A program made the translations under genes and the position numbers. The notes under the pieces were generated by a model. That model saw only the letters and a program-made list of their open reading frames with translations, was not told the DNA's origin and made no database searches. A DNA stretch of 64,000 bases from Bacteroidia bacterium (lineage in GTDB: Bacteria > Bacteroidota > Bacteroidia > NS11-12g > UBA9320): contig JADLGN010000009.1 in NCBI GenBank assembly GCA_020849295.1, forward strand, positions 51,705-115,704, written 5' to 3'. Shown here one piece after another: positions 1-64,000 of this stretch (the first letter of the stretch is position 1; every line of letters begins with the position of its first letter).

Positions 1-97
1 ACTTATGTTTGGCAAAGCAGTTTAATTTTTGAAAATTAACATAAATTACAACTTTAATTTTTGCATTTTTGCGATAAAATAAAATCTATAAAATAAT

Positions 98-1417
98 ATG
101 GCGGAATTTCAATTGGTAATGCCAAAAATGGGCGAAAGTATTGCAGAAGCTACAATAATTAGATGGCTGAAAAATGAAGGTGATATTATAAACAAAGATG
201 AAGCTGTTCTTGAAATTGCTACCGACAAAGTAGATAGCGAAGTTCCATCACCATTCAGTGGCAAGCTAAGCAAAAAATTATTCAATGATGGAGATGTAGT
301 AAGTGTTGGAGCAGCCCTTGCCATTATTTCTTCAGAAATTGACAATTCAGCAGAACCGGAAAATAATATTACTGTTGTAGAAACTCCAAAAGTAGAAACA
401 ATTAAAATTACCGAGACAATAGTTCAAAATAATTCAGTAATTGAAACCAGTGAAAATAAAGCAAGCGTAAATAATAAATTTTATTCGCCACTTGTACTTT
501 ATATTGCTAAAGAAGAAGGTATATCAGTAACTGAACTTGAAAATATTACTGGTACTGGCAATGAAAAAAGAGTTACCAAAAGAGATATTTTATTATACAT
601 AGAAAACAAAAAATCAATAGCAATCCCTGATAAACAGCCGGCTTTACAGACACAAGCCAAATCGCAACCGGTAGTTATTCAAGAGCCAATAAAAATTACA
701 GCTTCTTCAGGTGATGAAATAATTGAGATGGACAGAATGCGTAAACTTATTGCAGAACACATGGTAATGAGTGTGCAAACATCGCCTCATGTTACATCAT
801 TTGTAGAAGCAGATGTTACCAATATTGTAAACTGGAGAAATAAAGTTAAAGATAAATTTAAAAACAGAGAAGGCGAAAACCTAACATTTACTCCAATTTT
901 TATTTATGCAATTGTAAAAGCAATAAAAGATTTTCCAATGATTAATGTATCTCTTAATGGCGATAAAATTATTAAAAAGAAAAATATAAATATAGGAATG
1001 GCAACCGCATTGCCAAGTGGTAATCTTATTGTCCCGGTAATTAAAAATGCTGACACTAAAAGTCTTCTTGGGATAACTAAGGAAGTGAATAATCTTGCCG
1101 CAAAGGCTCGAAATAATAAACTTCTGCCAGAAGATATTCAAGACGGAACTTATACAATTACAAATGTTGGTACATTTGGAAATGTTCTCGGTACACCTAT
1201 TATCAATCAGCCTCAGGTTGCAATTATGGCTACTGGTGCTATAAAGAAAAAACCCGCAGTAATTGAAACTGAATTTGGTGATGTTATTGCAATTAGACAC
1301 ATGATGTTTTTAAGCCACAGTTACGATCATCGAATTGTAGATGGCGCTTTAGGGGGGAGTTTTGTAAGGCGTGTTGCTGATTATTTAGAAAACTGGAATT
1401 CAGATTCAGAAATTTAG
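98..1417 (+). CDS. 2-oxo acid dehydrogenase complex E2 component (dihydrolipoyllysine-residue acyltransferase), single lipoyl domain
   Basis: N-terminal lipoyl-attachment motif (IATDKVD), a peripheral-subunit-binding region and a C-terminal catalytic domain with the DHRIVDGA motif. Which 2-oxo acid complex (PDH, OGDH or BCKDH) cannot be assigned from this gene alone. Confidence 0.85.
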   Translation: MAEFQLVMPKMGESIAEATIIRWLKNEGDIINKDEAVLEIATDKVDSEVPSPFSGKLSKKLFNDGDVVSVGAALAIISSEIDNSAEPENNITVVETPKVETIKITETIVQNNSVIETSENKASVNNKFYSPLVLYIAKEEGISVTELENITGTGNEKRVTKRDILLYIENKKSIAIPDKQPALQTQAKSQPVVIQEPIKITASSGDEIIEMDRMRKLIAEHMVMSVQTSPHVTSFVEADVTNIVNWRNKVKDKFKNREGENLTFTPIFIYAIVKAIKDFPMINVSLNGDKIIKKKNINIGMATALPSGNLIVPVIKNADTKSLLGITKEVNNLAAKARNNKLLPEDIQDGTYTITNVGTFGNVLGTPIINQPQVAIMATGAIKKKPAVIETEFGDVIAIRHMMFLSHSYDHRIVDGALGGSFVRRVADYLENWNSDSEI

Positions 1418-1547
1418 CCACAAATTTTATATTCAAAATTTTAAACGTTTATAATGTAGATAATTGTAATTATTTTTAAATATTATTTAGATTTCTTCTT
1501 GCATTAAAAATATTTTCTTCTACATTTGTTTTACTTTTTACCCACTT

Positions 1548-1562
1548 TTCTGAAGTTCAGAA
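1548..1562. promoter_or_regulatory. perfect 7-1-7 palindrome TTCTGAAgTTCAGAA in the intergenic region, operator-like
   Basis: Read directly. It lies about 30 nt upstream of a small 47-codon ORF (1593-1736) in the 467-bp E2/efflux intergenic gap. Confidence 0.25.
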
Positions 1563-1592
1563 ATGCCTAATTAAAGAAAAAATTATATAACT

Positions 1593-1736
1593 ATGAAAAG
1601 AAAGACAGTTAAAATTAAAGAATTTTTCAGTTCTAAAAATGAAAATTTCTCAAATTCTACTAATCAAAATACAACTACTTCTGCAGCTTACGAGTTATTC
1701 AAAAAAATAGAAAACAGTCGCAAATTTGCACTTTAA
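1593..1736 (+). CDS. small hypothetical ORF (47 aa, MKRKTVKIKEFF...RKFAL), not on the ORF track
   Basis: ATG to TAA ORF in an otherwise empty intergenic gap. Lys/Asn/Thr-rich, with no recognisable domain. Confidence 0.15.
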   Translation: MKRKTVKIKEFFSSKNENFSNSTNQNTTTSAAYELFKKIENSRKFAL

Positions 1737-1884
1737 TTTTGCACTTGTTTTTGATTTTTTAAATATTTCTTTAAAGAAAAACTTGAGTTAAACTTTTTTA
1801 AATTCAAATAATCGACAGATTTTATTTATTTAACGGAAATTTATTCATATTAATTTTTTATGCACCTAATCTTGCGACCTGAAA

Positions 1885-2307
1885 ATGCGGCTAAGGGTAA
1901 AATTTATTTCCTTCATCTTGTTGTTGACATGCCTCTCGTCATTACAAGCTAAAAATTTTTCAAATCCGGTTATCACAAGAAATTATTCTAAAATTTCTTA
2001 TTTAAATATTTTCAAATTTTCGGATAAAAATAAACAGATTTTAAAAGAAAACAACTGTTTATCATTAGCCAACTATGATATTAAGACAAATGATAATATC
2101 AAACAAAACAATAATAACTGTTATATTTTTCAAGATATAAGCATTGACGAAGACAATAAAATAAAAATACAATTAATAAACCCTGCCGAATTTGAATTTT
2201 CTTTAAAAAATTGTTTTTGCTTTAAAATTTCATATAATATCACTAAATACTATTCTGCATGTATAAATTGTAGAAAGTACATTTTTATTAGTACCTTTAG
2301 ATTATAG
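1885..2307 (+). CDS. hypothetical small protein with N-terminal hydrophobic signal-like segment
   Basis: 140-aa ORF. The N-terminus MRLRVKFISFILLLTCLSSLQA looks like a signal peptide. Low-complexity N/K/I-rich sequence, so it may be spurious. Confidence 0.3.
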   Translation: MRLRVKFISFILLLTCLSSLQAKNFSNPVITRNYSKISYLNIFKFSDKNKQILKENNCLSLANYDIKTNDNIKQNNNNCYIFQDISIDEDNKIKIQLINPAEFEFSLKNCFCFKISYNITKYYSACINCRKYIFISTFRL

Positions 2308-2432
2308 ATTTTCTTATAAACTTGATTTGAACGTTGCTTCAAATCTTTTTACCATTATATTATAAAACTTCAAAATTTTGCTTTTGGCTATTTGCAAAAC
2401 TTTAAGTTTTCTGTGTTTCAATTAAAAATAGT

Positions 2433-2452
2433 CAAATCAAATCAAATCAAAT
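2433..2452. repeat. (CAAAT)x4 microsatellite immediately 5' of the RND adaptor start codon
   Basis: Direct reading: caaatcaaatcaaatcaaat ends 3 nt before the ATG at 2456. A 7-1-7 inverted repeat AAAACTTtAAGTTTT lies about 40 nt further upstream. Confidence 0.8.
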
Positions 2453-2455
2453 AAA

Positions 2456-3544
2456 ATGTATAATAAAATAAAAATAATAATAGCCTCTATTCCTATAATA
2501 GCTATGGCAAGTTGCCATAAAAAAACCGAACATACTTTTGACGAATCATTTTATACTGTTTCTTGCCCTATACAAAAAGATACAGTAATAAACAAAGAAT
2601 ACGTATGTCAAATACATGCTATATCTCACATTGAAATTAGATCACAAGAGCGAGGATATCTGCAAAAAATTTATGTAGATGAAGGAAGTGTTGTAAAACA
2701 AGGACAAAATATGTTTCAAATTATGCCTATGCTGTATGAAGCTGAAACCGAAAAATCAAAAGCAGATGCAAATTATGCAAAGATTGAGTATGAAAATACC
2801 AAAATTTTGTACGAAAAAAATATAGTTTCTAAGCAAGAATTAGCTTTATCAAAAGCTAAGTATGACAAGGAAAATGCTAATTTGGATTTATCATTAACCC
2901 ATTTAAAACTTACAACTATTAAAGCACCATTTAATGGGATTATAGATAAGTTTCATGTTAGGATTGGGAGCCTAATAGAAGAAGGAGAATTGCTTACAAC
3001 ATTATCAGACAACAGCAAGCTATGGGTTTACTTTAATGTTCCCGAAGCCGAATACCTTGATTATTCAGAACGAATACGCAAAGAAGGAGGTCAAAAAGTA
3101 AAATTAATTATGGCTAATAATGAAATTTATAATCATGATGGGATTTTTGAAACAATTGAAGCTGATTTTAATAATGAAACCGGGAATATAGCTTTTAGAG
3201 CTACTTTTCCAAATCCGCAGAGATTATTAAGGCATGGACAAACAGGTACTATACTTTTGCCATCACACCTAAAAAATGCTATAATAATTCCCCAAAAAGC
3301 AACATTCGATATATTAGATAAAAAATTTGTATTTGTAGTTGATAAAAATGGAATTATTCATAGCAAACAAATTACTGTTGGTATAGAAATGCCTCACTTA
3401 TACACTGTAACAAGCGGGCTAACAGTAAATGATAAAATTTTGATTGATGGGCTTAGTAAAGTTAAAAATAATGATAAAATTAAGACTCATTTTCAACCTT
3501 TTGAAAAAGTGTTATCCGATTTAATTAATCTTCAAGCTGAATAA
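2456..3544 (+). CDS. RND efflux periplasmic adaptor subunit (membrane fusion protein, HlyD/AcrA family)
   Basis: Lipoprotein-like N-terminus (MASC), coiled-coil hairpin region and beta-barrel/MP domains typical of AcrA-like adaptors. Lies directly upstream of the RND permease. Confidence 0.85.
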   Translation: MYNKIKIIIASIPIIAMASCHKKTEHTFDESFYTVSCPIQKDTVINKEYVCQIHAISHIEIRSQERGYLQKIYVDEGSVVKQGQNMFQIMPMLYEAETEKSKADANYAKIEYENTKILYEKNIVSKQELALSKAKYDKENANLDLSLTHLKLTTIKAPFNGIIDKFHVRIGSLIEEGELLTTLSDNSKLWVYFNVPEAEYLDYSERIRKEGGQKVKLIMANNEIYNHDGIFETIEADFNNETGNIAFRATFPNPQRLLRHGQTGTILLPSHLKNAIIIPQKATFDILDKKFVFVVDKNGIIHSKQITVGIEMPHLYTVTSGLTVNDKILIDGLSKVKNNDKIKTHFQPFEKVLSDLINLQAE

Positions 3545-3568
3545 TTTAATAATCTAAGTAACAAAACA

Positions 3569-6500
3569 ATGTTTCGAATATTTATTAAAAGACCGGTTTT
3601 GGCAATTTCACTTTCATTGGCAATTGTATTTTTAGGTATTCTCGCAATATCAACGCGACCTGTTTCACAGTTTCCTGAAATTGCCCCTCCACGTGTAAGT
3701 ATTTTTATTGAATTTCCAGGCTCTAATGCAGAAGTATTAGTAAAATCAACTCTTACTATACTAGAAAGAGAAATAAACGGTGTGCCAGGTATGCAATATA
3801 TGATGTCTGATGCTACAAGTGCCAGCGAAGCAACTATAGAAATTGTATTTGAACCCGGAATTGACCCTACTATTGCTGCTTCAAGAGTAAAAACCCGTGT
3901 TGACCAAGTATGGGCAAACTTGCCAGAATTAGTGCAAAAAGAAGGTGTAATTATTACTCCAATTCAACCAAGTATGTTAATGTATGTCAATTTTTTTAGT
4001 ACTAAGAAGGAATTTGACCAAAAATTTTTATTCAACTACGCTAATACATACATAGTCCCCGAACTGCAAAGAATTAGTGGCGTAGGGCGCTCAGAGTTAG
4101 TTGGAAGTCGTGCTTTTGCAATTAGAGTTTGGCTAAATCCTGACAGAATGAGGGCTTATAAAATCTCTTCTGATGAAGTACTTAAAGCTATAGATGAACA
4201 AAGTGTTTTAGGTCGTCCAGGAAGAGTTGGTCTTAGCTCAGGCAAAAAAGCTCAATCTCTTGAATATGTATTTAATTATAAAGGATGGTATAATACGCCC
4301 GATCAATATAAAGATATTATTATTAAAGCTAATACTGACGGCGAAATACTAAGGCTAAAAGATATAGCAAATGTAGAAGTAGGAAGTGAATTTGTAGATA
4401 TATATACAAATAAAGATGGACATGCTTCTGCATCGTTGGTTTTAAAGCAAAATCCAGGAAGTAATTCAAATAAAATTATTGATGAAGTAAAACTAAAACT
4501 TGAAGAAATGAAAAAGGACTTTCCCCCTGGTGTTGATTATGAAATTAACTATGATGTATCAAACTTTGTAAATGCATCTATCGACAAAGTTATACATACT
4601 TTAATTGAAGCATTTATACTTGTATCAATCGTTGTTTTTGTCTTTTTAGGAGACTGGCGATCAACTTTGATTCCAACCTTGGCTGTTCCTGTATCATTAA
4701 TTGGTGCTTTTGTATTTATGCAAATGTTTGGTATAAGTATTAATCTTATAACATTATTTGCATTGGTTTTGGCTATAGGTGTTGTAGTAGATGATGCTAT
4801 AGTAGTAGTTGAGGCAGTTCATGTTAAAATGCATGAAGAAAATTTATCGCCATTTCAGGCTGTAAAAAAGGTACTAGATGAAATAAGTGGAGCAGTAATA
4901 GCCATTACACTTATAATGACAGCAGTTTTTGTCCCTGTTTCCTTTATGACAGGTCCGGTTGGGGTATTGTATCGTCAGTTTGCAATAACTATGGCATCTT
5001 CAATTGTATTATCTGGAGTAGTGGCACTTACTCTTACTCCAGTGTTATGTGCTATGATTTTGAAAAATACACATGGACAGCCTAAACGCAAAACACCTAT
5101 TAGCATTTTTATTGATTGGTTTAATAACAAATTTGAAAATTTAACAATTATTTACACTAAATTTTTATCGCACATAGTTAATAGACGAGTAATTACATTT
5201 GGAGCATTAATCATTTTTTCAATTTGTATTATTGGTATAAACAAAATTTTGCCAATTGGATTTATTCCAAATGAAGACCAAGGACAAATTTATGCCATTA
5301 TTCAAACACCTCCAGGGACTACTCTTGAACGTACAAATGCAGTTTCTTTAGAACTACAAAAAATAGCAAAAGAAATAGATGCTGTAAAATCAGTAACTGC
5401 AATGGCAGGCTATGAAATTTTGACTGAAGGACGTGGCTCTAATGCCGGCACATGTTTAATTAATCTTAAAGATTGGTCAAAGCGTACAAAAACAATAAAT
5501 CAGGTAATAGAAGAATTAGAGGAAAAAACAAAAAACATAGGTGCGGTAATTGAATTTTTTGAACCTCCCGCTGTGCCTGGTTATGGTGCATCTTCAGGTT
5601 TTGCATTGAGATTGCTCGACAAACAAAGTGATGTAGATTATCAAAAATTTGACGAAATAAACAGCAAATTTGTAAAAGATCTAAAAAAAAGAAAGGAACT
5701 CAGCGGTATTTTTTCATTTTATTCTGCTAAATATCCTCAATACGAAATTTCAATTGATAATGAGTTGGCAATGCAAAAAGGAGTTTCAATTGGCAAAGCA
5801 ATGGAAAATTTGAATATTCTAATTGGAAGCACTTACGAGCAAGGATTTATTAGATTTAATAATTATTATAAAGTATATACGCAAGCCGATCCTGAATTTA
5901 GAAAAGACCCAACTGACATATTAAATTTTTTTGTAAAAAATGATAATGGCGACATGGTACCTTATTCTTCATTTATGACAATTAAAAAAACACAAGGTCC
6001 TAATGAAATTTCAAGATACAATCTTTATACATCTTCGTTAATTAATGGAATTCCATCAAAAGGGTACACTTCTGGCGATGCTATAAAAGCAATTAAAGAA
6101 GTAGCCAAAACAAGTTTACCGAAAGGTTATGGAATTGCTTGGGAAGGTTTATCTTATGATGAATCAAAAAGAGGAAATGAAGCAATTATAATTTTTATGA
6201 TAGTAGTATTTTTCGTTTATTTAGTTTTAGCAGCGCAATATGAAAGCTTCATATTACCTTTTGCTGTTATTCTTTCTTTACCACCAGGTATTTTCGGTTC
6301 TTTTTTATTACTCAAAACTATGGGACTTAGTAATGATGTTTTTGCACAAATTGGTTTGATTATGTTGGCAGGGTTATTGGGCAAAAATGCTGTACTTATT
6401 GTTGAATTTGCAGTACAGAAAAATAATGAAGGTTTATCAATTTTTAAGTCAGCATTAGAAGGTGCAAAAGAGCGTTTCAGACCTATTTTGATGACATCAT

Positions 6501-6796
6501 TTGCTTTTATTGCAGGTATGATACCACTTGTAAGAGCAACAGGTGCAGGCGCTATTGGAAATAAAACTATTGGAACTTCTGCTTTGGGAGGAATGTTGTT
6601 CGGTACTTTGTTTGGTGTTCTTATAGTGCCCGGCTTGTATTACATTTTTGGTAAATTATCGGAAGGTAAAAAACTAATAAAAGATGAAGCTGTAGCTCCT
6701 CTTAGCGAAGATTTTGCTGAAAGTCAGAGTGAGGCAAGTCAAGATAATAATTTTAAAAAACTAATTGCAAAATTTTTGAAACGAAATGAAAAATAA
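3569..6796 (+). CDS. RND multidrug efflux permease, HAE1 family (AcrB/AcrD/AcrF-like)
   Basis: 1075 aa with 12-TM RND topology and large periplasmic loops. Conserved TM4 segment (GVVVDDAIVVVEAV). Confidence 0.92.
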   Translation: MFRIFIKRPVLAISLSLAIVFLGILAISTRPVSQFPEIAPPRVSIFIEFPGSNAEVLVKSTLTILEREINGVPGMQYMMSDATSASEATIEIVFEPGIDPTIAASRVKTRVDQVWANLPELVQKEGVIITPIQPSMLMYVNFFSTKKEFDQKFLFNYANTYIVPELQRISGVGRSELVGSRAFAIRVWLNPDRMRAYKISSDEVLKAIDEQSVLGRPGRVGLSSGKKAQSLEYVFNYKGWYNTPDQYKDIIIKANTDGEILRLKDIANVEVGSEFVDIYTNKDGHASASLVLKQNPGSNSNKIIDEVKLKLEEMKKDFPPGVDYEINYDVSNFVNASIDKVIHTLIEAFILVSIVVFVFLGDWRSTLIPTLAVPVSLIGAFVFMQMFGISINLITLFALVLAIGVVVDDAIVVVEAVHVKMHEENLSPFQAVKKVLDEISGAVIAITLIMTAVFVPVSFMTGPVGVLYRQFAITMASSIVLSGVVALTLTPVLCAMILKNTHGQPKRKTPISIFIDWFNNKFENLTIIYTKFLSHIVNRRVITFGALIIFSICIIGINKILPIGFIPNEDQGQIYAIIQTPPGTTLERTNAVSLELQKIAKEIDAVKSVTAMAGYEILTEGRGSNAGTCLINLKDWSKRTKTINQVIEELEEKTKNIGAVIEFFEPPAVPGYGASSGFALRLLDKQSDVDYQKFDEINSKFVKDLKKRKELSGIFSFYSAKYPQYEISIDNELAMQKGVSIGKAMENLNILIGSTYEQGFIRFNNYYKVYTQADPEFRKDPTDILNFFVKNDNGDMVPYSSFMTIKKTQGPNEISRYNLYTSSLINGIPSKGYTSGDAIKAIKEVAKTSLPKGYGIAWEGLSYDESKRGNEAIIIFMIVVFFVYLVLAAQYESFILPFAVILSLPPGIFGSFLLLKTMGLSNDVFAQIGLIMLAGLLGKNAVLIVEFAVQKNNEGLSIFKSALEGAKERFRPILMTSFAFIAGMIPLVRATGAGAIGNKTIGTSALGGMLFGTLFGVLIVPGLYYIFGKLSEGKKLIKDEAVAPLSEDFAESQSEASQDNNFKKLIAKFLKRNEK

Positions 6797-8213
6797 AAAT
6801 TTAATTAATTTAATATCATCAATTACATTTATAATATCATTAGCTTGTTGTAGTACCCCTAAATTATTTGTAAGAAAAGAAAAAAACAATCTACCTGACT
6901 TTTATTCATTTCAAAAAGATACAAGCAATAATGAGCTGATTTCTTGGAAAAAATATTATACCGATTCTTTTCTAATTTCACTTATTGATACTGCTCTTAA
7001 AAATAATCAAGAACTAAACATTATTTCTAGAGAAATTGAAATAAATAAAAACGAAATTTCTTCAAAAAAAGGAGAATATCTCCCTTTTGGTAATATCCAT
7101 TTTGGTACTGGTGCAGATAAAAGTGGTAATTATACATTTAACGGAATGTCAGAAGAGGATGTAAAAAATAAGAATAATGAATTTCCAAGATACATTGGAG
7201 ATAATTTAATGCTTTTAAATTTTTCATGGGAAATAGATGTTTGGGGAAAATTACACAATGCAAAAAAATCAGCAATTAAGCAGTATTTAGCAAGTATAGA
7301 AGGTAAAAATTTTTTAACAACCGAATTAGTTGCCGAAATAGCAAATTCATATTACGAATTACTTGTTTTAGATAACAAGTTGCAGATTATCGAGCAAAAT
7401 ATTGCAATACAAAAAGATGCCCTTGAAATGATAAAAATTCAAAAAAATGCTGCACGAGTAAATCAATTGGCTGTTAATAGATTTGAGGCTCAAATGATAA
7501 ACTCACAAAACATGATTTTTGAAATCAAGCAAAATATAATTGAAACTGAAAATAAAATAAATTATCTTGTTGGAAGAATTCCACAGCATATAAACAGGGT
7601 AAAAAGTGATTTAAAATCTCTTAGTCTGTTTCCATTGCTTATAAGCAATCCATCTCTATTACTTACAAATCGTCCAGATATAAGGCAAGCAGAAAAAGTT
7701 TTAGAAGCAAATAAATTAGATGTTAAAGTTGCTAGAGCAAATTTTTACCCAAGTATAAATTTTCAATCGTATATAGGATTTCAATCATTTAATCCGATAT
7801 ATCTAATAAATCCCAAATCAACTGCATTTAATTTGCTTGGCGAATTATTTTCACCGCTTATAAATCGTAATTATATTAAAACTTTGTATTACAATGCAGG
7901 TGAAAAACAATTGCAATCAGTTTATAAATATGAACAAACTGCATTAAAGGCTTACATAGAAGTTTATAATCAATTTGCTGGTATAAAAAACTACAGTGAA
8001 AGTTTTAATATTAAAACACATCAGGTTGATATTTTAAACGAGTCAATAGAAATTTCGGTAAATCTTTTTAAATCAGCAAGGGCAGATTATACCGAAGTTT
8101 TACTTACACAAAGAGAATTACTGGAAGCAAAAATGGAAATGATAGAGATTAAACAAAAACAAGTAATATCGTGTATAAATTTATACAAAGCTTTGGGTGG
8201 TGGATGGAAATAG
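6786..8213 (+). CDS. outer membrane efflux protein (TolC/OprM family, NodT-type lipoprotein)
   Basis: Lipobox (LACCS), two-repeat TolC-like architecture, and overlaps the permease stop (operon). Confidence 0.8.
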   Translation: MKNKNLINLISSITFIISLACCSTPKLFVRKEKNNLPDFYSFQKDTSNNELISWKKYYTDSFLISLIDTALKNNQELNIISREIEINKNEISSKKGEYLPFGNIHFGTGADKSGNYTFNGMSEEDVKNKNNEFPRYIGDNLMLLNFSWEIDVWGKLHNAKKSAIKQYLASIEGKNFLTTELVAEIANSYYELLVLDNKLQIIEQNIAIQKDALEMIKIQKNAARVNQLAVNRFEAQMINSQNMIFEIKQNIIETENKINYLVGRIPQHINRVKSDLKSLSLFPLLISNPSLLLTNRPDIRQAEKVLEANKLDVKVARANFYPSINFQSYIGFQSFNPIYLINPKSTAFNLLGELFSPLINRNYIKTLYYNAGEKQLQSVYKYEQTALKAYIEVYNQFAGIKNYSESFNIKTHQVDILNESIEISVNLFKSARADYTEVLLTQRELLEAKMEMIEIKQKQVISCINLYKALGGGWK

Positions 8214-8418
8214 CTTTTTCAACTCATCAAATAAAAAAGTGATAGCCACATAGCCCGATGACTCCATAAAAATAAAGATTGAATTTATAACAAACTATCT
8301 AATGTTTTTTGCAATATATAGTAATGACTGGTTGTTCTACTTAAATTTTCACATTAGGTTGCCTTGCTCCAAAAGAAAAATGATTGTAATAGATGCTTTA
8401 ATTTAAATAATAATACAA

Positions 8419-8667
8419 CTATTGTTTTATCCATTTGATTTGCTGGTAAGACCCATTCTCTCTTACTAAGACAATATAAAATCCTGGAGTTATTAAATCA
8501 ATACTTTCGTTAAAATGATTGGTCGGCTTTATTTCCCACTTTGAAATTAATTTACCTGTTAAGCTAAAGATTTGAATTGGATTTTTATCTGAATATGCCT
8601 CGCAAACCACACTATATTCAAGTGGTTTAACAGCATTATAGCTGATTGAGACTCCGATTAATTCTTA
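8419..8667 (-). pseudogene. remnant of a T9SS C-terminal sorting domain (CTD) from a decayed cargo gene
   Basis: The translation ...SISYNAVKPLEYSVVCEAYSDKNPIQIFSLTGKLIS...GFYIVLVRENGSYQQIKWIKQ matches the Por/T9SS CTD pattern. An in-frame stop sits immediately upstream and no catalytic part is present. Confidence 0.55.
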
Positions 8668-8961
8668 AGCATTTAAATTTTGAAAAATTCCAATTAACTT
8701 AATGATTAAAAAAGTTTTTTCATATATTATAAAGATATAAAATTTACATAAGGTTAACCATTTTAATTAAAAAAATTTTTGTTCAATAATTTTAAAAGAG
8801 TTTTTTATGAGAAAATATTTACCAACATATTTTAGTATTTTATTTTTTACACTTTTGGGTGTAATCTTATTTTAGGACAAGAAAATTCTGTTTAAATTTT
8901 TGAGTAATTCAAAAATTTAACTAATGTTAATTTTTATGTTATTTTGCAAGCCTGCAATTTG

Positions 8962-10140
8962 ATGAAAATATTATTTGTAGCTAACAGAGTTCCGTATCCT
9001 CCATACAGAGGAGATAAGCTGAAAATATACAACATTGCTCGCCGTCTTTCTATAAATCACGAACTGTTTTTGATAACATTTGCCGAATCAAAAAAAGAAT
9101 TAGATTATAAAATTGAACTTGAAAAAATATTTTCTAAAGTAATTATTATATACTTACCCAAATGGAAATCATTTTTTAATTGTTTTTTAGCAATTTTTAC
9201 TTCAATACCATTACAGGTGGCATACTTTAAAAGTAAATTGTTGCAACAAACTATCAAGCACTTTTTATTAAACAACAAAATTGATATTATTCATACTCAA
9301 CATTTGCGAATGTCGCAATTCACAAAAGACATAAAAATTGCCAAAATACTTGATTTTCCTGATGCTTTCTCTCTATACTGGAAAAGAAGATTAGAAAATA
9401 GAAAAAATAATTTATTTAAAATATTTGAAAATATTGAGTTCAAAAGGCTGTATAATTATGAAAAGAATATATTAAAATTTTACAATTTGGGTTTGGTTTG
9501 CTCTGTTGAAGACTTAAACTACATCAAGAAAGAACATAATATTCAAAATATTGCTTTGTTAAAAAATGGAGTTGATTTTGACACTTTCTCATCTGCTGCC
9601 CACGACTATTCAATAAATGATGTAATAATTTTTACGGGGAATATGAATTATTCGCCAAACATTGATGCTATACTTTATTTCGCTAATGATATTTTCCCGT
9701 TAATTTTAAATAAAAAAAATAACGTAAAATTTATAATTGCAGGACAAAAACCTGTAAAATCAATTTGCAAACTTAAAAGCCAAAATATAGAAGTAACAGG
9801 TTTTGTAGAAAACCTTAATGAATATTACAAGAAAGCATCAGTAGTGATATCACCACTAAGGTTTGGAGCAGGAACACAAAACAAAGTACTTGAAGCTATG
9901 GCAATGGGAATACCTGTAGTTTGTACAAAAATAGGCTTTGAAGGACTTGAAGTAAAAAACGGGGAAGGTGTATTTTGCGAAACAAACCCTATTGATTTTG
10001 CTTCAAGAGTAATTGAATTGCTTGAATCTGAACTTATGAGAAAAAAATGCGGAACTCAGGGAAATGAAATTGCAAAAAAGAATTTTTGTTGGGATATTAT
10101 TGTTAAACAATTAGAAAATTACATGATTAATAATCTTTAA
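8962..10140 (+). CDS. glycosyltransferase family 4 (GT-B fold, group 1 glycosyl transferase)
   Basis: N-terminal MKILFVANRVPYPPYRGDKL and a C-terminal E-x7-E region (VLEAMAMGIPVV), typical of GT4. The ORF-track start at 8944 is a TTG; the ATG at 8962 is more likely. Confidence 0.8.
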   Translation: MKILFVANRVPYPPYRGDKLKIYNIARRLSINHELFLITFAESKKELDYKIELEKIFSKVIIIYLPKWKSFFNCFLAIFTSIPLQVAYFKSKLLQQTIKHFLLNNKIDIIHTQHLRMSQFTKDIKIAKILDFPDAFSLYWKRRLENRKNNLFKIFENIEFKRLYNYEKNILKFYNLGLVCSVEDLNYIKKEHNIQNIALLKNGVDFDTFSSAAHDYSINDVIIFTGNMNYSPNIDAILYFANDIFPLILNKKNNVKFIIAGQKPVKSICKLKSQNIEVTGFVENLNEYYKKASVVISPLRFGAGTQNKVLEAMAMGIPVVCTKIGFEGLEVKNGEGVFCETNPIDFASRVIELLESELMRKKCGTQGNEIAKKNFCWDIIVKQLENYMINNL

Positions 10141-10218
10141 GTTTCATTTTTTGGTCATTTGTTGATTTGTAATTTTTCTTATATTCAAGTTTTGTCTAAA
10201 TTTGTTACTTAACTAACA

Positions 10219-11457
10219 ATGAGGAGTGCCGATAGAGAAAAATTGTCAAAAAAAGTAAGAATATCGTCTAATGTTTTTGCTTTGCTTGCCGGAGTTGGTA
10301 TTTTGATAATTTTAGTACAGTTTTATTCAGGAAAATCAGGGTTAGATTTTTTAGAAAACATCAGTTACTCTATTTCTAAGCTTTTTGCAGAACAATCTGA
10401 AAGTGCCCAAAACAAAGCTACTCATACATTTTCTCATAATGACAATGTAATTCCGACTAATGAAAATCTTAATTTACTAACATTAGAGGAAAGTAAAATT
10501 AAAGCAGAAGAGTTGCTAAATAATCAAATTTCAGTTAATCCTATTAGTTTTGAAACCCCACTAAATGAAATTCCAAAAGAAAATAATAAACCACAAAAAT
10601 TTTCTCTTATAAATATAAATTCAATACTTAAGAACATAGCTTTTGGTGAAACAACAATTGAAAACAATTACATTAGAAAAAACTTGAATTTGGGAGTATT
10701 GCCCGATTTTAAATCAATAAAGACAAGTAAATTTTCTATTGGATTTAATATCTCTACAGGTTTTTCAAATTGTATTGTTAATTATAAAAATAATAATACT
10801 TCAAATAATAAATACGGTAATTATCAGAATGAGAAAGAAAGAAATAATAATAATAATGCTTTATTAAAATATTCATTTGGAATTGATGTTTTTTACAGAT
10901 TAAATAACAAATTAACGTTTAATACCGGTTTGTATTTTATAAACACCGGCGAATCAGTACTTGTAAAAGAACCCGATGAATTATCGCTGTATAGCAATTA
11001 TAAATGTGCAAACGACTATTACTTTGAAGGGTATCCTGATTTTGAAACACCAAACCAGCAAGACAAATTTTCAAATGTGAGATTTTCAAATAATCTTTCA
11101 AGTTTTGAAATACCAATTATTTTGAATTTCAAAATAAGGAATAATGAAAAATTCACAGAAATTGAAACACAGACAGGAATTACTTATAGCCGACTTTACT
11201 CAGTAAATACAGTTGTTTACAATTTTGGTAATGATGCTTATTATATAGTATCTGGAATTAATCCTAAAATTTACAACTCAAATAATGCAAACTGCTTGCT
11301 GGGTATTATTTACAGCAAATACATCACAAGCAATATTCAATTATTTGCAAATCCACAATGCAAAATTGGGCTTACAAATGTTTTCTCAAAAAAATACGAT
11401 ATTGCCCAATATAACTATTCTAATTTACTACGATTAGGCATGAAAATTAACCTTTAA
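10219..11457 (+). CDS. hypothetical membrane-anchored protein with an Asn-rich, beta-strand-rich C-terminal domain (possible OM beta-barrel-like domain)
   Basis: Charged N-terminus, one TM helix (VFALLAGVGILIILVQF), then alternating hydrophobic beta-strand-like segments. No recognisable catalytic motif. Confidence 0.45.
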   Translation: MRSADREKLSKKVRISSNVFALLAGVGILIILVQFYSGKSGLDFLENISYSISKLFAEQSESAQNKATHTFSHNDNVIPTNENLNLLTLEESKIKAEELLNNQISVNPISFETPLNEIPKENNKPQKFSLININSILKNIAFGETTIENNYIRKNLNLGVLPDFKSIKTSKFSIGFNISTGFSNCIVNYKNNNTSNNKYGNYQNEKERNNNNNALLKYSFGIDVFYRLNNKLTFNTGLYFINTGESVLVKEPDELSLYSNYKCANDYYFEGYPDFETPNQQDKFSNVRFSNNLSSFEIPIILNFKIRNNEKFTEIETQTGITYSRLYSVNTVVYNFGNDAYYIVSGINPKIYNSNNANCLLGIIYSKYITSNIQLFANPQCKIGLTNVFSKKYDIAQYNYSNLLRLGMKINL

Positions 11458-11469
11458 GAAAGTAGAGTT

Positions 11470-11477
11470 TATTTTTG
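11470..11477 (+). promoter_or_regulatory. candidate Bacteroidota sigma-A -7 element (TATTTTTG, consensus TAnnTTTG) upstream of the M16 peptidase gene
   Basis: Motif match to the Bacteroidota -7 consensus, about 50 nt upstream of the start codon. Confidence 0.25.
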
Positions 11478-11527
11478 AAAATTAAATTAATTTCGCAATC
11501 CTTTTTAAGTATATCAATTATATAAAA

Positions 11528-14476
11528 ATGAAAAAATATATATCATTATTTTTACTGTTTGTATCATACAACTTATTTGCACAAGTTGAGCCTAAAATTG
11601 TTACTCTTGGCGAAGAAATCAAACATTCAGACGATGGAGCATTTACATACAAAACATATAGAAATGACCCATTAAAAAGCCGCTGGTACACCTTAGAAAA
11701 CGGGCTTACTGTTATTCTATCTCCAAATAAGCTCACTCCAAGAGTACAAACTCTTATAGCAACCAAAGCCGGCAGCAAAAGCGACCCATCAGACAATACC
11801 GGACTTGCTCATTACTTAGAGCACATGCTCTTTAAAGGTACTGATAAGTATGGAACCGCAGATTTTGAAAAAGAAAAAATATATCTTGACAAAATTGATG
11901 AATTATACGAAAAATATAACAACGAAACTAATGAATCAAAAAGGAAAATTATTTATCATCAAATAGATTCAGTTTCAGTTATTGCTTCAAAATATGCTAT
12001 TGCCAATGAATATGACAAGCTTTTGCAAAGTATAGGTGCTACAGGTACAAATGCTTTTACTAGCTTTGAGCAAACAGTTTATGTAAATGATATTCCTTCA
12101 AATGAAATCAGCCGTTGGTTGAGTATAGAATCAGAAAGATTTAGAAATCCGGTATTAAGACTTTTTCATACAGAACTCGAAGCAGTTTATGAAGAAAAAA
12201 ACCGTACTTTGGATAATGATGGCAGAAAAATGTTTTATGGTTTATTTTCAAACTTATTCAAGAATCATAATTACGGCTTACAAACTACAATAGGGACTGT
12301 AGAACATCTAAAAAATCCATCACTTAAAAAAATAAGAAATTATTTCAACAGTTATTATGTGCCAAATAATATGGCAATTATAATGTCGGGAGATTTTAAT
12401 CCTGATGAAGTGATAGCTGAAATAAATACTAAATTTTCATATATGAAACCCAAACCCGTACCTGTATATAATTTTATGCCAGAAATGCCAAGTACCACAA
12501 CAACCAAGGTAGATGTTTATGGTCCTGATGCAGAATATTTGTATATGGGATACAGAACTCCTGGTGCAGGAACTAAAGAATCAATAATGCTAATGTTAAT
12601 TGATTTGCTTTTGAGTAATAAAGGTGCTGGTCTTATTGATTTGGATTTGCTAAAAACACAAAAGGTATTAAGTGCTTCATCTCAGAGTTATATTTTAAAA
12701 GATTACAGCGTTCATATTTTTAGTGGCAAACCAAAACAAGGACAAACATTAGAAGAAGTTCAAAATTTGATTTTACAAGAATTAAATAAAATCAAACAAG
12801 GAGATTTTGATTTTAATATGGTAAAAAGTATTGTATTGAATAATAAAGTTGACCGAATGAAAGAATTTGAAAATAATTCTTCAAGGGCATATACATTACT
12901 CGAATTTTTCACTCTTGATGTAAATTATAAAACAGCTATTGAAACAGACCAAACTATGCTTGGTTTTACTAAAAAAGATATTATTGAATTTGCTAAAAAA
13001 TATTATACTGATGACTATGTAGTATGTTACAAACACAAAGGGATTGACACTTCAATCAGAAAAATTGATAAACCAATAATTACAAATGTAGAGGTAAACA
13101 GAGAAATGACTTCGGATTTTGTAAACAATATTTTGAATACAAATTCAAAAAAACTTACTCCAAACTATGTTGACTATAACAAAGACATTGAAAAAATAAA
13201 ACTTAAAAATGGTATAAATGCTTATTTGGTAAAAAATGAAATAAACCAGATTTTCAACCTATATTATGTGCTTGATGCGGGAAAATACAATGATTTAAAA
13301 CTTTCATTTGCCGTAAATTATTTACAATATTTAGGTACATCAAAATACTCTGCAGAACAAATCACTAAAGAGTTTTTTAAGCTTGCTTGCAACTATGGGG
13401 TATCAGTAGGAAATAAACAATCATATATATATTTAAGTGGTCTTACTGAAAATTTTGAAAAGGCTGTATCTCTTTTCGAAGATTTCCTTAAAGATGCCAA
13501 ACCTGACGAACAGGCTTTGCAAGGATTAATTCAACTAACATTAAAATCTCGTAAAGATGCAAAACAGAGTAAAAATGCAATTTTTAGTGGTGCCCTTAAA
13601 AATTATGCAATTTACGGAAGCGACAATCCATACAGAAATATGCTAAGTGAAGCAGACCTAAAAAAACTCACTGCTCAAGAACTGTGCGAATATATACACA
13701 ACCTTGTAAAATACGACCACAAAGTGTTTTATTACGGACCAGAAAATTCTGCAACTGTAAAAAGTACTTTAGACAAATTGCATAACAGCACATCAAAAAA
13801 ACTAAAAATTACACCTGTAAAAAAATATGAAAAGCGAAAAATAAACCAAACTGAAGTATATTTTGTAAACTACGATATGGTTCAAGCAGAAATTGGCTGG
13901 TACAACAGACTTGATAAGGTAAACCGCAATGATGATGCACTTATCGAACTGTTTAACGAATACTTTGGAGGCGGCATGAGCAGTCTTGTTTTTCAAACAA
14001 TAAGAGAAAGCAAAGCTCTTGCATACAGCACAAGTGCATATTATCTGCGAGGAAATGAACCTGATGAATATGATGGAGTTTCAGCATATATAGGTACTCA
14101 GGCTGATAAACTTCCTGATGCTATACCAGCTATGAACGAATTACTAAACAATTTGCCAAAATCTGATAATTTACTTTCAAATTCAAAACTTGCAATAAAG
14201 AGTAAAATTGAGAGTGAGCGAACTATCGGAACTAACATATTATTTTCTTTTGATGAAGCAACAAAATGGAAATTTAAGGTTGACCCTTCAAAATACATTT
14301 ATGAAAACGTAGATAAATATAAATTTGAAGACTTGCAAAACTTCCATAAACAAAGGCTTGCAAATAAATCTTATATCTATTTTATAATAGGGAATAAAGA
14401 TAAAATAAACATGAAAGAACTTGAAAAAACCGGAAAATTGATAGAGGTAAATCTTGAAGAAATTTTCGGATATTAA
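11528..14476 (+). CDS. M16 family zinc metallopeptidase (insulinase/pitrilysin-like), two M16 modules, secreted
   Basis: Signal peptide and the inverted zinc-binding motif HxxEH (HYLEHMLFKG). The 982-aa length is consistent with tandem active and inactive M16 halves. Confidence 0.88.
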   Translation: MKKYISLFLLFVSYNLFAQVEPKIVTLGEEIKHSDDGAFTYKTYRNDPLKSRWYTLENGLTVILSPNKLTPRVQTLIATKAGSKSDPSDNTGLAHYLEHMLFKGTDKYGTADFEKEKIYLDKIDELYEKYNNETNESKRKIIYHQIDSVSVIASKYAIANEYDKLLQSIGATGTNAFTSFEQTVYVNDIPSNEISRWLSIESERFRNPVLRLFHTELEAVYEEKNRTLDNDGRKMFYGLFSNLFKNHNYGLQTTIGTVEHLKNPSLKKIRNYFNSYYVPNNMAIIMSGDFNPDEVIAEINTKFSYMKPKPVPVYNFMPEMPSTTTTKVDVYGPDAEYLYMGYRTPGAGTKESIMLMLIDLLLSNKGAGLIDLDLLKTQKVLSASSQSYILKDYSVHIFSGKPKQGQTLEEVQNLILQELNKIKQGDFDFNMVKSIVLNNKVDRMKEFENNSSRAYTLLEFFTLDVNYKTAIETDQTMLGFTKKDIIEFAKKYYTDDYVVCYKHKGIDTSIRKIDKPIITNVEVNREMTSDFVNNILNTNSKKLTPNYVDYNKDIEKIKLKNGINAYLVKNEINQIFNLYYVLDAGKYNDLKLSFAVNYLQYLGTSKYSAEQITKEFFKLACNYGVSVGNKQSYIYLSGLTENFEKAVSLFEDFLKDAKPDEQALQGLIQLTLKSRKDAKQSKNAIFSGALKNYAIYGSDNPYRNMLSEADLKKLTAQELCEYIHNLVKYDHKVFYYGPENSATVKSTLDKLHNSTSKKLKITPVKKYEKRKINQTEVYFVNYDMVQAEIGWYNRLDKVNRNDDALIELFNEYFGGGMSSLVFQTIRESKALAYSTSAYYLRGNEPDEYDGVSAYIGTQADKLPDAIPAMNELLNNLPKSDNLLSNSKLAIKSKIESERTIGTNILFSFDEATKWKFKVDPSKYIYENVDKYKFEDLQNFHKQRLANKSYIYFIIGNKDKINMKELEKTGKLIEVNLEEIFGY

Positions 14477-14533
14477 AAAAGTAAATTTTTAATTTTACAT
14501 ACAATAAAATTTATCTTTGACATTTTATTAAAC

Positions 14534-15808
14534 ATGAGACTTTATATTTTTATTTTATTTTTAATATTAATAAAAATCTCAAATTCTCAAACATCACTTG
14601 AAACCTACTATAATAAGACTTTTGACCCACAGATAGAAACTGTATTGCTTAATTCTATAAGTGAGAGTGCCGACCCTGTTCCTTTAATTAGCCTTGGCTC
14701 TGCACAACAATTACAACTTGAATTTGATGTTTTAAAAACAACAAATGATTTTTTTCAATACACTTTTGAACATTGTAATGCCGAATGGCAGCCAAGCAAT
14801 ATGAGCAAAAATGAATATCTAAACGGAAATTACACAAATAATATTAGCAGTTTTTCATTTTCAACCAATACTTACCAAAAATATGTAAATTATAAATGCG
14901 CTTTCCCCAATAACGATGTTTCTTTTACACGATCTGGCAATTATGTAATTAAAGTATTTAAAGATTTTAGCGAAGAAGAGCCTGTACTTATCCGTAGATT
15001 TATGATAATTGACCAAAAAGTAACAATAACAGCTATGGTAAACAGTGCAACTGATGTGAAATTCAGATTTTCGAAACAAGAAATTGACTTTAATGTAGAT
15101 TATAAAAATTTCAGTATTCCTAATCCATTTAACGATGTAAAAGTAAGTATCACACAAAACAACAATCTGGGTGATGCAATTACTAATTTAAAACCAAATT
15201 TTGTAAACAATGGTCAACTTGTATATAATTACGAAACCGGAAACTTATTTAATGGTGGAAATGAATTCAGGCAATTTGACATTAGGTCACTTAGATTTTT
15301 TAGTTATAATGTAGCAGACAAATTTGTTGATTCAATGAAAAATGCAGTACTAAAAACCGATGAAATCAGAGCTCATTTAGCATATTTCAATCAGGCCGAT
15401 TATAACGGAAAACGCTCAATTCAAAACAAAGACGGTTCTAATACTTTGCCAGATGAAGATTATGCTCTTGTTCATTTTTCATTAAAAGCAAATAATGAAA
15501 TACATCCTAAGGGTGTTTACATTTTTGGAGAATTAACAGACTGGCAGATTAAAGAAAAATTCAAAATGGATTATTATCCTGACAAAAAATTATATTATAA
15601 AAAAGTAAAACTTAAGCAAAGTTATTATAACTACGAATATGTAACAATAGATGACGAAACAAATACTCCAGAAACAATTTTTACAGAAGGAAATCATTAC
15701 GAAACAGAAAACGATTACGATATCTATATTTATCATAAAAATCAACAATACGGTTATGATGAGTTAATTGGATATTCTCATTTCAATTCAAGTACAAACA
15801 AAAAATAA
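14534..15808 (+). CDS. conserved hypothetical secreted protein (Bacteroidota-type, unknown function)
   Basis: Signal peptide (MRLYIFILFLILIKISNSQ) and a 424-aa beta-rich sequence with no recognisable catalytic motif. Confidence 0.5.
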   Translation: MRLYIFILFLILIKISNSQTSLETYYNKTFDPQIETVLLNSISESADPVPLISLGSAQQLQLEFDVLKTTNDFFQYTFEHCNAEWQPSNMSKNEYLNGNYTNNISSFSFSTNTYQKYVNYKCAFPNNDVSFTRSGNYVIKVFKDFSEEEPVLIRRFMIIDQKVTITAMVNSATDVKFRFSKQEIDFNVDYKNFSIPNPFNDVKVSITQNNNLGDAITNLKPNFVNNGQLVYNYETGNLFNGGNEFRQFDIRSLRFFSYNVADKFVDSMKNAVLKTDEIRAHLAYFNQADYNGKRSIQNKDGSNTLPDEDYALVHFSLKANNEIHPKGVYIFGELTDWQIKEKFKMDYYPDKKLYYKKVKLKQSYYNYEYVTIDDETNTPETIFTEGNHYETENDYDIYIYHKNQQYGYDELIGYSHFNSSTNKK

Positions 15809-15823
15809 CTAAATTTACCGCAC

Positions 15824-16918
15824 TTGGAATTACTGAATCAAATAGCACTTACGCAAATTGAAGGTGTAGGAAATGTATTGGCTAAAAATCTTATAAGCTA
15901 CTGCGGAAGTGCATCAGATGTTTTTAAAACAAAAAAATCTTTATTATTAAAAATTCCCGATATAGGCGAATACACAGCAAAATCAATAATTTCATTTTCT
16001 GATTTCAGCAAAGCCGAAAAAGAATTAAAATTTATAGAACAACATAAAATAAAAACTTATTTTTATGCTTCGCAAAATTATCCTTACAGACTAAAAAGCA
16101 ATAATGATTGCCCAATTTTGCTATACCAACTTGGAGACGCAGATATAAATGCCGATAAAATAATTTCAATTGTAGGAACAAGAAAACCTACAGAATACGG
16201 AAAGAATTTTTGCGAAAATCTTATAGAAAATATTGCTGAAACAAATGCTACTATTATAAGTGGAATGGCTTATGGAATAGATATTTGTGCTCATAAGGCT
16301 TCTCTTAAAAACAATTTGCCTACTGTTGGAGTTCTTGCTCATGGATTAGACAAATTATATCCTGCAGAACATAAAAAATTTGCAAAAAATATTATTGAAA
16401 ACGGGGGTTCATTATTAACTGAATTTTTATCAGGGACAAACCCTGATCGCGAAAATTTTCCCAAAAGAAACCGTATAGTTGCAGGATTGAGCGATGCTGT
16501 AATTGTAATAGAAACTGCTATTCGCGGTGGTTCTATGATTACAGCAGAACTTGCTTGGCAATACGACCGCGTACTTATGGCTTTGCCAGGTAAAATAAAT
16601 GATGAAAAATCTGCCGGTTGCAATTTTCTTATTAAGACAAACAAGGCTGAAATGATTGAAAATGCTGTTGATTTATTGCACTCATTGGGTTGGGATATTA
16701 TAAAAGGTAAAAATACTAAACAAAAAGAACTACCCATAAACCTGAGTGAAGACGAAATGTTAATTTACAATTTATTAAATGAGAAAAAATTTATTGAAAT
16801 AGATGAAATTATAAGCTTATCGAGATTGAATAGTGGCAAAGTTGCTCTTACATTGCTCGATTTGGAAATAAAAGGATTTATAAAATCATTGCCAGGAAAG
16901 AGATTTCAATTATTATGA
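15824..16918 (+). CDS. dprA: DNA processing protein DprA (Smf)
   Basis: SAM-like N-terminal domain, a Rossmann-like DprA core (IVGTRKPT...GMAYGID) and a C-terminal winged-helix region. Overlaps the queA start by 4 nt. Confidence 0.9.
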   Translation: MELLNQIALTQIEGVGNVLAKNLISYCGSASDVFKTKKSLLLKIPDIGEYTAKSIISFSDFSKAEKELKFIEQHKIKTYFYASQNYPYRLKSNNDCPILLYQLGDADINADKIISIVGTRKPTEYGKNFCENLIENIAETNATIISGMAYGIDICAHKASLKNNLPTVGVLAHGLDKLYPAEHKKFAKNIIENGGSLLTEFLSGTNPDRENFPKRNRIVAGLSDAVIVIETAIRGGSMITAELAWQYDRVLMALPGKINDEKSAGCNFLIKTNKAEMIENAVDLLHSLGWDIIKGKNTKQKELPINLSEDEMLIYNLLNEKKFIEIDEIISLSRLNSGKVALTLLDLEIKGFIKSLPGKRFQLL

Positions 16919-18114
16919 TACCCGAAAATATCAGAAAAATTAAAATTAGCGACTTTAACTTTGCATTTACTGATGAATTAATAGCTCAACAACCTTTAAT
17001 AAACAGAGATGAATCAAAACTTTTACATTATAAAAATTCAATAATTCATCATAGGATATTCAAAGAATTTCCAGAATTGCTTAATTCAAATTCACAAATA
17101 ATTTTAAATAACGCTAAAGTAATTTCTGCAAGGTTATTTTTTTACAGAGATAGCGGCTCAAAAATAGAAATACTATTACTCGAACCTCATAATTCATTTA
17201 ATTCGCTTGAAACTGCACTAAGCAATAGCCAAAAAAGCATGTGGAAGTGCATGATTGGCAATTTGAAAAAATGGAAGAAAAATGAGATTTTAAAATCTAA
17301 AGTTGGTAAAATTGCTGTTTCGGCAAAGTTACTTGACAACATAAATCAAACTGTAGAATTTACATGGGACAACAATGTTTCATTTAGCGAAATTATTGAA
17401 CTGTCGGGCACAACCCCTCTCCCGCCCTACATAAAACGTGAGGCAAACGAAAATGATAAAAAAACGTATCAGACAATTTTTGCTAAAAATATAGGAGCAG
17501 TAGCTGCTCCTACGGCTGGTCTTCATTTTACAGAAAATATTTTAGATAAAATTAAAGATAAAAAAATAGATATTGCCGAAGTAACTTTGTATGTAAGTGC
17601 AGGTACTTTTTTACCTGTTAAGGCAGAATTTCCGATTGACCATTCTATGCACTCTGAAATGATATCGGTTTCAAAAAATACAATATCAAATCTAATAAAT
17701 AACAAATACAGAGTTGCAATAGGAACTACTTCACTTCGTACGCTTGAAAGTTTATATTGGATTGGTGTAAAAATATTAAAGTGTGAAGAAAACCCTTTTT
17801 ACATTGAAAAGTTATATCCTTACAATTTCTACAAATTACCTATTTCATGGAATGAATCAATGAGTGAAATAATAAATTATTTAGAAAAAAACTCAATTGA
17901 CACTGTAAATGCTAAAACTGAAATTATGATAATGCCGGGATATAATTTTTCATCTGTAAATTCTCTTTTAACTAATTTTCACTACCCAAACTCTACTCTT
18001 GTAATGCTAATTGCAGCATTTATTGGAGATAACTGGCACAATTTGTATCATAAAGCTATCGAAAATAGTTATCGCTTTTTAAGCTATGGCGATTGCTGCC
18101 TTCTTGACCCCTAA
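16915..18114 (+). CDS. queA: S-adenosylmethionine:tRNA ribosyltransferase-isomerase QueA
   Basis: Conserved QueA blocks (LLHYK, AAPTAGLHFT, TLYVSAGTF, GTTSLRTLES). Confidence 0.85.
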   Translation: MIPENIRKIKISDFNFAFTDELIAQQPLINRDESKLLHYKNSIIHHRIFKEFPELLNSNSQIILNNAKVISARLFFYRDSGSKIEILLLEPHNSFNSLETALSNSQKSMWKCMIGNLKKWKKNEILKSKVGKIAVSAKLLDNINQTVEFTWDNNVSFSEIIELSGTTPLPPYIKREANENDKKTYQTIFAKNIGAVAAPTAGLHFTENILDKIKDKKIDIAEVTLYVSAGTFLPVKAEFPIDHSMHSEMISVSKNTISNLINNKYRVAIGTTSLRTLESLYWIGVKILKCEENPFYIEKLYPYNFYKLPISWNESMSEIINYLEKNSIDTVNAKTEIMIMPGYNFSSVNSLLTNFHYPNSTLVMLIAAFIGDNWHNLYHKAIENSYRFLSYGDCCLLDP

Positions 18115-19238
18115 GACAAACCGCTTCTATTGTATTTTCTGCCTTTCCATTCTGATTTTAAAGGTAAAAAATAAAATATGATTGTAGAAAAAGTTATAAG
18201 ATAAAGGTATATTTCATAAATAAAATAGAATATTATTCCTTTATTAAATTCCATTTTTGTTTTTTTAAATAATGAGTAAATAAATACTGTCTGTAAAATG
18301 AATTTTAATAACCATAAAATAAAAGCAAATGAAGGACTAAAAACAAACAAAATAATAAGTGAGGGCAAAAATAAACCATAAATAATTATCATAATTTTCC
18401 AGTTTACAGGCAGTTCATTTCCCCCTATAAGCCAGCGTTTTCGCTGATGCAACAACTCTTTGATTGAAGAAATATATGTTGCAAGCCCAAGCGAATCTAC
18501 GTTTAGTAAATTTTGCCAATCCCAGCCACGTTTTGTTACTTCCGAAAATAATTTGTAATCTTCTGTTATAGAAAATTCTATTTTTTCATATCCGCCCGTT
18601 TGGCGATACGCCTCTGCCCTAACAGCCATATTATTACCGACTGATGTGCACGAAACTCCTGCATTGGCAAAAGCTTTTATGTAACCCATAAAATGCAGCC
18701 AGTCCATTGTTTGTAAATTTTCGAAAAAACCTCCCGTCTGGCATGTTGTAGTTCCTGAAACTATACCTACATTATCATTAAAATTAGAAAGTATTGATTT
18801 TATCCAATTTTTGTTCACAGCAACATCGCAATCTGTAATAAAATAAAATTCACCTTTTGCTTCATTTGCCAAGTGTGCAAGTACATTTGCCTTACCTGCT
18901 GATTTTCCTATATTATATTTTATATCTAATAATCTGAAATTACTCTTTCTTTTTATAAATTCAATTACAATATCTCTAGTATTATCTTGCGAATCGTCAT
19001 TACCAATTAAAAATTCAATCTTATCAAAAGGGTAGTCAATATTTGAAAAGGATTCAAGACATCTTTTTATTGTTTTCTCTTCATTTCTTGCAGCAAGCAA
19101 AACTGACACTATTGGTAATTCATCAAATTTTTTTGATGTTATTTTTCTATCTATAAAAATATATACAACACTAAAAATCTGTATTGATATGAAAATAGAA
19201 ATTATTAAAAGTGAAAAATAAATGAGTAAACTTTCCAT
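18111..19238 (-). CDS. processive family-2 glycosyltransferase (NodC/PgaC/IcaA/cellulose-synthase-like beta-glycan synthase)
   Basis: N-terminal TM helix, the GT2 DxD-type motifs (DDSQDNT, ITDCDVA) and the hallmark Q-x-x-R-W motif (QRKRW) followed by C-terminal TM helices. The start overlaps the deacetylase stop (TAATG). Confidence 0.8.
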   Translation of the reverse strand: MESLLIYFSLLIISIFISIQIFSVVYIFIDRKITSKKFDELPIVSVLLAARNEEKTIKRCLESFSNIDYPFDKIEFLIGNDDSQDNTRDIVIEFIKRKSNFRLLDIKYNIGKSAGKANVLAHLANEAKGEFYFITDCDVAVNKNWIKSILSNFNDNVGIVSGTTTCQTGGFFENLQTMDWLHFMGYIKAFANAGVSCTSVGNNMAVRAEAYRQTGGYEKIEFSITEDYKLFSEVTKRGWDWQNLLNVDSLGLATYISSIKELLHQRKRWLIGGNELPVNWKIMIIIYGLFLPSLIILFVFSPSFAFILWLLKFILQTVFIYSLFKKTKMEFNKGIIFYFIYEIYLYLITFSTIIFYFLPLKSEWKGRKYNRSGLS

Positions 19239-19855
19239 TACTCAAATACTTTTGATTTATAATTTTCATTTGAAAGAAATTTTAGATACTCAGGCAATAA
19301 AAATTCTAAATTTTTTCGAGCTTTTTCACTGTCATGAAATACAATAATATCTCCGCTTGCAGTATTTTTTATTAGCTTATTTATTTTTCTTGTTAAATTC
19401 AAATTAGGATTCCAATCTTCAGCGAGCAAACTCCACATTACTATCGAAAATTTTTTTTTAATTTGCCTTATTTGTGAAAATTTTAATTGCCCATGTGGAG
19501 GTCTAAAATATTTGCTTTTTACCAACTTTTCACATTGATTTATATTTTCAAAATAATTTTCATTTTTTGTTCTAAAACCTCTTAAATGATTGAAAGTGTG
19601 ATTTGCAACGCAATGACCTCTTTTTAATATTTCATTATATACAATAGGATATTTTTCTACATTATTTCCTATACAAAAAAAAGTAGCTTTAAAATTATAT
19701 TTATCTAATTCGTCAAGTACATAATTAGTAATTTCGGGGTGTGGACCATCATCAAAAGTAAGATATATTGACTTTTCAATATCTTTTATATTCCAAATCA
19801 GGTTTGGATATAAATATTTAAGAATAGATGGTGTTCGTGCCGGTAGCAGTTTTTT
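19238..19855 (-). CDS. polysaccharide deacetylase (NodB/CE4 family); complete domain but no canonical start codon
   Basis: Continuous frame encoding ...IYLTFDDGPHPE...CVANHTFNHL...YFRPPHGQ... with NodB motifs 1-3. The only ATG/GTG/TTG in frame is the TTG at 19525, which would remove motifs 1-2. The frame is contiguous with recA, separated only by its TAA stop. Confidence 0.6.
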   Translation of the reverse strand, partial: KKLLPARTPSILKYLYPNLIWNIKDIEKSIYLTFDDGPHPEITNYVLDELDKYNFKATFFCIGNNVEKYPIVYNEILKRGHCVANHTFNHLRGFRTKNENYFENINQCEKLVKSKYFRPPHGQLKFSQIRQIKKKFSIVMWSLLAEDWNPNLNLTRKINKLIKNTASGDIIVFHDSEKARKNLEFLLPEYLKFLSNENYKSKVFE

Positions 19856-20881
19856 TTAATTTGATGTTTGAACAGATTTCTCTGGCTTATTAAATTTATC
19901 TCTGATTTTTGCTTCAATTTCATCAGCAAGTTCAGGATTGTCGTGCAAAAGCTGTTTTACCGCATCTCGTCCTTGTCCTAATTTTGTACCGTTGTAGCTA
20001 AACCAAGAACCGCTTTTTTGAACAATCTCCAACTCAGTGCCAATATCAATTATTTCGCCAATTTTTGATATTCCTTCGCCAAACATTATATCAAACTCTA
20101 CAGTACGAAAAGGTGGTGCTACTTTATTTTTGGCTACTTTCACTTTTACTCGGTTTCCGGTAGCATCAAGTCCATCTTTTATTTGGTTCACTCTTCTAAT
20201 GTCAAGCCTTATTGATGCATAAAATTTTAGAGCATTGCCTCCGGTAGTTGTTTCCGGATTACCAAACATTATTCCTATTTTTTCGCGTAGCTGATTTATA
20301 AATATACAAATACATCCTGTTTTGTTAATAGTTCCTGTTAGCTTTCTTAATGCCTGGCTCATCAACCTTGCTTGCAAGCCCATTTTACTATCACCCATAT
20401 CTCCTTCTATTTCTGCTTTTGGAACTAATGCTGCCACAGAGTCAATCACTATAACATCAATGGCTCCCGAACGGATAAGATTATCTGCTATTTCAAGAGC
20501 CTGTTCGCCGTCATCAGGCTGCGATATAAGCATTTCAGATGTATTTATTCCTATTTTCTCAGCATAAGTTTTGTCAAACGCATGTTCTGCATCAATAAAT
20601 GCAGCCAAACCTCCTTTTTTTTGTGCTTCGGCTATACAATGCATTGCTAGAGTAGTTTTTCCACTACTTTCAGGTCCATAAATTTCAATTACCCTACCCT
20701 TCGGAAATCCACCTACTCCAAGTGCTATATCTAAACCTATAGAACCGGTTGAAATTACTTCCATTGTTCCAATTCCCGGATCATCCATTTTCATTACTAT
20801 TCCTTTTCCGAAACTCTTCTCGAGTTTATCTATAGTAAGTTTTAATACTTTTAATTTTTCTGATTGTTCATTTTGACTCAT
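19856..20881 (-). CDS. recA: recombinase RecA
   Basis: Walker A (GPESSGKTT), L1/L2 loops and a 341-aa length with end-to-end RecA similarity. Confidence 0.97.
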
Positions 20882-20888
20882 AATGTTT

Positions 20889-20896
20889 CAAAATTA
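20889..20896 (-). promoter_or_regulatory. candidate -7 element TAATTTTG (TAnnTTTG) 7 nt upstream of the recA ATG
   Basis: Reverse complement of caaaatta at 20889-20896. Position implies a very short recA leader. Confidence 0.25.
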
Positions 20897-20987
20897 ATAT
20901 ATTCTTAAAAGCTGTTTTTATAAAAATTATGTTTTATTTCCACATTTATAAAAAAATTAAAATACTCTATTATCCAATAAATTACTT

Positions 20988-22847
20988 TTGCATGGTTTGA
21001 GCACAAAATTTTCAGTACAAAATTTTCAGGTTTTTTTGTTGATTAAACGCTTTGTGGTAGCATTGGCGGTTTTGTTTACTGCAAGATTGTTTTTTTACAT
21101 TTACAATTTAAACTCTTTTAAAATTAGCAACCTATCAGAATTTGTGAATGTATTCTTTTGGGGGTCTTATTTTGATTTAATTTCGGTTTTTTATCTTTTG
21201 CTTCCTTTTATATTATTGAGTTTGCTGCCATTTAATTTTACTATTAACGCTTTTTATCAGAAAATATTAAAAGTATTTTTTATTGTAATAACTTTTTCAA
21301 TTTTAATACTTACAATTATAGATGCGGTTTATTATCCATTTTCAAAAACCCGAATTGGATTTGAAGTTTTTAAAATGGCTGCAAGTGAAGAAATAAGTAT
21401 TATTCAATATGTTTTTTCTTATTGGTATATTTTACCTTTTGCTGCTTTATTAGCTTATTTTATATTTAGAATTTATCCTGAAAACAAAAACAAAAATTTA
21501 ATAAAATGGCATGTTGAACTTCCTATAAATTTGATTTTTATTTTAGTTTTAGCTTTTACTATCAGAGGCGGGCTAAGATTGAAGCCCTTGCGAAGTATTG
21601 ATGCTTCATTGTTTGTAAAACCACAGCATACTCAACTAACTATAAGCACAGGGTTTAATATTATAGAATCTTTTCAAGCTGAAAGCATTGCCAATGTAAA
21701 CTATATAAATCAAATTCAATTTAGCAAGGTACAGAACAAAGATTATATCGCTATAAATAGTAATATAATTAAGCCAAAAAATATATTTATCATAATTCTT
21801 GAAAGTTTTGGGAAAGAGTACTGTTTCCCAAACATATCTAACACTGTTTACTATACTCCTTTTTTAAGCGAGCTTGCACTAAGGAGTGAATTTTACTCAA
21901 AAGCATACAGCAATGGCACTCGCAGTGTTGATGCTATTCCTGCTATACTCGAAGGTGTGCCTAAACTTACAAAGTCAGATTTTATGTATTCAAACTATAT
22001 AAAAAATATCACTCCCGGTTTTGCTTTTTATCTGAATAAAATAGGATATTCCTGTAATTTCTATCATGGCGGGATAAATGGTACATTGGGGTTTGAAGCA
22101 TTTCTTAAATCGAGGGGTTGGAATTATTACGGAAAAAACCAATATATCGGAAAAAAGGAAGATTATGACGGAAACTGGGGAATTTACGATGGTCCGTATC
22201 TCAATTATGTAAAAAATGAAGTAAATAAATATCAAAAACCTTTTGTAACTGTTGTATTTACTCTCAGCAGTCATCACCCTTATAAATTACCGGTTGAATA
22301 CATAGACAGTTTTAAAAAAATAAACAAACCCATCCATCGTACTGTAAAATATGTTGACAATTGTCTTAGAAATTTTTTCAAATCGATAAAAAATGAAGAA
22401 TGGTATAACAATACATTATTTATTATTACAGCCGACCACAGTGCTGAAAATTTTACAAAACAATACAACACCATTAATGGGAAATATGAAGTTCCACTTT
22501 TAGTTTATGAGCCTTTGAAAAACAAAAGTGACACCATAAATAAAATAATACAGCACATAGATATTTTACCATTAGCATTAAGTAAATCTGGCTATAACGG
22601 AAGAATTTTCACTATTGGAACTTTTTTAAAAAAAGATGCAGTAAAAATGTCTTTTCATAACGAAGACGGTATCTACACAGCTTTTACTGATTCTTTATGT
22701 ATTACTTTTGATGGGAAAAAATCAAAGTTTTTCAATTTATATAATAAGCAAAAACCAAAAGCAGAAAAAAGTAAAATTCTCGAGTATGAATTTAAATGTA
22801 TAATTCAGGATTTCAACAATCGAATTATTTCAAATAAGTTTTATTAA
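20988..22847 (+). CDS. LTA synthase family / sulfatase-like membrane phosphotransferase (alkaline phosphatase superfamily)
   Basis: Five N-terminal TM helices followed by an extracytoplasmic sulfatase-fold domain (ILESFGKEY, NGTRSVDA, SSHHPY). The true start may be the in-frame TTG at 21036 or 21039. Confidence 0.75.
   Translation: MHGLSTKFSVQNFQVFLLIKRFVVALAVLFTARLFFYIYNLNSFKISNLSEFVNVFFWGSYFDLISVFYLLLPFILLSLLPFNFTINAFYQKILKVFFIVITFSILILTIIDAVYYPFSKTRIGFEVFKMAASEEISIIQYVFSYWYILPFAALLAYFIFRIYPENKNKNLIKWHVELPINLIFILVLAFTIRGGLRLKPLRSIDASLFVKPQHTQLTISTGFNIIESFQAESIANVNYINQIQFSKVQNKDYIAINSNIIKPKNIFIIILESFGKEYCFPNISNTVYYTPFLSELALRSEFYSKAYSNGTRSVDAIPAILEGVPKLTKSDFMYSNYIKNITPGFAFYLNKIGYSCNFYHGGINGTLGFEAFLKSRGWNYYGKNQYIGKKEDYDGNWGIYDGPYLNYVKNEVNKYQKPFVTVVFTLSSHHPYKLPVEYIDSFKKINKPIHRTVKYVDNCLRNFFKSIKNEEWYNNTLFIITADHSAENFTKQYNTINGKYEVPLLVYEPLKNKSDTINKIIQHIDILPLALSKSGYNGRIFTIGTFLKKDAVKMSFHNEDGIYTAFTDSLCITFDGKKSKFFNLYNKQKPKAEKSKILEYEFKCIIQDFNNRIISNKFY
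21003..21029. repeat. tandem direct repeat acaaaattttcag x2 at the 5' end of the LTA-synthase-like gene, in the recA-divergent region
   Basis: Direct reading: cACAAAATTTTCAGtACAAAATTTTCAGg. Confidence 0.7.
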
Positions 22848-22850
22848 TTT

Positions 22851-23864
22851 TTAATTTTTAATTCTTAATAATGCTTCTTTAGCTAATGAAAAATTTGGAT
22901 TTATTTGAAGACATTGCTGATAATACTGTTTTGCTTTTACTTTATCATTTTTAGCTTCATAAGTTAATCCGAGCATATACACAGGTTTTTCAAAATTATT
23001 ATTTGCTCTTGCGGCAAGTTCAAAATGCCTTATTGCCAAATCCCATTTTTTCAATTCAAAATAAATATATCCGGCATTATAATATGCTTTAGAATTATAT
23101 GGGTTGATAGTGATTGTTTGCTGATAATCTGCCAATGCTTTAGGAAAATTATTTGTCAATTGATAATAATAACCTCTGGAATACCACGATTCATCAATTC
23201 CACTATTTGTATTTATTGCTGCATCAAGATATTTAAGAGCTTCGGGATTTAATTTAATTGAATATAAAATCCCAAGTTGAAGATATGCATTGTAGTCGCC
23301 GGCTTCTGTTTGAATTGCTCGCTTGTAATACAAAATTGCATTTGCTGTATCACCGGTTTCTTTAAGTGTTTGTGCAAAAAGAAAATATGCTTTAGGATAA
23401 CTTTCGTCTTTCTTAATAGCTTCGTTAAGATAAAGTCGTGCTTCTTTATACTTTCTTACAATCAAAAAAAAACTTCCTGCCTTAAAGTATGCTTCGGCAT
23501 TTGGGTTTTTTTCAACAGCTTTTAGATACATATCACGAGCTTTAAAAGTTTGGTTATTCCCAAAATAAGCATCTGCAAGTTTTAAATAATTACTGTTTTT
23601 TTCAGGTTTTAGTTTTATTGCATATTCCAAATCTGAGATAGCAAGTTTAAAATTTTTATCATTATTAATTAACGACAAAGCTCTTTCTGTATAAAATTCA
23701 TCATTACTTGGTTGTTCATATATTTTTTGCGACCAAGCTCTTGTTTCGGCATGAAAAGCAGTATCATGAGCCATTGTATAATTTTTGTTTTTTTTATTAC
23801 AAGAAATTATAAATTGCATGCCCAAAATAAAAACTACTAAAAAAATTAAAACTTTTATTTTCAT
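22851..23864 (-). CDS. tetratricopeptide-repeat lipoprotein
   Basis: Signal peptide/lipobox (IISC) followed by repeated TPR units (AYFKAG..., AYLQLG..., AYYNAG...). Confidence 0.8.
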   Translation of the reverse strand: MKIKVLIFLVVFILGMQFIISCNKKNKNYTMAHDTAFHAETRAWSQKIYEQPSNDEFYTERALSLINNDKNFKLAISDLEYAIKLKPEKNSNYLKLADAYFGNNQTFKARDMYLKAVEKNPNAEAYFKAGSFFLIVRKYKEARLYLNEAIKKDESYPKAYFLFAQTLKETGDTANAILYYKRAIQTEAGDYNAYLQLGILYSIKLNPEALKYLDAAINTNSGIDESWYSRGYYYQLTNNFPKALADYQQTITINPYNSKAYYNAGYIYFELKKWDLAIRHFELAARANNNFEKPVYMLGLTYEAKNDKVKAKQYYQQCLQINPNFSLAKEALLRIKN

Positions 23865-23925
23865 ATATAGTTTATAAATATGTGAGCAAATTATATTGAA
23901 AATTAATTAAAACAAACTTAAAGTT

Positions 23926-25083
23926 ATGCCATTTTATCACCGAGCAGGAATTATACCTCAAAAACGCCATACACAGTTTAGAAAATCTGACGGCAGTTTG
24001 TATGCTGAAGAGCTAATAAGTACACTTGGATTTTCAAGTATATACTCTATTGTTTATCATTGCCACCCGCCTACATTGGTTAAAGACATTGGCAAACCAA
24101 TAAATGTAGAGCCTGATTATGTAATAAGAAAACATCTTCAAAATAGATGTTATTTAACTTTTGCCAATAAAAAATCAGATGATTATTTGAAAAGCAGAGT
24201 AATACTTATGGGGAATAATGATTTAACTATAGGTACATCGCATACTAGCCACGGTACAAAAGATTACTATTTTAAAAACTCAGATGCAGATGAATTGATA
24301 TTTGTTCATGAGGGAAATGGGAAATTACAAACTATATATGGAGAAATAGAATTTGAATACGGTGATTATTTAGTAATACCAAGAGGCACTATATACAAAA
24401 TTGATTTTGAGACAAAAAACAATCGCTTATTAATAATTGAATCATTTTCGCCAATAATACCACCTAAGAGATATTGTAATGAATATGGTCAGTTTCTCGA
24501 ACATTCACCTTTTTGCGAAAGAGATATAAAATTACCTTCAAATCTAATTACTAATGATGAAAAAGGTGATTTTAAAGTTTTCATTAAAAAGCAAAACACT
24601 ATATATCCTTATACATATTCTACCCACCCGTTTGATGCAGTAGGCTGGGATGGATTTGTATATCCTTACGCATTTTCAATACACAATTATGAACCAATAA
24701 CCGGCAGAATTCACATGCCTCCGCCAATTCATCAGAATTTTGAAGGACATAATTTTGTAATTTGTTCTTTTGTACCACGTCTTTATGATTATCACCCAAT
24801 GGCAATTCCTGCTCCATATAATCACAGCAACGTAGATTCTGACGAAATTCTATATTACGTTGACGGAGATTTTATGAGTAGAAATCATGTTGAAAAAGGA
24901 ATGATAACTTTACACCCAAAAGGTATTCCGCATGGACCTCACCCAGGAGCTGCAGAAAGAAGCATTGGAGCTAAAGAAACCGGCGAACTTGCTGTAATGA
25001 TTGACCCTTTTTATCCATTAAGCATAACCAAACAAGCATTAGAAATTGAAAATCCGGATTATTGGAAAAGTTGGATTGAGTAA
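23926..25083 (+). CDS. hmgA: homogentisate 1,2-dioxygenase
   Basis: 385-aa cupin-fold protein with an N-terminus (MPFYHRAGIIPQKRHTQFR) and overall pattern matching short bacterial HmgA. Confidence 0.7.
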   Translation: MPFYHRAGIIPQKRHTQFRKSDGSLYAEELISTLGFSSIYSIVYHCHPPTLVKDIGKPINVEPDYVIRKHLQNRCYLTFANKKSDDYLKSRVILMGNNDLTIGTSHTSHGTKDYYFKNSDADELIFVHEGNGKLQTIYGEIEFEYGDYLVIPRGTIYKIDFETKNNRLLIIESFSPIIPPKRYCNEYGQFLEHSPFCERDIKLPSNLITNDEKGDFKVFIKKQNTIYPYTYSTHPFDAVGWDGFVYPYAFSIHNYEPITGRIHMPPPIHQNFEGHNFVICSFVPRLYDYHPMAIPAPYNHSNVDSDEILYYVDGDFMSRNHVEKGMITLHPKGIPHGPHPGAAERSIGAKETGELAVMIDPFYPLSITKQALEIENPDYWKSWIE

Positions 25084-25130
25084 TTTTATTTTCTAATAAT
25101 TACATATTCTAATTTTATTAATTTTGTTAA

Positions 25131-27071
25131 ATGACAAAGAGAATACTTACTACTGTTGTTTTATTTTTTTTAGTATTTCAAGGAATTTCACAAGACTCAG
25201 AATGTAGCAAATTCAAATCACGGTATATTTTGAACAAAAAATCCGAAACAGTCAATTTAGGAGAACTTGATTATGATATTCAGTATGTAAAGCTTGATTT
25301 AAAACTTACTAATAAAAATCAATATATAACTGGAAATGTTTTAACAAAAGCAAAAGTTGTATCAACGGTTACAGATAAATGGATTTTCGAACTTCATTCA
25401 AATTTTACTATTGATTCAATAAAAATGAACAGCAAAAAATTGTCTTTTATTAGAAATGGAAATTATATAACAACAACGCTTGATAAACAATATTCAAAAA
25501 ACAGTTATTTTGAAGGTACAATTTTTTACAATGGATTTTCACCGTCAGGAGGTTTTTTCAATGGGTATAGCAGTGCTTCAAGTAGTTCTTGGGGAACAAG
25601 AGCCTCATGGTCATTAAGCGAACCATTCAATGCTCATCATTGGTGGCCCAGCAAACAAGTACTGACAGACCTGATTGACAGCAGTGATGTTTGGATAACA
25701 TGCGACACTTCACAAATGGCCGGCTCAAACGGCACTTTACAACAAATAACAAAACTCGATTCTTTGCACCGTTTTGAATGGAAAAACCGCACTTCTATAG
25801 CATATTATCTTATTAGTGTAGCAGTAAGTAATTATATTGATTATTCATTTACAGTAAATATCCCAGGAATTAGTAAGCCTGTTTTAATTCAAAATTACAT
25901 TTATAACAACCCTAAAACACTCGAAAACTTTAAAACCGAAATTGATAAAACGACTGATATTATTAAGTTTTTTTCAGAAAAATACGGAATTTACCCATTT
26001 TGGAAAGACAAATACGGACATTGTATGGCTCCTTTTAGCGGCGGTATGGAACATCAAACTATGACTACTCTCGGATTATTTAACACAAATCTTACTGCAC
26101 ATGAACTTGCACACCAATGGTTTGGCGACAATGTTACATGCAAATCATGGCGTGATATTTGGATTAATGAAGGTTTTGCAAGGTACTCCGAAGTTTTATA
26201 TTCAGAAAAAACAAACCCTGGATATGCACGAAGTCAAATGGACGAATATCATAATTCTGTACTAACAGACTCAAGTGGGAGTGTATATGTAGATGATACT
26301 ACAAATGCACTTAGAATTTTTAGTTCGCGACTTACATATAACAAAGGTGCGGCAGTAATTCACACATTAAGATATGAAATAATGAACGACACAGTTTTTT
26401 TTGATATTATCAAAAAATTTCAAATTAAGTTTTCATTTAAAAACGCATCAATTGCTGATTTTAGAGATTTATTAGAAAAAGAAACCGGTAAAAACTGGCA
26501 TTATTTTTTTGACCAATGGCTGTACGGCGAAGGGTATCCTACATATAATATTCATTACCGTACTTACGATAAAGGAAATTTGATTCTTGTAAAGCAGAAA
26601 ACAAGCAAAATATCATCAATAAAACTTTTTACAGGCAATATTGATTTAAAAATAAAATTTAAATCAAAAGACTCACTTATAAGAGTGAAAATAGTAAGTG
26701 ACAGTCAGTTATTTGTTATTAAAAATACAGATTCAATAAAATCAATTCAAGTTGACCCAAACCAATGGGTACTGAATGATACAGGTTATGTAATTTTTGA
26801 TTCTACCATAAAAGCACCTGCTAATGTGGGCTTTGGAAAAATTATAAATAAAATTAATTACAAAATCTATCCAAATCCATGTGATGATTATTTTATTGTA
26901 ACTGACATTAAAAATGAAAGCAAATGGGAAATATACAGTATTAATGGTAAAAAATTTTCAAATGGAATTTGTTCAAAAGAGTGCAAAATTGATACCTCTG
27001 TACTGCCAGAAGGAATGTATTACATAAAAATTAATTCAAGCTACTATCCTTTGTGTATTATTAGGGAGTAA
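25131..27071 (+). CDS. M1-family zinc aminopeptidase with a T9SS C-terminal sorting domain
   Basis: Signal peptide, HEXXH...E gluzincin motif (HELAHQWFGD...WINEGFARY) and a C-terminal ~80-aa Por-type CTD (KIYPNPCDDYFIV...YYIKI). Confidence 0.85.
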   Translation: MTKRILTTVVLFFLVFQGISQDSECSKFKSRYILNKKSETVNLGELDYDIQYVKLDLKLTNKNQYITGNVLTKAKVVSTVTDKWIFELHSNFTIDSIKMNSKKLSFIRNGNYITTTLDKQYSKNSYFEGTIFYNGFSPSGGFFNGYSSASSSSWGTRASWSLSEPFNAHHWWPSKQVLTDLIDSSDVWITCDTSQMAGSNGTLQQITKLDSLHRFEWKNRTSIAYYLISVAVSNYIDYSFTVNIPGISKPVLIQNYIYNNPKTLENFKTEIDKTTDIIKFFSEKYGIYPFWKDKYGHCMAPFSGGMEHQTMTTLGLFNTNLTAHELAHQWFGDNVTCKSWRDIWINEGFARYSEVLYSEKTNPGYARSQMDEYHNSVLTDSSGSVYVDDTTNALRIFSSRLTYNKGAAVIHTLRYEIMNDTVFFDIIKKFQIKFSFKNASIADFRDLLEKETGKNWHYFFDQWLYGEGYPTYNIHYRTYDKGNLILVKQKTSKISSIKLFTGNIDLKIKFKSKDSLIRVKIVSDSQLFVIKNTDSIKSIQVDPNQWVLNDTGYVIFDSTIKAPANVGFGKIINKINYKIYPNPCDDYFIVTDIKNESKWEIYSINGKKFSNGICSKECKIDTSVLPEGMYYIKINSSYYPLCIIRE

Positions 27072-27123
27072 TATTGAATTGTAATAAAATAGCAAAACAC
27101 CTCCTCAAAAAATCAATTAAAAT

Positions 27124-27810
27124 TTACTTAAAAAATTTCCAATAACCGGTTTCAGGAATAGGACATTCAATTTTTATTGTTTCTTTTTTTACAGGGTGTT
27201 CAAATTCGAGAGAGCTTGCATGAAGACATATACTGCCATCTGTATTACTTCTGGGCGAACCATATTTAAGATCACCATAAATCGGACATAAAATTTTAGA
27301 AAGATGAACCCTTATTTGATGATGTCTGCCTGTATATGGCGTTACTTTAAGGAGATAGAAACTATCTGATTTTTGTAAAACCTGATAATGTGTTTTTGAC
27401 AATTTTGCTCCTTTTATTTCTTTGTTAAATGATTTTGAGATATTTTTTTGTGAATCTTTTATAAGATAGCTCTCAATAAAACCATCATCAACCGGCGGTT
27501 TGTTTTTTACAAGTGCAAAATATATTTTAATTATTTCACGAGTTTTGAATAATTCGTTCATTCTGGCAAGAGACTTACTTGATTTTGCAAAAACAACAAT
27601 TCCACTTACAGGGCGGTCTAATCTGTGTATAATACCCAAATATACATTGCCTGGTTTAGTGTCGCGTTTTTTAATATAACTTTTCAATATATCTTCAAGA
27701 GCCAACTCGCCCTCTGGGTTTGGCTGTACAAGCATTCCAGAAAGTTTGTTGAATGCAAGCAAATGATTGTCTTCAAAAATAATTCTCGCTTTAATTTCTG
27801 CTTCGTTCAT
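27124..27810 (-). CDS. RluA-family pseudouridine synthase
   Basis: Catalytic motif HRLDRPVSG. The start overlaps the murB stop by 4 nt. Confidence 0.85.
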   Translation of the reverse strand: MNEAEIKARIIFEDNHLLAFNKLSGMLVQPNPEGELALEDILKSYIKKRDTKPGNVYLGIIHRLDRPVSGIVVFAKSSKSLARMNELFKTREIIKIYFALVKNKPPVDDGFIESYLIKDSQKNISKSFNKEIKGAKLSKTHYQVLQKSDSFYLLKVTPYTGRHHQIRVHLSKILCPIYGDLKYGSPRSNTDGSICLHASSLEFEHPVKKETIKIECPIPETGYWKFFK

Positions 27811-28826
27811 AGTATATTTACTTCCGGGTTTAGTACTATGCCATATTTTTCTTTTACTTTTTCAATAATAAAATTGGCAAGTTGCAATATGTTTTTTCCT
27901 GTAGCATTTCCGTTGTTTATCAAAACAAGTGCTTGTTTGTCGTTTACTTTTGCGTTTCCAAGCTCAAATCCTTTAAGTCCTGCATTTTCAATAAGCCATG
28001 CTGCTGATATTTTTACTTTGCAATTCTCCTCTGCAAAGTGTCTTATGTCTGGAAATTTTTGAATAATTAATTTAAAATCACTTTCTGCAAGTACCGGATT
28101 TTTAAAGAAACTTCCGGCATTGCCTATAATTTCAGGGTTTGGCAGTTTATTCATTCTTATTTCTTTTACTATATTGCTCACATCCGCAATTGTCGCTTTT
28201 TTAATCCCTTTTTCTTTTATAAGTTTTGAAATATCACCATAAGCTGTATTTAACACAGGTTTTTTATTTAATCTAAAGAAAACATTTGTTATGAAATATT
28301 TATTTTTAGCTTCATTTTTAAAGATACTGTCGCGATAAGCAAATTTACATTCAGAATTATTAAAAATTACTTTTTCTCCGTTTGACAATTTAACAGCTTC
28401 AATCTTATGCAAAGTATCTTTTACTTCAACACCATAAGCACCTATATTTTGAATTGGTGCTGCACCTACTGTTCCTGGTATTAGCGATAAATTTTCTATC
28501 CCTCCCCAATCATTTTTTACACAATAATCTACAAAATCGCTCCAAATTTCTCCTGAGGCTACTTTTAAAACAATTTGGCTTGAATCTTCAAAATATACAA
28601 ATATTCCTTTAAGAGAATTTTTAAGCACCAATCCATCAAAATTTTTAGTAAAAAGAATATTGCTTCCGCCTCCAATTATCAAAAAATTTTCTTCTAGCCT
28701 GCTTTCTTTAATAACTTTTTGTAATTGAATTTCATTCTTTATCTCAACAAGTTCATTACAATAGGCTGATATTTTAAAAGTGTTGTATGGCAGAAGACTT
28801 ATCAAATTTTTGATATTTTTTTGCAA
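27807..28826 (-). CDS. murB: UDP-N-acetylenolpyruvoylglucosamine reductase MurB
   Basis: FAD-binding PCMH domain (IIGGGSNILF), 339 aa, with MurB C-terminal domain patterns. Confidence 0.88.
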   Translation of the reverse strand: MQKNIKNLISLLPYNTFKISAYCNELVEIKNEIQLQKVIKESRLEENFLIIGGGSNILFTKNFDGLVLKNSLKGIFVYFEDSSQIVLKVASGEIWSDFVDYCVKNDWGGIENLSLIPGTVGAAPIQNIGAYGVEVKDTLHKIEAVKLSNGEKVIFNNSECKFAYRDSIFKNEAKNKYFITNVFFRLNKKPVLNTAYGDISKLIKEKGIKKATIADVSNIVKEIRMNKLPNPEIIGNAGSFFKNPVLAESDFKLIIQKFPDIRHFAEENCKVKISAAWLIENAGLKGFELGNAKVNDKQALVLINNGNATGKNILQLANFIIEKVKEKYGIVLNPEVNIL

Positions 28827-28858
28827 AATTAATCAATGACATGTAGCTTTTTGTAAAT

Positions 28859-30565
28859 TTAGTAAATCTTATATAGCAAATGTTTTGAAGTAAAATATTT
28901 TTTAAATTTTATATTCAATAAAATATCATCAAATACAGGTTCGAAACTTTTTATATATTTTTTCTCTATCAAAATATATCTAATGTTTTTGGGCATTTTC
29001 AATTTACAGTTTGATAATGTTTCCCCATTTTGAATCTTTACTATTTTGTTGTAAAAATCTGTTTTACAATTAGCAAACAAATCTTTGTCAAGCCTCGAAA
29101 TATATCCGTCTGTCATTGGTTTATTGTGTTTGGTTTGATAAAATAGTTTATTTGTATTGAAACTGCCAAATTCTACAAATCCATCTCTAATCCCAAAAGG
29201 TATATTGAGCAAAACTCCATTAGGTTGCTTTGATAGAAACTTAATCATCGCAGGAATTTCACTTTCTCTTATTAATTGGTAGTTCTTAGGCTTATATTCT
29301 AATATAGTAGATACAAAAATAATTAGAACTAAAAAATTACGATATCTGATTTTTTTTAAAAATTCACTCAAAACAACTGTTATTATTGGCAAAACTGTAA
29401 AAAGAAGCATTGGATACATTCTCGTAGGCGATCTAAGATTATTTAGAAATGGAATGTAATGAAATATTGAAACTGGATTATTTAAAAGTGATTTGCCATA
29501 TACTTTAAAATCGGGCAATGTCATTAAAAAAAATAAAAAACAAATAAATGTAAATGGTTTTAAAGCCTCAGAACTTGTCATTTTTCTTTTTATAATAAAT
29601 GAAAAAATTATTACCCCCATAAAAACAAAACCGGTAAACATGCAGTATTCTACCGATTCGGGATAATGATATATAATTTTTTCTATATTTCTGAAATAAG
29701 AAAAATCAAACCACATACTGTTTGGTGAAGGAATAATATATGAAAGCAAATCACCACTCCACCAAATCCCGCCTTTATTGTCAACTCCAAATACTTTAAA
29801 CTGATGAAAACTGATATGTGATAATATAAGTACGACTATTGTGTAAATCCAAAATCTTAATGAACGCAAGTTTACAACAGAAACTAATTTGAAATACAAA
29901 GCATAAAAAAGACAAAAATATATAACATAAAATGTAGCGTAATAATCGCTAAGAAATATACCAAACCCAAGTAAAACACAGTAAATAAAATATCTTACAT
30001 TTACTGTTTCGGGTAAAAACTTTTTTTGTTTAAAAACAAAACCTTTTAAAAAGAATAAAACAAAAAAAGGTACAAATGCAGTAAGTAGCAAATGATAATG
30101 TTCTGTAAGTCTAAGCATTTTATATGGGCAAAAACCATAAATAAAACCGGCTAATACTGCTAATAAAAAATTTGATTTTAAATATCTGCAAAGAATAAAA
30201 ACTCCATAAGCCGAAAGTACATAATTAAGTAATAAAAATGTGTTAAGAGCTAAATAGTTATTCTCGAAAAACAAAGAAAACAAGCCAATAATTGGCGTAT
30301 AGGTGTGCATTATAAGCGGTGAACCAAAAGGATAAAATAAAAGCTTTGTATTAAATGGATTTTTTAATTCATAAATACATCTTTTGAAATTATAAATATT
30401 CCAGAAATACTGATTTGTATCACTATTAGGTAGAGAACCTGTGTATGCACTATCAAAATATAAAACAAGAGGAAATGTAAACCAGATGAAGATGGAAATA
30501 TAAAAACAAAGCACTAAAATCTTTGTCAGCATTAACTTATGTTTCTCTCCAAATTTTATTTCCAA
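28859..30565 (-). CDS. polytopic integral membrane protein of unknown function (possibly GT-C-fold glycosyltransferase-like)
   Basis: 568 aa with at least 12 predicted TM helices, aromatic-rich, and no soluble catalytic domain recognised. Divergent from htpG. Confidence 0.45.
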   Translation of the reverse strand: MEIKFGEKHKLMLTKILVLCFYISIFIWFTFPLVLYFDSAYTGSLPNSDTNQYFWNIYNFKRCIYELKNPFNTKLLFYPFGSPLIMHTYTPIIGLFSLFFENNYLALNTFLLLNYVLSAYGVFILCRYLKSNFLLAVLAGFIYGFCPYKMLRLTEHYHLLLTAFVPFFVLFFLKGFVFKQKKFLPETVNVRYFIYCVLLGFGIFLSDYYATFYVIYFCLFYALYFKLVSVVNLRSLRFWIYTIVVLILSHISFHQFKVFGVDNKGGIWWSGDLLSYIIPSPNSMWFDFSYFRNIEKIIYHYPESVEYCMFTGFVFMGVIIFSFIIKRKMTSSEALKPFTFICFLFFLMTLPDFKVYGKSLLNNPVSIFHYIPFLNNLRSPTRMYPMLLFTVLPIITVVLSEFLKKIRYRNFLVLIIFVSTILEYKPKNYQLIRESEIPAMIKFLSKQPNGVLLNIPFGIRDGFVEFGSFNTNKLFYQTKHNKPMTDGYISRLDKDLFANCKTDFYNKIVKIQNGETLSNCKLKMPKNIRYILIEKKYIKSFEPVFDDILLNIKFKKYFTSKHLLYKIY

Positions 30566-30665
30566 AATGAGTTCAATATTAATAAAATTTAAACTGACAA
30601 TTTTTCATTTTTTTCTTATGGTTTAACTTTTGCCAATAGATAAAACAAAAAAAATAAATTAAAAA

Positions 30666-32477
30666 ATGCAAAAAGGTAATATTTCTGTTCACACCGAAAA
30701 TCTGTTTCCGATAATTAAAAAATTTTTATACTCTGACCATGAAATTTTTCTCAGAGAACTTATATCAAATGCCGTAGATGCTACTCAAAAACTAAGTGTT
30801 CTTTCTTCAAGAGGAGAAATTGAAGGCGAGCTTGGTGATTTGAAAATAAAAGTGAGTGTTGATGAAAAAGCTAAAACAATTACAATAAGCGACAGAGGTA
30901 TTGGTATGACTGAAGATGAAATTGAAAAATATATAAATCAAATAGCATTTTCGGGTGCCGAAGAATTTGTAAACAAGTACAAAGATTCTACCGACACTCA
31001 AATTATTGGACATTTCGGGCTTGGATTTTATTCATCATTTATGGTTGCTCATACTGTAGAAATTAATAGCTTGAGTTATCAGAAGGGTTCAACAGCAGCC
31101 TATTGGAAATGTATTGGAAATACAGAATTTGAACTTGGAAAAGGTAAAAGAAAAAACAGAGGAACAGATATTATCCTACATATTTCAGAAGATTCAACCG
31201 AGTTTTTAGAAAAATGGAAAATAAATGAGTTGCTGAATAAATATTGTAAATTTTTGCCAATTGAAATTGAATTTGACGGAAAAGTAATTAACAATCCATC
31301 TCCTATTTGGAAAAAATCTCCAACTGAACTTGTTGATGAAGACTATACCAAGTTTTATAACGAACTTTATCCTTTTCAAGAAGCACCGCTTTTCTGGATA
31401 CATATTAATGTAGATTACCCGTTTAATCTTACAGGTATTTTGTATTTCCCAAAAAGCAGACGCGAAATAGAATTGTCAAAAGATAGAATAAAACTTTACA
31501 GCAATCAGGTATTTGTAACTGACCACGTAAACGAAATAGTGCCGGATTATCTTATGTTACTTCAAGGGGTAATTGACTCGCCCGATATTCCATTAAACGT
31601 ATCAAGAAGTTCGCTTCAGGCTGACAGTAATGTTAAAAAAATTACATCACATATAAGTAAAAAAGTGGCTGACAAGCTTCACGAACTTTATAAAAAAGAT
31701 GCAAATGAATTCGAAAATAAATGGGAAAGCATGAGTTTGTTTGTAAAATACGGAATTATAAGTGATGAAAAGTTTGATGAACGTGCAAAAACATTTTGTT
31801 TGCTTAAAAATATAAATAATGAATATTTTACAATTGAAGAATACATTAACAAAATTTCAATTTCACAACTCGACAAGGACAATACGAAAGTAGCATTATA
31901 TACAAACGATAAAGACAAACAATTTTCATTTATTGAACCATTGTTGGCGAAAGGATACGATATTCTGCTTTTTGATGAGCCAATTGACAATCACTTTATA
32001 ATGCATCTTGAGCAAAAAAATGAGAAACTGCAAATAAAAAGGGTTGACTCTGCAGCAGCTGATAAAATTATAGATAAGGGGCAAATCCTTGAATCTGTAT
32101 TAAATGAAGATGAGAAAAAAACCTTGACAGATTTGATGGAAAATCAATTTGACAAAGAAAAATTTAAAGTTGATTTACAGGCATTATCTCCTGATGAGCA
32201 ATTTATTTCAATAATCAAAAATGAGTTTGATCGCCGTATGCGTGAAATGAATCAAATGGGTGGCGGTATGTATTCTTTTATGGCTAATTTACCTGAAAAA
32301 TATGATGTAATTATAAATACAAATCATAGTTCTATTGGAAAACTTGTAAAAGAAACAGACGAACTAAAAAGAAACAACTCTGCACGACAATTGGCAGACC
32401 TCGCTTTGTTAGCACAAAATATGCTTTACGGTGAAGCTTTGAATAGTTTTATAAAGCGAAGTACCGAAAATTTATAA
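30666..32477 (+). CDS. htpG: molecular chaperone HtpG (Hsp90)
   Basis: GHKL ATPase motifs (ELISNAVDA, GxGxG-type GIGMT) and Hsp90 middle and C-terminal domains; 603 aa. Confidence 0.95.
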   Translation: MQKGNISVHTENLFPIIKKFLYSDHEIFLRELISNAVDATQKLSVLSSRGEIEGELGDLKIKVSVDEKAKTITISDRGIGMTEDEIEKYINQIAFSGAEEFVNKYKDSTDTQIIGHFGLGFYSSFMVAHTVEINSLSYQKGSTAAYWKCIGNTEFELGKGKRKNRGTDIILHISEDSTEFLEKWKINELLNKYCKFLPIEIEFDGKVINNPSPIWKKSPTELVDEDYTKFYNELYPFQEAPLFWIHINVDYPFNLTGILYFPKSRREIELSKDRIKLYSNQVFVTDHVNEIVPDYLMLLQGVIDSPDIPLNVSRSSLQADSNVKKITSHISKKVADKLHELYKKDANEFENKWESMSLFVKYGIISDEKFDERAKTFCLLKNINNEYFTIEEYINKISISQLDKDNTKVALYTNDKDKQFSFIEPLLAKGYDILLFDEPIDNHFIMHLEQKNEKLQIKRVDSAAADKIIDKGQILESVLNEDEKKTLTDLMENQFDKEKFKVDLQALSPDEQFISIIKNEFDRRMREMNQMGGGMYSFMANLPEKYDVIINTNHSSIGKLVKETDELKRNNSARQLADLALLAQNMLYGEALNSFIKRSTENL

Positions 32478-32582
32478 ACTATGTATAGCATTTGCAAAGT
32501 GCTGTGCTGGCATTTTGATTAGTGAAAATATTTGTTTAACTAAAAAATATAATTACATTTGCTTAATAATTATAAAAAATAA

Positions 32583-32978
32583 TTGAAGCAATTAGTTAAA
32601 TATTCAATTTTATTATTTGTAGCTGTTTATATACTACAAACAGCAGGAATTAATATTTCTGTACATTATTGCGGCAATAATATTTCATCTGTTTCTTTTT
32701 TTGAAAAAGCTAAAAAATGCAAATGTTTGAGTAAAAAAATGAAACCTAACTGTTGTAAAGACAAATCAGCCAAAATTAAGATTTCTTCTTTTCAGCAAAA
32801 ATCAAATCATTTAACTCAACCTATCAAGTTTGTTCATATAAATGCATTGTTCATTTCAATAAATGAAAGCACTTCTTTTAATTTTACTAAACTTTCAATT
32901 ACTAGTAATAATAAAAACAAACCTCCGGATGATATAAGCCATCCAATTTATATTCGCAATAGGGTTTTTACCATTTAG
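32583..32978 (+). CDS. small secreted protein of the HYC_CC_PP type, recurrently linked to Bacteroidota metal-efflux loci
   Basis: TTG start and a signal-like N-terminus. The motifs VHYCG, PNCCKD and NKPPDD appear in the order expected for the HYC_CC_PP family, as recalled from RefSeq naming. Confidence 0.5.
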   Translation: MKQLVKYSILLFVAVYILQTAGINISVHYCGNNISSVSFFEKAKKCKCLSKKMKPNCCKDKSAKIKISSFQQKSNHLTQPIKFVHINALFISINESTSFNFTKLSITSNNKNKPPDDISHPIYIRNRVFTI

Positions 32979-33086
32979 AATTTTTTTTCATTTTTTGTAC
33001 GGTTCTTCGTTGATTTTTCAATTTTAAAAAATTAATTAACTTATATAGAATAATCATTAAAAAAATAAATTTTAAAAAAAAATAAA

Positions 33087-33305
33087 ATGAAAAAAAATAT
33101 TAAAACATATACAACAGCAATAGTATTTGCAATGTCTTTTATAATGTATTCATGTAACAGTTCAAAATCTGATGGTGCAAAATATTACTGTCCGATGAAA
33201 TGTGAAGGTGAAAAAACTTATGACAAACCGGGTTCATGTCCTGTGTGTGAAATGGATTTGGAAATAGTAAAAGCAACAAGTCCTAAAACTGATACTGCCA
33301 AGTAA
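33087..33305 (+). CDS. standalone heavy-metal-binding domain (HMBD) lipoprotein
   Basis: Lipobox (MYSC) plus YYCPMKCEG...PGSCPVCEMDL, the CxxC...CPxC HMBD pattern otherwise found at CusB N-termini. Confidence 0.75.
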   Translation: MKKNIKTYTTAIVFAMSFIMYSCNSSKSDGAKYYCPMKCEGEKTYDKPGSCPVCEMDLEIVKATSPKTDTAK

Positions 33306-33326
33306 TTTTATTAATTCTTAATAAAA

Positions 33327-36300
33327 ATGATTGAGCGTATTATTCGCTGGTCAACCCATAACAGATTTTTTGTTTGGGTAATAATTCTTGTATTAACTGC
33401 AGGTGGAATATGGTCTGTGTATAACACACCAATTGACGCAATACCTGATTTGTCAGAAAATCAAGTAATAGTTTATACAGAATGGATGGGGAGAAATCCT
33501 CAGATAATTGAAGACCAGATAACATATCCCCTTGTGTCAAGTCTGCAGGGCATACCAAAAGTAAAAGCTATACGAGCATCATCAATGTTTGGGATGAGTT
33601 TTGTTTTTGTAATTTTTGATGATAATGCAGAAATTTATTGGGCACGAACACGTGTACTCGAAAGATTGAATTTTGCACAAAATAATTTACCACAAGGCGT
33701 TGTACCTTCACTTGGACCCGACGGAACAGGTGTTGGACATGTATTTTGGTACACACTGCAAGGCAAAGGATATGACCTTGGTGAACTTAGGGCTATACAA
33801 GACTGGTATTTAAAATATGCTTTGCAAAATGTAGAAGGTGTTAGTGAAATTGCATCTTTTGGAGGATTTCAAAAAAATTATCAGATAAGTATTAATCCTG
33901 AAAAACTAATATATTTTGATGTGTCGGTAATGGAAATTTCTGAAGCGTTAAAAAACAATAACCGCGATGCCGGAGGAAGTATTGTTGACATAAATAGTGC
34001 AGGATATATGATAAAAGGTAATGGCTACATTAAAAGTGTTGAAGATATAGAAGATATTTCGATTAAATCAGAAAATACAATTCCTATAAAAATAAAAGAT
34101 GTAGCAGATGTACAAATTACAAGTACTCAAAGACTTGGTTTTACTGATGAGAATGGCGAAGGTGAAGTAACAGGAGGTGTTGTTGTAGCAAGATATGGTG
34201 AAAACCCCGGTGAAGTAATTAAGCGCATTAAATCAAAATTGAAAGATATAGAAAAAGGGCTACCACCAGGAGTAAAAATAAAAACAGCCTACGACCGTAC
34301 AGATTTGATTAATGCATCAATTGCTACATTAAAAGAAGCCTTGTGGAGCGAAATTCTTGTTGTTTCGTTGGTAGTACTTGTTTTCTTATTCCATTTACAA
34401 AGTGCTATAGTAGCTATAATTACTATCCCACTTTCTGTTTTAATTGGTTTTATAATGATTAAAACTTTTGGAATTACTTTAAATATAATGACTCTCGGCG
34501 GTATAGCACTTGCCATTGGCGACTTGATTGATGCCGGAATAGTAATGACAGAAAATGCTTATAAAAATCTTGTTAAGGAGGTGTTAAATGAAGGATAAAA
34601 AACAAAAAACCAGAATTGGCAATACAAATGAGCTAAGCGAAGAAAGACGAATTGAGATTATTGAAAAATCATCGCTTACAATTGGCAGAGCAGTATTTTA
34701 TTCAATTCTTGTAACATTGATTTCATTTGCTCCTATTCTATTTTTAGAAGGACAGGAAAAAAAGCTTTTCACACCTCTTGTACTCACCAAAACCTTTACA
34801 ATGATAGGCTCTGCACTAATTGCTTTATTTATTGTTCCAATGTTATTAAGAACAATGATGAAAGGTAAACTGATACCAGAAAGCCGAAATTGGGTTTCTA
34901 ACTTTTTTATTACAATATATAGCCCAATTCTTAGGTTTTGCCAAAATAATGTAAAATCAGTTTTAGTTGTTTCGTTGCTTATAGTTATATCAGGAATTCC
35001 GCTTGTAATAAAAACAGGTTCTGAATTTATGCCCGAATTAGATGAAGGCTCTTTACTTTTTATGCCTGTAACATTGCCCGATGTATCAAACAGTGAAGCA
35101 AAAAGAATTTTGCAGGTACAAGATAAAATTATAAGCAGTTTTCCTGAAGTAGAATATGTTTTGGGAAAAGCCGGAAGAGCAAATACAGCTACTGACAATG
35201 CTCCTGTGAGTATGATTGAAAGTATTATTATTCTAAAACCAAAATCAGAATGGAGAAAAGGAATGACTACCCAGAAACTCGTTTCAGAATTAAATTCAAA
35301 AGTGCAAATACCTGGTGTGTCAAACGGTTGGACTATGCCTATTATTAACCGAATAAATATGCTTTCAACCGGTATAAGAACTGACATTGGAGTAAAAGTA
35401 TTCGGACAAAATTCTGACACTATTTATTCTATCTCTAAAAAAATTGAAAAGTCTTTGAAAAATATTGAAGGACTTACTGATTTGTATGCCGAACAACTTA
35501 CCGGAGGAAAATATATAGAAATAACCCTTAAACGCGAACAAGCTGCAAGGTATAATCTAAATATTGAAGAAATAAATATGATTATTGAAATGGCTTTGGG
35601 AGGTATGTCTATCTCAAAAACTGTTGAAAAAAGACAAAGATTTGATATTTCATTGCGAATAGCTCAAGATTTCAGAAAGGATATTAGCGAAATAAAAAAT
35701 ATTCCGATAAAAACAAAAAACTACGGTGTAATTCCTCTTTCATCAGTTGCAAACATTGAATTTACAGAAGGGCAGCCAATGATTAACTCCGAAAATGCTA
35801 TGCTTAGAGGTACTGTACTTTTCAATGTAAGAGGCAAGGATATGGGAACTGTAGTAAAAGAAGCAAAGAATAAAATAGATAATGAATTTAAAAAATTACC
35901 TCCTGGATATTATATAGAATGGAGCGGGCAATACGAAAGTAAAATTAGAGCCGAAAACAGACTAAAAGTTATCATTCCTGTAACATTACTAATAATTGCC
36001 TTTGTACTTTTTATAACTTTCAATTCAGCAAAAAAAATGCTTATAGTACTTACAAGTATTCCGGTAGCACTAATTGGCGGAGTTTATTCAATGTACTTTT
36101 ATGACGTAAATTACTCAGTTGCGGTAGCAGTAGGATTTATAGCTTTGTTTGGAGTAGCAGTAGAAACCGGAGTTTTAATGATTGTTTATCTTGACGAAGC
36201 TTTTGAAAATATGAAAGCCGAAAATAGTGTTCATATTTACGAAAGTGAAATTAAGAAAGCTGTATTTGCAGGTGCTGTAATGCGTGTAAGACCAAAACTA

Positions 36301-36489
36301 ATGACTGTAATGGCAGATATGATTGGGCTTTTGCCAGTAATTGCAGCTACAGGTACAGGAAGCGACGTAATGAAACCTATTGCTATACCATTTGTTTTCG
36401 GGCTGATATCCTCTACCCTATTTGTTCTTATAGTACTACCATTAATATACCAAGTAATTAAAAAAAAGGAACTAAAAGTTGCAGCATGA
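33327..36489 (+). pseudogene. cusA: heavy-metal RND efflux permease CusA/CzcA (HME family), interrupted by a frameshift in an A-rich run near 34590
   Basis: ORFs 33327-34598 and 34588-36489 are collinear with the N- and C-terminal parts of CusA/CzcA. They overlap in gaaggataaaaaacaaaaaacc, and a +1 shift restores ...KEVLNEG-KKQKTRIGNTNEL... Confidence 0.8.
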
Positions 36490-37727
36490 AAAAAACAATA
36501 ATATTCATAATTATAATTTTTCCAGTAATTTTATTTGCACAACACAAACCAACTTCGCTAAATGAAATTATTGAAAAAGTAATTACTGATTTTCCATCAG
36601 TAATACAAAACAAATATACCATAGAAGCTATAAAAGCTAAAGCAGAAGGCGCTAAAACATGGATGAATCCAACTTTTAATGCTGGATTTACTCGTGTGCC
36701 TTATGATTTTTCTATACTGGCTAACAGAAAAAGTTCAATGAACCAAGCAGGTTTTACATTTAATGTGCAGCAAATGATTCCTAATTTTAAAAATCAAAAT
36801 GCTAATCAAAAATATATTCTTTCACTTGCAGATATTGAAAAATGTAACATCGAAAAACAAAAAAACGAGCTAAGACTTTCAGTAAAACAACTTTATTTTA
36901 ATCGTCTTATTGCAGAAAAAAAAATAATAGAAATTGAAAAATCAGAAGAAATTTTACATTTACTAATAGAAACAGAAACAGCAAAACTTGAGTATAACAA
37001 ATCTGATTTACTCAATATTTACAAAACAAAGGCAAAACTTGCCGAATACAAAAACATGAAACTAATGCTGCAAGGCATGATAAATGAAAGTAATGCCGGA
37101 CTAAACACTTTGCTGCAAAGAGATGTTAGTACAAAATTCAATATTGATACCACATTTGCCCTATTCAAATATGACATTGTTGCAAAAGTAGAAAATACCA
37201 CATCAAGAAGTGATATAGAGGCAATGGGCAGTATGATAAAATCAATGAAATTAGAGCAAAATGCAGTAAAGCTAAAATTACGCCCCGAATTTGGTATAAT
37301 GGCAGAACACATGCAAATGCTTGCCATGCCGAGCCAGTGGGCTATTATGGGTATGATGACCTTGCCTATAAAATCATTTAGCGACAAAATGGTAAAATCT
37401 GAAATTAAAGCCATGGATTACAAAATAAAATCAATGGAAGAAGAAAAAAATGCAATGAAAATAATGATTGACAAAATGACTAATGAAAAATTAGAAATTC
37501 TTAAAAGTCGTTATCTGATGTACAAAAATTTTACTGATGAAATTATCCCTCAATATATAAAAAATTATGAAGTAAGTTTATATTATTACAGACAAAATTC
37601 AACTGATTTTGCCAAAGTAACTGATGCAATTGAGATGCTGTATATGAAAAAAACTGAAATGTTGGATTTGCTAAATGAAATATTAAACACAGAAGCTGAA
37701 TACGAATATGAAAAAGAAATCAAATAG
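36486..37727 (+). CDS. outer membrane efflux protein (TolC/CusC/CzcC family)
   Basis: Signal peptide, a 413-aa two-repeat coiled-coil-rich pattern, and an ATGA overlap with the cusA stop. Confidence 0.7.
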   Translation: MKKTIIFIIIIFPVILFAQHKPTSLNEIIEKVITDFPSVIQNKYTIEAIKAKAEGAKTWMNPTFNAGFTRVPYDFSILANRKSSMNQAGFTFNVQQMIPNFKNQNANQKYILSLADIEKCNIEKQKNELRLSVKQLYFNRLIAEKKIIEIEKSEEILHLLIETETAKLEYNKSDLLNIYKTKAKLAEYKNMKLMLQGMINESNAGLNTLLQRDVSTKFNIDTTFALFKYDIVAKVENTTSRSDIEAMGSMIKSMKLEQNAVKLKLRPEFGIMAEHMQMLAMPSQWAIMGMMTLPIKSFSDKMVKSEIKAMDYKIKSMEEEKNAMKIMIDKMTNEKLEILKSRYLMYKNFTDEIIPQYIKNYEVSLYYYRQNSTDFAKVTDAIEMLYMKKTEMLDLLNEILNTEAEYEYEKEIK

Positions 37728-38961
37728 TTTGAAAATATTAGTTTTAATTAATGTTCTGTTGGCTTTTACTTACTGTAAAAAAACTTACAATTCGTCAAAT
37801 ATAAAAAAAGAAATACTGTATCAATGTCCAATGGATACACAGATAATAAGCAAAGTGCAAGGCAAATGTCCAATCTGTAAAATGAAGCTCGAGTTTAAAG
37901 CTGATGATGCAGTTTTGCAAAGCATATCTCCATCTAAACTTGTATTTTCATCACAAAAAACAATAAAAATTACTGATAAAAATATTTCATCCAATATTAT
38001 TCTTTCAGGAATTACAGCACTTGCAGAAAATCTCAACAAAAATGTATCAGCCAAATTTGGCGGAAGAATAGAAAAACTATATGTAAAATACAATTACAAG
38101 TACGTAAACGAAGGAGATAAAATTATGGAAATTTTTAATCCCGAATTACTTGCTATGCAAGAAGAATACTTGTTTTTGCTTAAAACAAAAAATGAAAAGA
38201 TTTTTATTGAAAAATCAAGAAAAAAATTATTGCTTAGCAATATTTCTGAAAGCCAAATTGTAGAAATTGAAAAGACTCATAAAGTAAAAAGAACAATAAC
38301 TATTTACAGCCCATACAGTGGCTTTGTATTTTTTAATGATATAAATAAAGCCACAGCAGATAATGAAACTGCACAAAGTGACGGAATGAATATGAGTAAA
38401 ACAATTGTGGAAGAACCCACTTACAATTATTCTAAAATATACGAAGGTAGCTATGTAAACAATCGCTCTACACTTTTTCAAGTAAATGACATGAGCAAAA
38501 TATGGGCTTGGATATCTGTGCCTGCAATGTTTATAGAGAAAATAATACCTGGCACTCCTGTAGATTTAGCTTTGGAAAACAATTCACTTATAAAAACTAA
38601 AATTGATTTGATTGACAGAAATAATGAGAATGGTCAAAGCAAATTTGCAAAGTTTAAAATTACTTTAGACAACTTTGATAACAAAATTCTCATAAACGCA
38701 ATTGTTAAAGCAACTGTAAAATCGAGTATTAACAATAAAATATATATACCTCAACAGTCAATTTATTTTACTGGGAAAAACTCAATAGTATGGCTTAAAA
38801 CAGCAAACGCTAAAAACGGAAACGTTATTTTTGAAATTAAAAAAATTATAACCGGCGAAAAAATAGATGGAAATGTAGAAGTAATTAGCGGACTTAATGT
38901 AAATGATGAAATAGCTGCTAATGCAGGAATGATGACAGACAGTGAAACTATTTTAGAATAA
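37708..38961 (+). CDS. CusB-like RND adaptor (MFP) with N-terminal heavy-metal-binding domain, paralogue 1
   Basis: Lipobox (FTYC), HMBD motif YQCPMDTQ...GKCPICKMKL, then a membrane-fusion beta-barrel. Confidence 0.8.
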   Translation: MKKKSNSLKILVLINVLLAFTYCKKTYNSSNIKKEILYQCPMDTQIISKVQGKCPICKMKLEFKADDAVLQSISPSKLVFSSQKTIKITDKNISSNIILSGITALAENLNKNVSAKFGGRIEKLYVKYNYKYVNEGDKIMEIFNPELLAMQEEYLFLLKTKNEKIFIEKSRKKLLLSNISESQIVEIEKTHKVKRTITIYSPYSGFVFFNDINKATADNETAQSDGMNMSKTIVEEPTYNYSKIYEGSYVNNRSTLFQVNDMSKIWAWISVPAMFIEKIIPGTPVDLALENNSLIKTKIDLIDRNNENGQSKFAKFKITLDNFDNKILINAIVKATVKSSINNKIYIPQQSIYFTGKNSIVWLKTANAKNGNVIFEIKKIITGEKIDGNVEVISGLNVNDEIAANAGMMTDSETILE

Positions 38962-38966
38962 AGGAT

Positions 38967-40148
38967 ATGAAAAAAATTATTTATTTAATTTTTGTTTTTT
39001 TAACTACCATTTATGCTTGTAATGATAAAAGTTCTGAAAACAAATCAAAATCTGACTCTTATTACACATGCCCTATGCATCCATCTGTAGAAAGTAATAA
39101 TCCAGGCTCGTGCCCTGTATGTAATATGTCTTTAATAAAGGTAAACAGAAAAGATATTGACGGAAAATTACCAAAAGGAAATTTTATTACTCTTGACAGT
39201 AGAAGTCTTAAATTGGCAGGAGTAAAACTTGATACTATTAAATTTTCAAACATTTCAAACTCTGAGTTTATTACAGGAATTACAGTACAAGACCCAGAAA
39301 AGACATATAGTGTAAATGCCCGAATTAGTGGTAGAATTGAAAATTTGTATGCAAATTTCAAAGGTTTTTATATTGAAAAAGGAAAATTGATATATAGCTT
39401 ATTCAGCGAAAAACTGATAGGACAGCAAAAAGAACTTATAGAATTATTGAAATATAAAGAAAAAGAAAGAAAAAACGACAAACTAACATTGGATATGATA
39501 GAATCTGCCAAAAACAGATTACTTACAAGCGGAATGTCAAACTCTCAAATTGATGAAATAATTATTAGAACAAAAATTATTAAATATATTAATTTTTATG
39601 CTGCCGAAAGCGGATATATAAGTAAATTGAATGTAAAGGAAAATATGTATGTGGAAGAAGGACAAGAAATATTTACTTACAACTCTCAAAATACCCTTTG
39701 GGTAGAAGCAAAATTGTTTGACGATAAAAACTTTTCTACCGAGCAAAACAAAATATATAGCATTTTGCCCATTAGCAATCCTAATAAAAAATACAATGGA
39801 GTGCTAATAATTGCCGAACCACAAGTTGCTGATGGCAAAAGGTATTCATTACTTAAAATTAAAATTGACAATACTGATAAAAAACTTGTAGAAGGAATGC
39901 AAGTAAAAGTTTTTGTAAGTAAAAATGAAAATAACTCAAAAATTGTAATATCAAAATCTGCAATTATTAATGGAAAAGTAAAATATATTTGGAAACTTGC
40001 TCACGACAATACTTTTGAGCAAGTAGAAATAATTACCGGCAAAGAAAATGAAAAAAATATTGAAATTTTGAAAGGAATAACTCATGGTGATATTATAATT
40101 ACAAATGGAGCATATCTTGTTAATAGTGAATTTTTATTGAAAAAATAA
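38967..40148 (+). CDS. CusB-like RND adaptor (MFP) with N-terminal heavy-metal-binding domain, paralogue 2
   Basis: Lipobox (IYAC), HMBD motif YYTCPMHPSVESNNPGSCPVCNMSL, then the MFP core. Confidence 0.8.
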   Translation: MKKIIYLIFVFLTTIYACNDKSSENKSKSDSYYTCPMHPSVESNNPGSCPVCNMSLIKVNRKDIDGKLPKGNFITLDSRSLKLAGVKLDTIKFSNISNSEFITGITVQDPEKTYSVNARISGRIENLYANFKGFYIEKGKLIYSLFSEKLIGQQKELIELLKYKEKERKNDKLTLDMIESAKNRLLTSGMSNSQIDEIIIRTKIIKYINFYAAESGYISKLNVKENMYVEEGQEIFTYNSQNTLWVEAKLFDDKNFSTEQNKIYSILPISNPNKKYNGVLIIAEPQVADGKRYSLLKIKIDNTDKKLVEGMQVKVFVSKNENNSKIVISKSAIINGKVKYIWKLAHDNTFEQVEIITGKENEKNIEILKGITHGDIIITNGAYLVNSEFLLKK

Positions 40149-40282
40149 TATTAATTGTAAAACATGAATTATCTTGTAAGCTTTAAAAATAAAATTATTT
40201 TGATGGTTAATTTAAGCACTTTTATAATATGTAAAACACATCAGAACAATTTTTTTATTCTCAATATAAGATAATTATAAAA

Positions 40283-40310
40283 TATTTTTATATTTTTATA
40301 TTTTTATATT
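40283..40310. repeat. (TATTTTTA)x3 tandem repeat in the promoter region of the secreted-protein operon
   Basis: Direct reading, about 20 nt upstream of the ATG at 40332, inside a near-pure A/T stretch. Confidence 0.75.
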
Positions 40311-40331
40311 TGCATTTTAATATTTATAATT

Positions 40332-40754
40332 ATGAAAACTATTCTTTATTTATTATTATTTTTTTATTCTAGTTTTGTTTCCTCTAAATCAAACACAATT
40401 AATCAGCAAAGACCAGTAACAGTTACAATTGAAGTAAAAGGAGGATTTATTAGGACTGATAGATGGGAAGACCCGTCAACTTGTCGTACATTTGATAGAA
40501 TAATTTGCGACCCAACCTATGCTAACTCCATTTGCTATACAATAACTTACACTTATGATGATGGTACAATAGCTACCAATGGATTAGGGCTTGATGAGGG
40601 TCAACATCAATATCCAATTTATGTTAAATTAATTAAAAATGATGGACAGGTAATAAACGAAGGACTTGTATCTTTTTATGATTATACTTCAACTTTTGAA
40701 AATAATCATATTAACTCATTATACCAATTCACTTTTGAAAACTGTGGTAATTAA
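40332..40754 (+). CDS. hypothetical small secreted protein A (6 Cys in the mature part)
   Basis: Signal peptide MKTILYLLLFFYSSFVSS; mature part about 120 aa with paired Cys (STCRTFDRIICD, NSICYT, FENCGN). No recognisable domain. Confidence 0.5.
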   Translation: MKTILYLLLFFYSSFVSSKSNTINQQRPVTVTIEVKGGFIRTDRWEDPSTCRTFDRIICDPTYANSICYTITYTYDDGTIATNGLGLDEGQHQYPIYVKLIKNDGQVINEGLVSFYDYTSTFENNHINSLYQFTFENCGN

Positions 40755-40764
40755 TTATAAGTTT

Positions 40765-41178
40765 ATGAAAAATATTTTAACAATATTATTAATAGGATTT
40801 TTTTTTAATTGTTTTGCACAAAGCCCTGAGCAAAACACCGATGACACAAAGACTTATATAGAAAAGGGAGATTTTTTAGGAATTTATACCTCCCAATTAT
40901 CAAATGGTCAAACAGAGACAATTATTGCATGTCATTGTTCAGAAAATACTTGTTATACAGATACAACAAATCAAACATCTAATATTTCAAACATTAGTAA
41001 TATATTAACAGATGACTGTGTTGGCACATTAATTAAAACAATACAACCAGAAACTTTTATTCAAATAAGATTAGAAAATGGTACATTAATTTGTGAAGGA
41101 AAATTAATTAATTTTTCAAACAATCCTAATTCTACAAATTTGTTATATAGAAGTAGTAGTTTTATAATTGGTAATTAA
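40765..41178 (+). CDS. hypothetical small secreted protein B (6 Cys in the mature part)
   Basis: Signal peptide MKNILTILLIGFFFNCFAQ; Cys pattern IIACHCSENTCYTD...DDCVGT...LICEG. The ORF-track extension to 40666 overlaps gene A and is rejected. The stop overlaps the next start (TAATG). Confidence 0.5.
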   Translation: MKNILTILLIGFFFNCFAQSPEQNTDDTKTYIEKGDFLGIYTSQLSNGQTETIIACHCSENTCYTDTTNQTSNISNISNILTDDCVGTLIKTIQPETFIQIRLENGTLICEGKLINFSNNPNSTNLLYRSSSFIIGN

Positions 41179-42677
41179 TGAAATTTTTTATATTAAATAT
41201 ATTTGTTTTTTATATATTAAGTACAGCATTTTGTCAATCAACAATTCTCAATCCTAATGAAATTGATTTGATAAAAAGTATAACAAAAAACAATCAAAGC
41301 AAAATTAACTATTTTGTATTTATAGATAAGAATGATTGTTTTAATTGTACAATTGCTTCATCGTTATTAAAACAAGAATTAGACAGTTCAAGGGTTTATA
41401 TTTTATCAAACCAAATAGAAAAAAATGAATTAGATGACTATATTAACTTTTATCAATTAAGTAATTCTTTTAATTATGTATTTAGAGAAGAAATATTTAA
41501 AATATTTATCAAAAAAGCTGAACAACTATTTAAAGATAAATCTTTTATAGCCGAGGTTAATTCTTCGATTGTAACAATTATACCACTAAAAAAATTTAAT
41601 AGCCAAATGTCATTTGGAGATAAAATAGACATATCAAAAGAAAAAGTAGTTTTTAACAAAGGGCACTTTATAACCGCTATTACAAAATTTGCTTCATATG
41701 AAAAAGATTTCATAGCTTTTTCAAGTCCAAAAAGTTTGTTACATTATTTTTCATCTGATAGTATTCGCTCAAATATTTATCTTGATAGTAACATTTTAAA
41801 ACTAGCCTATAATTACATTATCATGCAGCAGCATGATTCAATAAAATTAAAGAATTCATTTACAAAAAGTATAGAAGTTTATAACAAGCAACTTTTAAAA
41901 TATGGATTTACATTATTTTCGGCTCAAAATTTTACAATATCAGATAATAAGTGTATTGCACTTTTACAAGTTTCAATGCCAATAAGTACATCATCAACAA
42001 ATATTGTTTTAGAAAAAGAATTATTTCTTGCAATAATAAATCTTAATAAATCAAATTACTGGAATATAAGTAAATTTACGCCTATTGATAATTCAAATTT
42101 ACCAAAAGGCAAAGTAATTTTTGCTTACAATTTCTTTTCATATAACCCAATTGATGAAACTTTTGAAGTCGGCTTTTATCAAGATTCAAATTTAATTAAA
42201 AATATAAATTACAATCAAATGCATTGTACATACAAAATTTTAAATGGTGTATATAGTAGTACAACAAAATGTATGAAAAGTTATCCTTCAGATGTTATTA
42301 CAAATTATACAACTTTACAAAACATTGCATTAATACACTATAGTGCTGAAAATAACAAAGTTAAATTTACTTACTTGCCAATAATAGTAAATAGCGATAC
42401 AAACATAATCTTGCCATTAAACCTTACAAAGGATGACTTATATCATAGTTTTGCTTCAGTTTCTATCGAAAATAAATTTTTAGATTTTTGTTCAATAAAT
42501 GGAGTTTATTATTTTATAATATATAAAGTAGCAAACAACAAGTACATAATTGAATCAATTAATAAAAAAGAAATAAAGGGGACTATACAATCAGTAGAAA
42601 AAGTTAATGATAGCTTTAACTACATAAGGTATGAAAATGGGTATTTTTATAAAAACAATATAAGTAATAAATTTTAA
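41178..42677 (+). CDS. hypothetical secreted protein C (499 aa) with an N-proximal CxxC (CFNC) motif
   Basis: Signal peptide MKFFILNIFVFYILSTAFCQ, with FVFIDKNDCFNCTIA resembling a thioredoxin-like CxxC. The rest has no recognisable domain. Translationally coupled to gene B. Confidence 0.5.
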   Translation: MKFFILNIFVFYILSTAFCQSTILNPNEIDLIKSITKNNQSKINYFVFIDKNDCFNCTIASSLLKQELDSSRVYILSNQIEKNELDDYINFYQLSNSFNYVFREEIFKIFIKKAEQLFKDKSFIAEVNSSIVTIIPLKKFNSQMSFGDKIDISKEKVVFNKGHFITAITKFASYEKDFIAFSSPKSLLHYFSSDSIRSNIYLDSNILKLAYNYIIMQQHDSIKLKNSFTKSIEVYNKQLLKYGFTLFSAQNFTISDNKCIALLQVSMPISTSSTNIVLEKELFLAIINLNKSNYWNISKFTPIDNSNLPKGKVIFAYNFFSYNPIDETFEVGFYQDSNLIKNINYNQMHCTYKILNGVYSSTTKCMKSYPSDVITNYTTLQNIALIHYSAENNKVKFTYLPIIVNSDTNIILPLNLTKDDLYHSFASVSIENKFLDFCSINGVYYFIIYKVANNKYIIESINKKEIKGTIQSVEKVNDSFNYIRYENGYFYKNNISNKF

Positions 42678-43011
42678 ATCGAAAGCAGCTTTGACTCCTC
42701 TTTAATAAACTGTGCTACTTTGTTTTCAAAATCATTAAATAACTTTATAGTATTTTTACCAGCATTGGTTATTACCGCACCACCTCCGCTTTTTCCTCCA
42801 AGTTTTTTTTCAACCAGTGGTATCTTTGCTCTATCATTCATTTCTTCTACCATTTGCCAAGCTTGGCGATACGACATTTTCATTGATTTTGCGGCATTTG
42901 AAATAGACCCTAACTCATCAATTTTCTGAAGCAATTCTACTCTACCTTTGCCTAAAAGTTTTTCATCACCCGAAAAAAACCAAATTCTAAAACTAACCGA
43001 TAATTTTTTAT
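42674..43011 (-). CDS. ModE-N-like winged-helix DNA-binding protein (molybdate-regulator N-terminal domain only)
   Basis: LLGKGRVELLQKIDELGSISNAAKSMKMSYRQAWQMVEEMN...GGKSGGGAVIT matches the ModE N-terminal wHTH signature. No TOBE domains. A TTG start at 43011 is proposed because the longer ORF has an implausible N-terminus. Confidence 0.6.
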
Positions 43012-43115
43012 TATTTGACAATGCTAAATTAATTAATAAGTTTAATAATTTGCAATTTATTCTATTTATACGCAAATTGAATAAAAAAAATAATATTTTT
43101 ACTTCATAATTTATA

Positions 43116-44084
43116 ATGAATTCTTTTTGGAAAAAAATCATAATCAATACTGTTCTTAAAAACAATAATTCTCCCAAAAAATATTATTCAAAATTTGCTT
43201 TAGCTAAAGCCCACAGAATATTATTAATTACAATAAATAGACATATTAAAGATGTTTTCCTTATATTAATCGGAGTTTTTTCAGCTTCTTTTGGTTTTAA
43301 GGGATTTCTTTTGACAAATAAATTTATTGATGGTGGTGCCACTGGCATTTCGTTACTTATTTCGGCATTATCAGATATACCGCTTTATATTTTAATAATA
43401 TTTGTAAATATTCCATTTATTTTACTAGCTATAAATGTAATGGGAAAACAGTTTGCAATAAAAACTTCATTATCAATTACTGCACTTGCTATAGTATTGG
43501 CTACTTTTAATTTTCCAAATGTTACAAACGACAATTTATTAGTTGCTGTATTTGGCGGTTTTTTTCTTGGTGCCGGTATTGGATTTGCCATTAGAGGAGG
43601 AGCCGTAATAGACGGGACAGAAGTACTTGCAATTTATTTAAGTCGAAAATTTGGAGTAACAATTGGCGATATTATCATAATAATTAATATCTTTATTTTT
43701 TCTGCAGCTGCATATTTTTTAGGTATCGAAAAGGCTTTGTACTCTATGATTACATATTTGGCAGCATCAAAAACTTTAGATTTTATTGTAGAAGGAATTG
43801 AAGAATATATTGGTGTTACAATTGTATCTGCACATTGCGATGAATTAAGAGTAATGATTACTAATAAACTTGGCAGGGGAATTACTGTTTACAACGGGAA
43901 AAGAGGATATGGCAAAAGAGGCGAGTCTTCTGATGTTGATATAATTTATACAGTAATAACAAGACTTGAACTTAATAAACTAAATACCGAAATTGAAAAG
44001 ATAGACCCTGTGGCTTTTGTAGTAATGAATAGCGTAAAAGACATTAAAGGTGGTATGATAAAAAAGCGACCACTTAGTAAATAA
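43116..44084 (+). CDS. YitT-family membrane protein with C-terminal DUF2179 domain
   Basis: Four or five TM helices (GGATGISLLI...) and a C-terminal soluble domain (...GRGITVYNGKRGYGK...DPVAFVV) typical of YitT/DUF2179. Confidence 0.7.
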   Translation: MNSFWKKIIINTVLKNNNSPKKYYSKFALAKAHRILLITINRHIKDVFLILIGVFSASFGFKGFLLTNKFIDGGATGISLLISALSDIPLYILIIFVNIPFILLAINVMGKQFAIKTSLSITALAIVLATFNFPNVTNDNLLVAVFGGFFLGAGIGFAIRGGAVIDGTEVLAIYLSRKFGVTIGDIIIIINIFIFSAAAYFLGIEKALYSMITYLAASKTLDFIVEGIEEYIGVTIVSAHCDELRVMITNKLGRGITVYNGKRGYGKRGESSDVDIIYTVITRLELNKLNTEIEKIDPVAFVVMNSVKDIKGGMIKKRPLSK

Positions 44085-44153
44085 ATATCTTTTTCAATAA
44101 GCATAAAATAAAAAAATAGAAAAAAGCTATTTTTAGTTGGGCTTTACAATTAT

Positions 44154-44161
44154 TAGTTTTG
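44154..44161 (+). promoter_or_regulatory. candidate -7 promoter element TAGTTTTG 7 nt upstream of the uvrA GTG start
   Basis: Matches the Bacteroidota -7 consensus TAnnTTTG and implies a near-leaderless transcript. Confidence 0.25.
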
Positions 44162-44168
44162 CAGATAA

Positions 44169-46985
44169 GTGTCAGCTCAAGAAAAATTCATAAAAATAAA
44201 AGGTGCAAAACTTCATAATTTAAAAAATATAGATGTAAATATTCCCCGAAATAAACTTGTTGTGGTTACTGGAGTTTCAGGTTCAGGAAAATCTACACTT
44301 GTATTTGATACACTTTTTGCCGAAGGACAAAGGCGATATGTAGAAAGTTTATCATCTTATGCCCGACAATTTCTTGGAAAACTTGAAAAACCCGAAGTAG
44401 ATAGTATAAGCGGACTTTCTCCTTCAATAGCAATAGAACAAAAAGTAAATACACGAAACCCAAGAAGCACAGTAGCAACAAGTACCGAAATTTATGAATA
44501 CCTAAAATTACTTTTTGCCCGTGCAGGACATACTTTTAGTCCTGTTAGCAACAAAGAAGTGAAATGTTTCGAAATTAAAGATGTTGTTAATTTTATAAAT
44601 TCTTTAGATGAAGAAAGTCAAATTTTAATTACTGTAAAGCTATCTGCATCTAAAGATTTGATAAGTAAAATAAGGACTTTAATGCAAAATGGGTTTACAA
44701 GAATTATGATAGACAATAGTCTTGTAAAAATTGAGGATGTATTAAAATCACCTAATGATTTTAAATTAAAAAATGTTTATCTGATTATTGATCGTCTTAT
44801 AATAGACAAAAATGAAACAATGGCTGATTCACGTATTGCCGACTCAGTAGAAACAGCTTTTTACGAAGGTCATGGTGAAATTGAAATAATTGTAAAACAC
44901 AATGATGTTCAACAAAAACATAACTTTTCAAATCGTTTTGAATTAGATGGAATTAAATTTGAAAAGCCCAGTGTAAATCTTCTTAGTTTTAATAATCCTT
45001 ATGGAGCATGTAAACGCTGCGAAGGTTTTGGTAATATAATAGGAATTGATGAAGATTTAGTAATTACAGACAAAAATTTATCATTTTACGAAGGTGCAGT
45101 TGTTCCATGGAGAAGTGAAGGAATGACCGAGTGGAAAAACAATTTTATAAAAAAATCAATAAATTATGATTTCCCAGTTCACAGGGCATACAATCAACTT
45201 ACAGAAAGAGAAAAACAACTATTGTGGAATGGTAATAATGAAATTGAAGGAATTTACAATTTCTTTAAATACATTGAAGAACAATCGTACAAAATTCAAT
45301 ACCGTGTAATGCTAAGCAAATACCGTGGTAAAACAGTATGTCCTGATTGCCGTGGTGTAAGGCTTCGCAAAGATGCTTCATACATAAAACTTGTAAATAA
45401 AAACAATATAAATCTCGATTTCATATTTAGTGGTAAATATGCATCAATAAATGATATTTTACTAATGCCGGTAGAAACAGCTTTTAATTATTTTGACAAA
45501 ATAAAACTGAATGACCATGATGAAAAAATTGCAAACAGACTGCTTTTGGAAATTAAAAACAGATTAAAATACTTACTTGATGTTGGGCTTGGATACCTTT
45601 CACTTAATAGATTAAGCAACAGTTTGAGCGGTGGAGAATCGCAAAGAATAAATCTTGCCACATCGCTTGGCAGCAGCCTTGTTGGCAGCACATATATTCT
45701 TGATGAACCAAGTATAGGGTTGCATCCGCGTGACACTGAAAAACTCATTCAAGTTTTACATAATCTTAAAAAATTAGGCAATTCAGTTATTATTGTAGAG
45801 CACGATGAAGAAATAATGAACTCATCAGATCATATAATTGATATAGGACCACGAGCAGGAACCCTTGGCGGAAAGGTTGTATTTGAAGGCCATTTTAATG
45901 AAATTTTCAAAAGTGATAGCTTAACAGGCAAATATCTTTCTGGTAAAATGAAAATTGAAACACCACTAAAAAGAAGAAGTTGGAGTAATTTTATAAAACT
46001 TGAAAAATGCAGTTTGAATAACTTGAAAAATATTGATGTTGTTTTTCCATTGAATATTATTACATGTGTAACCGGAGTAAGCGGAAGCGGAAAAACATCT
46101 TTAGTGAAAGGAATATTTTATCCGGCAATACAAAAGGCATCAGGAAATTTTACTAATCTTAAAACAGGCAAATTTGAAAATATTTCGGGTGATTTTAAAT
46201 CTATTAAATCAGTAGAATTAATAGACCAAAATCCAATAGGAAAATCAACAAGAAGCAATCCTGTAACATATATTAAGGCTTGGGATAGTATTCGCGATTT
46301 GTATTCAGAACAAGCATTAGCAAAAAGAAATGGCTTTAAGCCACAGCATTTTTCATTTAATGTTGACGGTGGGCGATGTGAGCAATGTAAGGGCGAAGGG
46401 GAAGAAACCATTGAAATGCAATTTATGGCTGATTTGCATATAACATGCGAGTCATGCAAGGGCCAAAAGTTTAAAAATGAAGTTTTAGAAATAACTTATA
46501 AAGGTAAAAATATTTACGAGATTTTATGCCTGACAATAGATGAAGCAATTGATTTTTTTGCCGACAAAGCAAATATTTCATTAAAACTAAAACCTTTGCA
46601 GGAAGTAGGACTTGGATATGTAAAACTTGGTCAAAGCAGTGCATCTCTTAGTGGCGGCGAAGCTCAAAGGGTAAAACTTGCATCTTTTCTTTCTGCAGGC
46701 AAAAACACTGAGCATGTAATGTTTATTTTTGATGAACCTACAACAGGACTTCATTTTAATGATATCGAAAAGTTATTAAAGTCTTTTAATTCATTAATTG
46801 CAAACGGACATACTGTAATAATAATTGAGCATAATATTGAAGTAATAAAATGTGCAGACTGGATAATAGATATAGGACCCGATGGTGGCGAAAACGGTGG
46901 AAATATAATATTTGAAGGGACCCCCGAATTATTAATAAAAACGAAAAACAGCCATACTGCAAAATTTCTAAAATCTAAACTTTAG
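44169..46985 (+). CDS. uvrA: excinuclease ABC subunit UvrA
   Basis: Two ABC ATPase modules (Walker [10 protein letters not shown] twice), zinc-finger CxxC clusters, 938 aa, GTG start. Confidence 0.95.
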
Positions 46986-46995
46986 CTTAAAATTT

Positions 46996-48297
46996 TCAAT
47001 CATTTTCTAATGCCGCTTTTCCTTCTTTCGCACCAATTCTTAGCAATAAGGCAAATCCGACAATAAATAGAATAATAAGAAATATTATTGACAAACGCAT
47101 ATTATGAGTAAGTCCTTCAATAAAACCAAAAAGGAAAACCCCTATTACAAGACCAATTTTTTCTGATACATCAAAAAAACTAAAATACGATGTATTGTCA
47201 GTAGTTGCTGGAATTAACTTAGAAAATGTACTTCTACTCATTGATTGAATTCCTCCCATTACAAAACCAACAATGCCTGCAAGAAAATAAAATTGAGTTT
47301 CGGTTTTTATAAAATAACCCAAAACACAAATTGTCATCCATACAAAAACAGTTATTTTTATAACACTAAAATTACCAATTTTTATAGATAATTTACTCAA
47401 CAACCATGCTCCTACTGCTCCTACTATTTGAATAATAATTACTGCTGCAATTAAACCTGATTTATCTTCACCTATAAAAATCTCTTTACTTGCAAAAGGC
47501 ACTGCAACAATCATCACAGTTTGCACTCCGCAATTGTAAACAAAATAAGAAAGTAGAAATTTTCTCATCACAAATTGTTCTTGTATTTCTTTAAAAACTT
47601 TTTTCAACTCTCTAAAACCATTTAAAATAGGATTTTTTATATTTTTTCTTACAACTGATTTTGGCAATCTAAAGTATGTAACCTGTGCAAAACCAATCCA
47701 CCACAACCCCACAAGTACAAACACATATCTTACATTAATTCCGAAAACCTTTATAGCTATAAGCGATGCAACAAGTAAAAGTGTACTTCCAATATATCCC
47801 ATGGTAAATCCTTTTGCACTTAGTTTGTCATGTAAATGCGGCTCTGCTATTTCAGGTAAATATGCATTGTAAAAAACCAGACTACCCCAAAAACCAACAC
47901 AAGCTGACATCACTACAAACATGCTCAATTCAAGTTGATTTGAATTGAAAAAATATAAACCCATGCAACTTACTGCACCTATGTAACAAAATAGCTTGAG
48001 AAAAAACTTTTTATTTCCCCAGTAGTCGGCTACCCCACTTAATATTGGCGTTGTAAAAACTACAATTAAATAAGCAAATGAAAAAACATAATTGTAAAGT
48101 TCAGTATTTATAAAATGAAATCCCCAAAAACTCACAACATCATTAATTTCTCCAGTAACACTATTTTTAAAAGTAGTTTGGTTTTGATAAAAAATAGGAA
48201 ATATTGCTGAAGCTATTACTAGGTTGTAAACAGAATTTGCCCAATCGTACATAGCCCAGCCATTCATTACTTTTGGGTTGTTCTTTTCAATAATCAT
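46996..48297 (-). CDS. MFS transporter (12 TM)
   Basis: Hydropathy pattern of 12 TM helices and MFS-like loop motifs. Substrate unknown. Confidence 0.7.
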   Translation of the reverse strand: MIIEKNNPKVMNGWAMYDWANSVYNLVIASAIFPIFYQNQTTFKNSVTGEINDVVSFWGFHFINTELYNYVFSFAYLIVVFTTPILSGVADYWGNKKFFLKLFCYIGAVSCMGLYFFNSNQLELSMFVVMSACVGFWGSLVFYNAYLPEIAEPHLHDKLSAKGFTMGYIGSTLLLVASLIAIKVFGINVRYVFVLVGLWWIGFAQVTYFRLPKSVVRKNIKNPILNGFRELKKVFKEIQEQFVMRKFLLSYFVYNCGVQTVMIVAVPFASKEIFIGEDKSGLIAAVIIIQIVGAVGAWLLSKLSIKIGNFSVIKITVFVWMTICVLGYFIKTETQFYFLAGIVGFVMGGIQSMSRSTFSKLIPATTDNTSYFSFFDVSEKIGLVIGVFLFGFIEGLTHNMRLSIIFLIILFIVGFALLLRIGAKEGKAALEND

Positions 48298-48471
48298 GAG
48301 CCAAAAGTAATATTTTTAGTTTAATTCAATTTTTTTTTTGAAAATTATTCATAAAGAATTTAATAAAAATCTGCCAATTTGTAACCATAAGGCAATAAGG
48401 AACGAAAATTGACGTTACTACACTTTGTATTTTATAAAAAAAAAGTTTAATTCGCACAACTCAAAAAAAAG

Positions 48472-49278
48472 ATGTTTAAAAAGTCAATAGCTTTAATTTT
48501 AATCAGTTTAACTTTTCAATCTTTTAAATCATCTGAAAATTTATTTAATAATTTTAAAAATAATACAATTTCAGAAAACTACATTGATATTAAAGCATCG
48601 ATTTTACCTAATGTTTCATTTGCTCTTACCCATGGAGATACTAATGCAATTATAAAACAAGATATTTTCAGCGAAGTAACTCAAAGCAAATTCGACGATT
48701 TTGATTTTAAAAAATGGAATGAAATAAATTTTGAAATTTTTTATCAAGCCTACAAAGGCTACAATGTAATGCTAAATGAAGGTATAATTTCAAATAGTAG
48801 ATATCTTACAATAATTAATTACGAAATATCATCAAACAAAAAAAGGCTTTGGGTGCTTGATATGCAAAAAAATAAAGTGATTATACACGATTTAGTTTCA
48901 CATGGCAAAAATAGTGGAGAAGAATATGCTCATATTTTCTCAAACTCACCCGAGAGTTTTAAAAGCAGCCTTGGATTTTTTGTTACAGGCAAACCATATT
49001 TAGGTAAAAACAATTATTCATTGAAACTGCACGGTGTTGAAGATGGAATTAATGACAATGCTTATGATAGAGGAATAGTAATACATGGGGCAGATTATGT
49101 AAGTACAAAATTTATTCGTTCACATAAGAGATTGGGTCGCAGCCAAGGTTGTCCTGCAGTATCAGAAAAATTAAATCCATGGTTAATCAACACTATTCAG
49201 GGAGGTTCTTGCGTGTTTGTATATTATCCTTCTGAAAAGTATTTTAGAATTTCTCCTATATTAAATTCTGAAATTTAA
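48472..49278 (+). CDS. murein L,D-transpeptidase catalytic-domain family protein (YkuD-like, secreted)
   Basis: Signal peptide and the catalytic His...Cys signature (IHGADYV...LGRSQGCPAVS). Confidence 0.65.
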   Translation: MFKKSIALILISLTFQSFKSSENLFNNFKNNTISENYIDIKASILPNVSFALTHGDTNAIIKQDIFSEVTQSKFDDFDFKKWNEINFEIFYQAYKGYNVMLNEGIISNSRYLTIINYEISSNKKRLWVLDMQKNKVIIHDLVSHGKNSGEEYAHIFSNSPESFKSSLGFFVTGKPYLGKNNYSLKLHGVEDGINDNAYDRGIVIHGADYVSTKFIRSHKRLGRSQGCPAVSEKLNPWLINTIQGGSCVFVYYPSEKYFRISPILNSEI

Positions 49279-49322
49279 AAGAAAATTTTCATAATTAATC
49301 TTTAAGTTTATATTTGCCATGA

Positions 49323-51119
49323 TTGATAAAATCACGACATTCATACCTTATTGTATCTGCAATTTTTATTTTTGCTATAGTTTTTCATTCATGCAAAAAA
49401 TCAAGGAAACTTGAAACTACTATTAATGTTGAGGAACTAATTAAAGGTTTAGACCATTCAAAACTTTCTCAGCTATTGGTATATAAGGCTAAAAACAGCA
49501 ACTATAAACCACCCGGAGTAAAATACACAGAACATGCCGATACACTTAATTACTTTTATATAGAAAATGAAGGCGAACCGGTATGGCTCGGTTTATTAAA
49601 AGATTCTATTTTCAGAATTAAACTTATTGAAATTTTAAATTCTTCAGAAAAGCACGGGCTTAAATCATCATATTATAATACAAAAATCATAGAAAAGTAT
49701 TTGATGAAATTTGATAGTTTGAATGAGATTAGAACAAATGAAGATTATAATTTTTTATCAGACCTTGATTACACAATTTCTTTATCAGTTATAAGTCTTT
49801 ATTCAGACTTGGCGTTGGGACATATTAATCCATATAAATTTTACAAACCAAACTATACTCTTATTTCGTCCAAATCAATTAATTTTAATATTTTTTCGGT
49901 ATTATATCATCCTTTTTCTTTTGGTGACTCAATAGCTATAAAATCTCCTTGCAGTATTAGATATCATACATTACAGTTGATTTATCAAAATTATCTCGAT
50001 TACATTAATAACAATAACATTTTAGATTATGATACTTCTTTAAATGGAAATTCAGAACATAATATAAAAGTAATAGATCAAAGGCTCGATTTGCTATGGA
50101 ACACTTTAAATAAAATAGAGCAAAAACCTTTAGTAAATATAACTGCAAACAGAGAGAAGCTAATTTCAAAAACAAGAATAATGTATGGATTGCCGGCAGG
50201 GAAAACTGACTCAATATTTATTGAAAGATTTTACAAACCAGCCAATGAATTAACAGATGAAATATTAAGCAATCTTGAGCAGGAAAGATGGTTTTCAATA
50301 CCGGACACCGGACAGTTTGTATTAGTAAGGCTTACGCAATACATTGCCGAAATACACACAGACAGTGTAAGACAAATGAAAGTATGTATAGGAAAAAATA
50401 AAGCAATAGATTTCGACGAAAAATATAAGCGATATTTAAAAACTAAAAATTATTTACAAAAGCCCATAAATACTGAAACACCAATAATTCAAGGATATTT
50501 GAGCGAAATAGTTATTAATCCTACTTGGACTGTCCCAAATAGTATTATTGGTAAAGAAATGTATTCAAAAATATTGAGTAATCCTGATTACTTAACCAAC
50601 AAAGGATATGAAGTTTTGTTGAATGGCAAAGTTATTTCGCCACGCAGTTTGAATTGGAATAAATACAGTCCTTATAATGTTCCTGTAAAAATTAGACAAA
50701 AATCAGGAACAACTAATTCTCTAGGAATTTTAAAGTTTAATTTCCCAAATGCTTTTAATATCTATATGCATGATACCCCCGAAAAAAATAAATTTAATAA
50801 TACAAATAGAGCAGTAAGCCATGGTTGTATAAGGCTGCATAAGCCAGTAAAGATGGCTGAAATATTATTGAACATACAGTCAGATTCATCACTTACTGAT
50901 AAACTCAGACTAAAACTTGGACTACAGCCTTATGATACTTCTCTTCATGTAGTTGATTCATTATTAAAACCAATTAAGAACACAGAGTCAATTAAACTAA
51001 AAAAACAAATACCAGTATATTTATATTATCGCACAATAAATGTTGAAAGAAATGGAAATATAAGTTTTAATCATGACATTTATAAGCGAAACAAAGCAAT
51101 TGCAAAAAAATTAAAATAA
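49323..51119 (+). CDS. L,D-transpeptidase (YcbB/YkuD family) with N-terminal peptidoglycan-binding-like region
   Basis: Canonical YkuD active site HDTPE...SHGCIRL near the C-terminus; 598 aa with a membrane anchor or signal. Confidence 0.8.
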   Translation: MIKSRHSYLIVSAIFIFAIVFHSCKKSRKLETTINVEELIKGLDHSKLSQLLVYKAKNSNYKPPGVKYTEHADTLNYFYIENEGEPVWLGLLKDSIFRIKLIEILNSSEKHGLKSSYYNTKIIEKYLMKFDSLNEIRTNEDYNFLSDLDYTISLSVISLYSDLALGHINPYKFYKPNYTLISSKSINFNIFSVLYHPFSFGDSIAIKSPCSIRYHTLQLIYQNYLDYINNNNILDYDTSLNGNSEHNIKVIDQRLDLLWNTLNKIEQKPLVNITANREKLISKTRIMYGLPAGKTDSIFIERFYKPANELTDEILSNLEQERWFSIPDTGQFVLVRLTQYIAEIHTDSVRQMKVCIGKNKAIDFDEKYKRYLKTKNYLQKPINTETPIIQGYLSEIVINPTWTVPNSIIGKEMYSKILSNPDYLTNKGYEVLLNGKVISPRSLNWNKYSPYNVPVKIRQKSGTTNSLGILKFNFPNAFNIYMHDTPEKNKFNNTNRAVSHGCIRLHKPVKMAEILLNIQSDSSLTDKLRLKLGLQPYDTSLHVVDSLLKPIKNTESIKLKKQIPVYLYYRTINVERNGNISFNHDIYKRNKAIAKKLK

Positions 51120-51124
51120 AAAAT

Positions 51125-51150
51125 TACCCTGCACTTTTAGGTACAGGGTA
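51125..51150. terminator. bidirectional stem-loop (TACCCTGcac-ttttag-gtaCAGGGTA) between convergent genes
   Basis: 7-bp GC-containing inverted repeat, extendable to 9 bp with one mismatch, flanked by T-runs when read from the minus strand. Lies between the L,D-transpeptidase and caspase-like gene ends. Confidence 0.5.
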
Positions 51151-51183
51151 GTAATCAAAAAAAAACGAGCAATTAATTTTTTA

Positions 51184-53193
51184 TTAATCTACAATTTTAA
51201 ATGTAATTGAATATACGTTTGCACTACCTTGTGGAACATTAGGCATAGCAGGACCTCTTGACCCCGAAGATTTAAATGTTTCAGCAAATAAAGCAGAAAA
51301 CGGACTATCGTTTTCGCCTCTGCTTCCAGAGCCTCTAGTACTTATTATACTTGACAAATCCAAGGGTTTTTCGGTAGCAATAATTTTAAAAACTTCATTT
51401 CCTGTTGGTGGATAAAAAACAACTATATCATCATCGCCTAGCTCTTTACTCTCTCCTCTTTTTATAAAATAATCGTTAGCTGTTCTCCCTGTTTCTGCAT
51501 TAGGTACCACTAGATTTATTTTATTGTCAGGTTGAATATCTATTATAGTAAAGTACAAATCTTTTGTACCGTTATTTGTTACTTTAATTTTGAATGCTTC
51601 TCCGGCTTTAATAATTAATACTCCTGACGAATCATATTTTGTTTTTATATCACCTCTTGATTTTTCGACAATTTTATCGCCATTTTCGGTAGTTTCAATC
51701 GGAATGAACTCAAATTTTACATCAAGTTTTGCATCACTCACCTCCAGACCTCTTATATAATTTGCCTGACTGTAATCTTTTATTTTTGAAATTATACTTT
51801 CTGTAGTTACTTCAATATTGCTGTTTACAGTTTCGTCAAGTAGTACATAATCAGAATTTGAAGTGATTTTAATCTGCGACCCCCTGCTGTGCTTATTGCC
51901 TTCATCAATTATCAAATCTGCTCCTTCGTTTACAATAGTAATAAACGGATATTTTTTCAATTCTTCGTTTATAGAGTTTTTCAAGCTAGCATTACTTACC
52001 TCCATTTTAACTTTCAAACTAATTTTACCATAATTTTTTTCAGTTACATATATCCAAGAATTTAATGCTGTATTTTTATCTAAAGGATTATCAAGTGTAA
52101 CTTCGGCATTTGTTAGTCCTGCTGAGGTAATTTTGCCTGTTGCTTTTGGTTTTGCTTTTGAAAAGTCTTTTATGTCTATGTCATAAAACGCAACTTTCGT
52201 ATTAGCATATAATCCAAGTAATTCGCCTCCATTTATAGTTACAGTTTTATCACTTTTCCATTTCTCAACCTTATAATACTCTGTTTTACCATTAATTTTT
52301 CCACCTAAAATTGTATAATCAAGTTGACCTTCTGCCTGTGGAGTTTGACGTGGGGCAAAACCACTCATTTCTACTTTTATTTTGTCAAATATTCCTCTAT
52401 ATGTAGAATTTTTTCCTGCATTTGAAAATACTCTACTGAAGGCATAACTCAACGAACCAACACCGTTATGGTTTTCATCTTCTGTTTCATAATTAAGTTC
52501 ATTTGGGCTTGCTCCGAAAAAACTAACCATAGAAGCCATTTTATCTGTTGAACCTGAATTTGAAACTATTGAATTTTTTTCTCCATTATTATTTCCTTTT
52601 GGCGAATATCCTTCAGGGGCACAAGGTTTATCGCTTCCCCTGTGTTTTTTTATTCCATCTCCTCTGGTACCTGTTCCAGAATGGCAAGCATCAAGTATTA
52701 CCATTACGTTTCCTTTTGCTCCAAGTTTTTTTCTTAACTCATCCATTTTGGCACCAAGCTCTTCATCTCTAAGGTGATTTTCTCCTTCATATATTCCTTT
52801 TTGATAACGCATGTTGGCATTGTATGATACAAGTGCTTCATCATATCCGTCAATTTCATCGCCATTGTTATCAATTACTTGCTGCCCATGTCCTGAATAA
52901 TGAAAAACTGCAATTCCATCTTTGGTTGATTTAGCAATTAGGTGCTCATTTATTGCTTTCAAAATTCCGTCTTTAGTTGCTTGTGCATCTCTAATTACAA
53001 GTATATCTTTTTCAGAAAAGCCTTGTTTAATCAATGCAGCTTTTATTAGTGGCACATCATTTTGAGAACTAATATTTGACCATCCTGTGCTTGGATCATA
53101 GTTGCCTATTGCTACTATGAGTGCTATTTTACTTTGAGCCTGAGCATAAGCCACTATGAGCATAACTCCCATTAAAATCATTAACTTTTTCAT
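51184..53193 (-). CDS. secreted caspase-family (peptidase C14) protein with a ~400-aa C-terminal beta-rich extension
   Basis: Signal peptide (MKKLMILMGVMLIVAYAQAQ), catalytic His (FHYSGHG) and Cys (ILDACHSG) dyad in caspase spacing. The C-terminal domain is unassigned. Confidence 0.8.
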   Translation of the reverse strand: MKKLMILMGVMLIVAYAQAQSKIALIVAIGNYDPSTGWSNISSQNDVPLIKAALIKQGFSEKDILVIRDAQATKDGILKAINEHLIAKSTKDGIAVFHYSGHGQQVIDNNGDEIDGYDEALVSYNANMRYQKGIYEGENHLRDEELGAKMDELRKKLGAKGNVMVILDACHSGTGTRGDGIKKHRGSDKPCAPEGYSPKGNNNGEKNSIVSNSGSTDKMASMVSFFGASPNELNYETEDENHNGVGSLSYAFSRVFSNAGKNSTYRGIFDKIKVEMSGFAPRQTPQAEGQLDYTILGGKINGKTEYYKVEKWKSDKTVTINGGELLGLYANTKVAFYDIDIKDFSKAKPKATGKITSAGLTNAEVTLDNPLDKNTALNSWIYVTEKNYGKISLKVKMEVSNASLKNSINEELKKYPFITIVNEGADLIIDEGNKHSRGSQIKITSNSDYVLLDETVNSNIEVTTESIISKIKDYSQANYIRGLEVSDAKLDVKFEFIPIETTENGDKIVEKSRGDIKTKYDSSGVLIIKAGEAFKIKVTNNGTKDLYFTIIDIQPDNKINLVVPNAETGRTANDYFIKRGESKELGDDDIVVFYPPTGNEVFKIIATEKPLDLSSIISTRGSGSRGENDSPFSALFAETFKSSGSRGPAMPNVPQGSANVYSITFKIVD

Positions 53194-53219
53194 TTTTATT
53201 TTTTTTTTTTTTAAAACTA

Positions 53220-54692
53220 TTAGTAGTAAATAGTTGATTTAAGAACTGAACTATTACCTGATAAATGCTGGCGGTACAACTGAGCTTGTGCAGATGGATT
53301 ACTTGCATCTGTAATATAATAATCAAACACTCCGCTAAGACTGCTATATCTTATTGCAGCACCAAGTTCAGATAATTTTAAAACTTTCCACATATTTGGA
53401 TTGCTTTCGTTATATATTCCACCACATAATACAAAATATGTTTTACCCTTATATTCTCCTCTTTGATTTTTAAATCTCTTTTCGCCCTCTGAATACTGAT
53501 ATTGATTTCCACCTTCACTATAATCAAATGCTACTTGTCCATAAGAAGTATTTAATGAAACTCCTGGTATTTGTGTCAATACATAGGTAGCAATTGTTTC
53601 AAGTTCTGATTGTTTTAGCTCTCCAGCAGTAAAACTTACTGTTTCAGTTGTCCCAGAGGCTGACTTAAGTACAAGCGTAACTTTTGTATTTGGATTTATT
53701 TTTTCAAATTCACCAAGTACCTCTTCTACATTTCTAACTTCTACACCATTAACTTTAGTTACAAAATAACCAATTTTTGAACTTAAAGCACTATATGCAT
53801 TGCTTTCGGGTATAACACCATAAATTTTTGCTGCTTCGTCTTTAATATAATAATTTTGTCCATCAACATCATACGCTTGTGCTACTTCAATACCAAGGTA
53901 AGCACGTTTTACTCTGCCATTATTTGCAAATACATCTTTTATTATTTTTTCGGTAATTTTTGGCTCAAGCGAAAAATTTATTTGCTGTTGCAAAACCTGA
54001 CTACCATCAGGAGCAGTTGCAAATGCTATTTGAGAGTTCACACCCACAACTTCACCTTTTTCATTAATCAATGGTCCGCCACTATTTCCCCAAATAATTG
54101 TTGCTGTGTGTTGCAAAAATCCGAATTTACCCGTAAGACCTCCTCTTGCACGATTTTTTGCACTAATAATACCATCAGTTACTGTATAAGGATATGTGCC
54201 TAATGGATTTCCTATTGCATATACTTTGTCTCCTATTTTTGGCTCAGATTTTGTAAAATCTACATAATCTATTTCTGACCCAGGAGTTGTTACAAATTCA
54301 AGAATTGCAAGATCGTAAAATGAATCTCCGCCTAATACTCTTACTTCATATTTTGTTTGATTGATAGAAAAAACATAAATACTTCCGCTTGAAGTTGATG
54401 CTGATTCTATAACGTGAGCATTTGTTACTACATAATACTTCCCGTTTCTTTTAATAATAAACCCAGAACCGCTTCCTTTTGCATTTGATAAGTCAAGGGC
54501 TTTCCTGTATGCCTCTTCAGAAACTTCACCTCTCATACCAAGAGTCATTTTGCCATAAGGCTCTGTTTGATAAACTGCAACTGTAACTACTGCCGCAAGG
54601 CATTTGTCTAATACTGCTGATGCACTTTGTGCAAATGATGATACTACTAAACTAAGTAGCGCTAATGATGTTAAAATTGTACGTCTCATTTT
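53220..54692 (-). CDS. secreted trypsin-like serine peptidase (S1 family, DegP/HtrA-like protease domain) with C-terminal extension
   Basis: Signal peptide MRRTILTSLALLSLVVSSFAQ, catalytic His (VTNAHV) and Ser (GNSGGPL). Start trimmed from the ORF-track 54779. A 26-bp T-run separates it from the caspase-like gene. Confidence 0.8.
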   Translation of the reverse strand, partial: KMRRTILTSLALLSLVVSSFAQSASAVLDKCLAAVVTVAVYQTEPYGKMTLGMRGEVSEEAYRKALDLSNAKGSGSGFIIKRNGKYYVVTNAHVIESASTSSGSIYVFSINQTKYEVRVLGGDSFYDLAILEFVTTPGSEIDYVDFTKSEPKIGDKVYAIGNPLGTYPYTVTDGIISAKNRARGGLTGKFGFLQHTATIIWGNSGGPLINEKGEVVGVNSQIAFATAPDGSQVLQQQINFSLEPKITEKIIKDVFANNGRVKRAYLGIEVAQAYDVDGQNYYIKDEAAKIYGVIPESNAYSALSSKIGYFVTKVNGVEVRNVEEVLGEFEKINPNTKVTLVLKSASGTTETVSFTAGELKQSELETIATYVLTQIPGVSLNTSYGQVAFDYSEGGNQYQYSEGEKRFKNQRGEYKGKTYFVLCGGIYNESNPNMWKVLKLSELGAAIRYSSLSGVFDYYITDASNPSAQAQLYRQHLSGNSSVLKSTIYY

Positions 54693-54802
54693 TTTGTTTT
54701 TTTTATTTTTTTTAGGTAATACTTTTAAAATATAGAAGGTAAATAATATGACAAAATAAGTATTTTTTTTATTAATCATTTTAAAATTTTACTTAACTAT
54801 AT

Positions 54803-55528
54803 TTGTATGCAAATCAAATGCTAAAATTTTTAACTTCAATATTATTTATATTATTTTCATTTTGTGTATTTTCACAACCGATTGCAAGTTTCGAAAAAAA
54901 ACAAATTGATTTTGGAACAGTAACAGAAGGGACAATATGTAAATATACATTTAAGTTTAGAAATACAGGCAATAAACCATTAATTATTTACAAAGTTGAT
55001 GTTACATGTGGATGCACAACTCCAAGGTGGTCATCTCCTATAAAACCTGGCGATACATCTTCTGTTTACGTTGAACTTAATACAAGTTTTAAAACCGGTT
55101 ATTTGGCAAAAGGAGTAAATCTTACTGTAAATGCTGATGACCCTGAAGTAAACTTAGTATTAATAGCCAATGTTGTTCCTGACACTAATTTTAAAACTAA
55201 AATTGATTCTGTTACTTATTTCCCTATAAAAACAATATGCTACAAATCTTTATGTCAAATTGAAATTTCATTAAATAATCTACATAAGAAAAAATTTAAA
55301 GGCGATGTTGAAAATGCAGAAAATCTTGTTAAATATATTTTAAGAAAACAAAATTACCAAGTGCTTAGTAATATTTGGTATAGTTCAAATTCTGATTTTG
55401 TACAGATAAATACAACAAATGAAGATTATAACTTAATTTTAGCAAAAACGCTTTACAAAGAACTTAAATCTAAATGCAGAATAAAACGATTACAGAAAAA
55501 AATGAAAAGAACTAAATGGTCGAATTAA
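54803..55528 (+). CDS. DUF1573-domain protein (secreted, Bacteroidota-specific Ig-like domain)
   Basis: Signal peptide plus the DUF1573 signature (IDFGTVTEGT...YKVDVTCGCTTP). Confidence 0.7.
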   Translation: MYANQMLKFLTSILFILFSFCVFSQPIASFEKKQIDFGTVTEGTICKYTFKFRNTGNKPLIIYKVDVTCGCTTPRWSSPIKPGDTSSVYVELNTSFKTGYLAKGVNLTVNADDPEVNLVLIANVVPDTNFKTKIDSVTYFPIKTICYKSLCQIEISLNNLHKKKFKGDVENAENLVKYILRKQNYQVLSNIWYSSNSDFVQINTTNEDYNLILAKTLYKELKSKCRIKRLQKKMKRTKWSN

Positions 55529-56313
55529 TTTCAAGTTTTAAGAATCCATTAATAAAAAATATAAATAAACTTAGTAAATCAAAAGAAAGAAAAGAACAAA
55601 ATCTTATTACTATCGAAGGTTTAAGAGAATGTTATCATGCTATTCATTCGGGATTTAATATAAAAAAAATCATTTTTTGCAGCAAACATATTAGCGAAAT
55701 CAACTTAAAAGACAAACTTAAAATTTCTAATGAATTAAATATTACAGATGTTTCTCCTGAGGTATTTGATTCACTTGTTTATCGCAAGGGAATTGAAAAT
55801 TGCTTAGCAATCGCAGAACCTGTTTTCTATACTTTTCAAAATTTAAATTTACCATCAAATCCTCTTATATTAATTATAGATTCGGTTGAAAAACCTGGCA
55901 ATATGGGTGCTATGTTGCGTACTTGTGATGCTGCCGGAACTGATGCAGTAATAGTTACAGACAGCGTAACAGATTTGTACAACCCAAATTGTATAAGAGC
56001 AAGTCTTGGGGCTGTTTTTACCCAAAAAATAATTTTATCATCTGTTGGCGAATGTATTGATTGGTTAAAATCAAATAAAATTTCAACTTATTTAACTTAT
56101 TTGGATTCATCTGACTTTTATTATAAACACAATTTCACTTCTGCAAGTGCAATTGTTGTTGGCTCAGAAGCAAATGGAATCAATAAAAAATGGCTCGAAC
56201 ACAATTTTAATTGTATAAAAATTCCACAAAAAGGTGCTATAGATTCTATGAACGTTTCAAACTCTGCTTCAGTTATACTTTATGAAGCAATAAGGCAAAG
56301 AAATATAGAATAA
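55516..56313 (+). CDS. TrmH/SpoU-family RNA 2'-O-methyltransferase (RlmB-like)
   Basis: SPOUT motifs (VEKPGNMGAMLRTCDAAG; IPQKGAIDSMNVSNSASVILYE). Confidence 0.8.
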   Translation: MVELISSFKNPLIKNINKLSKSKERKEQNLITIEGLRECYHAIHSGFNIKKIIFCSKHISEINLKDKLKISNELNITDVSPEVFDSLVYRKGIENCLAIAEPVFYTFQNLNLPSNPLILIIDSVEKPGNMGAMLRTCDAAGTDAVIVTDSVTDLYNPNCIRASLGAVFTQKIILSSVGECIDWLKSNKISTYLTYLDSSDFYYKHNFTSASAIVVGSEANGINKKWLEHNFNCIKIPQKGAIDSMNVSNSASVILYEAIRQRNIE

Positions 56314-56317
56314 CCGA

Positions 56318-57130
56318 TTAAATACCCATAGAATTAAGCACTTCTTCGCTTGCTCCGGTAAATGAATATCCGCCATCGTGAAAAAGATTTTGCATTGTTA
56401 CCATTTTTGTATAATCAGAAAACATTACAACACAATACTCTGCACACTCATCGGCAGATGCATTTCCAAGTGGCGACATTTTTTCTGAATAACTCAAAAA
56501 CGAATCAAAACCGCCAACACCAGAACCTGCTGATGTAAATGTAGGAGATTGTGAAATTGTATTAATTCTTACCTTTTTCTTTTTACCATAATGAAATCCC
56601 ATACTTCTTGTTATAGATTCAAGCAAGGCTTTAGTATCTGCCATTTCATTGTAATTAGGAAATACTCTTTGTGCAGCAATATAAGTAAGTGCAACTACGC
56701 TTGACCATTCTTTCAATGCGTCTAAATTATAACATGTTTGAAGTAGCCTATGAAATGAAATTGCAGATACATCCAAAGTTTTTTTCATAAGTTCATAGTC
56801 AAGTTCAGTATAAGAATGTTTTTTTCTAATATTAAAACTCATACCGACCGAATGTAAAATAAAATCTAATTTACCACCCAACTTTTGCATTGATTGTTCA
56901 ATCAGATTTTTCATATCATCATCAACACTAACATCACATGGTATAATTTCCGAACCTGTCTTTTGAGCTAATTCATTAATAGTACCCATTCGCAAAGCAA
57001 TAGGTGCGTTAGTCAAAACAAAACTGGCACCTGCTTCATTGCATTTTTCGGCTACTTTCCATGCAATAGAACGTTCATCAAGTGCTCCAAAAATAATTCC
57101 TCTTTTACCTTCAAGAATTTTGTAATTCAT
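56318..57130 (-). CDS. fabI: enoyl-[acyl-carrier-protein] reductase FabI (NADH)
   Basis: N-terminal LEGKRGIIFG...SIAWKVAEK dinucleotide-binding pattern and the catalytic Y-x6-K (YIAAQRVFPNYNEMADTKALLE), which matches FabI rather than generic SDRs. Confidence 0.8.
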   Translation of the reverse strand: MNYKILEGKRGIIFGALDERSIAWKVAEKCNEAGASFVLTNAPIALRMGTINELAQKTGSEIIPCDVSVDDDMKNLIEQSMQKLGGKLDFILHSVGMSFNIRKKHSYTELDYELMKKTLDVSAISFHRLLQTCYNLDALKEWSSVVALTYIAAQRVFPNYNEMADTKALLESITRSMGFHYGKKKKVRINTISQSPTFTSAGSGVGGFDSFLSYSEKMSPLGNASADECAEYCVVMFSDYTKMVTMQNLFHDGGYSFTGASEEVLNSMGI

Positions 57131-57190
57131 TCTGCAATTTTAAGTAATTGTTCACTTAAATTAAAATTTTTGATTGAATAAAGTTGATAA

Positions 57191-58219
57191 TTGGTAAATT
57201 TGAATTTTTTAATGAAGAAAAAAACTGAAGCTGAACGAAAATCAGAACATATAAAACTTGCATTAAAGTCTCAAATTTCTGAAGCAGATACACGATTTTA
57301 TTATGAACCTGCAATTAATTGCAATATAAACGAAACAGATATTTCTGTAGAATTTTTGAATTACAAATTTGGTGCTCCTATTTGGGTATCGAGTATGACG
57401 GGCGGAACAGCAAATGCAAATAAAATTAATAATAATCTGGCTCTGGCTTGCAAAAAGTATAATCTTGGTATAGGGCTTGGCTCTTGCAGGTCTTTGCTTT
57501 ATAGTGATGAATTTCTTAATGATTTTAATCTGAGAAAAATTGCAGGAGATAATGCTGTAATTTTTGCAAATCTTGGCATTGCTCAAGTTGAACAATTGTT
57601 AATTTCAGATAAACTAAATAAAATAAGCGAACTTATAGATAAAACCAACACAAATGGCTTGATTATTCATATTAATCCTCTTCAAGAATGGCTTCAACCG
57701 GAGGGTGATAAAATATCTTTAAATCCATTTCATACTATTTCTGAAGTTCTCAATAAAAAAGATATTAATATTATTGTAAAAGAAGTTGGTCAGGGAATAG
57801 GTCCTGAAAGTATTAAAAAACTTATGGAATTACCTCTAAAAGCAATTGAGTTTGGAGCATTGGGAGGAACAAATTTTTCTCAAATTGAAATATCCAGAAA
57901 TGACAATATTCTAAAAAGTGAATTTACTCCTGTTACCAAAGTAGGTCATACTGCAATTGAAATGGTTGATTTTGTAAATAATTTGACCAAAAATAAAAAC
58001 TTCAAACCTTTGTGTAACAATTTTATTATTTCAGGTGGAATAAAAGGATTTTTAGATGGCTATTACCTGACTTCAAAAATTAATTCACCTTCAATTTATG
58101 CTCATGCTTCCGGATTTTTGAAGTATGCTCAACTTGATTTTGAAAACTTATGCAATTATATCGAAACTCAAATTTCAGGATTAAAAATGGCTAAAACATT
58201 ACTTGTTCCCAGATTTTAA
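57191..58219 (+). CDS. fni: type 2 isopentenyl-diphosphate delta-isomerase (FMN-dependent)
   Basis: TIM-barrel IDI-2 motifs (RKSEHIKL, WVSSMTGGT, GALGGTNF); 342 aa. Confidence 0.8.
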   Translation: MVNLNFLMKKKTEAERKSEHIKLALKSQISEADTRFYYEPAINCNINETDISVEFLNYKFGAPIWVSSMTGGTANANKINNNLALACKKYNLGIGLGSCRSLLYSDEFLNDFNLRKIAGDNAVIFANLGIAQVEQLLISDKLNKISELIDKTNTNGLIIHINPLQEWLQPEGDKISLNPFHTISEVLNKKDINIIVKEVGQGIGPESIKKLMELPLKAIEFGALGGTNFSQIEISRNDNILKSEFTPVTKVGHTAIEMVDFVNNLTKNKNFKPLCNNFIISGGIKGFLDGYYLTSKINSPSIYAHASGFLKYAQLDFENLCNYIETQISGLKMAKTLLVPRF

Positions 58220-59244
58220 GATTTTAAATTTCTTATAAATTCATACTTTATCAAACAAATAATTTTTCTGCTCACTTTATTATCTCCAATAGTAATTCTA
58301 ACTGCATTAGGTTGCCCAAAAACTTTCATATCACAAATAATAATATTGTTTTGAGCAAGAACATTATAAAAACAATCTTTTTCTTTTTCGCTGTCAAACC
58401 ATAAATATATAAAATTTGCCTGACTTGGAAATATATTTAATCCTAATTTTACAAAATTTTCATATAGATACTTCAAATTTATTCTATTTTTCTCCCTTGA
58501 ATTTTCAATAAAATTATCATCTTCAATAGAAGCTATTGCTGCTGCTTCTGCAATTGTATTGAGCGTAAAAGGCAACATTTTTGATGACATTTTTACAATA
58601 TTTTTTTCATCTGCTATACCAAATCCGACACGAATCCCTGCAATTCCATAAATTTTAGATAATGAGTGTAAAATAATTAGATTTTTATATTTTTCCTGTA
58701 ATTTTATTGAATCCGGAAAATTGTCATCGAATACGTATTCAGAATATGCTTCATCGATTGCTACAATTATTTCTGGTGAAATTTCTGATAAAAAACTTTC
58801 AAGCTCATTATGTGAAATAATTGTACCTGTCGGATTATTAGGATTTGCAATAAAAATAAGTTTAGTTTTTTTATTAATTAATGGTAACAATTTTTTTGGA
58901 TCACACCTGCCATTATCAAGTTTTGCCATAACACATTTCTTATTATGAAACGAGCATAGTTGTTTGTATGCAACAAAACTATTGTCAAAAATCAGTACTT
59001 CTTCATCATCTTTTACAAAGGTTAAAATTAAATTTTCTATTATTCGAACCGAGCCTGCTCCTATTATCAATTTATTAGCCGAAATATTATATTTATTGGC
59101 TAATACTTCCTTTAATTTTAGTGGAGCATTTGGATAAAGGCTTATGTTTTCTGTTTGTGAATTAATTGCTTTAAATACATTTGGCGAGCAACCATAAAAA
59201 TTCTCATTTGCCGAAAGTCTTACATTTATTATATTTCTTTTCAT
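58216..59244 (-). CDS. PLP-dependent aminotransferase, HisC (histidinol-phosphate/aromatic aminotransferase) family
   Basis: LSANENFYGCSP near the N-terminus and the PLP lysine region HSLSKIYGIAGIRVGFG; 342 aa. Last gene of the redox operon. Confidence 0.7.
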   Translation of the reverse strand: MKRNIINVRLSANENFYGCSPNVFKAINSQTENISLYPNAPLKLKEVLANKYNISANKLIIGAGSVRIIENLILTFVKDDEEVLIFDNSFVAYKQLCSFHNKKCVMAKLDNGRCDPKKLLPLINKKTKLIFIANPNNPTGTIISHNELESFLSEISPEIIVAIDEAYSEYVFDDNFPDSIKLQEKYKNLIILHSLSKIYGIAGIRVGFGIADEKNIVKMSSKMLPFTLNTIAEAAAIASIEDDNFIENSREKNRINLKYLYENFVKLGLNIFPSQANFIYLWFDSEKEKDCFYNVLAQNNIIICDMKVFGQPNAVRITIGDNKVSRKIICLIKYEFIRNLKS

Positions 59245-60131
59245 TAATTCGTCTTTGAAAATTCTTCTAAAATACTTTTGCTAATATTGAAAAGAACCTG
59301 CTTTCTGTACCATGCTGTTGCCCTTAAATCATCTATTGGAGATGCATATTTTAATATATGGTTTGCAAATTCATCAATTTCGTTGTTTTTAAGTTCAGTT
59401 ATATTTTTATTAATCAAAAAATCACAAGCGTCGTAAGCAAAAATAACAGTTGGGGCAGATGCTCCAAAGGCCAAACCGGCACTTATCACTTTATAATTTT
59501 CGTTTAACTGAATATGATAAGCAAGGGAAACCACAGAACATTCCATAGATTTTCGTGTACCAATCTTGATAAACCCTGAATACATATTTTTAGGATTTAC
59601 TTTATTTAAATCTATTTCTATTGATGATAAAAATTCACTTTTTTTTAGATCAGTAATTCGTACTCCTTTATAAAACTCAAGAATCGAAACAGATCTTTTG
59701 TTTCCGGCAAAATCGATTATTTCAAGATTTGCTTTTAAAGCCATAAGGGCACAAATTAAATCACCAGAAGGTGAAGCTGTACATATATTTCCTCCAATAG
59801 TTGCAACTTGTCTAATTTGATTTGAAGCAAGGTTTTGTGCAGCTTCTTTCAATGTAGGAAAATTTGTTACAACTTCATTATTTGTGCAAATTTTAACAAC
59901 ATTTGTATTTGCGCCAATTACAATTTTATTGTTTGAAAGTTTAATATTATTAAAATCTTCATCATTTATTTGAGAAATATTTATTACTGTTAAGTCATCT
60001 TCAGGTTTCTTTCTCAGTTCCATTATCAAATCTGTGCAACCAGCACCAATTCTGTATTTTTTGTTTTTGTACTCACTCAACAATTCAATAAGTTCATTTT
60101 TGCTGGCGGGAATTTCTATATTAAAATTCAT
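59244..60131 (-). CDS. molybdenum hydroxylase (xanthine dehydrogenase family) FAD-binding medium subunit (CoxM/XdhB-like)
   Basis: FAD_binding_5-type pattern (GAGCTDL...; ATIGGNIC) and the CO-dehydrogenase-flavoprotein C-terminal pattern; 295 aa. Confidence 0.75.
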   Translation of the reverse strand: MNFNIEIPASKNELIELLSEYKNKKYRIGAGCTDLIMELRKKPEDDLTVINISQINDEDFNNIKLSNNKIVIGANTNVVKICTNNEVVTNFPTLKEAAQNLASNQIRQVATIGGNICTASPSGDLICALMALKANLEIIDFAGNKRSVSILEFYKGVRITDLKKSEFLSSIEIDLNKVNPKNMYSGFIKIGTRKSMECSVVSLAYHIQLNENYKVISAGLAFGASAPTVIFAYDACDFLINKNITELKNNEIDEFANHILKYASPIDDLRATAWYRKQVLFNISKSILEEFSKTN

Positions 60132-60138
60132 TCAATTT

Positions 60139-62430
60139 TTATTTTTTAAAATTAATAGCTTTCAAAACTCTTTCAGGGGTAAGAGGCAATTCTAAAACTT
60201 CAATGTCCAATGCGTCGCAAACTGCATTAGCAATAGCGGCAGCAGTTGGAATAAGAGGCGCTTCTCCTACTCCTTTTGCTCCATAAGGTCCTTGTTTGTC
60301 ATTTGTTTCAATTGGATAAAAATGAATATTTGGGACATCAGAGGCAGTAAGAAGTTTATAGTTATGAAAATTTGGATTTAGTAACTTTCCTTCTTCATAA
60401 ATCATTTCTTCTGAAATTGCATAACCTATTCCCTGTAAAATTCCACCATGTATTTGTCCATCTAAAAGTAAAGGATTTAGTACTTTGCCTACATCCTGAG
60501 CAGTATGAACATTTGTAATTTCAATATTTCCTGTATAAGTATCTACTTTTACTTCTATAGCCTGCGATGCAAAAGCATAAGTGCCCGAAACATTACCTTT
60601 AAATTCTTTATTTTGAAATTGGCTTAATGGCTCATAAAAATAACTTGCTATGGCAAGTTCGCTTGGTTCTGAAAAATGCATTTCTCTTACAACTTTGTCA
60701 AGCGCTAGTGCCTCGTTTGCATTTTCAATTGCAATCATTCCGTTTTGGTATATAAAATCTGAGTTTTCAGTATTTAATAATTGTTTGGCTTTATTATTTA
60801 ATTTATCTTTTAAAATATTAATTGCTCCAAGCAATGAATTTCCAGCCACAAAACTTGTACGTGAAGCATGTACCCCTACATCCCATGGTTTAATATCAGT
60901 ATCGGTATTTATTACTTTTATTTTTGATAGTTCAATACCTAATTCTTCTGATGCTATCATTGCAAGAACAGTTTCTGAGCCTTGCCCAATTTCATTTGAG
61001 CCAGTAATAATTGTACAATATCCGTAAGGGTCAATTTTTAATGTAGTTCCACAGCCATCAGAACGGTAAATTTTGGCTCCGCCACCTACATGCAACATTG
61101 ACGCAAGCCCAATTCCTTTTCTGAATCTGCCATTTTCTGTATTTTTTTTATTATAAAAATTACTTTCTGAAATTACCTTTTCAAGACACTCAATATGACC
61201 GCATGTTTCGTAATGTAAGCCCTGTCCTGTAATTTCATTTTTATAGTTTGCGTTTTTTAGTCTTATTTCAGCTTTACTAATTTTTAGCTTATCTGCTAAT
61301 AAATCAATAATTCTTTCAAGAGCAAAAGTAGCCTGTGGATTGCCATACCCTCTGAAAGAGCCGGCAAATACATTATTAGTATAAACTGCAGTTGCTTCAA
61401 ATTTGCATGCTTTTACCTGATAAAGTGATGAAAATGCTTGCATAATTACAAATGGAGTTGTTGCCCCCCATGATGTATAGGCGCCGTTATCTTTTATGAT
61501 TTTTATATCTCGATATGTAAAATTTCCATCTTTATCAGCACCACATGCAATATCTATAATCATTGGTTGTCTTGTAGGTGAGGCAATAAACTCTTCCTGT
61601 CTTGAATAAATAATTTGAACAGGTTTGCCTGTTTTAATTGAAAGTAATGCACAAATTGGTTCAAATGGATACATATCAAGTTTGCTGCCAAATCCCCCAC
61701 CAATCACAGGCTGAATAATTCTAATATCAGATGGATTCATTTTTAAGGCATGTGCCATATCTCTCTGATATAAAAATGGCACTTGGGTAGAACTATATAA
61801 AACTAACTTGCCACTAAGTTTATCAAAATGAGCAGTAATATTACTTGTTCCCATACATGCATGAGTTACTCTAGGCAATGTAAATCTGCGTGAAACATTT
61901 ACTATACTTTTCTTTTTTTCTTCTTCAATGTTTCCATGTGAATATTTAAATACTTCGGCTGTATTTTTGTTTTTGTATTTGCCACTTATAAATTTATTTA
62001 TTTGTGGCGAACTTTCTTCAAGAGCTTCTATCGGGTCGTATATTCCTTTTCTTATTTTATATTCTACTCTTATAAGTTTAATTGCATTTTGGGCTACTTC
62101 TTTTGATGTTGCTGCTACTGCGGCAATTTCATCTCTTATACAATTTACTTCTCCCTTTTTCAGTATAGGATGGTCTCTTTTATAACTAATATTATTTACA
62201 TCAATATCGTCAGCAGTAATTATACATTCAACTCCTTCAAGTTTTAAAGCCTCTGAAATATCAATTTTTTCAATAATTGCAGATGGATGTTCTGTACGAA
62301 GAATTGCACCATATAACATCCCTGTCAAATTAATATCATGCCCATATACTGCCTGACCGCTTACTCTTATTTTTCCATCATGTTTTGGTACGGGAGTACC
62401 TATGATATTTAATTTCCTTTTTTTAAGCAT
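60139..62430 (-). CDS. molybdenum hydroxylase (xanthine dehydrogenase/aldehyde oxidase family) molybdopterin-binding large subunit
   Basis: 763 aa with an a/b-hammerhead N-terminus, the GGGFGSK motif and conserved active-site Glu region. Substrate not assignable. Confidence 0.85.
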   Translation of the reverse strand: MLKKRKLNIIGTPVPKHDGKIRVSGQAVYGHDINLTGMLYGAILRTEHPSAIIEKIDISEALKLEGVECIITADDIDVNNISYKRDHPILKKGEVNCIRDEIAAVAATSKEVAQNAIKLIRVEYKIRKGIYDPIEALEESSPQINKFISGKYKNKNTAEVFKYSHGNIEEEKKKSIVNVSRRFTLPRVTHACMGTSNITAHFDKLSGKLVLYSSTQVPFLYQRDMAHALKMNPSDIRIIQPVIGGGFGSKLDMYPFEPICALLSIKTGKPVQIIYSRQEEFIASPTRQPMIIDIACGADKDGNFTYRDIKIIKDNGAYTSWGATTPFVIMQAFSSLYQVKACKFEATAVYTNNVFAGSFRGYGNPQATFALERIIDLLADKLKISKAEIRLKNANYKNEITGQGLHYETCGHIECLEKVISESNFYNKKNTENGRFRKGIGLASMLHVGGGAKIYRSDGCGTTLKIDPYGYCTIITGSNEIGQGSETVLAMIASEELGIELSKIKVINTDTDIKPWDVGVHASRTSFVAGNSLLGAINILKDKLNNKAKQLLNTENSDFIYQNGMIAIENANEALALDKVVREMHFSEPSELAIASYFYEPLSQFQNKEFKGNVSGTYAFASQAIEVKVDTYTGNIEITNVHTAQDVGKVLNPLLLDGQIHGGILQGIGYAISEEMIYEEGKLLNPNFHNYKLLTASDVPNIHFYPIETNDKQGPYGAKGVGEAPLIPTAAAIANAVCDALDIEVLELPLTPERVLKAINFKK

Positions 62431-62433
62431 AAT

Positions 62434-62955
62434 TTACTCTTCATTAATCAACACTTTTTCGGCGGCATCTATAATTTTTATATAACCTGTGCATCTGCAC
62501 AAATTTCCTTCAAGCCATTTTTTAATTTCTTCTTTGTTTGGTTTTTTCTTATTTTTTACATTATTATTTTGACTTAAATAATAGTTCTCAATTGATTTGA
62601 TTGACATTATCATACCAGAGGTACAAAATCCGCATTGAACGGCACCATTATCAATTATTGCTTTTTGAACATGGTCAAGTGTACCGTCATTTTTTACTAA
62701 ACCTTCAATAGTTGTAATTTCTTTTCCGTTTGCATTTACTGCAAGGTATAGGCACGAATTTATTGCATTTCCATTAATCAAAACAGTACATGCCCCACAT
62801 TCACCTTCATTACAGCCCGGTTTTGTACCCTTCATACCAAGTTCATCTCTTAAAATATCAAGCAGTAATGATGAAGGCTTTACATCCATATTAATTTTTC
62901 GATTGTTAAGCTCAAATGAAATTTTTATTTTTTTGCTTACTTCAGTTTTTTGCAT
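62434..62955 (-). CDS. molybdenum hydroxylase [2Fe-2S]-binding small subunit (CoxS/XdhC-type)
   Basis: Plant-type ferredoxin cluster (CNEGECGACTV) and a second [2Fe-2S] motif (CGFCTSGM...CRCTGY). Confidence 0.85.
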   Translation of the reverse strand: MQKTEVSKKIKISFELNNRKINMDVKPSSLLLDILRDELGMKGTKPGCNEGECGACTVLINGNAINSCLYLAVNANGKEITTIEGLVKNDGTLDHVQKAIIDNGAVQCGFCTSGMIMSIKSIENYYLSQNNNVKNKKKPNKEEIKKWLEGNLCRCTGYIKIIDAAEKVLINEE

Positions 62956-62969
62956 TTTTAATATTATAT

Positions 62970-63557
62970 CTATATTGTGGTTTCTTCAAGTAATCCCATT
63001 TTAAAAATTCTTAATGATTTTTCTTTATTTTTTCCTTCAACTATGTTTTCTATTGCTCTCTCAATGATATTAGCACTAAGGGGAAAGTCAGGCAAGACTG
63101 CCATTTTACCTAATAAATATAAATTGTAATTTACAGCATCTATACTTTCAGGAAAATTCTCAACAAAAACTACCTTTCTACACTGTGATTTTAAAAATTC
63201 CATTAATTTAACAATATCAGGATATACTGATGTTCCTGCATTTACAGAGTATGGCAGCATTTTGTAGTTCCCAAAAACCACACAACTATTTTTATGTAAA
63301 TAATTAAGACATCTTTGAGTCTCTAATGGTTCAAGTCCAATCAAAAAATCTACTCCTGCATTTTTCATAAAACCAGAGCAATTTTCTCCAAGTCCAATAC
63401 CGGCTGTTACTACTCCTCCTCTTTGAGATAATCCGTGAATTTCACTTACACTTACAGAAATATCAGAAATCATAGCTGCTTCTACTAAAATATTTGTAAG
63501 GTAAACTATACCTTGCCCTCCTACTCCTGCTATAAGAATTTTTGTTTTTACACTCAT
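62970..63557 (-). CDS. 2-oxoacid:ferredoxin oxidoreductase gamma-like subunit (POR-gamma / IorB-like)
   Basis: N-terminal ILIAGVGGQGIVYLTNIL motif of the POR-gamma domain; 195 aa, matching IorB/KorC size. Confidence 0.7.
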   Translation of the reverse strand: MSVKTKILIAGVGGQGIVYLTNILVEAAMISDISVSVSEIHGLSQRGGVVTAGIGLGENCSGFMKNAGVDFLIGLEPLETQRCLNYLHKNSCVVFGNYKMLPYSVNAGTSVYPDIVKLMEFLKSQCRKVVFVENFPESIDAVNYNLYLLGKMAVLPDFPLSANIIERAIENIVEGKNKEKSLRIFKMGLLEETTI

Positions 63558-64000
63558 TAATTTATCGTTTCTTCTTCAACTGTTGCCCAACTTATAGCAT
63601 TATTAGGACATACATCAATACACAAACCACATAATGTACATCTCGACATATCAATTTGAACTTTTCCATTAACCTTAACCATTGCAGGACAACCGAAATT
63701 ATCAATACAATGATTGCATTTCTGACAAGACTGGAACAAATCATATTTCTCAAGTTCTTTTTTATCAATATCAAAATTATTAGTTCTATAGTGAGGTATT
63801 TGAGTATCGTTTAATCTTTTTAAAGCAAAATCTCCTTCATAATCGTATTTATAGTTCTCAAGAAATTTTCTTACTTGTATTGCTGCTTTTTTGCCAGACG
63901 CAATGGCTCCAATCAAACTCATATTGTTACCGGCACAAACATCTCCTGCTACAAATACTTTATCTATTTCCAATTTATTTTCAAAATTATTTATTCTGCC
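63557..64000 (-). CDS. partial (C-terminal): FAD/NAD(P)-dependent oxidoreductase, GltD/PreT-like, with a C-terminal 2x[4Fe-4S] ferredoxin domain; continues beyond the window
   Basis: The ORF is open to the window edge. VFVAGDVCAGNNMSLIGAIASGKKAAIQVRKFL is the classic C-terminal FAD motif of GltD-like flavoproteins, followed by CQKCNHC...CP and CTLCGLCIDVCP clusters. It could alternatively be an IorA-like subunit, though no TPP motif is seen. Confidence 0.5.
   Translation of the reverse strand, partial: GRINNFENKLEIDKVFVAGDVCAGNNMSLIGAIASGKKAAIQVRKFLENYKYDYEGDFALKRLNDTQIPHYRTNNFDIDKKELEKYDLFQSCQKCNHCIDNFGCPAMVKVNGKVQIDMSRCTLCGLCIDVCPNNAISWATVEEETIN

What the first reader, a model, noticed from the sequence alone, without database searches (positions are those of the whole stretch)
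58216..64000. Tightly packed redox operon: GltD-like Fe-S flavoprotein, POR-gamma/IorB-like protein, three-subunit molybdenum hydroxylase and HisC-family aminotransferase
Six minus-strand genes have overlaps or gaps of 14 nt or less (63557 is shared; 62955/62970, 62430/62434 and 60131/60139 abut; 59244 is shared), implying one transcript. The composition is unusual. The POR-gamma/IorB-like subunit has no visible TPP-containing alpha/beta partner. Instead it is preceded by a protein whose visible C-terminus has a GltD/PreT-type FAD motif plus two [4Fe-4S] clusters. A complete XDH-family enzyme follows ([2Fe-2S], Moco, FAD subunits), then a HisC-type aminotransferase, the family that includes aromatic amino-acid aminotransferases. 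This looks like a dedicated electron-transfer chain feeding or draining a molybdenum hydroxylase. It could serve an aromatic or N-heterocyclic catabolic route: amino acid to 2-oxo acid by transamination, then oxidoreductase and Mo-dependent hydroxylation. Neither the substrate nor the role of the orphan POR-gamma module can be inferred from sequence. A ModE-N-like regulator sits about 16 kb away at 42674-43011.
Basis: partly seen in the sequence, partly recalled or inferred. Interest (0 to 1): 0.6.

Follow-up and report, generated by a model that had tools for sequence, protein, structure and literature searches.

The report
Oxygen-independent tryptophan breakdown operon, entry half
These six genes are the downstream end of a roughly 25-kb operon in an uncultured freshwater Bacteroidia bacterium that most likely converts tryptophan to indoleacetyl-CoA and then runs the known oxygen-independent "iaa" auxin-degradation pathway; it is a new variant of a known pathway, not a new kind of redox complex.

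Summary
Six minus-strand genes sit at the stated coordinates with 1-nt overlaps or gaps of 3-14 nt, and with the stated domains.

The POR-gamma/IorB-like protein is not an orphan. The truncated first gene is the last 147 codons of a 1126-aa protein of this same genome (MCC6721042.1). That protein is an IorA (TPP) core fused to a GltD-like FAD/NAD(P) module and a 2x[4Fe-4S] domain.

Upstream in the same genome lie a family III CoA-transferase, a B12 acyl-CoA mutase and an acyl-CoA dehydrogenase. The dehydrogenase carries the GGG active-site motif that marks IaaF (benzylmalonyl-CoA dehydrogenase). Related genomes add hydantoinase A/B, RidA and a hydratase/dehydrogenase; one also has a TrpB2-like enzyme.

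The Mo subunit's nearest relatives (45% identity) sit in Desulfobacterota iaa clusters, next to hydantoinase, mutase and a PaaK-like ligase.

Best reading:
- Tryptophan goes to indolepyruvate (HisC-family aminotransferase).
- Indolepyruvate goes to indoleacetyl-CoA (NAD(P)-linked IOR fusion plus IorB).
- Indoleacetyl-CoA goes to 2-oxoindoleacetyl-CoA (Mo hydroxylase).
- The rest of the iaa route leads to 2-aminobenzoyl-CoA.

Gene order is conserved in 41 loci from uncultured Bacteroidota and one Ignavibacteria genome. Verdict: new variant of a known kind, moderately interesting.

The parts
63557..64000 (-). 3' end (last 147 codons) of a 1126-aa IorA::GltD fusion gene that runs off the window. 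The visible part is the end of the GltD-like FAD/NAD(P) domain plus a 2x[4Fe-4S] ferredoxin domain. The full protein is MCC6721042.1 (P0543).
   Evidence: Translation is open to the window edge. The fragment is identical to the C-terminus of P0543. P0543 scores 594.8 bits on IOR_alpha over residues 18-621 and 276 bits on PRK12771 NAD(P)-binding protein over residues 636-1116. A 97%-identical strain contig, L095, shows the same gene.
62970..63557 (-). IorB-like POR-gamma subunit (195 aa, MCC6721041.1), partner of the fused alpha subunit.
   Evidence: Pfam POR, 63.5 bits. The best NCBIfam hits are all IorB models, 140.7 bits against a cut-off of 238. Its start shares one base with the stop of the alpha gene (TAATG). 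It lies directly after the IorA::GltD gene in most of the related loci that carry both genes (unrelated insertions separate them in L024 and L042; L043 has another OFOR).
62434..62955 (-). [2Fe-2S] small subunit of an XDH-family molybdenum hydroxylase (173 aa; NCBI calls a 164-aa version, MCC6721040.1).
   Evidence: Fer2_2 96.6 bits plus Fer2. It is 51% identical to the FeS subunit of the Desulfobacterota iaa cluster L091.
60139..62430 (-). Molybdopterin-binding large subunit (763 aa), the proposed indoleacetyl-CoA 2-hydroxylase (dehydrogenase).
   Evidence: Pfam Ald_Xan_dh_C, MoCoBD_1 and MoCoBD_2. All NCBIfam equivalogs score below cut-off. The nearest solved structure is 4-hydroxybenzoyl-CoA reductase alpha, 1RM6_A, at 350 bits. 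The nearest 50%-cluster representatives are P0121 and P0122, at 45% identity and 732/715 bits; the next scores 585 bits. The P0121 family lies in iaa-type clusters. See also the NJ tree and the 35 shared clade-specific residues.
59244..60131 (-). FAD-binding medium subunit of the Mo hydroxylase (295 aa, MCC6721038.1).
   Evidence: FAD_binding_5 130.9 bits plus CO_deh_flav_C. It lacks the [4Fe-4S] insertion of 4-HBCR beta, aligning only over residues 26-118.
58216..59244 (-). HisC-family class I/II aminotransferase (342 aa, MCC6721037.1), the proposed tryptophan/aromatic amino acid:2-oxoacid aminotransferase. It is the last gene of the operon.
   Evidence: Aminotran_1_2 173.7 bits. TIGR01141 hisC scores 267.6 bits, below its cut-off of 276.55. 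NCBI gives only a generic name. Among PDB hits, the M. tuberculosis putative phenylalanine aminotransferase 4R2N (148 bits) scores far above E. coli HisC (75 bits). It lies directly after the FAD subunit gene in 35 related loci.

Best explanation
The six genes are the entry half of one long catabolic operon for oxygen-independent degradation of tryptophan (and possibly indole). The route goes through indoleacetyl-CoA and then follows the 'iaa' pathway known from Aromatoleum.

Proposed steps for the window genes:
1. The HisC-family aminotransferase converts tryptophan to indole-3-pyruvate.
2. The IorA::GltD fusion together with IorB oxidatively decarboxylates indolepyruvate to indoleacetyl-CoA. 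Electrons pass from TPP through the [4Fe-4S] clusters to the fused FAD domain and on to NAD(P)+, instead of to free ferredoxin.
3. The three-subunit molybdenum hydroxylase hydroxylates C2 of the pyrrole ring, using water, to give 2-oxoindoleacetyl-CoA.

Genes just outside the window then finish the job. A hydantoinase-like lactamase opens the ring to (2-aminophenyl)succinyl-CoA. A family III CoA-transferase shifts the CoA. A B12 mutase makes (2-aminobenzyl)malonyl-CoA. A GGG-type acyl-CoA dehydrogenase oxidises and decarboxylates it to 2-aminocinnamoyl-CoA. Hydratase/dehydrogenase and thiolase then yield 2-aminobenzoyl-CoA plus acetyl-CoA.

Shown: gene content, fusion architecture, conserved order, nearest-relative contexts and diagnostic motifs. 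Inferred: every substrate and the electron acceptor.
For: (1) The full first gene of this genome (P0543 = MCC6721042.1, C-terminus identical to the window fragment) is IorA (595 bits IOR_alpha, TPP motif) plus a GltD-like module plus 2x[4Fe-4S].
(2) In the same genome the consecutive accessions MCC6721043 and 044 are a family III CoA-transferase and an MCM-type mutase, and MCC6721048 is an acyl-CoA dehydrogenase. A 97%-identical strain contig, L095, shows the CoA-transferase and mutase genes physically, directly upstream of the fusion gene.
(3) That dehydrogenase carries LIGGGTSEI, that is GGG in place of YEG. PMC8360864 reports this as the hallmark of the IaaF subclass.
(4) The Mo subunit's nearest relatives among 1.84 billion representatives (45% identity, 732 bits, against 585 for the next cluster) are Desulfobacterota proteins. 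Their genes sit in clusters of CoA-transferase, B12 mutase, hydantoinase A/B, PaaK-like ligase and the XDH FAD/FeS/Mo subunits. This matches the iaa gene set. An NJ tree and 35 shared clade-specific residues agree.
(5) The mutase is 53% identical to the mutase of those clusters and shares the GGGGxGLTKEQPENN signature, where MCM and HCM have HCQT... It keeps the carboxylate-binding Tyr and Arg.
(6) Related Bacteroidota loci L096 and L098 carry hydantoinase A/B (caprolactamase-like) and RidA just upstream. L096 also carries a 3HCDH/ECH fusion and a TrpB2-like enzyme, which scores 727 bits against a cut-off of 366.
(7) No CoA ligase occurs in any of the 45 loci checked. This fits the aminotransferase plus IOR delivering the CoA ester directly. 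OFOR conversion of indolepyruvate to indoleacetyl-CoA has been shown experimentally for another enzyme.
(8) The order is conserved in 41 loci.
Against: No biochemical data exist for any of these proteins. I could not compare them directly with the Aromatoleum Iaa proteins, because the sequences were not obtainable. The link therefore runs through Desulfobacterota clusters that I identify as iaa-type by gene content, not by experiment.

The statement that the Aromatoleum pathway uses an XDH-family Mo dehydrogenase rests on my recollection of Ebenau-Jehle et al. 2012.

Hydantoinase A/B, RidA, TrpB2 and 3HCDH/ECH were seen in related genomes, not in this genome. HydA/B are only 31-37% identical to those of the Desulfobacterota clusters (48% to a second copy in L093).

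IOR enzymes also accept phenylpyruvate and 4-hydroxyphenylpyruvate, so the aminotransferase and IOR need not be specific for tryptophan. The NAD(P)+ acceptor role of the fused domain is inferred from domain homology only. The HMGCS-like::DUF35 protein in the operon has no assigned step. The fate of 2-aminobenzoyl-CoA is unknown.
Confidence: 0.72

Rival explanations
1. The same iaa-like enzyme chain acts on a different heteroaromatic or aromatic 2-oxo acid, for example a substituted indole, or imidazolepyruvate from histidine, rather than on tryptophan.
For: The aminotransferase belongs to the HisC family, whose founding substrate carries an imidazole. Substrate range of IOR-type enzymes cannot be read from sequence (stated in the preprint read). 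TrpB2 was seen in only one related lineage.
Against: The GGG-type dehydrogenase, the mutase signature and the Mo subunit all group with enzymes of indoleacetate clusters. A TrpB2-like indole-condensing enzyme sits in the L096 operon. The alpha subunit's best model is IOR_alpha. An imidazole analogue would not yield an arylsuccinyl-CoA for the mutase and the decarboxylating dehydrogenase (inference).
Confidence: 0.12
2. One reading: the GltD-like Fe-S flavoprotein and an orphan POR-gamma form a dedicated electron-transfer chain that feeds or drains the molybdenum hydroxylase.
For: The six genes are tightly coupled. GltD-like Fe-S flavoproteins accompany XDH-family genes in E. coli: the fusion hits the YgfK model at 210 bits and also the AegA/YgfT models.
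Against: The GltD module is covalently part of a TPP-containing IorA, and IorB is its normal partner. The Mo enzyme has its own FeS and FAD subunits. Its closest relatives occur without any IOR or GltD gene. In L043 a different OFOR (gamma::GltD plus alpha plus beta) takes the place of the fusion, which shows that the GltD module travels with the OFOR.
Confidence: 0.04
3. Two ordinary, unrelated units lie side by side: a general aromatic amino acid fermentation module (aminotransferase plus IOR) and a purine-catabolic xanthine dehydrogenase.
For: Second-best NCBIfam hits of the three Mo-enzyme subunits are Xdh models. The catalytic GVGE motif and the FRGYG arginine are XDH-like (seen in the sequence).
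Against: All Xdh models score below their cut-offs: 529/780, 168/310 and 189/217. The aminotransferase gene lies downstream of the Mo-enzyme genes and the IOR genes lie upstream, so the Mo genes sit inside the module. The order is kept across 35 loci. Nearest relatives are in iaa-type clusters, not purine clusters.
Confidence: 0.05
4. The Mo enzyme is a 4-hydroxybenzoyl-CoA reductase-type enzyme that dehydroxylates a phenolic CoA ester derived from tyrosine.
For: The best NCBIfam model (540 bits) and the best solved structure (1RM6_A, 350 bits) for the large subunit are 4-HBCR alpha.
Against: 540 bits is far below the cut-off of 994.55. The FAD subunit lacks the [4Fe-4S]-binding insertion that defines 4-HBCR beta. 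The iaa-cluster proteins are much closer, at 732 bits. The neighbouring genes (mutase, GGG-type dehydrogenase, hydantoinase) have no role in tyrosine degradation via 4-hydroxybenzoyl-CoA (inference).
Confidence: 0.03

Closest known systems
iaa gene cluster for anaerobic indoleacetate degradation in Aromatoleum aromaticum EbN1 / A. evansii (Ebenau-Jehle 2012; Schuhle 2016; IaaF characterised in PMC8360864)
   Same: It has the same set of catalytic types: an XDH-family Mo dehydrogenase, a hydantoinase-like A/B enzyme, a family III CoA-transferase (IaaL type), a split B12 acyl-CoA mutase (IaaGH type), an acyl-CoA dehydrogenase with GGG instead of YEG (IaaF type) and beta-oxidation enzymes. The predicted product is also the same, 2-aminobenzoyl-CoA.
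   Different: There is no indoleacetate-CoA ligase (IaaB). Entry is instead by an aminotransferase plus a two-gene IOR whose alpha subunit is fused to a GltD-like NAD(P) module, so the predicted substrate is tryptophan rather than free auxin. One lineage has a TrpB2-like gene. The thiolase is SCP-x type and comes with an HMGCS-like::DUF35 fusion. The host is Bacteroidota, with about 30% G+C. No direct sequence comparison with the Aromatoleum proteins was possible.
iaa-type clusters of Desulfobacterota (Desulfomonile tiedjei family, Desulfobacterales MAGs, Olavius symbiont Delta 1), loci L091-L094
   Same: They hold the closest relatives of the window's Mo subunit (44-45% identity), FeS subunit (51%) and the mutase (53%). 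The mutase signature is shared, and the hydantoinase A/B family is the same.
   Different: They have a PaaK-like CoA ligase and TRAP or ABC transporters, and no aminotransferase, IOR or GltD gene. The Mo-enzyme genes run FAD-FeS-Mo there and FeS-Mo-FAD here. The FAD subunits are only 27% identical.
Indolepyruvate:ferredoxin oxidoreductase IorAB (archaeal and clostridial type)
   Same: The alpha subunit has a TPP motif and Fe-S motifs, a small POR-gamma-type beta subunit is encoded immediately downstream, and IOR_alpha and IorB are the best family models.
   Different: About 450 residues of a GltD-like FAD/NAD(P) module with its own two cluster motifs are inserted between the TPP core and the C-terminal ferredoxin domain. 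Both subunits score below the curated cut-offs (595/651 and 141/238). Canonical IorA proteins from other phyla match only residues 17-602 of the fusion.
Phenylglyoxylate:NAD+ oxidoreductase PadEFGHI of Azoarcus/Aromatoleum (from my own knowledge, not tested here)
   Same: It is an OFOR that carries an extra GltD-like FAD subunit and reduces NAD+ instead of ferredoxin. This is the functional precedent for the fused module. Locus L043 even has a Pad-like layout: gamma::GltD, alpha, beta.
   Different: Pad is a five-subunit enzyme of the POR/KOR type, not an IOR type. Its GltD-like part is a separate subunit, and its substrate is phenylglyoxylate.
4-hydroxybenzoyl-CoA reductase HcrABC (PDB 1RM6)
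   Same: It is the nearest solved structure for the large subunit, and it is an XDH-family enzyme that acts on an aromatic CoA thioester.
   Different: It works as a reductase, with an extra [4Fe-4S] cluster in the FAD subunit that is absent here. Scores are far below the family cut-off.
Tryptophan degradation in Ferroglobus placidus (Aklujkar et al. 2014; cited in PMC7201606; content recalled from memory)
   Same: As I recall it, the proposed logic is the same: aminotransferase and IOR lead into iaa-like enzymes and on to 2-aminobenzoyl-CoA. PMC8360864 lists an IaaF orthologue in F. placidus.
   Different: It is an archaeon. The IOR is not known to be fused to a GltD module. Whether the genes form one operon was not checked here, and the paper could not be read.

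Membership tests
iaa-type indoleacetate/indoleacetyl-CoA degradation cluster | XDH-family molybdenum dehydrogenase whose closest relatives are the Mo enzymes of iaa clusters | tested here: met
   The nearest representatives are P0121 and P0122, at 45% identity and 732/715 bits, against 585 bits for the next. The P0121 family sits in clusters with hydantoinase, mutase, ligase and CoA-transferase. See also the tree and shared residues. Caveat: the comparison is with Desulfobacterota clusters, not with the Aromatoleum enzyme itself.
iaa-type indoleacetate/indoleacetyl-CoA degradation cluster | Acyl-CoA dehydrogenase of the IaaF subclass, with GGG replacing the YEG active-site motif | tested here: met
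   P0432 = MCC6721048.1, from this genome, seven genes upstream of IorB by accession order, has RFTLIGGGTSEI. L003 and L013 have the same motif. The criterion comes from PMC8360864. The gene lies outside the window.
iaa-type indoleacetate/indoleacetyl-CoA degradation cluster | Split B12-dependent acyl-CoA mutase (IaaGH type) that binds a substrate carboxylate | tested here: met
   MCC6721044.1 is in this genome, and L095 shows the gene. It is 53% identical to the mutase of iaa-type cluster L091 and shares the GGGG signature. The Tyr of RQYAGF and the Arg of GRGTW are kept.
iaa-type indoleacetate/indoleacetyl-CoA degradation cluster | Family III CoA-transferase (IaaL type) | tested here: inconclusive
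   A CoA_transf_3 protein (MCC6721043.1) lies between the mutase and the IOR genes. No IaaL sequence or complete Desulfobacterota counterpart was available, so orthology was not tested.
iaa-type indoleacetate/indoleacetyl-CoA degradation cluster | Hydantoinase/oxoprolinase-like A and B subunits (IaaCE) for lactam ring opening | tested here: inconclusive
   They are present directly upstream of the GGG dehydrogenase in the related loci L096 and L098, and are caprolactamase-like at 674 and 407 bits. They are 31-37% identical to those of Desulfobacterota clusters. They could not be seen in this genome because its contig could not be fetched.
iaa-type indoleacetate/indoleacetyl-CoA degradation cluster | Indoleacetate-CoA ligase (IaaB, PaaK-like) | tested here: not met
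   tblastn with the L091 ligase found nothing in the window or in the 45 related loci, and no AMP-binding gene is called in L096/L098. The aminotransferase plus IOR occupy this role, so the cluster is a variant, not a canonical member.
iaa-type indoleacetate/indoleacetyl-CoA degradation cluster | Demonstrated conversion of indoleacetate or indoleacetyl-CoA to 2-aminobenzoyl-CoA | not testable with these tools
   This needs enzyme assays or growth experiments.
Indolepyruvate:ferredoxin oxidoreductase IorAB | Alpha subunit reaching the curated IOR_alpha score, with a TPP motif | tested here: inconclusive
   TIGR03336 scores 594.8 bits against a cut-off of 650.9, over residues 18-621. The TPP motif GDGTFFHSG...FDN is present. 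The shortfall coincides with the inserted GltD module.
Indolepyruvate:ferredoxin oxidoreductase IorAB | Beta subunit reaching a curated IorB score | tested here: not met
   The best IorB model, NF005323, scores 140.7 bits against a cut-off of 238, and TIGR03334 scores 127.5 against 205.8. It is the best-matching family but a divergent subfamily: identity is 24-31% to the four full-length IorB proteins of other phyla fetched.
Indolepyruvate:ferredoxin oxidoreductase IorAB | Free ferredoxin as the electron acceptor | not testable with these tools
   The fused GltD-like FAD/NAD(P) module suggests NAD(P)+ instead (inference).
Xanthine dehydrogenase (XdhABC / PucCDE) | Subunits reaching curated equivalog scores | tested here: not met
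   XdhA scores 528.9 against 780, XdhB 168.5 against 310 and XdhC 189 against 217. The Puc models score lower still.
4-hydroxybenzoyl-CoA reductase | Alpha subunit above cut-off, and a beta subunit with the extra [4Fe-4S]-binding insertion | tested here: not met
   Alpha scores 540.2 against 994.55 and beta 89.4 against 404.55. The beta alignment to 1RM6_B covers only residues 26-118.
Histidinol-phosphate aminotransferase HisC (biosynthetic) | Curated hisC equivalog score and a his-operon context | tested here: inconclusive
   TIGR01141 scores 267.6 against 276.55, just below. The context is catabolic, not a his operon. Its PDB neighbours include the M. tuberculosis putative phenylalanine aminotransferase 4R2N at 148 bits, against 75 bits for E. 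coli HisC. It is a member of the HisC family in the broad sense; the specific function is not settled.

The most novel reading that the evidence does not exclude
Uncultured freshwater and groundwater Bacteroidota carry a single operon for complete oxygen-independent conversion of tryptophan, and of indole via TrpB2, to 2-aminobenzoyl-CoA. Its gateway enzyme is a previously undescribed type of 2-oxoacid oxidoreductase: an indolepyruvate oxidoreductase with a built-in GltD-like flavoprotein that hands the low-potential electrons directly to NAD(P)+, or couples them in a bifurcation-like manner. That would make an OFOR independent of ferredoxin.
Probability: 0.45. Interest if true: 0.65.

Novelty: new variant of a known kind. 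Interest (0 to 1): 0.55.

Why it matters
Known bacterial routes for tryptophan breakdown either need oxygen (the kynurenine pathway) or stop at indole or aryl acids. The oxygen-independent iaa route has been studied only for free auxin in denitrifying Betaproteobacteria and predicted in a few strict anaerobes.

If this reading is right, a widespread group of uncultured lake and groundwater Bacteroidota can feed protein-derived tryptophan, and perhaps indole, straight into that route. That would add a sink for tryptophan and indole in anoxic waters.

It would also supply a compact operon with every step encoded. Its IOR is fused to an NAD(P)-type flavoprotein, which could be useful as a ferredoxin-independent 2-oxoacid oxidoreductase. 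It also corrects the database names of these genes, currently 'FAD-dependent oxidoreductase', 'methylmalonyl-CoA mutase' and 'acyl-CoA dehydrogenase family protein'.

Tried and rejected
- **Extending the window by exact look-up of its own proteins.** IorB gave only a 1.4-kb contig. The Mo subunit and the ACAD P0432 were not on record. The problem was solved indirectly through a 97%-identical strain contig and cluster look-ups giving NCBI accessions.
- **Fetching the Aromatoleum iaa operon.** I scanned metagenomes for the published iaaF primer 22-mer.
- **tblastn of the Mo subunit against plasmids**. It returned only generic XDH-family hits of 33% identity or less, which gave no help.
- **Reading the key papers.** Ebenau-Jehle 2012 is not held. 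Literature searches found no description of this cluster in Bacteroidota.
- **Valine/isobutyryl-CoA mutase idea.** The best PDB hit of the mutase is 2-hydroxyisobutyryl-CoA mutase, but I rejected the idea because the MCM-type Tyr and Arg that bind a free carboxylate are retained.
- **'Hydantoinase is missing'.** I concluded this provisionally. It was an artefact of the 10-kb flanks and was corrected.
- **Link to the mevalonate pathway.** I considered this because of the HMGCS-like::DUF35 plus thiolase genes and the adjacent type 2 IPP isomerase. It is left open. The IPP isomerase gene is convergent and lies outside the operon.
- **Promoter/terminator scan** and **Rfam scan**. Both were uninformative or empty.

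Full report
**Observation.** The region 58216-64000 holds six minus-strand ORFs exactly as described. The first is open to the window edge. Stop and start codons share a base at 63557 and 59244 (TAATG), and the other junctions are gaps of 14, 3 and 7 nt. Pfam gives the following:
- two Fer4 motifs after a GD-type FAD motif;
- POR (gamma type);
- Fer2/Fer2_2;
- Ald_Xan_dh_C + MoCoBD_1 + MoCoBD_2;
- FAD_binding_5 + CO_deh_flav_C;
- Aminotran_1_2.

NCBIfam places none of the proteins above a curated cut-off. The best models are IorB (141 bits against 238), 4-hydroxybenzoyl-CoA reductase alpha (540/995), XdhA (529/780), XdhB (169/310), XdhC (189/217) and hisC (267.6/276.55). The operon ends at the aminotransferase, whose stop overlaps a convergent type 2 IPP isomerase gene.

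**What lies beyond the window.** The window's own contig could not be fetched, but three routes closed the gap.
- A Logan contig (L095) is 96.97% identical to window 53096-64000 over 10,907 nt and continues 6,082 nt further. The first gene there is 1126 aa. It is preceded by a family III CoA-transferase (401 aa), an MCM-type mutase large subunit (536 aa) and a B12-binding small subunit.
- Exact-sequence look-ups gave the NCBI proteins of this very MAG: MCC6721037 aminotransferase, 038 FAD subunit, 040 FeS subunit, 041 IorB, 042 a 1126-aa 'FAD-dependent oxidoreductase', 043 CoA transferase, 044 'methylmalonyl-CoA mutase' and 048 an acyl-CoA dehydrogenase. All are on a contig of 148,852 nt.
- The C-terminus of MCC6721042 (P0543) is identical to the window's 147-residue fragment.

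P0543 matches IOR_alpha over residues 18-621 (595 bits) with the TPP motif GDGTFFHSG...FDN. It matches a GltD-like NAD(P)-binding Fe-S flavoprotein (PRK12771) over residues 636-1116, ending in the 2x[4Fe-4S] domain. The POR-gamma protein is therefore the ordinary small subunit of an IOR whose alpha subunit has acquired a GltD-like module. It is not an orphan.

**Conservation.** A scan of one genome per species found 41 loci, from MAGs labelled Bacteroidota plus Ignavibacteria bacterium CHB1, with IorB at 47-70% identity. Their order is [ACAD - HMGCS-like::DUF35 - thiolase] - B12 subunit - mutase - CoA-transferase - IorA::GltD - IorB - FeS - Mo - FAD - aminotransferase. Of the 36 loci with enough downstream sequence, 35 keep FeS-Mo-FAD-aminotransferase; L046 is broken after the FeS gene. 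Canonical IorAB loci from other phyla match only the first ~600 residues of the fusion. In L043 the fusion is replaced by a POR-gamma::GltD protein plus POR alpha and beta. The GltD module therefore goes with the 2-oxoacid oxidoreductase, not with the Mo enzyme.

**What the pathway is.** The gene set recalled the anaerobic indoleacetate (iaa) pathway of Aromatoleum. That pathway comprises:
- activation to indoleacetyl-CoA (IaaB);
- hydantoinase-like ring opening of the 2-oxo form (IaaCE);
[quoted passage not shown] - decarboxylating benzylmalonyl-CoA dehydrogenase (IaaF);
- beta-oxidation to 2-aminobenzoyl-CoA.

The XDH-family Mo dehydrogenase step I recall from Ebenau-Jehle et al. 2012, which I could not read. 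Four independent tests support the match.

1. PMC8360864 states that all IaaF-subclass enzymes have GGG in place of the YEG active-site motif. The operon's dehydrogenase has RFTLIGGGTSEI in this genome (P0432) and in L003 and L013.

2. A search of 1.84 billion representatives with the Mo subunit gave two nearest clusters at 45% identity (732 and 715 bits), then a drop to 585 bits. The P0121 family is from Desulfobacterota. Three of its contexts read (CoA-transferase) - B12 subunit - mutase - hydantoinase A - hydantoinase B - PaaK-like ligase - XDH FAD - FeS - Mo - transporter. An NJ tree groups the Bacteroidota and these clades apart from 24 other representatives. The two clades share 35 conserved residues that are rare elsewhere, against 10 in a control comparison.

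3. The mutase is 53% identical to the mutase in those clusters. Both share GGGGxGLTKEQPENN where human MCM and HcmA have HCQT..., and both keep the Tyr and Arg that bind a substrate carboxylate. That fits an arylsuccinyl-CoA substrate and excludes an isobutyryl- or hydroxyisobutyryl-CoA mutase.

4. Look-ups centred on the dehydrogenase showed what lies further upstream in two related lineages. L096 and L098 both have hydantoinase A (707 or 709 aa), hydantoinase B (558 or 557 aa; L096's pair is caprolactamase-like) and RidA. L096 also has a 3-hydroxyacyl-CoA dehydrogenase/enoyl-CoA hydratase fusion and a TrpB2-like enzyme (727 bits, cut-off 366).

My earlier impression that the ring-opening enzyme was missing was an artefact of the 10-kb flanks.

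**What differs from the known pathway.** No PaaK-like ligase occurs in any related locus. Its place is taken by the aminotransferase and the IOR, which would deliver indoleacetyl-CoA directly from tryptophan. OFOR-catalysed formation of indoleacetyl-CoA from indolepyruvate has been shown for a clostridial enzyme. The aminotransferase scores just under the hisC cut-off. Among solved structures it is much closer to the M. tuberculosis putative phenylalanine aminotransferase (148 bits) than to E. coli HisC (75 bits). A TrpB2-like gene in L096 suggests that indole could also be drawn in via tryptophan.

The Mo enzyme's nearest solved structure is 4-hydroxybenzoyl-CoA reductase alpha, an XDH-family enzyme that acts on a CoA thioester. 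The FAD subunit, however, lacks the [4Fe-4S] insertion that defines that reductase, and the GVGE catalytic glutamate motif is present. A hydroxylating dehydrogenase acting on a CoA ester is therefore the most economical reading.

**Mechanism and its status.**
- Shown: gene content, fusion architecture, order, conservation, nearest-relative contexts and diagnostic motifs.
- Inferred: Trp -> indolepyruvate (aminotransferase). Indolepyruvate + CoA -> indoleacetyl-CoA + CO2, with electrons passing from TPP via five predicted [4Fe-4S] sites to FAD and NAD(P)+ (cysteine motifs read from P0543). Indoleacetyl-CoA + H2O -> 2-oxoindoleacetyl-CoA (Mo enzyme). Then the upstream-encoded steps lead to 2-aminobenzoyl-CoA + acetyl-CoA + CO2.
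- Unexplained: the role of the HMGCS-like::DUF35 protein that is translationally coupled to the dehydrogenase and the thiolase; the acceptor of the Mo enzyme and of the GGG dehydrogenase; and the fate of 2-aminobenzoyl-CoA.

**Rivals.**
- An ordinary xanthine dehydrogenase is excluded by family scores and by context.
- A 4-HBCR-type reductase is excluded by the missing cluster insertion.
- A different heteroaromatic substrate cannot be excluded without assays, but it is disfavoured by the IaaF, mutase, Mo-clade and TrpB2 evidence.

**Verdict.** The locus is a new variant of the known iaa pathway. It is fed from tryptophan by an aminotransferase and an NAD(P)-type IOR fusion, and it is conserved in uncultured Bacteroidota from lakes, groundwater and soils (record titles). 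I found no description of it in the searchable literature. That library is incomplete, and a similar logic was, as I recall, proposed for Ferroglobus placidus. Interest is moderate (0.55).

The rest of the window holds ordinary housekeeping and efflux genes and no Rfam family.

Noticed in passing
window 33327-34598 and 34588-36489 (+): A single CusA/RND-type pump (ACR_tran profile positions 2-415 and 417-1020) is split into two ORFs that overlap by 11 nt. This is a frameshift, a pseudogene or an assembly error. It is followed by an OEP gene and two HlyD/CusB-like genes with heavy-metal-binding domains.
   Followed up: no
Nothing ties it to the operon.
   Followed up: partly
window 41178-42677 (+) and 28862-30565 (-): Two long ORFs (499 and 568 aa) have no Pfam match at E<=1e-5/1e-6.
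   Followed up: no
window 98-1417 (+): This is a lipoyl-bearing E2 component of a 2-oxoacid dehydrogenase complex. The organism therefore also has the aerobic-type enzyme class alongside the oxygen-sensitive-type IOR.
   Followed up: no
L013 13487-14359 and about 12 other related loci (for example L007, L011, L016, L020, L023, L033): A CysK-like PLP enzyme (290 aa; cysKM model 316 bits, below the cut-off of 344) is inserted between the Mo and FAD subunit genes. It is absent from the window. Its role is unknown.
   Followed up: partly
L003 825-2198 / L096 11128-12504, and by accession order probably MCC6721047 in this genome: A 458-aa fusion joins a divergent HMG-CoA-synthase-like domain to a DUF35/OB-fold domain. 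It overlaps the stop of the GGG dehydrogenase and the start of an SCP-x-type thiolase. It resembles the archaeal thiolase/HMGCS/DUF35 complex and BbsAB, and it has no assigned step in the pathway.
   Followed up: partly
L043 10-4402: In this relative the IorA::GltD gene is replaced by a 757-aa POR-gamma::GltD protein plus separate POR alpha (411 aa) and beta (303 aa) genes. This is a second, independent way of joining a GltD module to a 2-oxoacid oxidoreductase in the same operon position.
   Followed up: partly
L018 1680-6077 and L020 1510-5907: A 1465-aa protein with two BcrAD_BadFG ATPase domains plus DUF2229 ('CoA enzyme activase') is inserted between the CoA-transferase and IorA::GltD genes in two loci.
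   Followed up: no
L093 12655-14760 and L094 12359-16148: Desulfobacterota iaa-type clusters carry extra copies. L093 has a second hydantoinase A, which at 48% identity is the closest to the Bacteroidota HydA. L094 has a second complete XDH-family gene set.
   Followed up: no
L010 8768-8777: The IorA::GltD reading frame is interrupted at the IorA/GltD junction region in this MAG. The two tblastn pieces cover residues 1-727 and 731-1120. This is either a frameshift or a genuinely split gene.
   Followed up: no
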